From Candidatus Lindowbacteria bacterium RIFCSPLOWO2_12_FULL_62_27 (lineage in GTDB: Bacteria; Lindowbacteria; 2-12-FULL-62-27), in the NCBI GenBank assembly GCA_001784175.1, contig MFPR01000004.1, forward strand, positions 124,001 through 188,000: DNA of 64,000 nucleotides, in the 5' to 3' direction. The notes under the pieces are model-generated. The model did no database searches and had not been told where the DNA came from. It saw only the letters and a list, made by a program, of their open reading frames with translations. A program made the position numbers and the translations under genes. Of the stretch, positions 1-64,000 are shown piece after piece (positions within the stretch are counted from its first letter, which is position 1; each line of letters begins with the position of its first letter).

Positions 1-245
1 GGTGTGAATCCGATTTCGTGTTCGCCGCCTTGGGAGTTCCACGCCGCCAGCCGCCGGACATCCCACTCCGTCGCGGTCCGGCCATCGCAGTGCCGGAGAA
101 GATTCTCGAGCAGAATCTTGATCGACACCGGCAGCCGGTCCACGGACGGCGCCGATTTGGCCAACTCGGCCAGCCGGTAAATCGAGACCGTCGAATCTTT
201 CGTCTGAAGCGTTCCAAGCGCGCCGAACGTGTTTTGCTTTGACAT
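1..245 (-). CDS. acnA: Aconitate hydratase A, N-terminal part (runs off the window edge)
   Basis: Not in the ORF track. Manual translation from ATG 245 gives MSKQNTFGALGTLQTKDSTVSIYRLAELAKSAPSVDRLPVSIKILLENLLRHCDG...EIGFTP; LPxSIKILLENLLR is the AcnA N-terminal signature. Confidence 0.9.
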   Translation of the reverse strand, partial: MSKQNTFGALGTLQTKDSTVSIYRLAELAKSAPSVDRLPVSIKILLENLLRHCDGRTATEWDVRRLAAWNSQGGEHEIGFT

Positions 246-374
246 GGCGTTGCTAAAATAGGTTATTTGGGAATTTCTGACAAGCCGTATATGCGGTGTG
301 CGCGGTAAAAACGATTTAGTAGATGAATCTATCATTTTGTTGATTTGCGCCCCCGTCTGCGGTATGATCCCGCC

Positions 375-1592
375 ATGAGAAACTTTGTCCGCTCCCAGAC
401 GCGGATGCTGATGGGCAGATTGGCGGAACCCCCAAGGCTGATCCAGATCGTGGCCGGGCCGCGGCAGGTGGGGAAAACGACGGCGCTGGCGCAGGCCGTC
501 CGGGCGTTTCGCGGACGCGGATTTGCGTCTGTCTCCGTCAGCGCCGACGCCCTCGCCGCTCCCCCCCGGGACTGGATATCAGAACAGTGGGCCCGCGCCA
601 ACCGGATCGCGAAGTCGGGCCGGCCGGTCATTCTGGCGTTTGATGAGCTGCAGAAGATTCCGGGCTGGAGCGAAACCGTGAAATTGGAGTTCGACCGCAA
701 CCAGCGGCGGAGGCGGGGCGCGCGGCCGCGCGTGGTTTTGACGGGCTCGTCGGCGTTGATGGTGGAGAAGGGGCTGACCGAAAGCCTGGCGGGACGATTC
801 GAGCTGATTCGATTTCCGCATTGGAATCTGGATGAAGAAATGCGGGCATTTCGCCGCCGGCCGGATGATTTCCTCGGCCTGGGCGGATACCCGCGTCTGG
901 CCGAATTCAAATCCGACTTCCCACGGTTTCTTCAATACGTCCGGGACGCCGTCATCGAGCCGGTCCTGAGCAGGGACATTCTCCTGCTACATCCGGTGGA
1001 CAAGCCGGCGCTCTTGCGCCGCCTGTTTGAATTTGCCTGCCATCATCCGGCCGAAATCGTGTCTCTTCAGAAGATGCTCGGCCAGCTCACCGACCGCGGC
1101 AACGTCACGGTCATTTCGCATTACCTGGATCTTCTGGCCAAGGCGTTTTTGGTGACGCCGCTGCAAAAGTTCAGCCGGGAAATACTGCGAGTGCGCGCGT
1201 CCAGCCCCAAACTCATCGTGATGGCCCAGGCGCTCATCGCCGCCGTCCAAAACAAAACGCCGGCGGAGCTTGCCGTCGATCGCGAACGGCTTGGCCGCTG
1301 GGCCGAAAACGCCGTCGGCGCCCACCTGATCCGGTCCGGTCTCGACGTTTTCTACTGGCGCGACCGCGATCGGGAAATCGACTTCATCGCCGGGAAAGGC
1401 TCGGACCTGATGGCCATCGAAGTAACCTCCGGCGAACGCGGCCATTCGGCGGCGGCCGTCGAACGCCTGGCCGGCAACCTCGGCATTCACCGGTTCCTCC
1501 TCGTCGGTCCCGGCGGCGTGGACATCCCCCGGTTCCTCCGAACCCCTCCTGACCGCTGGCTCAAAAAACCCGGCGGTACTCTCGGCGGATGA
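375..1592 (+). CDS. AAA+ ATPase (AAA_14 + DUF4143 type)
   Basis: Walker A GPRQVGKTT, Walker B FDELQK, TGSS, ESLAGR, GGYP and a C-terminal YWR..EIDF..AIEV motif. ATG at 375 preferred over TTG 345. Confidence 0.85.
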   Translation: MRNFVRSQTRMLMGRLAEPPRLIQIVAGPRQVGKTTALAQAVRAFRGRGFASVSVSADALAAPPRDWISEQWARANRIAKSGRPVILAFDELQKIPGWSETVKLEFDRNQRRRRGARPRVVLTGSSALMVEKGLTESLAGRFELIRFPHWNLDEEMRAFRRRPDDFLGLGGYPRLAEFKSDFPRFLQYVRDAVIEPVLSRDILLLHPVDKPALLRRLFEFACHHPAEIVSLQKMLGQLTDRGNVTVISHYLDLLAKAFLVTPLQKFSREILRVRASSPKLIVMAQALIAAVQNKTPAELAVDRERLGRWAENAVGAHLIRSGLDVFYWRDRDREIDFIAGKGSDLMAIEVTSGERGHSAAAVERLAGNLGIHRFLLVGPGGVDIPRFLRTPPDRWLKKPGGTLGG

Positions 1593-1684
1593 AATGCGGA
1601 AACACGGCGGCCATCGAGGTTGCGGGGCTGACCAAAATCTTTCGCATCACGATATATCCAAAACGTGAGAGGTTGGTGGATCAG

Positions 1685-1975
1685 TCAAGCTGCCCTGCGG
1701 CGGGTCTTGCGCTCCTTTCGATCCGCCTCCTCCACCGCACGGACAACTTCTTTCCTGGAATATCTCCGCCCTTCGGCCGCGAGTCTTTGATTGAAAAGAT
1801 CCATCAGTCTCCTGCTGTTCGATACCAGGAAGACCTCGACGTCAAAATCATCAGCCAGCGGCAGAACACCGGCCCACGGCCGTCCGTGTTTGGTAATCAC
1901 CAGCGGCTCCTGCCTGACGCGGTTCATGCACAGGCTCAAATTCTGCTTGAAATCCTTCATGCTTCGGATTGCCAT
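1685..1975 (-). CDS. Phd/YefM-family antitoxin
   Basis: 96 aa; pattern MKDFKQNLS...EPLVITKHGRP is typical of Phd/YefM; overlaps the toxin stop. Confidence 0.8.
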   Translation of the reverse strand: MAIRSMKDFKQNLSLCMNRVRQEPLVITKHGRPWAGVLPLADDFDVEVFLVSNSRRLMDLFNQRLAAEGRRYSRKEVVRAVEEADRKERKTRRRAA

Positions 1976-2295
1976 TGCGCATACACCTTTCCGCGGACCC
2001 GCAGTTTCGTATTGAACTTTTCTCCGACAACCACAATCAGACTGTTGGTCCGCTTTTCGTCGCGTTCAACGCGGTATAGCACACGCCATTTTTCCTTGCG
2101 CAGATACCAGTCCGCCCCGGAAACCGTCCGTTTCAACGGCCGCTTGTTCCCGGTGATTTCCTGCGGATCGCTCTTGATGAGCCAATCGTCCAAAGCCTTC
2201 AAAATGATCGGCCGCGCATGCGCCGGCAAGTGCAAGAGATCCTTGAGGGATCCCTCGATAAACTCGTAGGTCCGAACCGTCTCTTTTTCCCTCAT
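1957..2295 (-). CDS. RelE/ParE-superfamily toxin
   Basis: ~112 aa basic protein with KDLLHLP...WYLRKEKWRVLYRVE; directly upstream of and overlapping the Phd-like gene. Confidence 0.7.
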   Translation of the reverse strand: MREKETVRTYEFIEGSLKDLLHLPAHARPIILKALDDWLIKSDPQEITGNKRPLKRTVSGADWYLRKEKWRVLYRVERDEKRTNSLIVVVGEKFNTKLRVRGKVYAQWQSEA

Positions 2296-2347
2296 GCCCG
2301 GCACGGACAAAATGTCCTCAAAAAAGGACACTTTGTCAAGGCGTTAA

Positions 2348-2563
2348 CCCAAGTTCCGCACCAAGTTTTGTAAGTGATTGTATATCATGGAATGGACTTT
2401 TTTCGGCACTACAATTTCGCCGGTATGGTGAGACGCCTCTGTGGGAATGCCTTGGCTGAGAGTTTCAGTTTTTGGTAGATCGCCGCATGCTCGGCCTCCG
2501 GCTTTGTAGGCTTTCGAATGACGACGCAGCTGCCATCCACTTTTGGCATTGTGATCGTGCTCA
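2348..2563 (-). mobile_element. IS1634-family-like element, 3' remnant (transposase C-terminus plus right end)
   Basis: Minus-strand translation LSTITMPKVDGSCVVIRKPTKPEAEHAAIYQKLKLSAKAFP...* (stop 2409-2411) resembles IS1634 transposase C-termini; followed by terminal-like GTGCGGAACTTGGG (2361-2348). Confidence 0.6.
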
Positions 2564-2643
2564 GGTGCCGGACATAGACTTATAGACTTATTGAATGAAC
2601 ATGCGACTCGCCGCGATAAGTCTATAAGTCTATGTCCGGCACC
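2564..2643. repeat. Perfect 28-bp inverted repeat with 24-nt loop
   Basis: GGTGCCGGACATAGACTTATAGACTTAT (2564-2591) and ATAAGTCTATAAGTCTATGTCCGGCACC (2616-2643). Confidence 0.95.
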
Positions 2644-3095
2644 GCTCCCGGATGACGGCGCCCAAAATACCTATATGTTGCCTGTAGGTCATCGTTTCAC
2701 GCGCCAGCGCGCCAGGGTCATGGGGACGAGAAACATTGTCTGTTTTCCGCGACCGTTCATCGCCCCTTTCTGTAAGATGCGCGGCTTCCGGTTTCAGTGG
2801 ACCCTCAATTTGTGCACACCCGGGCGCATAAAGCTTACCGGCGTTTTCGGCTGGCGATGACATGTTCTGGTTTTGTTCGACGGTCTTGGGCTGTGGATTT
2901 TCTGTCCTGGACTCGGGCAGAATAGGCGGTAAACACCGGGTACCGCAATTTCGGCAGAATTGTCCTCGGGTTGTACCAACATCTCTACGACTTCTCTGTT
3001 CATCTGGAAACTCCCTTCGTACGGGTCGGAATAATTCATCTGCGAGAGTAGAAAATAATAACCTTCGTTTTGTCAGTATCTGAAGCAAGCCAGCG

Positions 3096-3464
3096 TCAAT
3101 AGTTATCGTATCTCCATCCACGTCCCATACACGGCCTACATTGATTCCATCCGATTCCTCTCCCTTCCCATATTTGCCCTCTTCCTCCACAGTATTTACA
3201 AACGTATTTCTCCCGCGGCGACTGAGTTCTGTCATAGGTTCTAGTCGATTCTTGATTGGGCGTTATTTGCTTGGCCGATTCGGGCTTTGTACCACAACCA
3301 TTCATTAAAATTTGTGAAATCAAAAGCAATGATAAAAAAAACGCGTGTTTTCTGCGGGGACGGAGATTTGAGATTCCTGCCAATCGTCGATCTATGTTCT
3401 GGCAGATGAGAATGTCAAATCTCAACCTCCGTCCCCGTTTTAACAACCACTTTTTCATATTCAT
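3096..3464 (-). CDS. Small putative lipoprotein with DnaJ-type CxxCxGxG zinc-finger pair (start uncertain)
   Basis: Hydrophobic stretch then MNGC, followed by CKYCGGRG and CRPCMGRG. Confidence 0.45.
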   Translation of the reverse strand: MNMKKWLLKRGRRLRFDILICQNIDRRLAGISNLRPRRKHAFFLSLLLISQILMNGCGTKPESAKQITPNQESTRTYDRTQSPREKYVCKYCGGRGQIWEGRGIGWNQCRPCMGRGWRYDNY

Positions 3465-3548
3465 GGCCTCTTTTAGTTTTCAAATTTGAAAAAGTCCTGC
3501 TTGTAAATTTCCATCCCGGGTCTCGAAAGTGTCAAAGTGTCAGAATGA

Positions 3549-3581
3549 CCCCGTGGCCCCCGTGGCCCTCCCGTGGCCCTT
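3549..3581. repeat. Short imperfect tandem repeat (CCGTGGCCC x3)
   Basis: ccccgtggcccccgtggccctcccgtggccctt immediately 3' of the Sel1 gene stop. Confidence 0.8.
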
Positions 3582-3586
3582 CCAAA

Positions 3587-5332
3587 TTATCTTGAATACT
3601 TCCGCGACCAAGACATCGCGTCGAGGAAATCATTTTTGACCGCCAAATCGCGTAATTCTCCGCCGCCGTATTCCGTTGTGTAACTCATGCACAGCCGGCC
3701 GAATTTCTGGGCGAGGGGCGACAATACGGTCGGCCCGTATTGGGCGACCTCGGCGCCTTTTGCCTGTATTTTATCACGCGGCGTTAATTGGAGTTCGGCG
3801 CGCATCACGTCATACTCCGCCTGCGCGTTTTTAAGCTCTTTGGCGGTTTTGATAATCTCTCCTGCCAACTGGTCCTTGGACATCCCCGTCCCGGACACAG
3901 AAATTTCTTGCTCAATTCGACGGAGAGCTTGATCGGCTTCTTCCATTCCCTGTTCGGCCGCTTTCCGAATCAACATCACCGCTTCGGCCTTGTTCTCGGC
4001 AATGCCCTCGCCGTAATAGTACATGAGTCCGAGACTGAACTGCGCGCGGTCGTATCCTTGATCGGCCGCCTTCCGATACAACGTCACCGCTTCGGCCTTG
4101 TTCTTAGCAACACCATCGCCGTTATAGTACATGAGACCGAGATAGAACTGCGCGGAGGCATCTCCCTGGTTGGCCGCGTCTCGATACCACATCGCCGCTT
4201 GGGCCTTGTTCTTAGCAACACCATCGCCGTTATAGTACATGAGACCGAGAGCGAACTGCGCGGAGGCATCTCCCTGGTTGGCCGCGTCCCGATACCACTT
4301 CACCGCTTCGGCCTTGTCCTGCTCAACACCCTCGCCCGAAAAGTACATGAATCCCAGATTGGACTGCGCGGAGGCATTCCCCTGCTCGGCCGCCTTGCGA
4401 TACCACTTCGCCGCCGCGGCCTTGTCCTGCTCAACACCCTCGCCCTTAGAGTACATATTTCCGAGTGCAAACTGCGCGGCGGCATACCCCTGATCGGCCG
4501 CCTTGCGATACCATTTCACCGCTTCGGCCTTGTCCTCGGCAACGCCCTCGCCGTTGGTGTACATGAATCCGAGAATGAACTGCGCGGCGGCATACCCCTG
4601 ATCGGCCGCCTTGCGATACCACTTCACCGCATCGACCTTGTCTTCGGCAACGCCCTCGCCGTAATAGTACATGCTTCCGAGATCGCGCTGCGCGACGGCA
4701 TCCCCCTGCTCGGCCGCCTTGCGATACCAATTCACGGCCTCGGCCGTGTCCTGCTCAACGCCCTTGCCGTTGGAATACGCGATACCCAGATTGCGTTGCG
4801 CACGTGGATATCCTTGTTCTGCCGCCTTGCGGTACCACTTCACTGCCTCAACGGCACTTTTTGTGACATTGTCGCCAACGTCAAACATCCAGCCAATAAT
4901 TGTCATGGCCTCGGCATCGCCTTGTTCTGCGAGTTGTTTCAATCCCGGAAACGCCTTTCCATCTATCTCTTTTGCTTTGTCTGGGTCTTTTGGAATGTTT
5001 AAATCAGGGATACCATTCCCTAATAACGCAGACAATTCAAACAGGCCAAGGGGGTGCCCCTGGTCTGCGGATAATTTCGACCACTGGTATGCCTTGGTCA
5101 AATCTTCCGGAACGCCCGTCCCACGCCTGTACGCCGCACCCAAAACAGCCTGATAATACGCGTCCCCGGCCTGCGCTTTTACCGTCGCCGTTTTTACAAG
5201 GTTCTCGTAATAATTCTGTACTGGGGTATCATTTTGAGACTCTGTTGTAGAACCACCGACGATTTTCAACGTGACGGCAACGCCGACAAACAATACGACA
5301 CAGATTATCAACAACCATTTTTTCATCTCCAT
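3587..5332 (-). CDS. Sel1-repeat (SLR) protein with N-terminal signal/anchor
   Basis: About 10 repeats of 36 aa (AQxxLGxMYxxGxGVxxDxxxAxxWYRKAAxQG), also visible as 108-bp DNA repeats; hydrophobic N-terminus; RBS GAGG. Confidence 0.95.
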   Translation of the reverse strand: MEMKKWLLIICVVLFVGVAVTLKIVGGSTTESQNDTPVQNYYENLVKTATVKAQAGDAYYQAVLGAAYRRGTGVPEDLTKAYQWSKLSADQGHPLGLFELSALLGNGIPDLNIPKDPDKAKEIDGKAFPGLKQLAEQGDAEAMTIIGWMFDVGDNVTKSAVEAVKWYRKAAEQGYPRAQRNLGIAYSNGKGVEQDTAEAVNWYRKAAEQGDAVAQRDLGSMYYYGEGVAEDKVDAVKWYRKAADQGYAAAQFILGFMYTNGEGVAEDKAEAVKWYRKAADQGYAAAQFALGNMYSKGEGVEQDKAAAAKWYRKAAEQGNASAQSNLGFMYFSGEGVEQDKAEAVKWYRDAANQGDASAQFALGLMYYNGDGVAKNKAQAAMWYRDAANQGDASAQFYLGLMYYNGDGVAKNKAEAVTLYRKAADQGYDRAQFSLGLMYYYGEGIAENKAEAVMLIRKAAEQGMEEADQALRRIEQEISVSGTGMSKDQLAGEIIKTAKELKNAQAEYDVMRAELQLTPRDKIQAKGAEVAQYGPTVLSPLAQKFGRLCMSYTTEYGGGELRDLAVKNDFLDAMSWSRKYSR

Positions 5333-5339
5333 GGCCTCC

Positions 5340-5888
5340 TCATCTGCCGGCGAATCCCCATTTCAGGAAACGCCCATAAGCAAACAGCGCCTTGTCAATC
5401 TGGCGCGGTTTTTGATTCTGGAAACGTTGTACGAACGGAATGTATTGATCGAAGTAGATCGGTAATTTCTTGTTCCGTGTGTCCGGGATCTCTGCCGGTG
5501 TCAAGCCGTCAATCTTCGCCATCGCGCGGAATGTGTGCTGGTCGAAGATTGGAAAAAGAGGCGGGTTTACACAATGCAACCAAAAGATGTCCCATATAGC
5601 GCCCCCGTGGAGATTCTGGACGTATAGCTTTCCGGAATCCGGCGTAGTCAATACCGGTAACTCACCAAGCTTGGGCAGATATATGGTTCGAATGGACTGT
5701 TGCTTCTTCTCCGAAATATGCTCGGATCCATTCTTCCATTTATAGAGCGACCACACACGATCTTCATTGAGTTTCTGGCCGATGTTGTCATTATACAAAT
5801 GCTCGAGGTCATCGCTGTACGTATCCGCCCAGAATGTCACGAAATCGGATATCCCGGCGGGTTGCCATTTCGGAATTTGCAAGTTCAT
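5340..5888 (-). CDS. Hypothetical protein, distant HhH-GPD glycosylase-like motifs
   Basis: 182 aa with WK..., WLHCVNPPLFPIFDQHTFRAM and RQIDKALFAYG motifs; co-oriented within the operon. Confidence 0.55.
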   Translation of the reverse strand: MNLQIPKWQPAGISDFVTFWADTYSDDLEHLYNDNIGQKLNEDRVWSLYKWKNGSEHISEKKQQSIRTIYLPKLGELPVLTTPDSGKLYVQNLHGGAIWDIFWLHCVNPPLFPIFDQHTFRAMAKIDGLTPAEIPDTRNKKLPIYFDQYIPFVQRFQNQKPRQIDKALFAYGRFLKWGFAGR

Positions 5889-5904
5889 TATTTCTTCCAA
5901 TGGC

Positions 5905-6834
5905 TTAGAACAGCCTCGGCCCGCTGCTGGTCGTTTTGCCTCCGGCGTCGGAGGCGGCGGTTTTGACAAGAACGTAATACGGGCTGGCGCCGTTTTTGGT
6001 GTCGATGAGGGATGCGTCGAGTTTTCCCGAATTCAGGGAATCCATGGAAACAACACTGAAGTCGCCCTCGACTGAATGAATTTTTCCGGTCGCAACTTTT
6101 GTGACTCTCGTTTTGCCCCCTATCGACTGTCTGGTGACGACCTCGACGTTCAGGCCCTTGACCATTCCATCCGCCTCGCCAAGACTCACAAGCGCCTTGG
6201 TGACTTTCCCTTTGCTTTCGCCTTCCACGCCGACGATCATTCCCTCGATGGGAAACGATTCCGCCAATATTTTCCGAAGTTGGAGTTTGTACTTGTAGAC
6301 CAGTTGAGTCAGCGCGTCCTGAGAACTTTCCATTCGCACCAGACCCAGAAACTCATCGCCCTGCTTGACGCTCAGTTCCTTGGCGAATATGGCCTCGCCT
6401 GTTTCAACGTTCAGTATTTTAAAAAAGAGGGACGCGGATGCATTGTAGCTGACATGCGCCGCCGTCCTGTTTGTTGCCTGATTGTATGTTTTTTCCTGCG
6501 AAATCGTGTTGATTCGTCCAACCACAAGGTATTGAACACCTCCGACGATTCCACCGGTTAATTCCTGATCAATCAACCCGCTCATGGATAATTTCTGTTC
6601 ATCCAAAAGCGCCAGGAGGTTCGCGCGCTCGACTATGGTGAAGCGCTTCATGTCGATCAGAATCGCCTCAACCGTGGCTTCGAGTTGCTTGGCGTAAGGC
6701 TTACCGTCTTCGACGGCGCATTCGAAAGGTAGAACCGCGATGCTCATCTTTTCGGCATGAGCAACTACGGGGGAGAAAAACACCAGCGCCGCGATGATGA
6801 TAGAGCGGAACAGACGAGATGGGGATAACGCCAT
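5905..6834 (-). CDS. CsgG/HfaB-like periplasmic or outer-membrane assembly protein
   Basis: Signal peptide (AHA), IAVLPF, RFTIVERANLLALLDEQKLSMSGLID, YLVVGRI; FlgT-like beta C-terminus. Confidence 0.75.
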   Translation of the reverse strand: MALSPSRLFRSIIIAALVFFSPVVAHAEKMSIAVLPFECAVEDGKPYAKQLEATVEAILIDMKRFTIVERANLLALLDEQKLSMSGLIDQELTGGIVGGVQYLVVGRINTISQEKTYNQATNRTAAHVSYNASASLFFKILNVETGEAIFAKELSVKQGDEFLGLVRMESSQDALTQLVYKYKLQLRKILAESFPIEGMIVGVEGESKGKVTKALVSLGEADGMVKGLNVEVVTRQSIGGKTRVTKVATGKIHSVEGDFSVVSMDSLNSGKLDASLIDTKNGASPYYVLVKTAASDAGGKTTSSGPRLF

Positions 6835-6856
6835 GTGACCACCGCCTCCTTGATTT

Positions 6857-7537
6857 CTAGAAGTCGAGTCCCTTCTCCGCTTCCTTGTAGGCCTCTTCCA
6901 TCGCCTTCAACTGCTCGACCTTGACTTTATTCGTCTCCCGATCCAGATCGTTCTGGACTTTTTTGCGCTGTACCTGCGAGAAGCGTTTGGTTTCCTCGTC
7001 CAGAGTCGACCTCGGCATCTGTGCGAACACCGTGACTTCCCAGTACTCCTTCTGGACGTTGTCGTCCATAAACTTCTGGACAAACCACTCCTTGGCCGTA
7101 ACTTCGGACACAAGGCCGTCCGAAAAAGTCGAGAGGGATTCCTTCATATCGGCCAGGACCGGATCCTGGATGTCCCCGGTTGTGATTCCCCGCTCTTTGA
7201 GAAGTTCCTTGTATTTGAACTCGATTTTTTCACCGACCCTCAGGGCAAATTTCTTGCTCGCCTCACGCAAAGCCTCGCTTCGGGCCCTCTGCTGGCTTGA
7301 GTTCTTCCGTGACAGCGCGACCATTTGCGCGAATTTGCCGTCTTCTGACGTAGCGGCCGGCTCAACTTGGATCCACGCAGGCGCCTTGTCGCCGTGGGTC
7401 GACCAGATCAGGCGGCTGCCTTGATTCGGCGGCGGGGGTTTGACCGCCTTTTGCGTGGTTGTGCATGAAAGAGAAAACAGGATTAGAAGAACAGTCACCA
7501 GCGAAACAAATGTCGGGCGGGTCAAACGCGGGAACAT
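6857..7537 (-). CDS. Lipoprotein, LPP20-like
   Basis: Lipobox SLSC, then PAWI motif and ARSEALREA helix. Confidence 0.65.
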   Translation of the reverse strand: MFPRLTRPTFVSLVTVLLILFSLSCTTTQKAVKPPPPNQGSRLIWSTHGDKAPAWIQVEPAATSEDGKFAQMVALSRKNSSQQRARSEALREASKKFALRVGEKIEFKYKELLKERGITTGDIQDPVLADMKESLSTFSDGLVSEVTAKEWFVQKFMDDNVQKEYWEVTVFAQMPRSTLDEETKRFSQVQRKKVQNDLDRETNKVKVEQLKAMEEAYKEAEKGLDF

Positions 7538-7643
7538 GGGCGAACACCTCCATTGGAGTTGATAAATATTTTCACGTCTTTAGGTTGACAATTTAACTGA
7601 AAAAAAAAAATGCAAGAAAAAAGAGAAAAGTGAGGCAATTGAA

Positions 7644-8642
7644 ATGAAAAGACCATTGACTCGTCGCCTGTGTATGCACTCGACCCTGATCCTGTCCGGG
7701 TTGGCGATTTTCAATCTGATATTGACCGGCGCGCAGGCCAAGGCGTCGAAGGAGTCGCCGATCTCGATTTCGCCGGATCCGGTCGCGACTTATCCGAATG
7801 AGAGACCGGACTGGCTGGATCGGCCGACGGCGCCCGACGCCGCCGCAATCTATTTTGTCGGACACTCGGACCGGGCGGACAGCGACGGCAACTCGCGCGA
7901 GCAGGCGATGATGGATGCCAAGAAGAACGCTGTTCTCTATACGGGCGTGTCCATTACAGACGTCTTCAAGGAGGTTGCGACGGCGGAAGGCCGGGCGAGC
8001 GGCATATCGGATCCTTCCATCCGGACGGAGAGCCGGACCAAACAGAGGTCCGGAGCGTTTCTGGCCGGGATCATGGCCGTCGACTGGTATACGGAAAAAT
8101 TCGCCAAACAGTCGGGAAAAAAGACCGTGGGATACGTCTGGCGGTCACACGTGCTGGTGTCCCTGCCACGGAACGAAATTGATGAGGCGCGCGAAAAAAA
8201 CAAGGAACTCCGCGGCAAAACGTTTGCGGGCATCTGGGACGCGTCGCATGAGGGGTCGATTTTTATCGTGGACGACGGCGTCGAGCCGGCAGAGCGCTAT
8301 GAGTCCCTCAAATCATCTCTCATCCGATTTATGGGTGAAAACAAGATTGCGGTTATTGAGCGCCGGGAATCCCTGGAGGTCGACACGGGATTGCCGGTGT
8401 TGGGCGTCAAGGCAAGTTTTGCAAGGAATAACGACGTTCACGGGCTGGTTTCGGTCGCGGGGGAATTCGTCGTGTCCTTGTACGTTACGACGCCGGACGG
8501 CCATCGTATTTCCGCCGGCGGGGTGAAGGCCCGTCTGTCGGGCGTCGGCAACAGCGTCGACGGCGCGATCAATTCCGCCATTTCAAAATTTGTCAATCAG
8601 AAGGGGAAAGAGGTCCTGCGGTTGTTCAAACAGGACGACTGA
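7644..8642 (+). CDS. Secreted LPP20-like protein
   Basis: Signal peptide, RPDWLD...IYFVGHS...REQAMMDAKKNA; distantly similar to the divergent lipoprotein. Confidence 0.6.
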   Translation: MKRPLTRRLCMHSTLILSGLAIFNLILTGAQAKASKESPISISPDPVATYPNERPDWLDRPTAPDAAAIYFVGHSDRADSDGNSREQAMMDAKKNAVLYTGVSITDVFKEVATAEGRASGISDPSIRTESRTKQRSGAFLAGIMAVDWYTEKFAKQSGKKTVGYVWRSHVLVSLPRNEIDEAREKNKELRGKTFAGIWDASHEGSIFIVDDGVEPAERYESLKSSLIRFMGENKIAVIERRESLEVDTGLPVLGVKASFARNNDVHGLVSVAGEFVVSLYVTTPDGHRISAGGVKARLSGVGNSVDGAINSAISKFVNQKGKEVLRLFKQDD

Positions 8643-8662
8643 GCGCTTCTACGAACACCCCC

Positions 8663-8730
8663 GCCCTGCGGCGGGTCTTGCGCTCCTTTCGATCCGCCTC
8701 CTCCACCGCACGGACAACTTCTTTTCTGGA
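8663..8730. repeat. 68-bp direct repeat of 1692-1759 (3' end of the antitoxin gene)
   Basis: 67/68 identical by manual alignment. Confidence 0.95.
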
Positions 8731-8752
8731 TTCCCGCTTTCGCGGGAATGAC
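8726..8752. repeat. REP/dRS3-like palindromic element
   Basis: CTGGATTCCCGCTTTCGCGGGAATGAC fits ATTCCC-N8-GGGAAT. Confidence 0.8.
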
Positions 8753-8785
8753 GATCTTATGTAAATAAGCGTTGGACGCACTACA

Positions 8786-10843
8786 CTAGCTCCCCTGAAT
8801 CGCCGCCAGAAACTGCGGGCCGTACTTGGCGGAGTTTTTGGGGCCGAAGCCGCGGATGCGGCGGAGGTCGTCCAAGGATCGAGGCCGGGCGCGAGAGAGG
8901 TCGCGGAGCATCCGGTCGTGGGCGACGCAGTACGGCGGCAGGCCCTCAGCGTCGGCCAGAGACTTGCGGAGTTTTCGGAGGCGTTCGAACAGGGCCGTTG
9001 CGGGGGCGTCGAGCGGTTCGTCGGAGGCGGGCGCCTGTTCGCGAATGACCAACGACGATGTGGCGCCTTGCGGGTCCCGTTCACGGGATTTCTTTTTTCG
9101 GACCGACACGGCCGGCTCCGTCTTTTGACCTTTCATCGGCGACCGGACATCGGACCGGCAGATGTCGCAGACGCCGCATTTGTATCGGAGCGGGCGGCCG
9201 GTGAAATAGTCGAGGATGAATCCACGCCGGCAGGTGCGGGTGTTGTAGGCGTAGGCGACCACGCGTTTCAGCCGCATTCCGTCGAGAACCTTTTTCCGCG
9301 TCAGCGCCGGCCAGTCGATCTCCAGTTCCTCCTTTTTCGGCGGGATGGGACGGATGGCGCGGCCTCGGAAGGGGGGCGAATAGGAGAGAATCCCGGCGCG
9401 GTCGAGTTCAGACAGGTGCCGGGAAAGCGCCGGCCAGTCGAGTCCCATGATCCGGCAGAGATCGTTCCTTGAAACATCAACGCCGTCGAGAAGGTCCTCG
9501 TCGAAGGCCTCATGGAGGACTTGGAGAATCCGGGACTTGACCGAATCGCTGTCCTTTCCGTGCGGCTCCCACGACAGGCGTTTGACATGCGCCGGATTTT
9601 CCCCGCTGCGCCCGCGTTCGATGAGTCCGTGCCGTTCGAGGATGACGACGGCCGTGTGGACCTGCATGTCGTTTCGAAGGCCGAGAGATTCGGCGATTTC
9701 GCGGGTCGATATTTCGACCGGCTCGCCGTCCGGCGCCAGGTCCCATATTTTTTCGTAGAGCGACTCGACCAGGTCCCTCGGCGGGTTGGAGCCTTCGATG
9801 AAAAACTCCTGCGTGCGGGTGTCGGCGTAGTTGAACAAGAGAAGCCCGCGGCAGGGATATCCGTCGCGCCCGGCCCGGCCGACTTCCTGATAGTAGCTCT
9901 CGACCGATCCCGGCACGTCGTAGTGCGCGACCAGCCGGATGTCCCGCTTGTCGATGCCCATCCCGAACGCCACCGTCGCGACGATGACCGGGACTTCGTC
10001 CCGCATGAACGCCTGCTGGACCCGCTCGCGTTCGGTGTCCTCCAGCCCCGCATGGTACACGAGACAGGGCCGGTTGGGGCGGCTCAGAGCCTTGGCGACT
10101 TTTTCCGTGTTTTTCCGGGTGGCCGTATAAACGATGGCCGGCGTGCCGTTTTCCGCCAGGGCCTCTTCCAGACATTCGTATTTGACGTCCTGGCCGGGAC
10201 AGGCCGCGACGTCGAGGATGAGATTGGCACGATCGAACCCCGCGAGGAAATCGACCGGCGATTCCAATCCAAGCCCCGCCGCGATGTCCTTGCGGACTTC
10301 CGGCGTGGCGGTTGCGGTGAAGGCGGCGATGGGAGGCCGGCCGACCCGCTTTGCCGCGGCGGCCAGGCGAAGATAGTGCGGCCGGAAATCGTGGCCCCAC
10401 TGGGACACGCAGTGCGCTTCGTCCACGACAAAGAGGGACACGTCGATGTCGGACAGCGCGCTCAGGAAACGCTGGGAAGCGAACCGTTCGGGAGCGACAT
10501 ACAATATTTTCACGTCCCCGCGCCGGAGGGCCACGAGGCAGGCAACCTGTTCGTCGAACGAAAGCGATGAATTCACGAACGCCGCCGGCAGGTTCAGCTT
10601 TTTGAGCGCGGAAACCTGGTCGGCCATGAGCGAAATGAGGGGCGAAACGACCAGGGTCGCACCGGGCAATAGAAGCGCGGGCATCTGATAGCAGAGCGAT
10701 TTGCCGTATCCGGTCGGCATCACGGCGAGGACGTCCTGCCCGTCCAGAATGGACCGCACCACATCCTCCTGGCCGGGACGGAATTCTGAAATGCCGAACC
10801 GGGCGGTCAATACTTCGGAGAGGTTGAGAACTTCAGATTCCAT
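8786..10843 (-). CDS. recQ: RecQ-family ATP-dependent DNA helicase with C-terminal HRDC domain
   Basis: MPTGYGKSLCYQ, VDEAHCVSQWGHDFRP, TATAT, QEVGRAGRDG, Zn-binding CRR...CGVCDIC and an HRDC tail. Confidence 0.92.
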   Translation of the reverse strand: MESEVLNLSEVLTARFGISEFRPGQEDVVRSILDGQDVLAVMPTGYGKSLCYQMPALLLPGATLVVSPLISLMADQVSALKKLNLPAAFVNSSLSFDEQVACLVALRRGDVKILYVAPERFASQRFLSALSDIDVSLFVVDEAHCVSQWGHDFRPHYLRLAAAAKRVGRPPIAAFTATATPEVRKDIAAGLGLESPVDFLAGFDRANLILDVAACPGQDVKYECLEEALAENGTPAIVYTATRKNTEKVAKALSRPNRPCLVYHAGLEDTERERVQQAFMRDEVPVIVATVAFGMGIDKRDIRLVAHYDVPGSVESYYQEVGRAGRDGYPCRGLLLFNYADTRTQEFFIEGSNPPRDLVESLYEKIWDLAPDGEPVEISTREIAESLGLRNDMQVHTAVVILERHGLIERGRSGENPAHVKRLSWEPHGKDSDSVKSRILQVLHEAFDEDLLDGVDVSRNDLCRIMGLDWPALSRHLSELDRAGILSYSPPFRGRAIRPIPPKKEELEIDWPALTRKKVLDGMRLKRVVAYAYNTRTCRRGFILDYFTGRPLRYKCGVCDICRSDVRSPMKGQKTEPAVSVRKKKSRERDPQGATSSLVIREQAPASDEPLDAPATALFERLRKLRKSLADAEGLPPYCVAHDRMLRDLSRARPRSLDDLRRIRGFGPKNSAKYGPQFLAAIQGS

Positions 10844-10861
10844 GCGCGAGCCGCGCCGCTC

Positions 10862-11914
10862 TTACTTTTCCTCAGCCCCTGAATCACCGTTATCGCCGGC
10901 TTCGGTGTTGACAAGCGCGGCGCCTTCCTCGCGCAGTTTCCGCCGGACTTCCTGCTCGATCTGGGCAAGCATCTGCGCGTTATCCTCTATGAATAAACGC
11001 GCGGCCTCCCGGCCCTGGCCGATTTTTTCGCCGTTGTAGGAAAGCCATGCGCCGGACTTTTTGACGACGCCCTGCAAAAGCGCGGCCTCGATCGCGCATC
11101 CGGCCCGGGACACGCCCTGGCCGAAGTAGAGATCGAACTCGGCGGACCGAAACGGCGGCGCGACTTTGTTCTTTACGACCTTGATCCGCACGCGGTTGCC
11201 GACGACTTCCGCTCCCTTTTTGAGCTGTTCAATCCGGCGGATGTCAAGCCGGACGGAGGAGTAGAATTTGAGGGCGCGCCCGCCGGGCGTGGTTTCGGGG
11301 CTGCCGAACATGACGCCGATTTTTTCGCGGAGCTGGTTGATGAAGAAACAGGTCGTCTTGGACCGCGCGATGGCGGCGGTGAGTTTCCGGAGCGCCTGAG
11401 ACATGAGGCGCGCCTGAAGGCCCATGTGCTGCTGGCCCATCTCACCCTCAAGTTCAGCCTGCGGCACGAGGGCGGCGACGCTGTCGATCACGATAATGTC
11501 GACGGCGCTGCTGCGGACAAGAGATTCGGTGATTTCGAGCGCCTGTTCGCCGGTATCCGGCTGGGAGATCAGGAGGTTCTGGACGTCGACGCCCAGTTTG
11601 GCGGCGTAGATCGGATCGAGGGCATGTTCGGCGTCGATAAAGGCCGCGATCCCGCCCGTTTTCTGGATGGCCGCGATGATGGTGAGCGTAATGGTCGTCT
11701 TGCCGGAGCTTTCCGGGCCAAAAATTTCAATGACGCGACCGCGGGGAATGCCGTCGACGCCGATGGCCAGATCCAAGGGCAGAATCCCGGTGGGGAGCGC
11801 CTCGACCTCGATGGCCTTTTTGTCTCCGAGGCGCATAATACTGCCGCGGCCAAACCTTTTTTCGATTGAATCCAGAGTCGCTTTCAGGACTTTCAACTTC
11901 TCATCTTCCACCAT
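10862..11914 (-). CDS. recA: Recombinase A
   Basis: [41 protein letters not shown] 11914 with SD GGAGGT. Confidence 0.99.
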
Positions 11915-11935
11915 ATGATTCCACCTCCCGTTTTG

Positions 11936-11956
11936 GGGTCTCCAAGTTGGAGACCC
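11936..11956. promoter_or_regulatory. Perfect palindrome upstream of recA (candidate operator)
   Basis: GGGTCTCCAA-G-TTGGAGACCC, about 20 nt upstream of the recA start. Confidence 0.5.
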
Positions 11957-12074
11957 TGTTCCCATGGCCGGCACCGTAACTTTGGGCGCAGCCGCCGTCA
12001 AACAAAATCTGTTCGGCATCCGCGCCGGCGGCCTTCACCTCCGTGTGGTGGCCGCCGCGGGTTGCCGGTTTCCA

Positions 12075-12254
12075 TCATGCGACCTGCGCGGGCGTTTTCG
12101 TGTATTTTTCGACGAAGGCCTTGATGTCGTCGATGCGTTCGAGGATCATCCGCGCTTTTTTGACCCCGAACTTGAATCCAAATTTGTCGTCCGAATCGCG
12201 GTAGACCCCGATCAGGGGGCTCCCGTTGTACTCCGTTTCCCTCACTTCACTCAT
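12075..12254 (-). CDS. Small hypothetical protein (59 aa), missing from the ORF track
   Basis: SD GGAGGT, then MSEVRETEYNGSPLIGVYRDSDDKFGFKFGVKKARMILERIDDIKAFVEKYTKTPAQVA*; GC-rich third positions. Confidence 0.8.
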   Translation of the reverse strand: MSEVRETEYNGSPLIGVYRDSDDKFGFKFGVKKARMILERIDDIKAFVEKYTKTPAQVA

Positions 12255-12323
12255 GGCGACACCTCCAGAAATTTTTTGTCCGCCGGCGGCGGACTTGAAG
12301 TTCGCGACAGTCGCGAAAATAGA

Positions 12324-12875
12324 TCATGGGAATTGGGCGTCCAGAAACGTCATGACGCTCTGCCGGATATTCCCGCCGGCCGCGGGATCCATCGTGAGAT
12401 AAACACCTTCCTGTATCTTGAAACACCGGACAGATTCGGGCGCGGCCGGACGAACCGGGGGAGCGCCGGGATCGGGCCTGGGCCAGAGATCCAGCGCCGG
12501 GTCGACCGAGGCTTCGCGCATGGCCCGGTCCACGACGACGGGATCGACATCCGCGACCGCGGACAGCCGACGGAGGGGCGCGCGCCGGAGCCTCTCCTGG
12601 ATGGCGCGAATCCCGTGCCCCTGGGACTGGAGCCGCTTGATGGCGATAAGTTCGATGAGGTGCCTGCGGCCGTACAGCGCGCGGCGCCCATCAAACCGGG
12701 CCGGGCGCGACAGAAGGCCGAGCGCGGTGTAGTAGCGCGCGGTGCGTTCGTCCGGCAGATCGCGGACGCGGGAGGGGAGATCCGCGAGTTTGATGGAGAA
12801 GAGCGCGCGGTGAAGGGCGGCGATGAGATTACGAAGCCGGATTTGGGTCTCGATACGTCGGGGTTTCTTTTTCAT
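12324..12875 (-). CDS. MerR-type HTH transcriptional regulator
   Basis: DERTARYYTALGLLSRP...RALYGRRHLIELIAIKRLQSQG. Confidence 0.75.
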   Translation of the reverse strand: MKKKPRRIETQIRLRNLIAALHRALFSIKLADLPSRVRDLPDERTARYYTALGLLSRPARFDGRRALYGRRHLIELIAIKRLQSQGHGIRAIQERLRRAPLRRLSAVADVDPVVVDRAMREASVDPALDLWPRPDPGAPPVRPAAPESVRCFKIQEGVYLTMDPAAGGNIRQSVMTFLDAQFP

Positions 12876-12890
12876 CTTGTCCCTATTATA

Positions 12891-12936
12891 ACACTGTTAT
12901 ATGACAGTGTCAAATACAATATCGAATAATATTGTA
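12891..12936. promoter_or_regulatory. Two adjacent dyads in an AT-rich divergent promoter
   Basis: ACACTGT-N6-ACAGTGT (12891-12910) and TACAATAT-N6-ATATTGTA (12915-12936). Confidence 0.55.
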
Positions 12937-12985
12937 ATCCTGCGATATTCAACTAAATATATGAAAGAGAGGCGGGAGAACATCC

Positions 12986-14155
12986 ATGACGAAGAGAAAA
13001 TGCCGATGCCGGATGACCGGCGCGATCGTCGTACTGTTCGTTGCCGCGGCCTCGCCGCCCCCGGCGGCCGCCGGGCCGGGCGTATCCGAAATGTGGAGCC
13101 GGGGCCGGGCGGAAGGCCGCGGGCCGGTGCGGATCAAAACGTTTCCTCTGCGCGTGGATGAGATCGGCCGGATTGCGCCGCTGGGCGCGATGGTGCATGG
13201 CCATGTCACCCCGAGCCATCATCTTGGAATTTCGCCTGTCGATCCGGATGTTCCCCCGGACCATTACGACGTGCTTGCGCCGGCGGACGGGTACATCGTG
13301 TCGATCCAGCGTTCACCGAAAGGCAATCCCGATCCGGGTGTTCGCGGCCGGCGCTACACGGGCGAGTATCTCGTCGTCTTCGAGCACACCGGGACGTTTT
13401 ACACGTACATCGGCCTGATCGAGCGGCTCGACCGTTACGTCACAGAGGAACTCGGCGGCGACCCGCGGCCCGGCCCTCCCGTCGCGGCGCGCATCCGGGT
13501 GAAAGCGGAGCAGGTCATCGGTAAAATGGGCGGCGGCCACGGGCTCGACTTTTCCGTCGTGAACACGGAGACGGCGCTCGCGGGATTTGTGAATCCCGGT
13601 CAATTCAGGAACCGTGACCCGTTCAAGCCGCACATCGTGGATCCCTTCGATTACGTCGACGAGCCGCTTCGCGGGAAACTTCTGGCGCTCAACCCGCGCA
13701 AGACCCGGCCTTACGGCGGCCGGATCGACTACGACGTGGACGGCCGGCTGGCCGGAAACTGGTACCGGGAGGGAGGGGGAGGATACGCGGGGGTTCGCGG
13801 CAAGCTCGACTACTGGTCCGGTCACTTGACGTTTGCGTACCATCACATCGATCCCTCGAAGATCACGGTTTCGATCGGGGACTTTGAAGGCGCGCCGCGG
13901 CAGTTCTGGGTGAAGGGCAACGCGCCCGACCCCGCGGGCGTGTCACCCGAATCCGGCCCCGTGAAATACGAGCTGACCTGGATGCAGATTGGCAGCGACG
14001 GGCGGCGGTTCCAACGTCCGGACATCGACCGGGTTCACGGCGTTGTTCTTGTGAGTCTCATCGAAGGCCGGAAACTGAAGGCCGAATTCTTCCCCGGCCT
14101 GACGGCGGACGCCGTCCAGGGGTTTACCTCCGCCGCGAGCGTGTATGAGAGGTAG
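12986..14155 (+). CDS. Secreted hypothetical protein (M23-like barrel-sandwich features)
   Basis: Signal peptide; VLAPADGYIV...RVKAEQVIGKMG...LDF pattern; SD present. Confidence 0.6.
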   Translation: MTKRKCRCRMTGAIVVLFVAAASPPPAAAGPGVSEMWSRGRAEGRGPVRIKTFPLRVDEIGRIAPLGAMVHGHVTPSHHLGISPVDPDVPPDHYDVLAPADGYIVSIQRSPKGNPDPGVRGRRYTGEYLVVFEHTGTFYTYIGLIERLDRYVTEELGGDPRPGPPVAARIRVKAEQVIGKMGGGHGLDFSVVNTETALAGFVNPGQFRNRDPFKPHIVDPFDYVDEPLRGKLLALNPRKTRPYGGRIDYDVDGRLAGNWYREGGGGYAGVRGKLDYWSGHLTFAYHHIDPSKITVSIGDFEGAPRQFWVKGNAPDPAGVSPESGPVKYELTWMQIGSDGRRFQRPDIDRVHGVVLVSLIEGRKLKAEFFPGLTADAVQGFTSAASVYER

Positions 14156-14191
14156 GGGCGGGCGCAGATACAACCGACCGGGGCTTGCGTG

Positions 14192-15133
14192 TCATCCAAA
14201 GACGACACGGATTTCATCGCGTTTGTCCTGAACCATCCGTTCCAGGGACGGCTCGTCCAAAAGTCCGTCGGCGGCGCCCGTGGCGCCGATTTTCCACGAG
14301 GCGTAGATGGAGGCTCTCAGGATCGATTCAAGGGAGTCCGCCGATTTCGCATAAAAGTGGATAAAGGCCGAAAACAAGGCGTCGCCCGCGCCGATCGTCG
14401 TGGCCACCGGGCGCGTCGAAACGGCCGGGACGGTCATGAACACGCCGCTTCTTCGATCAAAGACAAGCGCCCCGGCCGGTCCCAAGCCCACCGCAAGGAT
14501 TCCGGCGCGGTACCGGGCGCGCAGCCGGTCCAGCCACTCGCGCGGGGGGCACGGAAGTTTTTCGTGGCTCATGAACAGCACATCGGCCGCGGCCATGAAA
14601 TCCCGGTTGTAGTCATCGTCCGGATCGGCGATGGCATGGACGTCGGTCGCGATCGGCACGCCCCGCCTTCGGGCGCGGTCGAGAAACGGCCGGGAGAAGT
14701 TGATGTTGCACAGCGCCGCCATCGCGCAGCCATCCAGCGCTTCGTCGAATGCGTCTGCCGGATACGCGCGTTCCTGAATGTCCTTCAGATCCACATGGAT
14801 CTGCCGCCGACCGGCGGGGTCGCACAGGATCACGGATTGGGGGGTTTCGGAGAGACCCGCCAGCACGCGCCGATCCTCCATGTGTTCCGAGCATAGAGCC
14901 CTGCGCGCCAAATCTCCGGGGGCGTCGTGGCCGATCAGGGACAGAAACCGCACCTCGTCCCCCAGCGCCGTCAGGGCCTTGGCGACGTTGAAGCCAACTC
15001 CGGAAACCGTGCTCCGGACACCGTGAAAGGGATACCGCACCGGCTCATACGCGACGGGGAAGCCCTCCACCCGGAGGGTCGTTTCGATGTTGATGAGGCC
15101 GGAAACCAGGATGCGCGCCATCGCCAGACCCAT
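14192..15133 (-). CDS. PfkB-family carbohydrate kinase
   Basis: SGVGFNVAKALTALG and TTIGAGDALF signatures. Confidence 0.9.
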   Translation of the reverse strand: MGLAMARILVSGLINIETTLRVEGFPVAYEPVRYPFHGVRSTVSGVGFNVAKALTALGDEVRFLSLIGHDAPGDLARRALCSEHMEDRRVLAGLSETPQSVILCDPAGRRQIHVDLKDIQERAYPADAFDEALDGCAMAALCNINFSRPFLDRARRRGVPIATDVHAIADPDDDYNRDFMAAADVLFMSHEKLPCPPREWLDRLRARYRAGILAVGLGPAGALVFDRRSGVFMTVPAVSTRPVATTIGAGDALFSAFIHFYAKSADSLESILRASIYASWKIGATGAADGLLDEPSLERMVQDKRDEIRVVFG

Positions 15134-15449
15134 GGCCTACCTCATGTGCGCGCACGGGTCAACAGAGCGAGCGCGCCCGGGCGCCGTCGTGCCGATGCCG
15201 ACGTTGCCGGAGGTGGCAAATAGCCGGAGATCAAGGAAGGACACTCATTTCACAGAAGGGAAAAATCAGCCCATGATCGTGGTAAAAGTGGCCGGGCTTT
15301 CTCCCGTACCTCCCTCGCGGCTGATCAACCCGCAGGTTGAATTATGTCCCGCGACTTGAAAACTGTCTTTTCATAGGTGGGTCTTGAAGCTGGTCTTTCC
15401 GCATCGAATTCCCCAGAACCTGTTTCTGTTGCGAAACAACTTAACAACT

Positions 15450-15517
15450 TACGGTCTGGCCCTTGGAGCCGCCCTTGGAGCCGGCCCTTGGAGCCTACGG
15501 TCTGGCCCTTGGAGCCC
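15450..15517. repeat. Short tandem array (GCCCTTGGAGCC x4; first and last units preceded by TACGGTCTG)
   Basis: Read directly from the sequence. Confidence 0.9.
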
Positions 15518-15591
15518 TTTCAATACCAATGTTCAATGCCCAATTTCTACAAATTGAAAATTGAGGATGAGTATTGTCTTTTCTTTTCAAC

Positions 15592-18500
15592 TCACTTGTC
15601 CTTCATCGAATCGATCTGGCTCTGCAATTCCGCGATCCGCTGATCCTGGGCCTGAATGCGCGCCTGTTGTTCCTTGAAGGCGTTCAGCATGGCGAAGATG
15701 ATGGGGTCGTTGTTGAGCATGAGGTATCCCTTGTTGTTCGACTCAACCGCCTCCGGGATGGCCTCTTTGACCTCTTGGGCCACAAGCCCGATGTGCTCGG
15801 CGCCGTCGCGGATGCCGACCGGGTTGTCGGACTTGTACTGATAGCGCACCGGATTGAGCTTCATCAGTTCCGTAGCGCCGGCCTTGAAATCGCCTCTGAC
15901 GTTCTTCAATCGGCCATCGGAGAAGGTCGCCCACGACCCGCCGCCGACCTTGGAGGCGCCGCCGTTGACCGAAAAGGTGGTGTCGGGGTTGTCGGTGCCG
16001 ATGCCGACCTTGTTGTTGGTCGCATCGACGTAAAGGGTCGGCGAATCGACCACCAAGCCGCCGGCGACTTCCAATTTCGTGGAAGGGCTCGTCGTGCCGA
16101 TGCCGACGTTGCCGGCGGCCGTGACGATCGTCTGCCCGGTCAATTCATCAATATTGCCGTCATTGTCGTCATCGAGGCCGTTACCGGGAATCTCGCCGTC
16201 GGAGACCTGGAACCTTCCGGTCGGGCTGGCAATCCCAATCCCGACCCGAATGGCCTGTTTGTTCACCACCAGCACCGTATCCGACACGATCACCGAATCG
16301 GAAAACTTCGCCGTGCCCGCCACATCCAGCTTCGCGGACGGACTGGCGGTCCCGACGCCGACGTTGCTGCTCTTTTTTACAACCAAAAAGGTGTCACCAA
16401 CCGTCAGCGTGTCCGAGATGACCCCACCCTTGACGACGAGACTGTCGCCCGGGGTTGTCGTCCCGATGCCGACGTTGCCGGGCTCTCTGATTTTCATGAC
16501 GGTGACGCCATTATAATTCTGAAAATCGATTCCTGAGCCATTCGCCGAATTATCATCCAGCGACCGGATGATCGTGTACGCCTGATTGGCGTCATTACTG
16601 AATGACCCGATTACATTTCGATCTCCCCAAGGCGTTGTGAATTTGATCCATCGATTCTCGTCCATCGTCACGTCGCCGCCGGGCACGTGGAACCTCGACG
16701 CCGGCGAGGCGGTCCCGATGCCGACGTTGCCGGTCTTTGAATTGACCGTGAACACCGTATCACCGACGGTCATTGAATCCGAAACCCGCGCTGTTCCCAC
16801 GACATGCAATGTATCTGACGGACTTGTCGTGCCGATACCGACTTTGCCGCTTGCCTTGATTTCGAATACGGTCCCCGGCCCTCCTGTGGCGATGCTTAGA
16901 GCCGGTCTTACGGAGGCGGAGCTTCCGCCGGTGATGTCAATGAGAAGTCCGCGAGAACTGCCGGATGGGTCGGTGTTCTTGAATTGAGCCACGTACTGGT
17001 TAACCCCGGAAGTTTGAACATCGAGCGCATAGCCCGGGGCGTCCGTCCCGATGCCGACGTTGCCGCTCTTCTTTACAACCAAAAACGTGTCGCCCACCGT
17101 CAGCGTGTCCGAGATGATCCCGCCTTTGACGTGGAGACTGTCCCCCGGTGCCGTCGTCCCGATGCCGACGTTGCCGGTTTTCTGTATCAGCATGCGGGTG
17201 GTTGCGCTTTGCTCATCCCGGATGTGCAAGTCATCGCTGGCCAGCCGAACGCCGATCTGCCATTCTTCCGCCGTTTCGCCTCCGGTGGCTAACTGCAAGA
17301 CCGCATGGCCATTGGCTTGATCGCCACGTTCGAGCCACACCCCAGCTGTATTCGAAGTCCCGGTTGTCGTGTTCTTGATATTCGCGTACACGCCGGCGCC
17401 ACTCCCAATGATATGCAGTTCGTCTCCCGGATTCGTCGTCCCAATCCCGACGTTGCCGGTCTTTGAATTGACCACAAACACCGTATCGCCGACCGTGATC
17501 GAATCCGAAACGCGCACCGTTCCGGCCACATGCAACGAGTCGCTCGGAGTCGATGTCCCGATTCCCACATTCCCGGCGCTCTTGTAGATGTTCCCGCTCG
17601 CGCCGCCGACCATCGTCCAGTCGGTGTCCGGCGTCGCGCCGCCAGTCGACGTGAACGACGCCCACGATCCGGCCTTGCGGCCCTCGAAGTCCGACCCGCT
17701 CCAGCGGATCGCGCCGTCCGCCGCGCTCGCCGCCGCGTTCGTGTCCATTTGAATCCGGCCCGCGACGTGCAGGCTATCCCCAGGCGCCGTTGTCCCGATG
17801 CCGACGTTGTCGTTGAAGGTCGAGATCCCTTTGACCGCGATGCCCCGGTTTGGGCCCCCGAACTTGGCGTCATATGCCGTGCCGGTATGGGGATCGGTGA
17901 AAGCGCCGTCATGAAACATGGACTGCCCGTTGTTAACTTCAAATTTCGCGTTCGGACTCGCCGTGCCGACGCCGACGTTGCCGCTTTTTAAAACAACCAA
18001 ACTATCCCCCGCCGGTCCGCCCACCGCGAACGAATCCGACACGTGCGCTCCGCCCGAGACGTCCAACCTTGTTCCTGGTGTCGTGCTCCCGATGCCGACG
18101 TTGCCGGTCCGCGTGAAAGCCGCGACGACGGACTGCTCCACCGTGACGGCGTCGTTCACGGTCCCAATCTCCATACGGGCGCCCCGGTTGATGAGCCGAA
18201 AGATCTTGGCGTCTGGCGCCTGGTCGCTTTTTTCGAGAAGCAACTCCGGTTCCACGCTTCCTGCGCTGATATGCAAATGGCGCAGAGGATTCGTCGTCCC
18301 GATGCCAACGTTGCCGCTCTTTGCATTGGCCACGAACACCGTGTCGCCGATCGTCATGGAGTCCGTCACGCGAACCGTTCCGGCCACGTGCAAACTATCT
18401 GACGGACTCATCGTCCGGATGCCGACGTTGCCGGATGTTGTAACAGAGACAAACTCGGTGGTTGGATTACCGGGAACGTACCGTATCCCAAACCGGTTGG

Positions 18501-21120
18501 AGTTATCACCAATGTTGTCCTGGCCGACTTGCCATTCTTCCGTAACACCATTTTTGAAGATTACTGATGCGTGTCTATTCCCCGCATCAGTGTTTTGAAG
18601 TTCAAGAACTGCAAGGTCGCCCTCTGCACGAATGGGTCGAGTAGCGCCTCCGACTATATGGAGTCTCAATGAAGGCGCCGTCGTCCCGATGCCGACGTTG
18701 CCGCTACTTTTTAAAGCAACCAAAACCGTATCGGCTACCACCAGCGAATCCGTGACGTTGATACTGCCCGCGAGTTTCGCGCTGGTCACCGCGCCCGCGG
18801 CGATGCTGTCGCTCGAAATCGCCGCCGTCAAATTCGCCGGAGCGAGACTGCTCGCCGAAATCCCCGTCAACCCCGACCCGCTTCCGCTAAACGTCGTCGC
18901 CGTCACCGTCCCGGCCACGTCCAACTTCGACGCCGGACTCGCCGTCCCGATGCCGACGTTGCCCTGGGTCACGATAAAATCGGTGATGGGTGTTACCTGG
19001 ATTTTGCCAAACGTGTTTGAGATGGTTGCGTCGCTGGTGTCATTCATTTCCAGCGCCAGTTGGCGGCCTGTGGTGCTGAACAGTGTCATACGTCCACCAA
19101 CGACGCCGCTTTTACCGACGCCCAACGGGCCGCCAATACGCGCAACTTCGTTTCCAAGCCCCGAACCGCCGTCGACATCAAGCTTGGCGTTCGGACTCGT
19201 CGTCCCGATGCCGACGTTGCCCGTGTCATTGATGACGAACGTCCCCGACGCGTTGTTCGAAATGACGCGCATCGTGCCGAGGATGTGCATGCTGTCGACG
19301 GGACTCGTCGTTCCGACGCCGACATTGCCGCTGTTGGACCAGGCCAGCGCAATCTTTTCATATCCGCCCCGACGCACGCCCAACGCGCCGGCCGGCGATC
19401 CCAGCCCGTACCCGAACAGGGTGGGGCCATCGATGGTTGCGGCGCTCGAAAGCTTGTTGTAGCCGAGACCATGGAATGTATCTGTGCCGTCTTGGAAAAA
19501 CAGGGTGTTTCCGCTCAACTGAATGTTTCCGCCCGCGATGTCGAGCTTCTCCGACGGCGCCGTCGTCCCGATGCCGATATTGCCGCTACTTTTTAAAGCA
19601 ACCAAAACCGTATCCGCCACCACCAGCGAATCCGTGACGTTGATACTGCCCGCGAGTTTCGCGCTGGTGACTGCGCCCGTGGCGATGCTGTCGCTCGAAA
19701 TCGCCGCCGTCAAATTCGCCGGAGCGAGACTGCTGGCCGAAATCCCCGTCAACCCAGACCCGCTTCCGCTAAACGACGTCGCCGTTACCGTCCCGGCCAC
19801 GTCCAACTTCGCCCCCGGCGTCGTCGTCCCGATGCCGACGTTGCCTGAACTTAACAACGTCATGATGGTGTTGCTCGTCGGATCAAACGCTGCGTGCGCC
19901 AATGAAATATCCAGACGAGTCCTGGAACTTGTGCCGTTGTTCTCATATCGGGACAAATTAAACGCCGCCGCCGCTCCGAATGCTTCCGACGCTTTCCCCT
20001 GGCGGGCGAGCATCAAGGTCGTCTTCGGATCATTCAACGTCGACGTGGCGGTCTGCGATTGATGCACAACCAGGAGTCCGTTTGTATCGTAAACGAAATT
20101 GTTGTCGTCAATGACCTTCAGACCGACTTGCAATTTTGTGCGCGGCGCCGTCGTGCCGATGCCGACGGCCGAATCGTAATAAATGCTGTCGCCACTCGTT
20201 GTCCACTGACTTGAACCGCCGCCACCCGATGCGGTTGTCTGAGTTGTGCCGTCAGGGAATTTGAAGCCGCCCGAGGTCGAATAAACTGTTCCTGCGACTT
20301 CCAACTTCGTCGACGGACTCGTCGTGCCGACGCCGACGTTGCCCGCTTCTGTGATAACCATTTTTGCGTGTTCAGATCCGCCTGGATAACCCACACCCGC
20401 GGCTCTCGTCCAGAATTGTATGGCCGGGTCGCCGCGATTTTCGAGACGAATCAACCTGCCGGGGTTGGCGACATTCTGTGATCTTAAACCGTTGAAATCA
20501 AAATCAACCAGATCAGCGCCGGGATGCGCTTGTATTCCCAGTTGAGAAAGTTGACCCCCAAGGCTCAATTCCGTTACTGGCGCGGTTGTCCCGATGCCGA
20601 CGTTGCCGGTCTGATGATAGACGTCTCCGTTGCCCGCCAGGGTCCAGTGCGTATCCGCGCCGGATGCAATGCCGGTGAGGAGCGATCCGTTTCCGACAAA
20701 CTTGTTCGCCGTCACGGTTTCGGCCACGGTCAGAGCGCCGTAGGCCGTCGCGCCGGTGTCGAGGAATTTGGCGATGAAGGCGTAGGGGGAGGTCGTCAGG
20801 CGAATTTTCGGGGTCATGGCTTCGCCGGCCACGGTCACTTTGAGCCAGTACTGGGTGTCGAACGCGATATTGAGCGGCGAGGTGACGCCCAGCCGCGTGC
20901 TGACGATGCCGTTTGACGGCGTCAGCGTCTGGTTTTCCGGACCCCAGACAGACACGCCGGCGTCATTGAAGATCTCGAAGTCCACGCTCTTGGACGCCAT
21001 GATCCGCGTTCCGACCGAGTCGGTCAGTTCGCCCTGGAAGGAGATATATTTCGGAACGTCCGCTCCTGCGGACAAGCTCCAGAGTAAAACCAGAAACAAA
21101 CCCAATACTGACTTTTTCAT
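15592..21120 (-). CDS. Giant secreted fibre/adhesin-like protein (1842 aa) with ~25 GNVGIGTxxP repeats and a C-terminal intramolecular chaperone (Peptidase_S74-like) plus coiled coil
   Basis: SD GGAGGT, signal peptide MKKSVLGLFL..., N-terminal ISFQGELTD...SPYAF domain, repeats, SDGRLKNVRG...IGLVAQEVKEAIPEAV. Confidence 0.88.
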   Translation of the reverse strand: MKKSVLGLFLVLLWSLSAGADVPKYISFQGELTDSVGTRIMASKSVDFEIFNDAGVSVWGPENQTLTPSNGIVSTRLGVTSPLNIAFDTQYWLKVTVAGEAMTPKIRLTTSPYAFIAKFLDTGATAYGALTVAETVTANKFVGNGSLLTGIASGADTHWTLAGNGDVYHQTGNVGIGTTAPVTELSLGGQLSQLGIQAHPGADLVDFDFNGLRSQNVANPGRLIRLENRGDPAIQFWTRAAGVGYPGGSEHAKMVITEAGNVGVGTTSPSTKLEVAGTVYSTSGGFKFPDGTTQTTASGGGGSSQWTTSGDSIYYDSAVGIGTTAPRTKLQVGLKVIDDNNFVYDTNGLLVVHQSQTATSTLNDPKTTLMLARQGKASEAFGAAAAFNLSRYENNGTSSRTRLDISLAHAAFDPTSNTIMTLLSSGNVGIGTTTPGAKLDVAGTVTATSFSGSGSGLTGISASSLAPANLTAAISSDSIATGAVTSAKLAGSINVTDSLVVADTVLVALKSSGNIGIGTTAPSEKLDIAGGNIQLSGNTLFFQDGTDTFHGLGYNKLSSAATIDGPTLFGYGLGSPAGALGVRRGGYEKIALAWSNSGNVGVGTTSPVDSMHILGTMRVISNNASGTFVINDTGNVGIGTTSPNAKLDVDGGSGLGNEVARIGGPLGVGKSGVVGGRMTLFSTTGRQLALEMNDTSDATISNTFGKIQVTPITDFIVTQGNVGIGTASPASKLDVAGTVTATTFSGSGSGLTGISASSLAPANLTAAISSDSIAAGAVTSAKLAGSINVTDSLVVADTVLVALKSSGNVGIGTTAPSLRLHIVGGATRPIRAEGDLAVLELQNTDAGNRHASVIFKNGVTEEWQVGQDNIGDNSNRFGIRYVPGNPTTEFVSVTTSGNVGIRTMSPSDSLHVAGTVRVTDSMTIGDTVFVANAKSGNVGIGTTNPLRHLHISAGSVEPELLLEKSDQAPDAKIFRLINRGARMEIGTVNDAVTVEQSVVAAFTRTGNVGIGSTTPGTRLDVSGGAHVSDSFAVGGPAGDSLVVLKSGNVGVGTASPNAKFEVNNGQSMFHDGAFTDPHTGTAYDAKFGGPNRGIAVKGISTFNDNVGIGTTAPGDSLHVAGRIQMDTNAAASAADGAIRWSGSDFEGRKAGSWASFTSTGGATPDTDWTMVGGASGNIYKSAGNVGIGTSTPSDSLHVAGTVRVSDSITVGDTVFVVNSKTGNVGIGTTNPGDELHIIGSGAGVYANIKNTTTGTSNTAGVWLERGDQANGHAVLQLATGGETAEEWQIGVRLASDDLHIRDEQSATTRMLIQKTGNVGIGTTAPGDSLHVKGGIISDTLTVGDTFLVVKKSGNVGIGTDAPGYALDVQTSGVNQYVAQFKNTDPSGSSRGLLIDITGGSSASVRPALSIATGGPGTVFEIKASGKVGIGTTSPSDTLHVVGTARVSDSMTVGDTVFTVNSKTGNVGIGTASPASRFHVPGGDVTMDENRWIKFTTPWGDRNVIGSFSNDANQAYTIIRSLDDNSANGSGIDFQNYNGVTVMKIREPGNVGIGTTTPGDSLVVKGGVISDTLTVGDTFLVVKKSSNVGVGTASPSAKLDVAGTAKFSDSVIVSDTVLVVNKQAIRVGIGIASPTGRFQVSDGEIPGNGLDDDNDGNIDELTGQTIVTAAGNVGIGTTSPSTKLEVAGGLVVDSPTLYVDATNNKVGIGTDNPDTTFSVNGGASKVGGGSWATFSDGRLKNVRGDFKAGATELMKLNPVRYQYKSDNPVGIRDGAEHIGLVAQEVKEAIPEAVESNNKGYLMLNNDPIIFAMLNAFKEQQARIQAQDQRIAELQSQIDSMKDK

Positions 21121-21179
21121 GTTACGTGACCTCCCCAGGTCGTTTAATCCTCGACGCCGCGATGCGGCGGAAGTAACAC

Positions 21180-21261
21180 TCAATATTCAACACTCAATTC
21201 TCAATTCTCAAAGTTTTCAAACTTGAAAATTGAGTATTGAATGTTGAGTGTTGAGTGTTGA
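21180..21261. repeat. Heptamer-repeat inverted hairpin (TCAAnnn)n / (TTGAnnn)n
   Basis: tcaatat tcaacac tcaattc tcaattc ... ttgagta ttgaatg ttgagtg ttgagtg; a related copy lies at 15520-15576. Confidence 0.8.
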
Positions 21262-21267
21262 TTTTTT

Positions 21268-23286
21268 TCATCTCACGATCGCCATCTTGTCCACGATCTT
21301 GTTTCCGCCGCTTTGCAGGATGTAGACGTACACGCCCGATCCGAGTTTCTGGCCGTGTTTGTTCGTCGTGTCCCACGTGAGCGTGTTCGGCCCCGCCGCG
21401 CCGGGGGCCGCGAGTTCTTTGACGAGCCGGCCGGCCACGTCGAATATTTTCAGCGTCACGTCGGCGGCGGATTGCAGACTGTATTTGAAGGTCATGGCGC
21501 CCGCCGGGTCCGGACCCGGGTTCGGATACACGAACGTGTTTTCCTTCGAGAGCGGGGCGGCCAGATACGCGGTCAAATATTCGGGCGTGCCGACGACCAC
21601 GGTCAGGGTGATTGCGGATTCCAGAACCAGTGAGGAGGACTGGCGCATATTCACAGGACCGGCCGGGCCGCCGATCAGGTACGCCTCGTAGCCGTCCGGA
21701 AGGCCGGCCGCGTCCCATTTGAGGGTCGCGCTCTTTACGCCGGCCGGCGACGTGACAACTACCGGCCACGCCGTCGCGGTCTTCACCGGCGACGCGATGC
21801 TGGCGGCGTAATATTTCCCCCCACCCCCACCCTCCCCCACAAGAGGGGAGGGAGTGGAACGCGCTTCGCCAACCCACACTTGCATGTCTCCCATCATTCC
21901 CGGCGCCTTCCAGAGGTCGTTGGCGTCTTCTCCGTCCGACGCCGCCGGCGCGACGCCCAAAAACGCGTACTCGTCCCGGATTTCCGGAACGTCGCTGTAG
22001 GCCATCAGGCGGAGGCGCCAGTTCGAAACTGAACCCCCCCCTGCCCCCCCTTCAAAAGGGGGGGTGTAAACCGGGGACTGTTGTTTCACCGGCATCGTCT
22101 GCGGCAGGCGCTTGGTTGGATAATACACGATCGAGCAGGAGGCGTTCGCCTTCACCCAGAAGCCCACCCACGGTTTCAGTTGCACGGCCGTTTCGCTCGC
22201 CGCGAAGGGATTGACGTACTGCTCGGCGGTCTGCGAGCGCCACTGGAGGCGCGTGTCGATCGTTGCGGCCATCTGCGCCGGCGTCAGGGCGCGAAGCGTG
22301 ATCGGGCCCGGCGGGCCGTTCAGATTCGTGTCGACCGCCACGTCGTCCAGCCAGTCGATGAAGTGCGTGAAGGGATTTCCGATCATGTTGGCGCCGCTGT
22401 CGAGCCGCACGCTGAATGCGCCTGTCACCGCCGACGGTGAGCCTGCCAACCCCACGCTCGTGGCGCCGCTCGATCGGAACCAATAGGCCCGGCCGCTCTC
22501 ATATTGTGAAAACGTCCCGTTGGCCGACACGTGGGTCGATTCGGGCTGATTGCCGACCGACTTGTATCGGTTGAACGTCGCGTGCGCCGAGGCCAGCGTC
22601 GGGTCGTAGGAATACGAGATGGGCGTGCCGCCGTAGGACAACTGATTGAGGCCCGTCAAGGACGTGTCGGGCTTGCGAAACGGCGCGATCATCACCCACT
22701 TGCTCTTGGGCGTCTCCGTCGGATGCGCGGGCACCCGCCGCTTGTCCATCATCACCACAAATACGGCCCGGGCGGCCGACCGCTCCGCCGTGATGACGTA
22801 GGCGCCGTCCCCGCTCGAAAGCGAGACTGACTTGCTGATCCGCCCCGCCGTGTCGGACGTGGCCGAGTCGGTCGCCACCTGCGATCCTTCGTATTCGACC
22901 GTGAAGGTGACGGCGGCGTTGGGCGTAAGCCCGCCGTTGGAGGAATCCTTCACATCCAAAACGAGCGTGACGAATCCGCCGCCGGTTCCGACCAGATGCG
23001 CGTCGCCCACGATCACGAGCGAGTCGCCCACCGTGCCGACGGGCGCCACATGGCGGAAATAAAAGAGGCCGGTGTTGAGGACGTAGGAGGCGCCGGCGAG
23101 CGTGTCCGTGCCGGTTTGGCCGACCGAGGCGAGGAGGTTGTAGCTGGGCGAGGAGAGGGTGTCACCGCCGGTGGAGATCACGGGTTCGGTGATCTGGTGG
23201 ACAGTGGACGAAAGGACCGCGTATGCGATGAGACCGAGGGCGGCGATCAGGATCAGGGCAAGACCGAGACGCTTTTGCCTGGTCAT
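21268..23286 (-). CDS. Secreted/surface protein with Ig-like domains and C-terminal FlgD-Ig / secretion-tail-like domain
   Basis: Signal peptide from MTRQKRLG; C-terminal FVYPNP...VTLKIFDVAGRLVKEL...WDTTNKHGQKLGSGVYVYIL...KMAIVR. Confidence 0.85.
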   Translation of the reverse strand: MTRQKRLGLALILIAALGLIAYAVLSSTVHQITEPVISTGGDTLSSPSYNLLASVGQTGTDTLAGASYVLNTGLFYFRHVAPVGTVGDSLVIVGDAHLVGTGGGFVTLVLDVKDSSNGGLTPNAAVTFTVEYEGSQVATDSATSDTAGRISKSVSLSSGDGAYVITAERSAARAVFVVMMDKRRVPAHPTETPKSKWVMIAPFRKPDTSLTGLNQLSYGGTPISYSYDPTLASAHATFNRYKSVGNQPESTHVSANGTFSQYESGRAYWFRSSGATSVGLAGSPSAVTGAFSVRLDSGANMIGNPFTHFIDWLDDVAVDTNLNGPPGPITLRALTPAQMAATIDTRLQWRSQTAEQYVNPFAASETAVQLKPWVGFWVKANASCSIVYYPTKRLPQTMPVKQQSPVYTPPFEGGAGGGSVSNWRLRLMAYSDVPEIRDEYAFLGVAPAASDGEDANDLWKAPGMMGDMQVWVGEARSTPSPLVGEGGGGGKYYAASIASPVKTATAWPVVVTSPAGVKSATLKWDAAGLPDGYEAYLIGGPAGPVNMRQSSSLVLESAITLTVVVGTPEYLTAYLAAPLSKENTFVYPNPGPDPAGAMTFKYSLQSAADVTLKIFDVAGRLVKELAAPGAAGPNTLTWDTTNKHGQKLGSGVYVYILQSGGNKIVDKMAIVR

Positions 23287-23452
23287 GACAAAGCTCCGCC
23301 GCTGAGCGGGCCGGCGTCGGAGACGCCGGCACCTGGGACGCCGGAGGCGCTGACCCGACAAACGATCTGGGACTTCCCTCTAAAACCCAGAGACTGTGTT
23401 TGTATTGTATGCATTACACCCCGTCCAATGGAGCGAAATTTTACTTGGGTGA

Positions 23453-23480
23453 ATAGTACTTCATGGGATGAGAATGTCAA
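23453..23480 (-). promoter_or_regulatory. Candidate sigma70 promoter for the fibre operon
   Basis: TTGACA-N16-TACTAT on the minus strand. Confidence 0.45.
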
Positions 23481-23558
23481 ACATATATTGATATTGATGG
23501 AGAAAGGCGAAGTGAGACCCCCCTTTGTCCCCCCTTTTCAAGGGGGGAAAAAACGGAT

Positions 23559-25430
23559 CTAAACCTGCCTCGTGCGGCCCGGCAAAAGTGGCGCGGCCGG
23601 ATGACGCGCGGGCGGGGCGACGTGGGCGCCGATGCCGCCGGGGCGGGACAGGGCGAATTCGGCGGCGCGGCGGGCGAAGAAATCCTGTTCGGCGCGGGCG
23701 CGGCGGCGGAGCAGATCCTGGACGTGCGGGCGGCGGAGGCGGCTGAGGAGCAGGTAGAGATATTTCCGGACGCTCGCGTACTTTTCGACGCGGGCCGCGA
23801 GGAAGAGCGAATCCGCGGGGATCAGATCGTAGCGGTCGATGCGGATGAGGGCTTCGAGCGCGGCGAGCCTGAGGAGGAGCGGGTATCCGGGATGGGCCGC
23901 GCGCCAGAGCGCGGGGACGGCCCGGAGGGCGCCGAGTTCGCCCAAGGCCCAGGCCGCGCGGATGCGGACGAGGAGCGCGCGGCGGGAAAAGAGGCACTCG
24001 AGGAACCGGTTGACGGCGTTGGGGTCGGACAAAAGCGCGGTGGCGGAGACCGAGGGTTCGAGGGCCCACGGAAAGTCGAGGCATTTCTGGAAGCGGGCGG
24101 CGAGAGGGGCGCAATTATATATGGAGAGGCGGGTGGCGTAAAAGCGGAGCCTGAAGAGCGCGGGCTTGAGTTTGCGCGCGTCGGCCTTGTGGCTGAAGGC
24201 GACGCTCCGAAAGGCCGACGAAAAGCCGTTCGAGAGAGCGGCGCGGAGCCCGCGGATGGTTCGCGCGAAATCCGGATTGGCGCGGAGCAGTTGCCGGCCC
24301 CATCCGTGCGCGGAAGAATAGGGGTCCTTGAGGTTGAGCCGAGGGAATTTCAAATGAAAGTAACTGTTCCACGGATCGTTGAGCGGGCGGCGGCCGCGGA
24401 GCGTAAGGAAATTCTGTGCGAGCCAGTCGGTCGAAACGAAAATGCCGGCGGCCCGGAGGCCCTGAACGTAGGCGCGGAGCGTCAGCGTCGGATACCGCGC
24501 ATAGAGGCGCAGATAATCAGGCGGCACGTGGTAGAGCGTGCGCGCGATGCGGTCAAAATCGTGGGCCAAGCCGACCCATCCGGCGGGGCTGCAGGCGCCG
24601 TCGAAGGCGCGGGAGGACGGGCCGATCTCGGCCTTGCCGAAATGGGTCGGGAGGCCAAACCGCGACCAGAGGGTTTTGCGGAGGCCGTTGAATGTGTTTT
24701 GAATCTCGCGGCGGTCGGCGCCGAAGAGGAACATGTCGTCGACGTAGCGATGGTACCGGCCGCGGAGTTTCCATCCGTTGAGGAGTTCGTGGTCGAAGGG
24801 CGTGAGATACGCGTTGGCCAGAACGCCCGAGATGGTGGGGCCGGCCGGAAGGTCCATGCCGTCATTGAGGATGAGCGACCGGAACGCGGTGAAGAGCGGA
24901 TCTTTGGGAAGCATCCCGCCGAGGGTTTCGATAAGCTGGCCGCGCCGGACGTGCGGGTAAAACTTGCGGACGTCGGTTTTGACGTAATACCGGTACCGGC
25001 CCGCCGCGCGGCGCGCGGACTGCTCAAATTGTCCCCAGGAGGACCGCCAGTCGAGGAAGAGCCGGTCGGAGGAGTGGATGCCGGCGAGCCGGTTGCCGCA
25101 GGAGACGCGGCCGAACCGGTCCATCGCGCGTTCGAGGGGCTCGCGCGCGGCGAGAATCAGTGCGACCGCGGCGACTTCGTCCTTGAAATTCCGGTACGCG
25201 TACGGCCGGTCCTCGCCGGGTTTTTTGGGGATCGGAAACCGCAGGATGGGGCTCCAGCGGTATCCGCGCCGGATGTGATCGGCGACCCTCCGCAGGTTAT
25301 CCCAGAGGCGCCATTCGAAGAGGCGGACCTCGATGGTGTCGTAGTAGGGCGACTCCCACTGCCACTGGCGCGCCTTGAGAAAGGCGGCGTAGAGGATGCG
25401 GAGGTCGGCGGCGCGGTCTAAAAGGTTTAT
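23559..25430 (-). CDS. Reverse transcriptase (UG/Abi-like) with C-terminal HEAT-like repeats; probable ATA start
   Basis: RT motifs FE..L.DNL...IPKKPGEDRP, KTDVRKFYPHV, LPAGPTISGVLANAYL, YHRYVDDM; C-terminal VRIRAAWALGELG..AVPAL, LRLAALEAL. The frame is open with RT-like sequence for 102 codons upstream of the ORF-track ATG (25124). Confidence 0.88.
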   Translation of the reverse strand: MNLLDRAADLRILYAAFLKARQWQWESPYYDTIEVRLFEWRLWDNLRRVADHIRRGYRWSPILRFPIPKKPGEDRPYAYRNFKDEVAAVALILAAREPLERAMDRFGRVSCGNRLAGIHSSDRLFLDWRSSWGQFEQSARRAAGRYRYYVKTDVRKFYPHVRRGQLIETLGGMLPKDPLFTAFRSLILNDGMDLPAGPTISGVLANAYLTPFDHELLNGWKLRGRYHRYVDDMFLFGADRREIQNTFNGLRKTLWSRFGLPTHFGKAEIGPSSRAFDGACSPAGWVGLAHDFDRIARTLYHVPPDYLRLYARYPTLTLRAYVQGLRAAGIFVSTDWLAQNFLTLRGRRPLNDPWNSYFHLKFPRLNLKDPYSSAHGWGRQLLRANPDFARTIRGLRAALSNGFSSAFRSVAFSHKADARKLKPALFRLRFYATRLSIYNCAPLAARFQKCLDFPWALEPSVSATALLSDPNAVNRFLECLFSRRALLVRIRAAWALGELGALRAVPALWRAAHPGYPLLLRLAALEALIRIDRYDLIPADSLFLAARVEKYASVRKYLYLLLSRLRRPHVQDLLRRRARAEQDFFARRAAEFALSRPGGIGAHVAPPARHPAAPLLPGRTRQV

Positions 25431-25846
25431 GATGGCCGGCGGCGGGTGCGGGTGCGGACCGTCCGAGTGGCTTTGAGGATGGCGGCCGGAGAAAACGCCT
25501 CCTCGAAATCGAAGACGTTGCTGAAATCGGCGAGCGTGTCCTCGTCGGTCTTGGTCATTTTTCCCGCGTCCACGAGCGCAAATACGATCCGGCCGATGGT
25601 TTCCGTGGAGTCGATGCCCCAGGCGTTCAGGACCTCCCTGACCATCAGGCCGTACTCGCGCGCGGCGAGGTCCCGGACGGCCTTGCAGAGTTCCTGTCCG
25701 GAGATATGCCGCCGCTGTCGGAGGCCGCGGAGGCTCGTGTCGAGGGCGGAGAGAACGAATCCCAGCGCCTGGGGGCGGACGATCCCGCCGAGAGCCTCGT
25801 TGGCGATTTTTTCAAGTTCCTCGTATGCGCTCGTCTGTTTTTTCAT
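25427..25846 (-). CDS. Minf_1886-family conserved hypothetical protein (Planctomycetes/Verrucomicrobia type)
   Basis: HISGQELC...YGLM...VLNAWGI.ST..IG.IVFALVDAG.M.KT.ED...DF..VFDF motif string. Confidence 0.8.
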   Translation of the reverse strand: MKKQTSAYEELEKIANEALGGIVRPQALGFVLSALDTSLRGLRQRRHISGQELCKAVRDLAAREYGLMVREVLNAWGIDSTETIGRIVFALVDAGKMTKTDEDTLADFSNVFDFEEAFSPAAILKATRTVRTRTRRRPS

Positions 25847-25862
25847 TTCGGATTTATATATC

Positions 25863-27284
25863 TTACGGCCGGGAGGCGCGCAATGTGCCTGCATCGGCGT
25901 ATTCGGGGATCATCTGTTCCAGCCGGCGGCAGAGGTCGGCGTCTTCGCCGTCTTCGGCGGCCGCCAGAAGGCCTTGGACCTGGTCTTCGACCGCCGATAG
26001 TTCCGGCGGGTCCTCGATGACCTCCAGAAGATAGTCATCGACCCTCCGGCACGGGATTTCCGACAGATCCTCCTTCAGTTTTTCTCCCGGCCCCAGGCCC
26101 GTGTAGACGATCGGGACATCGACGCCGGGGGTTTTTCCGAAAAATCGAATGAGGTCATGGACCAGTTCCGTGATGTACATCGGTTCGCCGATGTCGAGGA
26201 TGTAGATTTTCCCGGGCCGGCCGGCGGCGGCGCTGGAGAGGACGAGTTCGACGGCTTCGGAGGCGAGCATGAAATAGCGGCGGGCGCCGGGGTCGGTCAC
26301 GGTAACCGGGCCGCCGCGCTCGATCTGCTCGATGAATTTGGGCAGGACACTGCCGGAACTTCCGAGGACGTTTCCGAACCGGACTGAGATCAGCCGTCGG
26401 CCGGGGGCGCGGTCCTGCGCGGCCTGGACGATGAGTTCGCCGGCGCGTTTGGTCGCGCCCATGATCGAGGCCGGGCGGATGGCCTTGTCGGTCGACACGT
26501 GGACGAATGTGTGAACGCCGCCGGCGAGGGCGGCCTCGACGAGGAGATGCGTCGAAGCGACGTTGTTCCGGACGGCGGCGCGAACCTCGCGGTCGAGGAT
26601 GCAGACATGTTTGTAGGCGGCGGCGTGAAAGACGACCGTCGGCGAGAACCGGTCAAACACTCTCTGGACGTCGGCCGGGCGGGACATGTCGGCGAGGAAC
26701 CATGACGGGCCGGTGGCCCATTCGCTGAGCCGATAGACCGCAAGCTCCGACAGATCGACGCCGGCCAGGGCTTCCAGCGGAAATTGCGCGAGCTGCGAAA
26801 CCATTTCCATTCCGATGGTGCCGCCGGCGCCGGTGACCAGGACGCGCTGGCCTTTCAGAAAGGCCGCGACTTTGCCCTTTTCGAGGACGCGCGGATGGCG
26901 GCGCAGGAAATCCTCGGGATTCACGTCCCGGACCGTCGTGATGGGGTCGTTGGTCGCGACGATGCTCCAGACGCCGGGCACGATCAGCGCGGGGATTTCC
27001 TCCTGCATGAGTTTCCGGTGGATCTCGCGGATCCGGCGGCCCGGCGCCGACGGGATGGCGATGAGGACGCGTTCGGCGCCGTATTTTCGCAGGAAAGGCC
27101 GGATGGGTCCTCCGGCCCATTCGATCGGAAGGCCGGCCAACGTCCGGCCGACTTTGCGGGTGTCGTCATCGACAAACGCGACCGGGCGGATGTTCGGAGC
27201 ATGGCCGCGGGCAAGCCCCTGGACCACGAGCTCTCCGGCCTCGCCGGCGCCGTAAATGACGACCCGGAGTTCCGTGGGCGTCAA
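25863..27284 (-). CDS. Nucleotide-sugar 4,6-dehydratase, CapD/PglF-like (no N-terminal TM domain)
   Basis: IYGAGEAG, VTGAGGTIG, HAAAYKHV, STDKA, MGATKR, VRFGNVLGSSGSV. Confidence 0.9.
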   Translation of the reverse strand: MTPTELRVVIYGAGEAGELVVQGLARGHAPNIRPVAFVDDDTRKVGRTLAGLPIEWAGGPIRPFLRKYGAERVLIAIPSAPGRRIREIHRKLMQEEIPALIVPGVWSIVATNDPITTVRDVNPEDFLRRHPRVLEKGKVAAFLKGQRVLVTGAGGTIGMEMVSQLAQFPLEALAGVDLSELAVYRLSEWATGPSWFLADMSRPADVQRVFDRFSPTVVFHAAAYKHVCILDREVRAAVRNNVASTHLLVEAALAGGVHTFVHVSTDKAIRPASIMGATKRAGELIVQAAQDRAPGRRLISVRFGNVLGSSGSVLPKFIEQIERGGPVTVTDPGARRYFMLASEAVELVLSSAAAGRPGKIYILDIGEPMYITELVHDLIRFFGKTPGVDVPIVYTGLGPGEKLKEDLSEIPCRRVDDYLLEVIEDPPELSAVEDQVQGLLAAAEDGEDADLCRRLEQMIPEYADAGTLRASRP

Positions 27285-28033
27285 TCGACCAGGCCCAGGC
27301 GGTGCAGAAGGATGCGGCCCATGAGGCCGAGATGATCGAGGATGTTTTGCGCGAGTTTCATTTTCGACGCGCCCTGCTGCCGGGGCCGCATGAAGGAGGG
27401 AATTTCCTTGATGCGCGCCCCGCTTAAGAGGAGCGTGTAGGTGACTTCGGCGCCGAAGAGGTAGCGGTCGTTTCGAAGTTTCAATTTCATGAAGGCCGCG
27501 CGTCGATAGAGCCGGAAGACGGCGCTGATGGTGTAGATGCCCCTCATGTGCGGCCAGAGGATGATCCGGTACAGGAAGGAGGCGGCGCGGCTCAGATAGA
27601 GCCGGTGCGCAACGACGTTCCCGCAGCTTCCGCCGGGAGCGTACGGCGACGCGGCAATGACGTCGGTCGAGTCGTCCATGAGTTCAAACATGAGAAGGAT
27701 GTGCTCGATCGGATAGTTGCAGTCGGACTCGTAGACGACGACGAACGTGTCCTCCGCCCGAGCGAATCCCTCGCGGACGGCGGCGCCGAGCCCGCGGTTC
27801 TGGGGCAGGTTGACGACTTCGGTGTCCGGCAGTTTCTTGCGTTCCGCCTCGAGAACTTGAGCGGTGCGGTCGGCGCTGCCGTCGTTGACGAAAATGACGC
27901 GAGGCGGCGGCGCGCCGGCGTCTTTGAGAAGCCCGATCAGTTTTTGGAGTTGTCCGACCAAATGGGGCACGGCCGCCTCTTCATTGAAACATGGAATGAC
28001 CATGGAAAACCGGCCGGCATCCTTTACCTGCAT
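27281..28033 (-). CDS. Glycosyltransferase family 2 (DPM1-like)
   Basis: VIPCFNEE, VNDGSADRT, NRGLGAA, GASKM. Confidence 0.9.
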   Translation of the reverse strand: MQVKDAGRFSMVIPCFNEEAAVPHLVGQLQKLIGLLKDAGAPPPRVIFVNDGSADRTAQVLEAERKKLPDTEVVNLPQNRGLGAAVREGFARAEDTFVVVYESDCNYPIEHILLMFELMDDSTDVIAASPYAPGGSCGNVVAHRLYLSRAASFLYRIILWPHMRGIYTISAVFRLYRRAAFMKLKLRNDRYLFGAEVTYTLLLSGARIKEIPSFMRPRQQGASKMKLAQNILDHLGLMGRILLHRLGLVD

Positions 28034-28088
28034 GCATCCCCTCCCGTCGATATCACGTGCGCGATATTATCTAGACGCTGCGAACTTA

Positions 28089-28967
28089 TCAACGCTTTCC
28101 CGGATCCCGATAGAAACGGTGGATTTCCTCCAGACCCTCGGACAGCGTGACCTCCGGATGCCAGCCCAGAAGCCGCGCCGCCTTTCGAATGTCCGCCTGA
28201 CAGACGAGCGGCGGATCGGACGACGAGGCGGCGGGCGCGATCTGCGGTTTGACGGCCACGCCGGTCAGGCGGATCACGAGGTCCGCAAGGTCCTGCAGGG
28301 ACGTGGCGACGCCGGCGCCGATGTTGATGATTTCGCCCGAGGCCGCTTCGGCGTCGATGGCCAGCGCGATCGCGCGGCAGACATCGCGGACGTGGACAAA
28401 ATCCCTGGCGGTGCCCGGATGGGATTTGATCACCGGCGCGCGGCCCTGCAGAACGTTTTTCATGAACGCCGCTTCCACCGTCGGGCGCTCCTCCAATCCG
28501 GCGGACAGCCCATACACGTTGAACAGCCGGAGGATCGTGGTCGGAAGGCCGAAAACGCGGCACATGATGAGGCACGAGAGTTCTCCGCTGTGCTTGCTGG
28601 CCGCGTAGGGCGACGCGGGCCGGACCGGATGAGTTTCGTCGACCGGTTGGGCGTCGGGCGGGCCGTAGACTTCGCAGGTCGATGTGTAGACGACTTTTTT
28701 AACGCCGGCGCGCCGGGCGGCGTCCAGCACGTTGAACGTCCCGAGGGCGTTCACTTCGAAGTCTTCGTCCGGGAATTCGAAACTGCGGTTGACCGGAAGA
28801 CACGCCAAGTGAACGACCACGTCGATCCCCTCCATCGCGGCGCGCACTTCCGAGGCGCGCCGGACATCCGCCCGGATGGAACAGACCCGAAGACCCCGGG
28901 CGGCAAGGACCGGTGCGAGGTGCCGTCCGATGTAGCCATCGGCGCCGGTGATCAGGACGGTGGTCAT
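28089..28967 (-). CDS. NAD-dependent epimerase/dehydratase
   Basis: ITGADGYIG, YAASK, RLFNVYG, RDFVHV. Confidence 0.9.
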   Translation of the reverse strand: MTTVLITGADGYIGRHLAPVLAARGLRVCSIRADVRRASEVRAAMEGIDVVVHLACLPVNRSFEFPDEDFEVNALGTFNVLDAARRAGVKKVVYTSTCEVYGPPDAQPVDETHPVRPASPYAASKHSGELSCLIMCRVFGLPTTILRLFNVYGLSAGLEERPTVEAAFMKNVLQGRAPVIKSHPGTARDFVHVRDVCRAIALAIDAEAASGEIINIGAGVATSLQDLADLVIRLTGVAVKPQIAPAASSSDPPLVCQADIRKAARLLGWHPEVTLSEGLEEIHRFYRDPGKR

Positions 28968-28980
28968 CGCAGAAGAAGCA

Positions 28981-29943
28981 TCACTGCAGGGCCGTTTTGT
29001 ACCACGCCACCGTCCGGCGGATGCCCTCTTCGAGCGGCACCGCGGGTTTGAATCCCAGTTCGGCCTGCGCGAGGCGGGTGTCGGCCAGATGCCGGCGGAC
29101 GTCGGCGGGCCGGGCCGGTTCACGGATCGGCTCGCCGGTGTAATCGAGCGCGCGGGAAATCTGCCGGATCAGCTCGTGGATGGTGACTTCCCGGCCGGAT
29201 GCGATGTTGACGGTGCGGCCGTGCATCCGATCGGACTTGGCGGCCGACACGATTCCCTCGACGGTGTCGGTCACATACAGGAAATCGCGCGTCTGTTCGC
29301 CGTCGCCGAAAATCACCGGCGGCTGGCCGGCCAATATCCGGCGGATCACGACCGGGATGATGGCCGCGTAACTGCCTTCATTTTGGCGCGGGCCGTAATT
29401 GTTGAAGGGCCGGATGATGGCCATGTCGATGTTGAAGGTCCGGGCGTAGGAGCGCACGAGCAGGTCCGCCGCGGCCTTGGCCGCCGCATAGGGCGTCTCG
29501 ACCATCATCGGGTGGTCCTCGTCCATCGGCACGCGGACGGCCGATCCGTAGGCCTCGGAGGACGAGCAGTGGATGAGGGTTTTGAAAAGGCCCTGCCGGC
29601 AAAGCGCGCAGAAGACGAGCATCATGCGGTAGATTTCCTCCGCCGCCCAGTCGGGTCTTTCGAGAGACGCGGGGAGCGGGATGGTGGCCATGTCGAAGAC
29701 GACGTCGATCTTTTCGTCGCCGACCACCTGGCGCATCCGGTCGATGTCGCAGACGCTTTCGACGACAAGTTTCAGTTGCGGAAACTTTGTGAACGCCTCC
29801 GCCAAGTTCGACCGTTTTCCGAGAAAGAGGTTGTCGACCACCACAAGTTTCCCCGGTTTCTCCGGAATCAGGCGGTCGACGAGGTGGCTTCCGATGAATC
29901 CGGCGCCGCCGGTGACGAGGATCGACCGGTCCTTCAGTTCCAC
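28981..29943 (-). CDS. NAD-dependent epimerase/dehydratase
   Basis: GTG start; VTGGAGFIGSHL, YAAAK, RPFNNYGP, GDGEQTRDF. Confidence 0.9.
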   Translation of the reverse strand: MELKDRSILVTGGAGFIGSHLVDRLIPEKPGKLVVVDNLFLGKRSNLAEAFTKFPQLKLVVESVCDIDRMRQVVGDEKIDVVFDMATIPLPASLERPDWAAEEIYRMMLVFCALCRQGLFKTLIHCSSSEAYGSAVRVPMDEDHPMMVETPYAAAKAAADLLVRSYARTFNIDMAIIRPFNNYGPRQNEGSYAAIIPVVIRRILAGQPPVIFGDGEQTRDFLYVTDTVEGIVSAAKSDRMHGRTVNIASGREVTIHELIRQISRALDYTGEPIREPARPADVRRHLADTRLAQAELGFKPAVPLEEGIRRTVAWYKTALQ

Positions 29944-31112
29944 AGGGGCGGCATCCCGTCTTTCAGGAAATCCGACGACGGCACCGTCAGCCGCCCGCCG
30001 CCGAGGGCCGCCAGAAGCGCGTCGACGATCCGGACGGCGGCGCCCTCCTGGAAAGGCGAGGGGGCCTTCGCCATCCGATCGTACACGGCGGCGTCCGACA
30101 GGATGCGCGTCGCTTCGGACACGATCCGGCCGGTGTCGGCGCCGACGAGCACATTCTGGCCGGCTTCGACGGTTTCGAGCCATTCGGTGTTGTTGCGGAG
30201 CGTCAGGCATGGCACATGGAAAATCGAGGCTTCCTGCTGAACGCCGCCGGAATCCGTCAGGGCGATCCGGGCCTGGGTGAGGAGCGACAGAAAATCAAAA
30301 TATCCGAGCGGGTCGACGATCCGGATCCGCTTCTGCAATTTTTCAAGGAGGCCGAACTGCGAAAACATTTTCCGGGTCCGCGGGTGGATCGGATAGACCA
30401 CGGGCATATCCAGTTGAAGGAGGGATTCGGCGATCGCGGAGGCGCGCTGGGGCGAATCGACGTTTTCCTTCCGGTGGCTCGTCACGAGGGCGTAGCTGCA
30501 CGGCTGAAGGTTCATCTGCGCCAGGATGGAGGAGGACTTCAAGGCCATGTCCCGAATCCGGCCGGCGGTTTCGACCAGCGTGTCGCCCGCGAGGCGCGAC
30601 GCTTCGGCCCGGCCTTCGTGGGTCAGGTTTCCGAGGGCCCGGGCGGTGGGCGCGAAGCAGAACGTCGCGACCGCGTCGACCATGCGGCGGTTGATCTCCT
30701 CCGGCATCGTGAAATCGAACGAGCGCACGCCGGCTTCGATGTGCGCCACCGGCACCCCGCATTTGATCGCCGCGAGCGCTCCGAAGAGCGTGGTGTTGGT
30801 GTCGCCCTGGACGACCACGGCCGCGGGCCGGTGTTCGGCGATGACCGCTTCGGTTTTTCTCAGTCCTTCGCCGGTCTGCCCGCCCGGGCCGTCGGACCCG
30901 ACTTCGAGAAACGCATCGGGTTCGGGCAGGCCGAGTTCCTTGAAGAAAATCGCGGACATGTTGTAGTCGTAGTGCTGTCCGCTGTGAATCAGCCGGTACC
31001 GGTGTTTGCGCCGGATGATCTCGAGAAGCACAGACCGGATTTTGATGAACTCCGGCCGCGTGCCCACCACAAACAGAAAATGCCCGTCGTCCGCCACAGA
31101 TCGATCAGTCAT
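29934..31112 (-). CDS. wecB: UDP-N-acetylglucosamine 2-epimerase (non-hydrolysing)
   Basis: GTRPEFIK, HSGQHYD, QGDTNT, HIEAG, TDSGGVQ. Confidence 0.93.
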   Translation of the reverse strand: MTDRSVADDGHFLFVVGTRPEFIKIRSVLLEIIRRKHRYRLIHSGQHYDYNMSAIFFKELGLPEPDAFLEVGSDGPGGQTGEGLRKTEAVIAEHRPAAVVVQGDTNTTLFGALAAIKCGVPVAHIEAGVRSFDFTMPEEINRRMVDAVATFCFAPTARALGNLTHEGRAEASRLAGDTLVETAGRIRDMALKSSSILAQMNLQPCSYALVTSHRKENVDSPQRASAIAESLLQLDMPVVYPIHPRTRKMFSQFGLLEKLQKRIRIVDPLGYFDFLSLLTQARIALTDSGGVQQEASIFHVPCLTLRNNTEWLETVEAGQNVLVGADTGRIVSEATRILSDAAVYDRMAKAPSPFQEGAAVRIVDALLAALGGGRLTVPSSDFLKDGMPPLWN

Positions 31113-31206
31113 GGCGCGCCATCGAAACTCCTCCATCTGAATATTTCAAGAAGCTCGGCCGTTTTTCTTGCTTTCCGGCCGCCGGCTGGTAAAATCCTTT
31201 TTGCCG

Positions 31207-32160
31207 ATGGCTGAACTATCCTGCATTAACATCAACTTTGATTCGTTCGGCTGGGCCCTCGGGTTGCCGCCGGGCCGGACGCGGGACCCCTCTTTTTTCG
31301 AGGTCGCCGACCGGTTCTTCGCGATCTCCGACCGGATGGGATTCAAATACACGATCTACGTCATCGGGCGGGACTTGGAGAATCCCGAGGTTGCCGCGCG
31401 GGTGCGCGACTGGCACGACCGGGGGCATGAAATCGGAAACCATTCCTACAGCCACCTGCAGAACCTGGGGTATCTCGGGGACGGCGAGATCGAGTCGGAG
31501 GTGATGAGGTCGCACGAACTGATTGCCCGGGCGTGCGGCCGGGCGCCACGGGGGTTCATCGCGCCGGCCTGGGCGACGTCACCGGCGCTGCTCCGGGTGC
31601 TGATCAGGAACCGCTATCTCTACGACACGTCGCTTCTGCCGTCCTATTTCATGTGGCTGGCCTCGGCCAAAGTCTGGTGGAACTTCCGTGGAGACGAGCG
31701 CCAGAAATCGGTCCTGCAGCGGAAAGACCGGCTGGCGAATCTGATCGGGCGGCGCCGGCCGTTTTTCACGGACGGCGCCTCGCTGACCCCGCAGGCGGCG
31801 GGCGGCGGGCTGCTTGTCATTCCTTTGCCTGTGACCCCGGTGTTTCGCCTGCCGCTCTGGCACACGATGGCATTCTTTTTTCCGCGCTGGATCTTCGACC
31901 ACGTCCTTCGGACCACCCTCCGGATGCGATTCTTCTATTATCTGGTCCATCCCTCCGATCTGGCCGACCTCGACGACATCCCGGCGGGATACATGGAGAG
32001 CAGCCGCGTGCTTGAAAAACAGCGGATGGCCGTGCCGGTGGCGGAAAAGATACGCCAGATGGAGACATTTTTGGCGGTGGTCAAAGAGCGCAGCGGCAGG
32101 ATCGTCACGCTGGAGACCATCGCCCAGGCCCTCTGGAAGGAGAAACAGGGGGCGCCGTGA
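31207..32160 (+). CDS. Polysaccharide deacetylase family protein
   Basis: GHEIGNHSYSH, GFIAPAW, YDTS. Confidence 0.85.
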   Translation: MAELSCININFDSFGWALGLPPGRTRDPSFFEVADRFFAISDRMGFKYTIYVIGRDLENPEVAARVRDWHDRGHEIGNHSYSHLQNLGYLGDGEIESEVMRSHELIARACGRAPRGFIAPAWATSPALLRVLIRNRYLYDTSLLPSYFMWLASAKVWWNFRGDERQKSVLQRKDRLANLIGRRRPFFTDGASLTPQAAGGGLLVIPLPVTPVFRLPLWHTMAFFFPRWIFDHVLRTTLRMRFFYYLVHPSDLADLDDIPAGYMESSRVLEKQRMAVPVAEKIRQMETFLAVVKERSGRIVTLETIAQALWKEKQGAP

Positions 32161-32936
32161 GAATCGCCGTCTTTCTTCAGGAAGACTACGACTTCACGTT
32201 CCGCATGGTCGATGAGCTTGCGGACCGTCTGGCGCCGGACCACGAACTCGCCGGCATCGCGACCTTTCCGGACAAACTGACAAAATATCGCGGCGCCGAC
32301 ATTTACAGGAAATATCTGGAAATTTTCGGCCCGGGGGTATTTGCGAAACTCGGGTGGAACAGCATGCGGCGCCGGCTCGCGCTCCTCATCGACCGACTTG
32401 CCGGCCGGCGGGCCTACTGGACGTTCGACGGTCTCTACGCGCGGCGCGGCGTTCCCCGATTCCATTTCAGGAATCCGAACGATCCCGAAGTCATCGACTG
32501 GGTCAAGGGCCGGTCGGTGGACGTGATTTTGATTTTTATCGGCTACATTCTGAAAACGCCGATCCTTCAGGCGCCCAAGATCTGCGTGCTGAACAAACAC
32601 GCGGCGTGTCTCCCGGCCGACAAGGGCGTCTTTCCGGTGTTCTGGGCGCTCCTCGAGGACGAACCGATCGGCGTGACGATCCACAAAGTCAACGAAGGGA
32701 TTGACGAGGGGGAAATCATTCTGCAAAAGACGTATGACCGCGTGGCGGGTTGGAGTGTGTCCGACTATTACCGGCATATCTATTCCGAGGTGCCGGACCT
32801 GATGGTGGAGAGCCTGCGGCTTTTGGCATCGAACGCCCGGCGGCCGGTTTCCAACCCGCCGCCGCCGTCGTATCACGGCCTGCCGACCCGGCAGGACTAT
32901 CTGGCGTTCCGGAAAAGGGGATTCCGGTTTGTCTAA
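32157..32936 (+). CDS. Formyltransferase-family protein
   Basis: LNKHAACLP..KG..PVFWAL...GVTIH.V.EGIDEGEII.Q. Confidence 0.85.
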   Translation: MRIAVFLQEDYDFTFRMVDELADRLAPDHELAGIATFPDKLTKYRGADIYRKYLEIFGPGVFAKLGWNSMRRRLALLIDRLAGRRAYWTFDGLYARRGVPRFHFRNPNDPEVIDWVKGRSVDVILIFIGYILKTPILQAPKICVLNKHAACLPADKGVFPVFWALLEDEPIGVTIHKVNEGIDEGEIILQKTYDRVAGWSVSDYYRHIYSEVPDLMVESLRLLASNARRPVSNPPPPSYHGLPTRQDYLAFRKRGFRFV

Positions 32937-33945
32937 GAAACCTTACCTGCGGTATGCCCTGAATATCGGCATCAGCGTTCTCATCCTGGGATTCATCTTC
33001 ACCCAGGTCTCGATCGCCCAGATCACCGGCAGCCTCCGGGCCGCCGACCTCGCCCTGGTGCTGCTCTCCTGCGCGCTCGGGGTGTTAAGCCTGATCCTCT
33101 CTGCGTGGCGGTGGGGGATGCTGCTGGAATATCTCGGACAGACCCACGGATTCGGCCTCCTTTGCCGCCTCACGTTCACGGCGTTTTTCTACAATAACTT
33201 TCTGCCCGGCGGCGTTGCGGGAGAAGTCGCGCGGGTTGCGATGTTACCACCGGCCGATGCCGGCATGGACCGGCAGACGCACCTGACGCGGATCACCGCG
33301 ACGGTGGTGACCGACCGGATCGTCGGCATGATCGGGATCATGCTCCTGGCGTTTTTCGGATTCGTTTTCTCCCGGGACCTTCTTCGAGACGACCGGCTGT
33401 CGGCCGTGTTTGTCCTGCTGACGCTGGGCCTCCTGGCGGTCTTTGTCGTCCTGTTCAGCCGCCGGATCCAGAGCCGGGTCAAGACCCTCTTTGCGGCGCC
33501 GCTCAGGATTCTCGCGCCGGTCCGCGGGCCGATCAGGACCATGACCGACGCGCTCTTCGTCTACCGGGACCGGTACGACGTCTTCTTCAAGACCATCCCG
33601 GTCAGCGTGGCCGCGAACATCTGCGTCGTCGGATATTTCTTTTTCCTGGCGCGGTCGATCGACGTCGATATCGGATTTTTCAAACTGCTCCTCTTCGTGC
33701 CCTTCATCGAATTCGTCTCGACCATTCCGGTGTCGTTGAGCGGGGTCGGCATCCGCGAAGCCACGACGATTTTGCTGTTCGCGTCCCAGGGCGTGTCGGC
33801 CGCGCAGTCGATCGCGGTGTCGCTTCTGACGTTTGTGGTGCTCGTGGTTCTCGGCGCGATCGGGGCGTTCTTTTTCTTTTTCCGGAAATCACCCGCGCAG
33901 CCGGTCGATGGTGCTCCACCGAAGCCGGATGATGGGAGGCAGTGA
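32929..33945 (+). CDS. Flippase-like membrane protein (LPG-synthase TM / UPF0104)
   Basis: Multi-TM; RW..LL, FYNNFLPGGVAGE..R, P.S.SG.GIRE. Confidence 0.85.
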   Translation: MSKKPYLRYALNIGISVLILGFIFTQVSIAQITGSLRAADLALVLLSCALGVLSLILSAWRWGMLLEYLGQTHGFGLLCRLTFTAFFYNNFLPGGVAGEVARVAMLPPADAGMDRQTHLTRITATVVTDRIVGMIGIMLLAFFGFVFSRDLLRDDRLSAVFVLLTLGLLAVFVVLFSRRIQSRVKTLFAAPLRILAPVRGPIRTMTDALFVYRDRYDVFFKTIPVSVAANICVVGYFFFLARSIDVDIGFFKLLLFVPFIEFVSTIPVSLSGVGIREATTILLFASQGVSAAQSIAVSLLTFVVLVVLGAIGAFFFFFRKSPAQPVDGAPPKPDDGRQ

Positions 33946-34509
33946 GCGGACGGCCAGGCGGTTTTTCAAGAGCTGTGCGCGAAGCCACGAGACGGTCTTG
34001 GGATCGCCGGGATAGCCGGAGCCGACTTCGCCCCACTTGCCTTTGAGCCGGTCCATGTCGCGGTCCCGGATCACCTTGGCGACGATGGACGCGGCCGAGA
34101 CGATCGGATGGTTCTGGTCAGCCTTCCACTCGGCGGTCACGTCGAGGCCGGGGAACCGCTCGATCAACTCCCTGGTGAGCCGGTGCGGCGGGAGGAAGGC
34201 GTCGACGATGAGTCGGTCGGGCCGGATTTTTTCGATAAGCCGGCACAGCACGTCGTATTCGAGCCGGTTCAGATTCGAGTCCGGCCGGTTGATGGCCGCG
34301 GGCGTGACGCGCTCGTAGGCGATTTCAAACCGTTCCGTCAGCCGGTCGAACACGCGCTCGCGGGCCTTGCGGGTCAGCGCCTTCGAGTCGCGCACGCCCA
34401 GTTCGCGGAATATCCCCATCTGGGACTCGTCGGCAAGGACGGCGCCCATGACCATCGATCCGAGGACCGGCCCGCGGCCGGCTTCGTCGAGGCCGACGAT
34501 CCGGGTCAC
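33889..34509 (-). CDS. rnhB: Ribonuclease HII, archaeal/eukaryotic type
   Basis: GLDEAGRGP, DSK, VSAASIVAKV.RD, GSGYPGDPKT, R.RWST. Confidence 0.9.
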   Translation of the reverse strand: MTRIVGLDEAGRGPVLGSMVMGAVLADESQMGIFRELGVRDSKALTRKARERVFDRLTERFEIAYERVTPAAINRPDSNLNRLEYDVLCRLIEKIRPDRLIVDAFLPPHRLTRELIERFPGLDVTAEWKADQNHPIVSAASIVAKVIRDRDMDRLKGKWGEVGSGYPGDPKTVSWLRAQLLKNRLAVRSLPPIIRLRWSTIDRLRG

Positions 34510-34808
34510 GGCGCGGACTCCAAGGCGGGCGGTTCCGGCCGGACCGCCAGCTCGAGGCGCTCGGCCAGGCCGCGGAGGAAATCCTCGACGCGGTCGAGTT
34601 TGGTCTCCTGCTTGTGGCGAATCAGCTCCTCGGCGATGTTCAGGGCGGTGAGGAGGAGCATGCGTTCGTTGGAGATCATGCCGTAGTGTTCGGAGACTGT
34701 TTTGAGTTTGCGGTCGATGAGATTGGCGGCGAGCCGGACGCGCTCGGGATTTTCCGGCGTGTCGAAGACGTGTTTTTTCCCGAGGATCATCACTTCCACG
34801 CTCGGCAT
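34506..34808 (-). CDS. zapA: Cell division protein ZapA
   Basis: VEVMILGK...A..IDRKL...LLTALNIAEEL plus coiled coil. Confidence 0.8.
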   Translation of the reverse strand: MPSVEVMILGKKHVFDTPENPERVRLAANLIDRKLKTVSEHYGMISNERMLLLTALNIAEELIRHKQETKLDRVEDFLRGLAERLELAVRPEPPALESAP

Positions 34809-35035
34809 CAGACGTCCTCCGCCAGGAGGTTCAATCGGGCGAGGGCGGTTTCGAGTTTCCGGGTCGAGTGCTTGACGCGTTTTTCAAACCGGTCGCGTTC
34901 GGCGGTGACTTCGAGGAGCCGGTTCCGGAGCCGGTCGTTCTCCCGGTGCAGGACAACATTCTGCCGCGCCAAGTCCTCCTTGGCGCGAACCAGTTTGTCG
35001 GTCAGCCCCTCCACGCGGGACATCAACTGATCCAA
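34808..35035 (-). CDS. Short coiled-coil protein (ZapB-like position)
   Basis: 75-aa heptad-rich protein directly upstream of zapA. Confidence 0.6.
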   Translation of the reverse strand: MDQLMSRVEGLTDKLVRAKEDLARQNVVLHRENDRLRNRLLEVTAERDRFEKRVKHSTRKLETALARLNLLAEDV

Positions 35036-35151
35036 GGTCCGGTTTCCCCTCCCATTGCGTTTTGCATATCCAATGTTCGGACCGGCGTCAAGGGCGTAAA
35101 GCCCCGGCCGGCTTGAAGCCGTTTCGCCGCGCTGGTACGATCCGGGCGATA

Positions 35152-36918
35152 ATGGAGATCAACGGACCTCCCGCGCGCGCGAAACGGCGGGGGCTGATTG
35201 TCTCGATCAGCGTTCTTGCGGCCGCCGGCCTCGTATTGGCCACCGAAGTGATTTGCCGCCGGTATGTCCGGCGATGGGATCCCCAGCCCGAGTTTTATCA
35301 CGGTCTCATGACCTACCATCAGCCGCCGCTCGATTATGGGCTGCGGCCCAACCATGCCGTCACCGATACGGCCTATGGGCGTGAGGTGATGATGAAGATC
35401 AATTCCTATGGATTCCGGTATTCAAAAGAGCCGGCCGTTCCGAAACCGGCGGGCCTGGTCCGGATTTTTGTGGTGGGCGGGTCGGCCGCGTTCGGGCTGT
35501 ATGTGTACGAGGAGGAGATGTTTTCCGGGCAGTTGGAGTTATATTTGAAAAAGGTTCTGGGCGACGACAAAGTTGAGGTCATCAACGCGGCCGTGCCGGG
35601 CTACACGACCCAGCAGGAACTGCAGATGCTCGTGTTCCGGGTCCTGCCGTTCGATCCCGACCTCGTGATCCTCTACGACGGCTTCAACGACATGGCGGTG
35701 CTTCTGGCGGCGACCGAGAAACTGGGACGCTTTGGATTCGAGAACGAGTTGATGAAACAAATGCGGCTCCGGCGGACCCTGGCGGAACAGTCGCCGTACC
35801 GGCTGCTGTACATGGATTACATCGCGTATTCGGGGATTGCCCGCATGGTCCGGCATTGGCGGGCCGGTCCGGCCGTGGCGGACACCGGCGATATTCAGCG
35901 GGAGCCGCAGCCGGAGTCGGTCGATTTCTACGGGCGAGGGGTCCGGACGATGGCGGGGGCCACGCGGGGTCACGGCAGCGATTTCATCGTGGCATTTCAG
36001 CCGCACCTTTTTTATGGAGAGTATCCGCGAACGCCGAGGGAGATGGGACTGATCGCCGGCGAACACAAGAGCAAACCCAAGCGGGCGGAACTTTTCAAGC
36101 GATACACGCCGCGTTTCGCGGCGGCCGCACGGGATGCGGCGCGCTCGGCGGGCGCCCGGTTCGTGGACTTGACCGACGCCTTCAAAGACGCCCCAGCGGA
36201 TTGTTTGCTGGACTTGGTGCATCCGTCGCCTTATGGTCATCTGGTCATCACAAGGCGGCTCCTTGAGGAAATCGAGTCCATTCTGACTGCGAAGAACCCG
36301 GCGGGGTCCGGCGACGCGGGGAGACTTCATCCATCGTTTGCGCAGGTTCGTGCGCAGATCGACGACCGGCTCGCCCGGCACGCCGGCAGCAGGGGCATGG
36401 CGGTGCACAATCCGGGCGAGAACGAACAGAGCGCGTATTTGGAGCACATCCGGTACCATCTGTCGGGCGCGCTGGCCGGAGGCGTCGCGGGGGACCGCGA
36501 AATCAACCGGATCGTCAACGCCCTCGAGGTCGACCCGGCCAACGGGTACGCGCATTACGATCTGGGGAACCTTCTGCTGAACAAGGGCCACTTCGCATTT
36601 GCGGCGTCCCATTTGGAGGAATCGATCCGGCGCCTGCCGGACAATGCCGAGATGTTTTCCGTCCGCGTGATCGCACACAACAACGCAGGCTACGCGCTGC
36701 ACAAGGCCGGCCGGCAGGACGAGGCGATCGCGCACCTGCAGGAAGCGTTGAGGATGAAACCTGATTACGCCCGGGCGCATTATACGATGGGCCTCGTCTG
36801 CGTTGACAAGAAGGACGCCGCGGGCGCGCGGAAACATTTTTCCGAGGCCCTGCGGCTGGATCCGCAGAATCAGGGCGCGCGGGCGTATCTGGAAAAATTG
36901 AATCCCATGATGCGGTAG
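35152..36918 (+). CDS. Membrane-anchored SGNH/GDSL hydrolase with C-terminal TPR repeats
   Basis: GGSAAFG, VINAAVPGY, YDGFND, DLVHP; TPRs AHYDLGNLL, AHNNAGYAL, AHYTMGLV. Confidence 0.85.
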   Translation: MEINGPPARAKRRGLIVSISVLAAAGLVLATEVICRRYVRRWDPQPEFYHGLMTYHQPPLDYGLRPNHAVTDTAYGREVMMKINSYGFRYSKEPAVPKPAGLVRIFVVGGSAAFGLYVYEEEMFSGQLELYLKKVLGDDKVEVINAAVPGYTTQQELQMLVFRVLPFDPDLVILYDGFNDMAVLLAATEKLGRFGFENELMKQMRLRRTLAEQSPYRLLYMDYIAYSGIARMVRHWRAGPAVADTGDIQREPQPESVDFYGRGVRTMAGATRGHGSDFIVAFQPHLFYGEYPRTPREMGLIAGEHKSKPKRAELFKRYTPRFAAAARDAARSAGARFVDLTDAFKDAPADCLLDLVHPSPYGHLVITRRLLEEIESILTAKNPAGSGDAGRLHPSFAQVRAQIDDRLARHAGSRGMAVHNPGENEQSAYLEHIRYHLSGALAGGVAGDREINRIVNALEVDPANGYAHYDLGNLLLNKGHFAFAASHLEESIRRLPDNAEMFSVRVIAHNNAGYALHKAGRQDEAIAHLQEALRMKPDYARAHYTMGLVCVDKKDAAGARKHFSEALRLDPQNQGARAYLEKLNPMMR

Positions 36919-36921
36919 GCC

Positions 36922-39267
36922 GTGGGACGGAACAAAGTTGCCGGCGGCCTGCTCCTGCCGGCCCTGATCTGTCTCATCGGATTCATCGTTTACCGGGATT
37001 TTCTTTCCGGCGAAAAGATTTTTCTTTTCAAGGACATCGGCAGCGACACGATCAACGAGCATTATCCCCAGTATGCGCATATGTCGGAGTATTTGAGGAC
37101 GGACGGCCTCCCGCGGTGGTCGTTTCAGCAGGGGCTGGGCCAGAACATTTTTCCGTATTCGCTGAACGAGCCGGGCGCGATGATCCTGAGCGTGTTCCGC
37201 CGCGATCAGATTCCGTACGCGATCATCCATCTCCATTTCATCAAACTCATCGCCGCCGGGCTTATTTTTTCGGCGTATCTGTTGCTCCTCGATGTTTCGG
37301 CCTTCGCGTCGGTCCTGGGAGGCCTGCTGTACGCGTTTTGCGGCTGCATGATTGTGGGCGGCACGTGGAGCACGCCGGGCACGGAATGCATTTACGCGGC
37401 CTTGCTGCTGTATGCAGCCGAGGCCTATTTCAAGCGCGGCCGCTGGGGGCTGATTCCGGTCGTGATGGCGGCGATCGGCATTTACCAGCCGTTTTATTTC
37501 TACGTCTACACGGTTTTCTTTTTTATCTATGTCACGCTCCGATTTCGGGAGGATCACGGGGGATTTGGGAAGCCGTATGGGATTCTGGCGGCGAAGCTGA
37601 CCGCGATGGGATTCTTGGGGCTATGCATGAGCGCGGTGTATTGCATGAGCGGCGTTCTGCAGATGCTCCAGAGCCCGAGGGTCGGCGGGGAGGCATCGTA
37701 TTTTTCAAAACTGGTGTCCCAGCCGGTATTCGCCCCCGTCACTCCCCTGGACGGCATGACGCTCCTTCTGCGGCTTTTTTCGAGCGACCTCCTCGGCACG
37801 GGCAGCGGATTCAGAGGCTGGGGCAATTATTACGAAGCCCCGGAGCTCTACTGCGGCCTGGTCAGCCTCCTCTTGGCGCCGCAGTTTTTTGCGCTCGTGC
37901 AGAAAAAGCCGACGCGCCGCCTGTGCGGGCTGTTTTGCCTTGCCGTCTTTTTGGCCCTTCTGTTTCCCTTTTTCCGCCACATGTTCTGGCTGTTCAGCGG
38001 GAACGAATATCGGACGATATCGCTGTTTCTCACACTGCTGATTCTTTTTTTGGGCGTCCGGGCCCTGAGCCTGATCGACACGCAGTCCAGAGTGGACGTT
38101 CCGCTCCTGATCGGCACGCTGCTGGTACTGTTGGCGGCGCTGTACTTCCCCTGGCCGGTCGCTACGGTGGACAGGGATCTGCGGGGGATGGCGGCGGGGT
38201 TTCTGGCGGCGGACGCGATCCTGATTTACGCGGTGGGAACGGGGAAATTCAAAACGATGTTCCGGGCCTGCCTCCTGGCCGCCGTCGCCGCCGAGCTGTC
38301 CTGGTTCTCCATCGTATCGACGCATTCCCGGCCCGTCATCACCGGGGAGGAGGTGCGGCAGAAATCGGGGTACAACGACTACACCGTGGACGCGGTGGCG
38401 CGGCTGAACGCGACGGACACCGGATTTTTCCGGGTTCTCAAGGATTACTCGTCGAGTCCGGCCGAGCATCGCGGGCTCAACGACGCCAAGATTCAGGGAT
38501 ATCGCGGCACGTCCAGCTACTATTCATTCAACCAGCTTCATTACATCCGGTTCCTCTCCGAGGTGGGGATCATTGACGCCAGGGACGAGCTGGCCACCCA
38601 CTGGGCCTACGGGCTGGAGCGGTCGCCGGTCCTCTTGTCGCTCGTCGGCGTGAAATATTTTCTGTCAAAATCGAAAGAGCCGCACATGCTGAGATACGGA
38701 TACCAGCAGCGCGAGAAAATCGGGGACGTCCACATCTACGAAAACAAGTTTTCACTGCCCTTGGGCGTCACGTACGCCTCCTGCCAGCCGTACGGAGATT
38801 TCAAGCGGTTGGACCCCGCGAGCAAAGTGACCTCGCTCATGTATTCGGCCGTCACCGAGGACAACCGCCGGGACGCATTCGCCGGGATTGAGGTTGTCCG
38901 AGACCCGCCCGCGATTTCGTCCATGGAGGAATACGGCCGGCGCGTGGACCGTTTGAAGGAAAATGCGATGGCCATCCGCGAGCTGCGGCAGAATCACATC
39001 CGAGGGACGATTACGATCGGCCGCAAGAAGATCCTGTTTCTGTCCATTCCCTACGACGAGGGCTGGGCGGCGACCGTGGACGGGCAGCCGCGCAAGTTGC
39101 AGAAAATCAACGTCGGATTCATGGGGCTGGCGCTGGATGCGGGGGACCATGAAATCGATTTGACCTTCGAGCCACCCCTGGCCCGGGTGGGCGCGGGCGT
39201 CACGTTCGTCGGACTTTTAGTCTACGGGTTTCTGATGTTCCGAACCAGATCGACTTATCGCCGGTGA
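36922..39267 (+). CDS. YfhO-family membrane glycosyltransferase-like protein
   Basis: DIGSDT..YP, multi-TM core, C-terminal LSIPYDEGW.ATVDG...GFMGL.L..G.HEI. Confidence 0.85.
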   Translation: MGRNKVAGGLLLPALICLIGFIVYRDFLSGEKIFLFKDIGSDTINEHYPQYAHMSEYLRTDGLPRWSFQQGLGQNIFPYSLNEPGAMILSVFRRDQIPYAIIHLHFIKLIAAGLIFSAYLLLLDVSAFASVLGGLLYAFCGCMIVGGTWSTPGTECIYAALLLYAAEAYFKRGRWGLIPVVMAAIGIYQPFYFYVYTVFFFIYVTLRFREDHGGFGKPYGILAAKLTAMGFLGLCMSAVYCMSGVLQMLQSPRVGGEASYFSKLVSQPVFAPVTPLDGMTLLLRLFSSDLLGTGSGFRGWGNYYEAPELYCGLVSLLLAPQFFALVQKKPTRRLCGLFCLAVFLALLFPFFRHMFWLFSGNEYRTISLFLTLLILFLGVRALSLIDTQSRVDVPLLIGTLLVLLAALYFPWPVATVDRDLRGMAAGFLAADAILIYAVGTGKFKTMFRACLLAAVAAELSWFSIVSTHSRPVITGEEVRQKSGYNDYTVDAVARLNATDTGFFRVLKDYSSSPAEHRGLNDAKIQGYRGTSSYYSFNQLHYIRFLSEVGIIDARDELATHWAYGLERSPVLLSLVGVKYFLSKSKEPHMLRYGYQQREKIGDVHIYENKFSLPLGVTYASCQPYGDFKRLDPASKVTSLMYSAVTEDNRRDAFAGIEVVRDPPAISSMEEYGRRVDRLKENAMAIRELRQNHIRGTITIGRKKILFLSIPYDEGWAATVDGQPRKLQKINVGFMGLALDAGDHEIDLTFEPPLARVGAGVTFVGLLVYGFLMFRTRSTYRR

Positions 39268-40484
39268 CGGCGGGGGCTGAAACTCCGGAATCCTCCGTGG
39301 TGGCGAGGGCGGCGGCCGGCCCATGACGGCGCGGGCCGGGGTTCGGAAGGAGCCGGAACCATGGCCAGATCGGAATTCGTCGAGCGCGGGATCGACATCC
39401 GGATGATTCGCTCGATGTTTCGAATGTCTTCCCCCTGATCGGGCGTCGCGAAACTGAGGGCGATCCCCGCCCGGCCGGCCCGGCCGGTCCGGCCGATTCT
39501 GTGGACGTAATTTTCCGGATCGTCGGGCAAATCGTAATTGATCACAACCTCGATGCCGGTCACGTCAATGCCGCGGGCGGCGATGTCCGTCGCCACCAGG
39601 ATTCGATACCGGCCGGACTTGAATCCGCTCAGCGCCTCCTTTCTCTGCGCCAGGCTGCGGTCGGCGTGAATTTCAGCCGCTCCGTGGCCTTTGTTCCTCA
39701 GGAGGCGCGCCACCTTGGCGGCGCCGCGCTTGGTGCGAACGAACATCAGGACGGACCCCGTGTGGCGCCGGAGCATTTCGCCGAGTAGGTTTCCCTTCTG
39801 TTCCTTGCTGACGACGAACAGTTCCTGGGAAACCAGCTCCGCCGCCGTGCCGGACGGCGCGATTTCTGTGCGAACCGGGAGCCGCATGTAGGCCGAAGCG
39901 ATTTTGACGATCTCGGCCGGTATCGTCGCCGAAAAGAGCATCGTCTGGCGGTCTTTCGGGATGAGTCTGAGGATGCGTTCAATTTGCGGCGCGAATCCCA
40001 TATCGAGCATGCGGTCGGCCTCATCGAGCACGAGAACGCAGACATCCTGAAGGCGCACGGTGTTCTGGTTCAAATGATCGATCAGCCGGCCGGGCGTTGC
40101 GAGGATGATACGCGGGTTGGACCGGAAGGCCTGAATCTGCATGCCCATGGATTCCCCGCCGATGACCACCGCCATTTTCATGTTGAAGGCCGGCGCAATC
40201 TTCGCCAGCATTTCGTTGGCCTGAAGCGCCAGTTCCCGGGTGGGCACGAGGACCAATCCCCGGCCTTTTCGCTGAGCCAGCCGCTGGATCATCGGGATGC
40301 CAAAGGCCAGGGTTTTGCCCGTGCCGGTTTGCGCGATCCCGATGATGTCCTTCCCCTCGATGGCGATCGGGATGGCCTTATGCTGAATGGGCGTGGGCAC
40401 GGTGAATTTCGACCGCTGAAGCACGTCGAGGATCCCGGGTGCAATGCCCAGCCCGAAGAAACTGTCTGGAGCGCCTGTCATCAT
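39255..40484 (-). CDS. DEAD-box RNA helicase (RhlE-like)
   Basis: AQTGTGKT, PTRELA, DEADRMLDMGF, SAT, HRIGRTGRAG. Confidence 0.95.
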   Translation of the reverse strand: MMTGAPDSFFGLGIAPGILDVLQRSKFTVPTPIQHKAIPIAIEGKDIIGIAQTGTGKTLAFGIPMIQRLAQRKGRGLVLVPTRELALQANEMLAKIAPAFNMKMAVVIGGESMGMQIQAFRSNPRIILATPGRLIDHLNQNTVRLQDVCVLVLDEADRMLDMGFAPQIERILRLIPKDRQTMLFSATIPAEIVKIASAYMRLPVRTEIAPSGTAAELVSQELFVVSKEQKGNLLGEMLRRHTGSVLMFVRTKRGAAKVARLLRNKGHGAAEIHADRSLAQRKEALSGFKSGRYRILVATDIAARGIDVTGIEVVINYDLPDDPENYVHRIGRTGRAGRAGIALSFATPDQGEDIRNIERIIRMSIPRSTNSDLAMVPAPSEPRPAPSWAGRRPRHHGGFRSFSPRRHRR

Positions 40485-40518
40485 GCGGAGAGACTACTAT
40501 TCTCATGGCGAATAGTAT

Positions 40519-41646
40519 ATGCTTGACGCGACGAACATGATCTTGGCGGCGAATCCGAAGGCGCAGTACGAGACACACAAAGAGGAGATCGACCGGGCGA
40601 TTCAGGAGACGCTGGGCGGCGGGCGGTACGTGCTGGGCGAGCAGGTCCAGCGGTTCGAGTCGGAGTTTGCCGCGTATATCGGCGTGCCTCACGCCGTCGG
40701 CGTCGGCAGCGGGACGGACGCGCTGCATCTGGCGTTGCGGGCCTGCGGGATCGGCGCCGGGGACGAGGTGATCACCGTCTCGTACACGGCGGTGGCGACG
40801 GTGGCCGCCGTGGAAATGGCGGGCGCGCAGCCGGCGCTGGTGGACATCGATCCCGATTATTTCACGCTCGATCCGAAACGCCTGGCCGGTGCGCTGACAT
40901 CCAAAACTCGCGCCATCCTCGTGGTTCATCTCTACGGCCAGCCGGTCGATTTTCCGCCGATCCTCGATTTCGCGCACACGCACCGTCTGCGGGTCATTGA
41001 AGATTGCGCGCAGTCGCACGGGGCGATGTACGGCGGTCGGCGCGTGGGGTCGTTCGGGGATGCGGCGGCCTTCAGTTTTTATCCGACCAAGAATCTCGGG
41101 AGTCTGGGAGACGGCGGAATGGCGGTCACCCACGATGCGGAACTTGCGCGACAGGTCCGGATGCTGCGGCAGTACGGCTGGGACGGCCACCGGGAGAGCC
41201 TCTGCGCCGGGTGGAACTCGCGGCTGGACGAGATCCAGGCGGCGATCCTGCGGGTCAAGCTGAAGACGCTGGATGAGGACAACGAGAAGCGTCGGCGGCT
41301 GGCGGCGCTCTACGGCCGGCTGTTGAAACCGGCGAAATTGAACTTGCCGCCGGAACGGCCGAATTGCCGGCACGCCTGCCACCTCTACGTGGTGCGGTCG
41401 GCGCAGCGGGACAAGTTGCGGTCCCATCTGCGCAAGCAGGGCATCGAGACGCTGGTCCATTACCCGCAGGGCGTTCATCAGCAGGCCGCCTATCGAGACA
41501 GGAATTTGTCCAGCGGAAGCCTCTCCGTCACCGAGTCGGCATGCCGGGAAGTCCTGTCCCTGCCGATGTATCCGGAATTGACGGAAGAGGAAGTGACGAC
41601 GGTCTGCCGGGCCATCCTGGAGTTTGCCGGCGTAGCCGCTCAATGA
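40519..41646 (+). CDS. DegT/DnrJ/EryC1/StrS sugar aminotransferase (FdtB-like)
   Basis: SGTDAL, EDCAQSHG, FSFYPTKNLG, NSRLDEIQAA. Confidence 0.93.
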   Translation: MLDATNMILAANPKAQYETHKEEIDRAIQETLGGGRYVLGEQVQRFESEFAAYIGVPHAVGVGSGTDALHLALRACGIGAGDEVITVSYTAVATVAAVEMAGAQPALVDIDPDYFTLDPKRLAGALTSKTRAILVVHLYGQPVDFPPILDFAHTHRLRVIEDCAQSHGAMYGGRRVGSFGDAAAFSFYPTKNLGSLGDGGMAVTHDAELARQVRMLRQYGWDGHRESLCAGWNSRLDEIQAAILRVKLKTLDEDNEKRRRLAALYGRLLKPAKLNLPPERPNCRHACHLYVVRSAQRDKLRSHLRKQGIETLVHYPQGVHQQAAYRDRNLSSGSLSVTESACREVLSLPMYPELTEEEVTTVCRAILEFAGVAAQ

Positions 41647-43268
41647 AAAGGGGTCGACCCCCCTTGAAGACAGAGACGTTGCCTTGGATTCTTCTGCCGC
41701 TCGCGTTCCTCTTCGTCCTCACGGTCCGGCTGAACCTGCGGGACATGCCGATCTCGAGCGACGAGGGGATCTACTGCTATTATGGCCAGATGGTGCTGGA
41801 CGGCCAGCCGCCCTACCGGTACTTTTACGAGATCAAGCCGCCCGGACTCTACTACGCCTACGGATTTCTCATGCTGATCTTCGGTGACACGCTCCGGGGC
41901 ATTCACATGGCCTTTACCGTGATCAATCTTCTCACGATGGCGATGGTGTTTTGGATCGGCCGGGAGCTTTTGCGGGACACGCTGGCGGCGACGCTGGCCG
42001 CCGTGTCGTTCGGGTTTCTTTCGCTGGGTCCGTTCGTGTTCGGATTTTCGGTGATCGCGGAACCGCTCATGGGATTTTTCAGCACGGGGGCGCTCCTGCT
42101 GGGGCTGCTCGGATTGAACCGGGAGAAACCGGCGCTGCTGTTTCTGTCCGGGATCGCGGCGCACATGGCGTTTCAGATCAAACAAACCGGCGGGCTGTTC
42201 GGGCTGGGCGTGGCGCTGGTGATCGGCGCGTATGATCTCTCCCGCCGCCCCATCGCATGGTCCGCGCTCGCGGCGCGCCTCGGCCTGTATTTGGCCGGCC
42301 ACGCGGCGCTGCTCGGGATTGCGCTTGCGGCCATCGTGGCGCAGGGCGCATGGAACGATTTTGTGTTCTGGGCGTACCGGTTTTCGACGCAGTATGTATC
42401 CGAGGTGCCGATGTCACAGGGGTGGCAGATGCTCAAGTTTTTTTTCCCGAAGGTCGTCGACCGGTATGAGGTCTTCTGGATTCTGGCGGTGATCGGCTGG
42501 GCCGGCGTTTTGTTTTCGAGCCTCGGCGCGTTTCGGAAATGGACCTTGTCGATCTGGATCGCCGTGTCGTTCGCGTCGCTCGCGCCCGGCTGGCGGTTTT
42601 ACTCGCATTACTGGATGAACATCGTTCCGGCCGTGTCTCTGGCGGCCGGCGCCGCCGGCATGGCGATCATCGCACTCCTCAAGCGCCGGATGGGTCCGGC
42701 GCCGGCGGCCCTGTACGCGCTCTTGGCGGCTGCCCTGGCGGTGGGACAGCCGCTCGTTCTTGAGGAGGAATATTATTTCCGGCCGGACCCCGTGAAGATC
42801 TGGCGCCGGGTCGAGGGATCGCGCCCGTTTCCGGAAGCCAAAGTGATCGGCGACTACGTGGGCCAGCGGACGCGGGAGGGCGAGACGATTGTGGTCATCG
42901 GCACGGAGCCCGAGGTGTATTTTTATTCCGGCCGGCGCTGCCCCTCGCGACACAGCTATTTCAACTATCTGGTCTGCGCCCATCCCCTGCACAGGGAGTG
43001 GCAGAAAGAATTCATCGCCGACGTGGAGGCGGCGCGGCCGAAGATGTTCGTATTTTTCAAGCACCCGCAATCGCATTTTATGAGTCCCCACGCGGACCAG
43101 GCCATCTTCACGTGGGCGTTTGATTATATCCAGAAATACTACCGGCCGGTGGCTGTGGCCGACATGCTGTCTCCGGAAACAACGGACTACGTCTACGGAA
43201 CGCGCGCCGAAACATACCGGCCGCAAAGTCCGCTGTACATCCGGGTGTTTGAACGGACGGCGCCATGA
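41643..43268 (+). CDS. GT-C (ArnT/PMT-like) membrane glycosyltransferase
   Basis: DEGIY...PPY...KPPG, multi-TM; ATGA overlap with the upstream gene. Confidence 0.8.
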   Translation: MKRGRPPLKTETLPWILLPLAFLFVLTVRLNLRDMPISSDEGIYCYYGQMVLDGQPPYRYFYEIKPPGLYYAYGFLMLIFGDTLRGIHMAFTVINLLTMAMVFWIGRELLRDTLAATLAAVSFGFLSLGPFVFGFSVIAEPLMGFFSTGALLLGLLGLNREKPALLFLSGIAAHMAFQIKQTGGLFGLGVALVIGAYDLSRRPIAWSALAARLGLYLAGHAALLGIALAAIVAQGAWNDFVFWAYRFSTQYVSEVPMSQGWQMLKFFFPKVVDRYEVFWILAVIGWAGVLFSSLGAFRKWTLSIWIAVSFASLAPGWRFYSHYWMNIVPAVSLAAGAAGMAIIALLKRRMGPAPAALYALLAAALAVGQPLVLEEEYYFRPDPVKIWRRVEGSRPFPEAKVIGDYVGQRTREGETIVVIGTEPEVYFYSGRRCPSRHSYFNYLVCAHPLHREWQKEFIADVEAARPKMFVFFKHPQSHFMSPHADQAIFTWAFDYIQKYYRPVAVADMLSPETTDYVYGTRAETYRPQSPLYIRVFERTAP

Positions 43269-43286
43269 AGGTATCGTACCGTTGAC

Positions 43287-43673
43287 ATGGCGGAATTGAT
43301 CGAGCTCAAGACGTTTTCAGACAAGCGCGGAAATTTATCAGTGATCGAACAGCCGCAGATCCCGTTCGAGATCAAACGGATTTTCTATATTTACGGCGTG
43401 GACGGCTCGACCCGGGGCGGCCACCGGCACCGGCGGACGCGTCAGGCGCTGATTTGCCTGCAGGGCGGGTGCGTCGTCGAGAACGACGATGGCCGGCGAT
43501 ACGAAACGTTCGTCCTGGACCGGCCGAACCAATGCCTGATTCTGGAGCCGCCCGACTGGCATCTGCTCCGCGAGTTTTCGCCCGGCGCGATTCTCCTCGT
43601 GCTGGCGTCGGAACTATTTGACGAGAGGGATTACATCCACGACAAGTACGCGCCGCGGGGCGGGGACCAGTGA
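43287..43673 (+). CDS. FdtA/QdtA-family sugar 3,4-ketoisomerase
   Basis: DKRGNL, KRIFYIY, RGGHRH, LLVLAS. Confidence 0.9.
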   Translation: MAELIELKTFSDKRGNLSVIEQPQIPFEIKRIFYIYGVDGSTRGGHRHRRTRQALICLQGGCVVENDDGRRYETFVLDRPNQCLILEPPDWHLLREFSPGAILLVLASELFDERDYIHDKYAPRGGDQ

Positions 43674-44590
43674 AGGTCTCCGTCGTCGTCCCGGTCTACA
43701 ACGCGGAGCGGTCGATCGCCGATCTCGTCCGCGAGGTGCGCGCGGCGCTGGCGGGGCACGATCTTGAGATCGTGCTCGTGAACGACGGGAGCCGGGACGG
43801 AAGCGACGCGATCTGCGAGAAGCTGGCGCGGGAGACGGCAGGCGTGCGGTACCTCTGCCTTCGCCGGAACTTCGGTGAGCACAACGCCGTCATGTGCGGC
43901 CTGAACCACGCGACTGGAGATTTCATCGCGATCATCGACGACGATTTTCAGAACCCTCCGGCCGAAATCCCGGCGCTCCTTCAGGAGGCGCAAAAGGGGT
44001 ACGACGTCGTCTATTCGAGGTACACGGACAAAAAGCACTCGTGGTTCCGGAATTTCGGCAGCCGCTTCAACGATTTCTTCGCCACGCGGCTTTTGGGGAA
44101 ACCGCCGGACCTGTACCTTTCGAGTTTCAAGGTCATCCGGAAGGAGGTCGTGGACGAAATCGTCAAGTACAAGGGCCCGTTTCCCTACATCGACGGCCTC
44201 ATCCTGCGGGCCACGGACCAGATCGGCACGGCCCTGGTGTCGCACCGGGACCGGCGCGTGGGGAAATCGAATTACACGCTGATCAAGCTGGTTCAGCTCT
44301 ACATGAACATGTTTTTCAATTTTTCCATCGTGCCGCTGCGGATCTTCACGTTCGGCGGGTTTCTCGTCTTCGTCACCGGCGCCGTCTTTACCGCGGCCTT
44401 CATCACCGAAAAACTCCTGCACCCGGAAATCCCCGTCGGCTGGACGTCCCTCATCACCGCCATCCTGACGTTGTCGGGATTCCAGGTCATGTTTCTGGGG
44501 CTCATCGGCGAATACCTGGGCAAGCAGTATCTGGACCAGAACAAGACGCCGCAGTGGGTGATCCGGAAGGAGATTCTCAAAAAAGATTGA
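43670..44590 (+). CDS. GT2 polyprenol-phosphate glycosyltransferase (ArnC/GtrB-like)
   Basis: VPVYN, NDGSRD, RNFGEHNA, DDDFQNPP, two C-terminal TMs, GEYLG. Confidence 0.9.
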   Translation: MKVSVVVPVYNAERSIADLVREVRAALAGHDLEIVLVNDGSRDGSDAICEKLARETAGVRYLCLRRNFGEHNAVMCGLNHATGDFIAIIDDDFQNPPAEIPALLQEAQKGYDVVYSRYTDKKHSWFRNFGSRFNDFFATRLLGKPPDLYLSSFKVIRKEVVDEIVKYKGPFPYIDGLILRATDQIGTALVSHRDRRVGKSNYTLIKLVQLYMNMFFNFSIVPLRIFTFGGFLVFVTGAVFTAAFITEKLLHPEIPVGWTSLITAILTLSGFQVMFLGLIGEYLGKQYLDQNKTPQWVIRKEILKKD

Positions 44591-45345
44591 TCGGCCGGAA
44601 AGAGGAATATGAAAAGATGGCGCGCCTCGAGGAGGCACACTGGTGGTACCGGGCGCTCCACCGGCTGACGCTGCAGGCGCTGGAGCGTCACGCCGTGCCG
44701 AGGTCGGGCCTCATTCTTGACGCGGGCTGCGGGACCGGCGGGCTGCTCGCGCATCTGCGGCGGGCCGGATATATGGAACTTCGGGGGATCGACATTTCAG
44801 ATGACGCGATTGAGATGTGCCGGGCGAAATCTCTGGACGTCATCCAGGGCGACATTCGCGAGATCGGCCGGCACGCGCCGGGGGGCGACGCCGCCGCGAT
44901 CGTGTGCCATGACGTGTTTTATTTCCTCGACCGCGGCGAATGGGCGCAGACCGCAGCGCGGTTTCACGACGCCCTCGCGCCGGACGGCCTTGTGATCATG
45001 AACCTGCCGGCCTTTGCGGCCTTTCGCGGCATCCACGACATGGCGGTCGGGATCCGGCATCGATTCACGAAACGGGACATCGGAGACATCTTTGATGCGG
45101 CACGCTTCGCGCGCCTGCGGGCGATCTACTGGCCGTTTTTTCTGTCACCGTTGATTTTCGGAACGCGCGCAGTCCAGAGACTCCGGCTGAGGTCACGACG
45201 CGACGTCCCCATCCGCTCAGACCTCAGCCTTCCCCCGGCCGGGCTGAATGACGTTTTGTATCATCTGACCCGCCTGGAAAACGACGGCCTGGCCCGCAAA
45301 CCGTTCGGAAGCAGCCTGTTTCTGGTAATGAAGAAAACCGCTTAA
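44587..45345 (+). CDS. Class I SAM-dependent methyltransferase
   Basis: EYEKMARLEEAHWWY, ILDAGCGTGG; TTG start overlapping the upstream stop (alternative ATG 44617). Confidence 0.85.
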   Translation: MIGRKEEYEKMARLEEAHWWYRALHRLTLQALERHAVPRSGLILDAGCGTGGLLAHLRRAGYMELRGIDISDDAIEMCRAKSLDVIQGDIREIGRHAPGGDAAAIVCHDVFYFLDRGEWAQTAARFHDALAPDGLVIMNLPAFAAFRGIHDMAVGIRHRFTKRDIGDIFDAARFARLRAIYWPFFLSPLIFGTRAVQRLRLRSRRDVPIRSDLSLPPAGLNDVLYHLTRLENDGLARKPFGSSLFLVMKKTA

Positions 45346-46619
45346 ATCAACTCCGGGCCGAACTGCAGTTTAATTTTCTGGAGATTTTCGTTGACGCCGG
45401 CGTCGAGCTTCGTCATGTCGGCGTCGAACGCAAGTTTGTCTCTGTGCTGCCGCCTGATTTTTTCGAGGCGGTCGGACCGGAGTTCCGCGGAGGCGATCCA
45501 GTCGAGGTCGGCGAGGGCGGCCGCCATGCGGACGATGCAGGCCTCAGTGGTGATGTTGGGCGTGTAGTGCAAAAGCACGGTGTCGTAATGATGAAGCATG
45601 GCCGACTGGATGATGGTGGCGGGAAGGCGCCAGATGGTGAAGAGGAATCCGCCGAGGTCGGCGTGCGTGGCGCCCACCGCCTCTTTTTCGGCGGCCAACT
45701 GATTTTTCCCGCCGGCAACCTCCGCGTCGATTTTCTCCTGCCGGTCGCGGTAAAACTGCCGGAGGACGAGTTCTCCGATGTTGTGGAGCAATCCGCAGAG
45801 GAACATCTCGTCCGGCGCGTCCCTGCGGAGCGCGCGGCCGATCTGACGGCTCCACTCCGCCGTCGCGAGGCTGTGCGCCCAGAATTTTCGGGACACAGGT
45901 TTAGGGATTTTCTTGAATTTTTGCAGGCAGGCCACGGCGATGATCAGGGATCGAAGCCGGTCGATGCCCAGGATCATGATCGCCTCCTTCACGGTTTTCA
46001 CCTTGCTCGCCAGATCGACCCAGGCCGAATTGACCACGCGCATGAGGGTGGCCGCGATGGCCGGATCCAGGCTCAGCACGTCCGCCACCTGATCGAGGTC
46101 GACCCCGGGCGCGTTTAACAGGGCACAGGCCCGCTGGGCCGTCTCGGGCAATGCCGCAATTTCCCTGATCCGGCCCAGGACCTGCTGAACCTCCCGGTCC
46201 AGCTCGATTTTCGCGTCGGTGGGCGCCTCCCTATGGATCCGGGACAAGTCCTGGTTTGACGCGAAGAAGTCCCGGACGTGCGACGTGATTTTGCCGCGCG
46301 GGAGGACGCCGAGGACGATCACCGCCTCGACAAAAAGGTAGAAATCCTCCTGCTGGAGGATGAGAAGCTCCTCGATTTGAGCGGGCGTCATCAGGTTCAA
46401 CCGCACCGCGCACACCCCGAAGGACTCGCCTGTCTGGGATTGCTCAAGAAGCACCGCGTTGATGTGTTCCGGCGGGAGGTATCCCATGAGACTGCTCAGG
46501 TGTCCGATGCGCCGGTCAAAATCGGCGCTCTTGAGCACGCACCGGCGGATGTCCGCGGTGGACATCAGTTGGTTGGTTTGAAGATATTGGAGGAATTTCT
46601 GCAACCGCTCGATCTTCAT
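45342..46619 (-). CDS. HDOD-domain signalling protein with N-terminal MshEN-like repeats
   Basis: DPAIAATLMRVVNSA, FWAHSLA, GLLHNIG, HADLG...WRLP; N-terminal RIG...GY....I...L..Q. Confidence 0.85.
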   Translation of the reverse strand: MKIERLQKFLQYLQTNQLMSTADIRRCVLKSADFDRRIGHLSSLMGYLPPEHINAVLLEQSQTGESFGVCAVRLNLMTPAQIEELLILQQEDFYLFVEAVIVLGVLPRGKITSHVRDFFASNQDLSRIHREAPTDAKIELDREVQQVLGRIREIAALPETAQRACALLNAPGVDLDQVADVLSLDPAIAATLMRVVNSAWVDLASKVKTVKEAIMILGIDRLRSLIIAVACLQKFKKIPKPVSRKFWAHSLATAEWSRQIGRALRRDAPDEMFLCGLLHNIGELVLRQFYRDRQEKIDAEVAGGKNQLAAEKEAVGATHADLGGFLFTIWRLPATIIQSAMLHHYDTVLLHYTPNITTEACIVRMAAALADLDWIASAELRSDRLEKIRRQHRDKLAFDADMTKLDAGVNENLQKIKLQFGPELI

Positions 46620-46635
46620 TCGGCACGCCTCCTCA

Positions 46636-46708
46636 AGCCGGCGGCCGGAGTCGAACCGGCGACCTACTCATTACAAGTGAGTTGCTCTACCGACTGAGCT
46701 ACGCCGGC
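46636..46708 (-). tRNA. tRNA-Thr(TGT)
   Basis: GCCGGCGTAGCTCAGTCGGTAGAGCAACTCACTTGTAATGAGTAGGTCGCCGGTTCGACTCCGGCCGCCGGCT; full cloverleaf; CCA not encoded. Confidence 0.97.
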
Positions 46709-46726
46709 GTAAACAGCAGGCGCGGT

Positions 46727-51055
<4,329 letters not shown>

Positions 51056-51067
51056 GGGAATCTCCTC

Positions 51068-54589
<3,522 letters not shown>

Positions 54590-54614
54590 AGTTCACACCT
54601 CTTTTTCGTTGATG

Positions 54615-55007
<393 letters not shown>

Positions 55008-55043
55008 CTCAGTAGTACCTCCTTTCCTCGCAAATCGTATCCC

Positions 55044-55577
55044 TCATGATTTTTTCCGGGCCACCTGCCCGAGCACCTGCACCAGCGCGCGCTGGGGCTG
55101 GGAAAGGACCGTGACCAGCCGCCGAAGAGGACTGGCGATCAGGCCCACCGTCTGGCCAAGCAGGGCCGGGCGGGACGGCAGCGCCGCCAACCGCGCGACG
55201 TCGACCGATTCGAGGTACCGGCCCGACACAAACCCGGCCTTGACGCGGAAGGCCTCCCGCTCGTCCGAGAATTCTTTCAGCGCCTTGGCCAGCGCCACCG
55301 GATCGCCGAAACAGAAGACCGCGGCCGTCGGACCCTTGAGGTGCATCGTCAGGGGCGCCGCGCCGGGTATTTCCTTCAGCGCGATTTTGGTCAGGCGGTT
55401 CTGCAGGATCCGCAGCTCGCCCTGGATCTGGCGCAGCTTCATCCGAAGCCGCGTCAGGTCCAATACCGTGAGGCCCTGGTACTGGGCCAGAATCACGCCG
55501 TCGGCCTTGGAGAGCTTCTCCGACAATTGCGAGACGATCCAGCGCTTGCTTTCGCCGGGGATTCGGTCGGCGCTCAT
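55044..55577 (-). CDS. rplJ: 50S ribosomal protein L10
   Basis: YQGLTV, NRLTKIAL, LKGPTA, LAALPSR; position between rplA and rplL. Confidence 0.93.
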   Translation of the reverse strand: MSADRIPGESKRWIVSQLSEKLSKADGVILAQYQGLTVLDLTRLRMKLRQIQGELRILQNRLTKIALKEIPGAAPLTMHLKGPTAAVFCFGDPVALAKALKEFSDEREAFRVKAGFVSGRYLESVDVARLAALPSRPALLGQTVGLIASPLRRLVTVLSQPQRALVQVLGQVARKKS

Positions 55578-56284
55578 GCGAAGTCGTCCCAGAGCGCGAC
55601 CGGGTCGAGCGCGACCGCCGGCCCCATGCAAGGCGCGATCGAGGCGGCCCGGAAAAATTCTCCGCGGCCACCCAGCACCCTGGGCTTGGACGCGATGATG
55701 GTCCTCACCAGGGTCTCGGCGTTGCGAAAGAGCGCGTCGTCCGAAAAAGAAGCCTTGCCGACGAACATGTGGACGTTGCCCTCCTTGTCGTTGCGGTACG
55801 ACACCTGGCCGGCGCGCAGTTTGTCGACGGCGCCCTTGAGGTCCGCCGTGACCGTGCCGGTCTTGGGCGACGGCATGAGGCCCCGGGGTCCGAGAATTTT
55901 CCCGAGCTTGCCGACCTTGGCCATTTCGTCGGGGGTGGAGATCACGGCGTCGAATTCCAGGAATCCCTCCTGGATCTTCTTGAACAGCTCGTCGTCCGCG
56001 ATCAGGTCCGCGCCCGCAGCGCGCGCCTCCGATATCTTTTCGCCCTTCGCAAACACCAGTATCCGGATCTTCTTGCCGGTGCCGCCCGGCAACACCACGC
56101 TGCCGCGCACCTGCTCCTCGGCCTTGGTGGGGTCGATCCCCAGCCGGAGGGCCATCGTCACGGTCTCGTCGAACTTGGCGGTCGCCATCTTCTTCACCAT
56201 CCCGACCGCCTCCCGCAGCCGGTACCGGCGGGCCGCCTCCAGAAGCTGGGCGGCGGAACGGTATCGCTTGGAACGGCGTTTCAT
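55574..56284 (-). CDS. rplA: 50S ribosomal protein L1
   Basis: KFDETV, LGPRGLMPSPKTGTV. Confidence 0.97.
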   Translation of the reverse strand: MKRRSKRYRSAAQLLEAARRYRLREAVGMVKKMATAKFDETVTMALRLGIDPTKAEEQVRGSVVLPGGTGKKIRILVFAKGEKISEARAAGADLIADDELFKKIQEGFLEFDAVISTPDEMAKVGKLGKILGPRGLMPSPKTGTVTADLKGAVDKLRAGQVSYRNDKEGNVHMFVGKASFSDDALFRNAETLVRTIIASKPRVLGGRGEFFRAASIAPCMGPAVALDPVALWDDFA

Positions 56285-56285
56285 G

Positions 56286-56720
56286 TCAGATGACCTCCAC
56301 GCCCATGCTGCGGGCAGTGCCGGCCACGATGCGTTCCGCGGCCTCGACCTTGTCGGTGTTCATGTCCGGCAGTTTCATTTTGGCGATTTCGCGAATCTTG
56401 TCCTTCGATATTTTTCCGACCTTGACCTTGCCCGGGTCCTGCGACCCCTTGGCCAGACCCGCCTCGCGGCGGATCAGGACGGCAGCCGGCGGCGTTTTCA
56501 GGATGAAGGTGAAACTCTTGTCCTGAAACACGTCGATGACGACCGGCAGGACCAGCCCGGATTCCATGTTGGCGGTTTTGGCGTTGAACTGCTTGCAAAA
56601 ATCCATGATGTTCACGCCGTGCTGTCCGAGCGCGGGTCCGACCGGCGGCGCAGGCTTGGCCTGGCCGGCGGGGACCTGAAGTTTGATCTGCGTCAGCAGT
56701 TTTTTCTTTGGCGGCGCCAT
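56286..56720 (-). CDS. rplK: 50S ribosomal protein L11
   Basis: [32 protein letters not shown]. Confidence 0.98.
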
Positions 56721-56721
56721 G

Positions 56722-57495
56722 TCACACCTTCTCCACTTGATCGAAATCGAGGTCCACAGGGGTGGCGCGGCCGAAAATTTCAACCTGGATTTTCAGGCGG
56801 CCACGGTCGACGTCCATTTCGAGAATGGTTCCGTTGAAGTCCATGAAGGGCCCGTTGATGATGCGGACCGTTTCGCCGACCTCGTAGATGATCTTCGGTC
56901 TTTCCTTCGTTTCCGTCATGAACACCCGGATGCGGCTGATCTCGGCGTCGGTGACCGGCACCGGACCGCTGCCGCCGATCCCGCCGACGAACCGGGCCAG
57001 GTTCGGCAACCGCCGGATCTGCTTCAGCACCGGCTCCGTGGCCTTCATCCGCACAAACACGTATCCCGGAAACAGCTTGCGCTTCTTGATATGCTTTTTG
57101 CCCCGCTTGACCTCCACCACATCCTCGACAGGAATCAGCACGTCCGCCATGCAGTCGGCCAGACCCTCCCGGGTGAGCGTGGTGACCATCGTATGTTTCA
57201 CCTTCTCCTCGTTTCCGGACAGCGTGTGGAGAATGTACCAGCCGAAATCAGAACCCTCGGCCGGTTTGAGTTTGCCGCCGTCACCCGCCGCGTGGCGGCC
57301 GGCCGGCCGGGCCACGGCCGATTCCGCGGGCGCCGACTCCGCCGGCGTCTCGTCGGGCGCATCTGCAACCGTCGCCGGCTCTTCTTCCGTCACGACCGGG
57401 TCCGAACTTTCGGCCGGAGGCGCTGACGTGCCCGGCGCCTCCGGAAGCGCAGACGCGTCCTCCGGCTTGCTTTGATTCTCGTCTAATTCGCTCAT
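56722..57495 (-). CDS. nusG: Transcription termination/antitermination factor NusG with acidic N-terminal extension
   Basis: [35 protein letters not shown]. Confidence 0.96.
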
Positions 57496-57701
57496 TGCCC
57501 CACCAACAGTCCCACGAGTTTTCTGAACGTCACGTCGAGCAAGGCGAGGAACACTCCGAAGATGGCTACGCAGAGGAAGACCACGTACGTCGACTCCACC
57601 AACTCATCTTTCGTCGGCCACGACACTTTCCCGTCCTTCGGCCGGATTTCCGTCCAAACCTCCTCGAGAAACACCCTCAAACGCTGGTACCACGTCATCA
57701 T
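57492..57701 (-). CDS. secE: Preprotein translocase subunit SecE
   Basis: KVSWPTKDEL plus one TM; position between tRNA-Trp and nusG. Confidence 0.9.
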   Translation of the reverse strand: MMTWYQRLRVFLEEVWTEIRPKDGKVSWPTKDELVESTYVVFLCVAIFGVFLALLDVTFRKLVGLLVGQ

Positions 57702-57810
57702 CAAAAACCCCTTCTTACGTCCCGACTCTCCCCGTTGCAGGACATCGGAGGGTTTGCCATCCATGGCAAACCTGACCCCTGACGCAACGGGGACAATACA
57801 TCCTTGTATG

Positions 57811-57883
57811 CAGGCCAGGAGGGATTTGAACCCCCAACCTTCGGTTTTGGAGACCGTCGCTCTGCCGTTGGAGCTACTGGCCT
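57811..57883 (-). tRNA. tRNA-Trp(CCA)
   Basis: AGGCCAGTAGCTCCAACGGCAGAGCGACGGTCTCCAAAACCGAAGGTTGGGGGTTCAAATCCCTCCTGGCCTG. Confidence 0.96.
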
Positions 57884-58031
57884 ATTTGGTCTCTATGTGC
57901 TCCGTATGTTTTCCACACCAGGGACAAAACTTCCGCCGCTTGAGCCGCTCCTTCTGAGTGCGCCTGTTTTTTTTCGTACTGTAATTCCGCCTCTTACACG
58001 CCGAACATTCCATGGTAATAGGTTCGTACAT
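57882..58031 (-). CDS. rpmG: 50S ribosomal protein L33 (Zn-ribbon, C+ form); not in the ORF track
   Basis: [57 protein letters not shown]. Confidence 0.95.
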
Positions 58032-58085
58032 GACAAAACTCCTCCTCTCCCAAAGGCCCGCTTTGGGCGCACAAGAAAACAGGCT

Positions 58086-58115
58086 AGTCTATGTTGCCGA
58101 CGAAGTAAATGTCAA
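58086..58115 (-). promoter_or_regulatory. sigma70-type promoter of the rpmG-rpoBC operon
   Basis: TTGACA-N18-TAGACT. Confidence 0.6.
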
Positions 58116-58153
58116 GTTCCACGGAGAAGAAATTCGGACGCGTATTCGGCGCC

Positions 58154-59329
58154 CTACTGCTTGCTCACCTGCTCGTAGGCCGCGTTCAGGTCCCGGGCCC
58201 TTTCTTTGAGTTCCGAGAGAGTCGTGTCGACCTCGCGGTCCCAGCCCTCGGTCTGGGGTTTGTCCCTGGCGCCGCTCTGGAGGCTGTGGAGGAGGACTTC
58301 GAAGGCGTTGATGAGGGTCATGCTGGTGACGCTGACGGTGTCGATGAGGGCGAGATATTTTTTGATCTGGTCGTCGGCGGCGAGGAGGGATCCGTTGGTG
58401 ATCGGCAGGCGCTCGGAGAGGATTTTGGTGATGAAGAGGATGAGCTGGGGATTGGCCGCGATGACTACTTCCAGTTTCGTCCCGTCGATGACGACGACGC
58501 CGGAACTTTCCCGCGCCATGAGCGTCGCCGACCTCGGCTCGAATTTGCGGCTCGCATAACCCGCCAGCACGGCGACCTCGCCGATGACGGCGCCCTTGTC
58601 CTTGATTTCGGCCACCTTGCGCCCGCCGATCTGGACGTCCAGAGATCCGCTCTGCAAAATGAAAATTTCCCGGCCTTCCTCGCCCTCCCGGCACAGGATC
58701 TCTCCCGTATTGTATTGCTTCGCGCCGGCGCCGGTCGGAGGCGCCTCCGAGGGCGGCGGAGGCGGCGGGGCGGGCGGCGGACCGGAAACCACTTCCTGCC
58801 CGCGGCTGACGCCCTCGCCCATGCCGTAACAGATGTGCGATTTGGCCTTGTCGAAAATGCTCTTGGCCCAGGAAAAATGCGTCTGGTCGAAGAGGTCTCC
58901 GAGGGCTTTCGATTTCTGATAGTACGTGAGCAGATACCCGTCGATGGCTTTGCGGATCTCATTGAGAAACTGCGTGTACCGGCCGAGTTTGGCGTTCGTG
59001 TCCTTGATGTATTTGGCGAGGTTGAGCGAGATGGAAAGTCCGAGGCGGGGCTGGCCGAGGATGGTTTCGTCCAGCGCCTTTTTTTTGACGTCGATGTTCT
59101 GCACGACCGAGTGGCTGACGGCGCGGATGGTGGCGCTGCGGGGCTGTTTGAGAATGGCGCCGATTTCGCCGAAGATGGAGCTCTTGTCTTTGATCTCCGA
59201 TATTTTCTTGTCCCGGCCGCGCTTGTCCTTGACCAGGACCTCGAGGTGGCCTTCCTGCAGAATGTAAATCTCGGCCGATACTTCCCCTTGCTTGCAGAGA
59301 ATCGCTCCGGGCTCCAGCTCCCTGGGCAT
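58154..59329 (-). CDS. Protein with two cyclic-nucleotide-binding domains (paralogue 1)
   Basis: GEIGAILKQPRSATIRA and GEVAVL...PRSATLMA. Confidence 0.85.
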   Translation of the reverse strand: MPRELEPGAILCKQGEVSAEIYILQEGHLEVLVKDKRGRDKKISEIKDKSSIFGEIGAILKQPRSATIRAVSHSVVQNIDVKKKALDETILGQPRLGLSISLNLAKYIKDTNAKLGRYTQFLNEIRKAIDGYLLTYYQKSKALGDLFDQTHFSWAKSIFDKAKSHICYGMGEGVSRGQEVVSGPPPAPPPPPPSEAPPTGAGAKQYNTGEILCREGEEGREIFILQSGSLDVQIGGRKVAEIKDKGAVIGEVAVLAGYASRKFEPRSATLMARESSGVVVIDGTKLEVVIAANPQLILFITKILSERLPITNGSLLAADDQIKKYLALIDTVSVTSMTLINAFEVLLHSLQSGARDKPQTEGWDREVDTTLSELKERARDLNAAYEQVSKQ

Positions 59330-59363
59330 GGGTCTTTGGACTAGGACCTACCGGGCCGGCGGG

Positions 59364-60554
59364 TCAGATCGTCTTCCATTTTTGGGCCAGGCCTTCAAAC
59401 CCTTCGTGAAACTCCGACGCCCGCTCCTGAATGTCCGCGAGTCTCGCCTGGACCTCCTCCGCGTACCCCTGGGTCTCCGCCTTGTCTTTGCCGCCGCTCT
59501 GCAGATTGGTCCGCAGAAGTTCATACGCGCCCATGAGCGACGCGGGACCGGCGGCGTCGAGCAGGGACAAATACTTGTTGATGCGCTCCTCGTCGGACAG
59601 GAAAACCAGGTTGGTGTTGAAGAGCCGGCAGGAGAGGCTTTGCGCAATCAGCAGGATCAATGCGGGATTGGACGCGATCAGAGATTCGAGCCGCGACGCT
59701 TCGACGACGATCACGCTGGAGTCCTCCCGGGCGACGATCGTGCCCGACCGGGGCTCGAAACGGCGGGTGGTATATCCGACCAACACGGAAACCTCGCCGA
59801 TGACCGACCCCTTGTCCTTGACCTCGGAAACCTTCCGGCCGCCCACCAGGATGTCGAGCGTCCCGCTCAACAGAATAAAGAAATCCCGGCCCTCCTCGCT
59901 CTCCTTCCCCAGCGTCTCTCCGGCTTTGAAATTCCTGCCTTCCGCAAGCCCGGCCGGAATTTCCGGCGGCGGGGGCGGCGTCGAGTGGGCGGCGGCCGTA
60001 TCTTCGGCGAAGGGTTCCTGGCCGCGGCCCAGGCCATCGCCAAGGCCGAAGCAGGGGTGGGATTTGGCTTTGTCGTGGATGGTTTTGACCCACGCAAGTT
60101 TGGTCTGCTCGTGAAGATCGCCCAGGGACTTGGTTTTCTGAAAGTAATACAGGAGACAGGCGTCGGCGTACTTTCGAAGCGCCGTCGAGAACTGCGCGTA
60201 CTGCGACAGCCGGAGATTGGTGTCCTTGAGATAGCGCGCGAGGTGCATGGAAATGGAAAACCCGAGTTTGGGCTGGGCGAGGATGGTCTGGTCGAGGGCC
60301 TTGTTTTTCGTGTCGATTTTCTGGACCACCGCGTGGTGGACGGCCCGGATCGACGCGCTGCGCGGCTTTTTCATGATCGCGCCGAACTCGCCGAATACGG
60401 CGTGCTTGCCGGAAATCTTCGAGATCACCTTGTCCCGGCCGCGCTTGTCGCGGACCGATACGTCGAGGTCGCCATCCTGCAGGATGTAAATTTCCGACGA
60501 GGCGTCGCCCTGTTTGCAGAGCGTGTCGCCCGGATTCAGTTCAACCTGCACCAT
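59364..60554 (-). CDS. Protein with two cyclic-nucleotide-binding domains (paralogue 2)
   Basis: GEFGAIMKKPRSASIRA and GEVSVL...PRSGTIVA; collinear with paralogue 1. Confidence 0.85.
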   Translation of the reverse strand: MVQVELNPGDTLCKQGDASSEIYILQDGDLDVSVRDKRGRDKVISKISGKHAVFGEFGAIMKKPRSASIRAVHHAVVQKIDTKNKALDQTILAQPKLGFSISMHLARYLKDTNLRLSQYAQFSTALRKYADACLLYYFQKTKSLGDLHEQTKLAWVKTIHDKAKSHPCFGLGDGLGRGQEPFAEDTAAAHSTPPPPPEIPAGLAEGRNFKAGETLGKESEEGRDFFILLSGTLDILVGGRKVSEVKDKGSVIGEVSVLVGYTTRRFEPRSGTIVAREDSSVIVVEASRLESLIASNPALILLIAQSLSCRLFNTNLVFLSDEERINKYLSLLDAAGPASLMGAYELLRTNLQSGGKDKAETQGYAEEVQARLADIQERASEFHEGFEGLAQKWKTI

Positions 60555-60585
60555 GGTGTCTCCTTTTGCGAATACATCCATATAT

Positions 60586-60659
60586 TCGGGGTGGTGAGAT
60601 TCGAACTCACGACCACACGCACCCCATGCGTGTGCGCTACCAAGCTGCGCTACACCCCG
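60586..60659 (-). tRNA. tRNA-Pro(GGG)
   Basis: CGGGGTGTAGCGCAGCTTGGTAGCGCACACGCATGGGGTGCGTGTGGTCGTGAGTTCGAATCTCACCACCCCGA. Confidence 0.96.
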
Positions 60660-60973
60660 TCGTACTCCCCACGAAGAATCTTGAGCGCCTCCTGCAAATC
60701 CTCCCGCACGGCCGACAGCGAATCCGACTGCTGGGCCAGGCGCCGGCGGCGCTCCAGCCGGCGCTTGACGCCGACCATCGTCATGCCCTCATCTCGAAGC
60801 ATCTGGCGGATGCGCTGCAAGAGGGCCACGTCCTCCGTCCGGTATCGCCGCTGGCCGGTTTTCGTCTTTTCCGGCCGCAGCGCCGGGAAGGATTTTTCCC
60901 AGTAGCGGATGACATGCGGATTTTCGCCGATCGCCTCGCTCACCTGACGGATCGTATAGTATAGCTGATTCAT
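60650..60973 (-). CDS. MerR-family transcriptional regulator
   Basis: YYTIRQVSE..HVIRYWEKSFP.L.P.K...QRRY; the commonly seen merR-tRNA-Pro(GGG) pairing. Confidence 0.9.
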   Translation of the reverse strand: MNQLYYTIRQVSEAIGENPHVIRYWEKSFPALRPEKTKTGQRRYRTEDVALLQRIRQMLRDEGMTMVGVKRRLERRRRLAQQSDSLSAVREDLQEALKILRGEYDGV

Positions 60974-61025
60974 ACCCAGCCGGCATTATATATATATGGA
61001 GAGGCGGACGCAATGCCGCGCCGCG

Positions 61026-62936
61026 CTAACTGACAAACTCATACTGGGCCGCCGGCCGGGGCGCCAGGGCTTCCGGCATCGGCTCCGCCATGTGCCGGAT
61101 CCTGAGGACGGGCTTGTTTTTCATGGCCTTGGCCAGCCGCTGCAGCGCGGGTTTGACCGAGGCCGGGACTGGATCGGGTCCGTAGATCAATACAAAGGCG
61201 TCACAGCATTCCGACACTTCCTCGAAAGCGTCGCTGCGGCCAAGCGGGGCCACGTCGAGAAGGACCGTGCGGTTTGCCGCGCTTTCCTTCAAAAACGCCT
61301 GCATCTTCTTTTTTACTTTCAGGTCCGCCATTTCCTTCTCCAGGTGAGGCGCGAACAGGGGAAGAAGAAAGACGCGGTCCAGCGGCGTCGTCAGGACCGA
61401 CTGCGACCAGGGCTCGGTGGCGAAGATGTCGTGAGAGGACGCCGGAATGGAAAAGAATGAATGCAGGTTGGGCGCGGTGTGGTGGAGATCGACGAGGACC
61501 ACCGGGCGGCTGCGGCGGATCGACACGGCGAGATTGGCGACAAAGGTCGACGTGCCGGACCCGCTGCGCACCGCCGCCACGCCTACGACCGGCGCCTGGG
61601 AGTTGGGAAGCTTGTCCAGAAGGCTTTGGGCGGACTGTTCGAAAAATTCGGAAGCGGCGGAGGTCGGCGCGAAAACCGTGTAGAGGCCCTTCTCGACCGA
61701 AGGCAAGCGCGGATACGAGACCCAGGCCTGGCCGGGCAGTTCCGATTCATCCACGGTTTTTTCAGGCGCCGGCGGCGCCGGCGGCGTCTCGATCGCCGGC
61801 AGGGGTTTGCGCGCCCTGACAGCCGCCCGCGCGGACGGAAGTTCGGGCGGCGCCGGAGACGCGGGCGGCCCCGCCGGAGACGGCGCGGATCGACCCGCAA
61901 AACCGGCGATGCCCAGCACGTATCCGGCCAGCAGGGCGGCGGCCGTCCAGAGAAAGAGACTCAGCGGCAATTTCCCCGCGTCCAGTTGTTTTTCCGAAAC
62001 CAGCTCTCGAACCACCGTCTGGGTTTCGGTCCACGTCAGATGCAGAGCCGACCGCGCCTCCGGTTCGGCCGCCGGTTCCGGCGGCTGGGACTCTTCAGCG
62101 ACCGTCGCCGATGCAGCCGGACCGGATCGGAGAATCCGCTTTTCATCGCGTTCCAGTTGCTGTTTCTTCTTCTGAAACTCCGCGCGACGGCGCTCCCATC
62201 GCGCCTCCTCTTCCGATTCCGCCACGAGAACCCGGCGGTCGAGACTGCTCCGGATGGCGGCGATCTCCTGCTGAAGTTCCCCGACCCGCGGATGGGACGG
62301 GGTGTAATGGTCGATCGCTTCCGCCAGCGTCATTTCAAGGTCGACCAGTTTCTGTTTCAACTCCCTGGATTCTTCATCCCGCTGCAGCAATTCTTCGGGG
62401 TGCCGGTACTTCCGGCGTGACGCCATGACCCGCGCGTGGGATTTTTCCGCCTCGTCCCAGCCTTTCATCAAGCTCGCCTTCTTCTGCCGGATCTCGCGCG
62501 CCTGTGCGCCGGCGGGTTTGCGGGATGCGGCGACCGCGCGGCCGCGGGCGCGGGGTTTTTGACGCGCCTTGGGCGGCGCCAATTCCTCGACCATTTTTTG
62601 AGTCAAGTCTCTGAGCGGAAGCACCGACGCGGGCGGCAGCGTGGCGGAGAGGTCAATCCGTGTCACCGGCGAATCGTAGGCGTCCTTCCGGAGTTGACCG
62701 TCAAACGGCGAGAGGAGCGACACGATCTGCCGGGCCACCGGCTCGATGGTGTCGAGGGACGCTCCAGAGAGGCTCGCGACGACGCGGGTCGCCGGTTTCT
62801 CCAGCCACCTTTGTTCCTCCTTCATCCACTGGCCGCCGATCCATCCGGCCAGAGGTTTGCTCATGGACCAGAGCGCGTAAAATCCGCCGGCCAGGATGAG
62901 AAGAACCAGCCCGACAGAAATCCAGCGGCGCATCAA
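61026..62936 (-). CDS. Wzc-like polysaccharide co-polymerase with degenerate kinase domain
   Basis: Two TMs flanking a coiled coil with YTPSHPRV; C-terminal P-loop-like SGSGTSTFVANLA, VLVDL, VLLDVAP. Confidence 0.65.
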   Translation of the reverse strand: MMRRWISVGLVLLILAGGFYALWSMSKPLAGWIGGQWMKEEQRWLEKPATRVVASLSGASLDTIEPVARQIVSLLSPFDGQLRKDAYDSPVTRIDLSATLPPASVLPLRDLTQKMVEELAPPKARQKPRARGRAVAASRKPAGAQAREIRQKKASLMKGWDEAEKSHARVMASRRKYRHPEELLQRDEESRELKQKLVDLEMTLAEAIDHYTPSHPRVGELQQEIAAIRSSLDRRVLVAESEEEARWERRRAEFQKKKQQLERDEKRILRSGPAASATVAEESQPPEPAAEPEARSALHLTWTETQTVVRELVSEKQLDAGKLPLSLFLWTAAALLAGYVLGIAGFAGRSAPSPAGPPASPAPPELPSARAAVRARKPLPAIETPPAPPAPEKTVDESELPGQAWVSYPRLPSVEKGLYTVFAPTSAASEFFEQSAQSLLDKLPNSQAPVVGVAAVRSGSGTSTFVANLAVSIRRSRPVVLVDLHHTAPNLHSFFSIPASSHDIFATEPWSQSVLTTPLDRVFLLPLFAPHLEKEMADLKVKKKMQAFLKESAANRTVLLDVAPLGRSDAFEEVSECCDAFVLIYGPDPVPASVKPALQRLAKAMKNKPVLRIRHMAEPMPEALAPRPAAQYEFVS

Positions 62937-64000
62937 CGGGACTGGACGTTCTGGATATTCACCCGCACCAGCGGCCAGAATTTTTCCCAGAAGTCCCCCA
63001 GGTTGGAAATCACGCTCTTCGGAACAAAAATCACGTCGCCCTCCGACAGCTCCATGTCGTTCTGAACCTGGCGGTCCATGACCAGCCGCTCGAGGGCCAC
63101 GGTGAAAACCTGCGTCTGGCCCGTCGGCGAGACCCGCACGACGCGGGTCGAGTCGAGGACGGCGCCGGGAACATGATAGCCCGCGCGCGCCATGGCGGCG
63201 AGGACATGCGAGCCGGCGGGCAGGTCATAGGCGCCGGGGGACCGGACCATGCCGAGAACAAACACGCGGATGGAGAGTTTGGGCGGGACGAAGAGAAGGT
63301 CTCCGTCTTTGAGTTCCGGCGCGTCCGCGGGCGAGCGGCGGCCGTTGAGGATCTGGGACAAGTCGACCGGCAGGCGGCTTCCGTCCGGCCTCACCATGAA
63401 CGCGCGCGCCGGGTCCGCCTGGTCGGTCAATCCTCCGGCCGAGGTCAGAACGTCGGTCACCCAGGTCGGCGTGCGCTCGATCCAGACTTTCCCGGGAGCG
63501 CGGACCTCGCCCTGGACCCGGACCATGCCCTTTTCGCCGGAAGCGATCACATAGATGACATCGCCGGCGTGGAGGGAACGGTTCATGTCCATTTTGGCTT
63601 CGTTCAGGATGGCCGACAGCGAAATCGGCTCGCGCGCGCCGGCGCGCAAAAGAACGACCTGGTCGGCGCCTTCGACCGCCGGTTTCGACACCCAGCCGGC
63701 CCGGGCCAGCACATCGAGGATCCGGTCGTCGCCCATGAGCGGATACGTTCCGGGGATTTTGACGTTGCCGATCACGAGAACCTTCTGGCTGACAAAATCC
63801 TCGACGAAGACGGTGACGTCCGGCTGACGGTAATATTTTTTCAACCGGAGCTTGAGGACTTCGCTGATCTGGGTCGGCGTGAAATCGCGCACGTGGACGG
63901 ACCCGATCATGTCGAAACTGATTTTGCCGTCCGGCCGGACACGCACTTCACGCTCGCTGGTTTCCTTGCCGTCATAGAGGCGAATCCGCAACACGTCTCC
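62933..64000 (-). CDS. Polysaccharide export protein (Wza-like, SLBB repeats), 5' truncated by the window edge
   Basis: VRPDGKISF..IG.V, three SLBB repeats (V.V.G.V..PG), GDVIFVP. Confidence 0.85.
   Translation of the reverse strand, partial: GDVLRIRLYDGKETSEREVRVRPDGKISFDMIGSVHVRDFTPTQISEVLKLRLKKYYRQPDVTVFVEDFVSQKVLVIGNVKIPGTYPLMGDDRILDVLARAGWVSKPAVEGADQVVLLRAGAREPISLSAILNEAKMDMNRSLHAGDVIYVIASGEKGMVRVQGEVRAPGKVWIERTPTWVTDVLTSAGGLTDQADPARAFMVRPDGSRLPVDLSQILNGRRSPADAPELKDGDLLFVPPKLSIRVFVLGMVRSPGAYDLPAGSHVLAAMARAGYHVPGAVLDSTRVVRVSPTGQTQVFTVALERLVMDRQVQNDMELSEGDVIFVPKSVISNLGDFWEKFWPLVRVNIQNVQSR

Follow-up and report, generated by a model that had tools for sequence, protein, structure and literature searches.

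The window, that is, the whole stretch of 64,000 nucleotides of a Candidatus Lindowbacteria contig that was analysed, contains a co-oriented run made up of wecB (Epimerase_2), two epimerase genes, a GT2 gene, capD (Polysacc_synt_2) and a Minf_1886-family gene, followed by an open reading frame for a reverse transcriptase (RT) (Table 1). Downstream of the RT lie the genes of a 697-aa T9SS-tailed protein and of a repeat protein of 1863 aa that carries a Peptidase_S74 tail. An earlier account made from the sequence alone (the sequence-only reading) had described a wecB-epimerase-GT2-capD-Minf_1886 run and a surface-fibre operon beside the RT; family scans confirmed the run and identified the two tailed proteins of the operon. 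The sequence-only reading named no strand. The RT is obtained by translating the minus strand; the plus strand over the same interval carries a separate low-complexity reading, which is not the RT. The palindromic repeat that follows the RT stop is repeated genome-wide and is not RT-specific, with 27 matches at E <= 10 including the RT copy, 18 of the others being at E <= 1e-3.

Table 1. Coordinates of the features of the RT locus (window positions)
Feature	Position	Strand	Details or basis
rnhB (RNase HII)	33889..34509	-	Pfam RNase_HII 1.1e-39
Minf_1886-family gene (TIGR04138)	25427..25894	-	longest ORF 155 aa; NCBIfam 107.5 bits vs cut-off 60
Stop/start junction	25427..25433	-	reads ATC-ATA-A; other three genomes ATC-CTG-A
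Reverse transcriptase ORF	23559..25430	-	623 codons + stop; codon 1 ATA at 25430-25428; Class-1-type UG/Abi architecture
N-terminal 102 codons ahead of first canonical start (ATG 25124)	25124..25430	-	identity and dN/dS
RT fingers/palm, about residues 60-280	24591..25253	-	motifs; RVT_1 141-269; invariant columns of homologue alignment
C-terminal HEAT/alpha-repeat domain, about residues 461-600	23631..24050	-	HEAT_2; alphaRep profile matches; model
Palindromic 32-nt repeat just past RT stop	23517..23548	not assigned	marks the end of the unit

The complete set of RT motifs, the YVDD box and the C-terminal HEAT region that the sequence-only reading had listed are all present on the minus strand: IPKKPGEDRP (motif 1) at residues 67-76 (25203-25232), SCGNRL at 110-115, TDVRKFYP at 152-159, LPAGPTISGVLAN at 194-206 and the catalytic YVDD at 229-232 (24735-24746). 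Both the sequence and the homologue alignment show all catalytic residues intact. In Pfam, RVT_1 scored 29.4 bits on the RT protein (cut-off 29.6; residues 141-269), the same stretch reaching 31.7 bits, above the cut-off, in the genome scan, and HEAT_2 scored 29.4 bits (cut-off 27.7) over residues 465-528. When the alignment profile of the RT family was compared with the PDB, artificial alphaRep proteins were matched (2.9e-33 to 1e-14). A structure prediction, which the same reading had proposed, gave an AF2 model of mean pLDDT 80.5 with helical repeats at residues 459-595, for which Foldseek returned AbiK, UG15/DRT4, AbiA, DRT6 and DRT9, all five in full-length alignments, as well as G2L4 and DGR RTs. 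A Tyr-Tyr pair, Y29/Y30, is conserved in a lower-confidence N-terminal loop of this model (pLDDT 62 for the block 21-30). The GC content of the gene, 0.64-0.67, is similar to that of its flanks and host-like, as had been noted. Pfam, the PADLOC RT models, the alphaRep matches, the model and Foldseek thus agree on the UG/Abi-type RT-HEAT architecture that had been proposed, and the ORF encodes an intact and probably active polymerase, with RT fingers/palm and YVDD, a helical middle and a C-terminal alpha-repeat domain.

Placement among reverse transcriptase families

At E <= 0.01 the protein matched 66 PADLOC RT models, among which those of the DRT/UG groups ranked highest. The best of them, RT_UG35 (5e-37, 125.6 bits), is matched over profile positions 329-768 of 938, starting at protein residue 13, and the second, RT_UG25 (1.7e-27, 94.1 bits), over positions 269-695 of 870. 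These scores of the protein (94-126 bits) are far below those of the neighbouring hits scanned (n=8), six of which match UG25 at 279-676 bits and two (P0019 and P0029) UG35 at 284 and 328.5 bits. A search of 1.84 billion representatives gave only two clusters above 1000 bits, the next one standing at 251 bits, and UG25/UG35 relatives are the nearest clusters both in that search and in the tree. The tree, which is our own 47-row set and not a reference UG/Abi phylogeny, places the RT family (8 rows, SH-aLRT 99) outside a 35-row UG25-like/UG35-like clade (SH-aLRT 98). Of the checks suggested by the sequence-only reading, the profile comparison gave DRT/UG models as best matches at scores below the level of UG35/UG25 members, and the 47-row tree a position beside, and outside, the UG25-like/UG35-like clade. 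By its architecture (RT plus alpha-repeat) the RT is classed as a Class-1-type UG/Abi enzyme; the low scores, the missing methylase domain and the branching make it a small, so far ungrouped lineage beside the methylase-fused UG25 and UG35.

The Minf_1886 partner and the stop/start junction

The Minf_1886 gene lies directly upstream of the RT in all four genomes of the phylum that were examined, each of which has one TIGR04138 gene scoring above the cut-off. Its true start is likely the ATG at 25846, which gives 139 aa and matches the MKK beginning of the orthologues; the Atlas record begins at residue 17 of the longest ORF. The gene is also single-copy in 21 other genomes and adjoins an RT in none of them (0/21); 30 same-strand ORFs flanking it at 18 of these 21 loci (12 opposite-strand ORFs having been dropped) showed no family that occurred more than twice. 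The four RT-linked orthologues share a basic C-terminal tail that is absent from other Minf_1886 proteins. The AF2 model (pLDDT 90.5) consists of helices only according to DSSP, and VIA-align related its residues 21-123 to ORC/Cdc6 winged-helix domains (Z 8.7-7.3) and, at Z 6-7, the protein to Stn1, DpnI and Fur, all of these Z values being within the range that the tool assigns to common arrangements. Foldseek against the PDB gave no match at E <= 0.001, the sequence profile none against the PDB at E <= 10, and Pfam and PADLOC no family, and the Protein Atlas matches were unnamed clusters only. When the family was first noted, it was described as coming close to a signature of Planctomycetes and Verrucomicrobia (PMC2474590), and the literature searched contained neither a published function for it nor a description of its pairing with an RT. 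Minf_1886, a small protein of helices whose core may resemble a winged helix, may serve the RT as a nucleic-acid-binding partner. The fixed pairing provides the first experimental handle on this widely conserved family with no known function.

The RT frame has no canonical start at its beginning: codon 1 is ATA, and the first ATG/GTG/TTG is Met103 at 25124. The same holds for all four genomes of the phylum, in which no ATG/GTG/TTG occurs ahead of codon 67-103, and the aligned start codon, which overlaps the Minf_1886 stop, is ATA in the window and CTG in the three other genomes. In the window the stop TAA (25429-25427) overlaps codon 1 (25430-25428), and the junction letters are identical in DNA contigs from four public runs. 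Homologues that begin with M start at exactly the junction column, where the sister-clade genome L021 reads ATGA. The RT ORF stays open over 623-626 codons in all four genomes of the phylum, and residues 2-102 are its best conserved part, with 71-78% identity and dN/dS of 0.12-0.22 (six genome pairs). No SD-like sequence was seen ahead of the junction, and a fold of the four junction sequences (-7.56 kcal/mol, positive covariation term) gave no support for a conserved RNA structure. In the window the RT frame is open for 127 codons further upstream, an extension that is not conserved in the other genomes and is taken as a high-GC accident.

This arrangement implies that the RT is probably translated by coupled, low-level non-AUG initiation. 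Ribosomes that end Minf_1886 would reinitiate on the near-cognate codon that overlaps its stop (ATA in the window and CTG in the remaining three genomes), which would couple RT output to that of Minf_1886 and probably hold it at a much lower level. Because a canonical start is missing, the public gene calls are truncated, to 521 aa in the window (P0002) and to 524 aa (P0009) and 557 aa (P0008) in two further calls; gene callers cut these RTs ahead of motifs 1 and 2, and protein-based surveys may miss or misjudge them.

Inheritance and genomic neighbourhood

An RT orthologue with 64-71% identity was found in 4/4 genomes of the phylum examined; they represent four genera and are MAG-level genomes of a single family, kin and not independent samples, which sets the depth of this conservation at the family level. 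Across the same genomes the identity of RnhB is 63-65% and that of RecA 87%. Six pairwise comparisons of the RT gave dN/dS values of 0.16-0.30, at a dS that is almost saturated. In the other 57 genomes searched there were only weak partial matches (best 7.8e-8). A sister clade (L021 and L022) has RTs of 38-39% identity with an ATG start and a different housekeeping context; no Minf_1886 gene exists anywhere in these two genomes, and the RT therefore does not need Minf_1886. Around this clade the RT was present in only 2 of the 41 genomes searched, whose kinship was not reported, a patchy distribution that looks like that of an accessory gene. In the phylum of the window, a little-known one from groundwater, the data suggest that the RT is a vertically inherited core gene and not island cargo. 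The sequence-only reading had called the RT stand-alone or domesticated: the former does not hold in this lineage, where Minf_1886 is fixed upstream in all four genomes, and the latter is the term best served by the new data, namely presence in 4/4 genomes, a conserved position and purifying selection.

rnhB is found upstream of the Minf_1886-RT pair, on the same strand, in 4/4 genomes, at distances that range from a 4-nt overlap through about 80 nt and 3.4 kb to 8 kb; the last value is that of the window, where a cassette of polysaccharide genes lies in between. MerR-recA(-recQ) is linked to the RT locus in 3/4 genomes. The ancestral order may have been rnhB-Minf_1886-RT, close to MerR-recA-recQ. 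The neighbours recorded in the four genomes comprise polysaccharide, rnhB, recA, recQ, MerR, TPR, MotA-like and T9SS genes. Comparison of the homologues' neighbourhoods, another proposal of the earlier account, showed Minf_1886 and rnhB to be constant and the other flanking genes to differ among the four genomes; the window's polysaccharide and fibre genes do not recur as conserved neighbours of the RT. These operons are lineage-specific insertions around the Minf_1886-RT pair and lie outside the unit. The neighbours were scanned with Pfam, and among the neighbours so scanned in the four genomes neither a defence gene nor a nuclease, primase or nitrilase partner was found, in line with the earlier statement that the RT has no such partner and sits in no defence island, a setting towards which Class 1 UG/Abi RTs tend without being confined to it. 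The flanks leave no room for a dedicated ncRNA, with a 4-nt overlap upstream (G003) and 44 nt downstream (G002).

Host polymerase or fixed defence system

Several readings of the locus can be set against these data. That the gene is silent or decaying, its ATG lost and its product either unmade or reduced to a fragment from Met103 without motifs 1 and 2, is improbable; the position of the first canonical start, the short gene calls and the lack of an SD-like sequence would fit such a decay, but the canonical start is missing in 4/4 genera despite near-saturated synonymous divergence, the frame remains open at full length in all of them, the 102 codons ahead of the start are the most conserved, and the catalytic residues are intact. 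Slightly less probable still is a Minf_1886-RT fusion protein made by programmed -1 frameshifting just before the Minf_1886 stop. The RT frame is indeed the -1 frame of Minf_1886 and overlaps its last codons in 4/4 genomes, it is open well upstream in the window, and an A-rich run (AAG AAA AAA) precedes the stop in G003; however, going upstream from the junction the frame closes after 6 codons in G001, 23 in G002 and 25 in G003, no X XXY YYZ slippery heptamer is common to the four junctions, and a conserved downstream structure was not found in the four junction sequences. Homologues with an ATG begin right at the column of the junction, and Minf_1886 is missing altogether from the sister clade. 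On these grounds the frameshift candidate was rejected. The chance that the sequence-only reading overlooked a classical retroelement, be it a retron, a group II intron or a DGR aimed at the adjacent fibre genes, is negligible. Foldseek does align about 280-300 residues with RT domains of DGRs and of the group II type, and the RT adjoins a repetitive surface-fibre gene; yet NCBIfam group_II_RT_mat (TIGR04416) reaches 48.1 bits against a cut-off of 300, over the RT part only, and retron_St85_RT 34.7 bits against 235, and none of the three other genomes has fibre genes beside its RT. Retron RTs carry NAxxH and VTG motifs and an adjacent msr/msd ncRNA; neither motif occurs in the RT protein, and no intron or retron RNA family, group II intron RNA included, was found over 15-35 kb at E <= 1. 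The same interval holds eight direct-repeat families of at least 40 nt, none of which touches the RT or the sequence flanking it, and a TR/VR pair is therefore absent there. With motifs, HMM scores, RNA scan and repeats in agreement, these identities were rejected within the reach of these tools, as the sequence-only reading had already done.

The weightiest alternative, and one that deserves to be taken seriously, is an ordinary anti-phage Abi/DRT-like system, formed by the RT alone or by Minf_1886 and RT, that has become established at a single chromosomal site of this small lineage. In an infected cell, DNA synthesis by the RT, possibly protein-primed and template-independent as with AbiK, Abi-P2 and DRT4, would arrest the cell or the phage, and the weak non-AUG start would hold down the amount of an enzyme that is potentially toxic. 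DRT/UG defence models provide all of the best family matches, the whole RT model aligns to AbiK, UG15/DRT4 and AbiA in Foldseek, and the distribution around the sister clade (2/41 genomes) is patchy. The conserved Y29/Y30 in the N-terminal loop recalls the priming tyrosine of AbiK, which we take to be the N-terminal Y44 (a PDB title reads 'Y44F variant'). The prior also favours defence, because every functionally tested or characterised UG/Abi Class 1 member acts against phages, and the prediction of defence for UG25 and UG35 was rated 'inconclusive', not negative, both following Mestre 2022 (PMC9226505). Against a defence system stand the absence of defence genes among the scanned neighbours of the four genomes, the presence of the RT in 4/4 genomes at the same place relative to Minf_1886 and rnhB, a divergence equal to that of RnhB with dN/dS of about 0.2, the host-like GC, and the lack both of an effector domain in the RT and of adjacent space for an ncRNA.

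The reading favoured here, with fixed Abi/DRT-like defence as a close rival, is that of a host polymerase. It is tentatively held that the RT is a lineage-fixed enzyme, bound to Minf_1886 by fixed linkage and reinitiation coupling, that serves host nucleic-acid maintenance. It would make DNA for a host task such as repair or the handling of RNA:DNA hybrids, and would not be a mobile abortive-infection module. The bolder proposal of a UG/Abi Class 1 RT domesticated across the phylum, produced in trace amounts from a non-AUG codon and acting with Minf_1886 and, ancestrally, RNase HII in repair or on RNA:DNA hybrids is rather doubtful. Several observations count against a host polymerase: translational coupling could have frozen a Minf_1886-RT adjacency that arose by accident; rnhB and recA occur universally, and linkage to them may mean nothing; and the conservation is only family-level, over genomes whose RecA is 87% identical. 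UG/Abi RTs are known as fast-moving anti-phage genes; the present relative has the behaviour of a housekeeping gene and equals RNase HII in conservation. If the bolder proposal is true, a UG/Abi RT would for the first time have a cellular role outside defence, and Minf_1886, a family conserved in Planctomycetes and Verrucomicrobia as well as in other phyla, would have its first functional lead.

To our knowledge, most UG/Abi groups, the nearest UG25 and UG35 included, have no known mechanism. Like UG35 and UG25 (PMC9226505), the enzyme has an RT domain followed by a helical/alpha-repeat C-terminal region; unlike them, it has no N-terminal methyltransferase and begins where the RT part of their profiles begins. 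The homologues in the alignment begin at the same column. The neighbours scanned include neither a UvrD-like helicase gene, as for UG35, nor a DUF1848 gene, as for UG25 (a RecQ and a DEAD-box helicase, of families other than UvrD-like, are more than 10 kb off), and the Minf_1886 partner, the non-AUG start and the core-genome position further set the RT apart from both groups. With AbiK, Abi-P2 and DRT4 (UG15), described in PMC9508834 as protein-primed, template-independent Abi polymerases, it shares an RT plus C-terminal helical repeats in a single polypeptide and the absence of an adjacent ncRNA gene, and Foldseek aligned the RT model to their chains over 497-626 columns (E 6e-8 to 1e-7). Identity is nevertheless 10-13% and the TM-scores 0.31-0.40, so that the domain arrangement is not superposable; these are, moreover, plasmid-, prophage- or island-borne defence genes, whereas the present RT is a conserved chromosomal gene.

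A dual role has been reported for a PrimPol-RT of phage defence, which contributes also to an oxidative-damage response (PMC12439943). The closest precedent for the host-polymerase reading is G2L4, a domesticated bacterial RT that acts in double-strand-break repair according to PMC12337344, and a host role of the present RT would parallel it. Both are chromosomal, free-standing bacterial RTs, both have a branched aliphatic residue at X of YXDD (YIDD in G2L4, as reported, and YVDD here), and the G2L4 chain 9d4s_A is the best Foldseek match to the RT part (2.1e-9). G2L4, however, is group II intron-like and has no alpha-repeat domain; the likeness is one of lifestyle and not of family, and the Minf_1886-RT locus offers a concrete case in which the takeover of UG/Abi RTs for cellular tasks, comparable to that of G2L4, can be put to the test.

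An intact reverse transcriptase of a separate small lineage

The reverse transcriptase (RT) is encoded by an open frame of 623 codons plus stop, in which translation recovered every motif quoted by the sequence-only reading; the opposite strand over the same coordinates holds an unrelated, low-complexity frame. The Pfam family RVT_1 scored 29.4 bits in the protein scan, just below the 29.6 cut-off, and 31.7 bits, above it, for the same stretch in the genome scan. HEAT_2 was assigned to residues 465-528 (Pfam) and the RT family profile matched artificial alphaRep proteins in the PDB (up to 2.9e-33), which bears out the C-terminal HEAT-like repeats claimed earlier. Structure prediction, which that reading had proposed, returned an RT fold that is followed by a helical middle and by helical repeats (AF2, mean pLDDT 80.5). 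RT-domain structure matches of this model were G2L4 (the best, 2.1e-9), DGR and group II RTs (Foldseek), and it was aligned over 497-626 columns to AbiK, UG15/DRT4, AbiA, DRT6 and DRT9, although TM-scores were low (0.31-0.41). The GC content (0.64-0.67) equals that of the flanks, host-like as had been stated.

Among the 66 PADLOC RT models matched at E <= 0.01, DRT/UG models ranked at the top, led by RT_UG35 (5e-37, profile positions 329-768 of 938) and RT_UG25 (1.7e-27, positions 269-695 of 870) and followed by UG21; together with the AbiK-type structure matches, this agrees with the proposed UG/Abi-type RT joined to helical repeats. When ten proteins were compared on these models, the eight that were neighbouring matches reached 279-676 bits on UG25 or 284-329 bits on UG35, the window RT 94 and 126 bits, and the sister-clade homologue P0012 115 and 131 bits, so that the suggested PADLOC check gave no member-level fit to either group. 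When the profile was searched against 1.84 billion cluster representatives, only two clusters, those of the homologues P0004 and P0012, exceeded 1000 bits, the next reaching 251 bits. A quick IQ-TREE analysis used 47 rows (8 of the RT family, 35 of the best single-stretch matches, each trimmed to the part that matched, and 4 RT-only outliers); with midpoint rooting and many compositionally deviant rows, the RT family formed one clade (SH-aLRT 99) outside the clade of 14 UG25-like and 21 UG35-like rows (SH-aLRT 98). Judged from profiles and tree, the RT is a member of neither UG25 nor UG35. Membership of the retrons, group II introns and DGRs was rejected in each case, as the sequence-only reading had held. 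The RT is an intact, Class-1-type enzyme of a separate small lineage.

Features of the RT locus and of related loci
Feature	Position	Strand	Remark
RT frame	window 25430..23559	minus	
IPKKPGEDRP	RT residues 67-76	minus	translation
SCGNRL	RT residues 110-115	minus	translation
TDVRKFYP	RT residues 152-159	minus	translation
LPAGPTISGVLAN	RT residues 194-206	minus	translation
YVDD	RT residues 229-232	minus	translation
Open stretch upstream of RT	window 25431-25811	minus	overlaps Minf_1886 in another frame
Minf_1886	window 25427..25894	minus	directly upstream of RT
wecB, two epimerases, GT2, capD	window 27281-31136	minus	
Polysaccharide deacetylase, formyltransferase, LPG_synthase_TM protein	window 31168-33945	plus	
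rnhB	window 33889-34509	minus	8 kb from Minf_1886
Palindrome, 32 nt	window 23517-23548		directly 3' of RT stop
Hairpin	window 21160-21274		
1863-aa fibre gene	window 15592-21183	minus	
MerR-like gene, recA, recQ	window 8786-12875	minus	downstream of RT
Other RVT_1 matches, same genome	C10:19500-20189; C20:183028-183660; C4:229377-229688		outside window
Gene upstream of RT, sister locus L021	7069-8004		CxxCxxCC-domain protein, overlaps RT start by ATGA
Gene upstream of RT, sister locus L022	7229-7975	opposite to RT	radical-SAM protein

Minf and the RT as a fixed cassette among DNA-metabolism genes

Among 5.8 billion proteins, a word-indexed search returned 12 relatives, eight at 62-100% identity and four, of 613-637 aa, at 37-40%. 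In every genome sampled from the phylum (four MAG-level genomes of four genera and one family, 81-94% complete) the RT is vertically inherited and under purifying selection. An orthologue at 64-71% identity is present in all four, in which RecA is 87% and RNase HII 63-65% identical, and dN/dS is 0.16-0.30 (NG86, all six pairs, dS lying near saturation at 0.87-1.8); a search of 57 further genomes gave weak partial RT matches only (best 7.8e-8). Three more RVT_1 matches lie in the window's own genome: two strong ones, of 146 and 105 bits, within open frames that encode 569 and 504 aa, and a partial one; these may be RTs of group II introns or other retroelements.

The gene run described earlier was confirmed with Pfam and NCBIfam: before the RT come wecB, a pair of epimerases, GT2, capD and Minf_1886, and beyond it a T9SS-tailed protein and the 1863-aa fibre protein. 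Its polysaccharide and fibre genes are not conserved neighbours of the RT elsewhere. When eight window proteins were compared by tblastn with about 15-20 kb around each orthologue, only two were shared by other genomes: the Minf_1886-family gene (TIGR04138), directly upstream of the RT in all three, and capD, near the RT in one (G002) and on its opposite side. No defence-related Pfam family was found among the neighbours scanned, in line with the earlier statement that the RT is not in a defence island, and in G002 and G003 there is no room beside the RT for a dedicated ncRNA. All four genomes have the RNase HII gene, rnhB, upstream of Minf and co-oriented with it: it overlaps Minf by 4 nt in G003, is about 80 nt away in G002, and is separated by 3.4 kb and two genes in G001 and by a polysaccharide cassette in the window. 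In G001 the RT is immediately followed by the MerR-like gene, recA and recQ; in G002 these genes are 5.5 kb from rnhB, and in G003 recA is on a separate contig. These positions therefore point to an ancestral layout of rnhB-Minf-RT near MerR-recA-recQ. From gene order, the polysaccharide and fibre genes were inserted later, around a Minf-RT pair that stayed unbroken; two opposed gene sets fill the space between rnhB and Minf_1886 in the window, and it is this cell-envelope cassette that moved around the pair. Minf-RT is a fixed cassette within a DNA-metabolism neighbourhood.

The fibre gene was probably acquired, because tblastn did not find it near the RT in any of the other three genomes; its GC content, 0.57-0.60, is lower than that of its surroundings. 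The protein has many diverged internal repeats, with 19 copies of a 44-nt core, and has at its end a Peptidase_S74 domain, an intramolecular chaperone also carried there by phage tail fibres and endosialidases. At the 84-nt gap separating its gene from the T9SS-tailed gene is a long near-perfect hairpin, which on both strands matched several plant and animal miRNA-precursor models; even the best match (53 bits, E 1.4e-8) stayed below the gathering score. The hairpin is probably a strong stem-loop or a terminator rather than a miRNA. The palindrome after the RT stop (C6-loop-G6, with runs of T and G on its flanks) has 27 matches in the same genome at E <= 10 including itself, 18 of the others at E <= 1e-3, recurs in many short metagenome contigs, and looks like a REP-like repeat.

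Minf_1886 has been described as nearly a signature protein for Planctomycetes and Verrucomicrobia, and as one of unknown function (PMC2474590). Each phylum genome has exactly one TIGR04138 gene, the RT-linked one. The family occurs in 25 of 201 sampled genomes, never with more than one match; 21 of the 25 are outside the phylum, and there no RT was found inside 1.5-kb flanks, nor did these loci have a common flanking family (at most two occurrences, 30 same-strand ORFs at 18 of 21 loci). The Minf model is confident (AF2, pLDDT 90.5) and had no Foldseek match among PDB structures; VIA-align matched residues 21-123 almost exclusively to winged-helix domains (ORC/Cdc6 at Z 8.7-7.3; Stn1, DpnI and Fur at Z 6-7), values that can reflect a common arrangement, so that nucleic-acid binding is a model-based lead only. 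The four RT-linked orthologues have an added basic C-terminal tail.

Sister-clade RTs, 38-39% identical and with ATG starts, were found in two genomes (loci L021 and L022). In both, a TolC-like gene lies upstream of the RT and NTP_transf_3 on the downstream side, and L022 has a gene for PRPP synthetase after the latter; the context is again housekeeping-like. The gene immediately upstream differs between the two loci. Neither genome has a TIGR04138 gene, and therefore the RT would work without Minf elsewhere. Since 2 of 41 genomes sampled around one carrier, of unreported kinship, have this RT, distribution outside the phylum may be patchy.

The junction between Minf and the RT

In all four genomes the RT frame lacks ATG, GTG and TTG from the preceding in-frame stop to codon 67-103; in the window codon 1 is ATA and the first such codon is Met103, at 25124. 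Residues 2-102 must nevertheless be translated, because they include RT motifs 1 and 2, and they are the best conserved segment (71-78% identity, dN/dS 0.12-0.22). The junction reads ATC-ATA-A in the window (Minf stop TAA) and ATC-CTG-A in the three other genomes (Minf stop TGA), the stop overlapping a near-cognate RT start in the usual 4-nt arrangement; L021 has a canonical ATGA there, after a different upstream gene. The letters are identical in contigs from four public DNA runs, and the missing start is therefore not an assembly slip. In the alignment six homologues (P0003, P0004, P0006 and P0010-P0012, the last three being three of the four sister-clade proteins) have their called Met start at exactly the ATA column, and P0005, P0007, P0008, P0009 and sister-clade P0013 are called from internal Met codons. 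Such starts truncate P0002 (521 aa, the public record of the window locus), P0008 (557 aa) and P0009 (524 aa), from which the N-terminal fingers (motif 1) are partly or wholly missing, and one of the three is labelled merely 'hypothetical protein'; surveys of called proteins may under-detect the lineage.

The simplest reading is that termination-reinitiation at CTG or ATA starts the RT. By E. coli start-codon strengths, either should yield a small fraction of ATG output. A -1 frameshift fusing Minf and the RT is unlikely: in the other genomes the RT frame is already closed 6, 23 and 25 codons before the junction, no slippery heptamer is common to the four junctions, and no conserved structure was found 3' of them. 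The window's RT frame is open for 127 more codons upstream; this stretch gave no family match, is not conserved in length, and is most likely a high-GC accident.

Function and comparison with known systems

The RT-HEAT fusion noted from the sequence, and taken as perhaps a domesticated UG RT, proved real and its interpretation broadly right. The RT would be produced at a low level, its synthesis tied to that of Minf, and would polymerise DNA; the cell may profit from it in a nucleic-acid task of its own, not through abortive infection of the island type. Precedents have been described in G2L4, a domesticated RT with a role in double-strand-break repair (PMC12337344), and in a PrimPol-RT defence protein also active in the oxidative-damage response (PMC12439943).

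That the RT is instead a defence system is a strong rival reading, rated a little below the favoured one. All Class 1 members tested in the published accounts drawn on here were antiviral, the phylum sample consists of four related MAG-level genomes, and a weak start would also fit a toxic Abi enzyme. A conserved Tyr-Tyr (Y29, Y30), placed by alignment and AF2 in an N-terminal loop of lower model confidence, is a candidate priming site, presumably comparable to the priming tyrosine of AbiK, a comparison drawn from a PDB entry title. The host nucleic-acid task is nonetheless favoured.

UG25 and UG35 are reported to have an N-terminal methyltransferase as extra domain and, as associated genes, a DUF1848 protein and a UvrD-like helicase, respectively, their defence prediction being rated 'inconclusive' (Mestre et al. 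2022, PMC9226505). The window RT begins where the RT part of both profiles begins and therefore, unlike them, is without the methylase domain. By its architecture it falls within the known UG/Abi Class 1, in which its unusual traits are its core-gene behaviour across the phylum, its fixed Minf_1886 partner and the conserved absence of a canonical start.
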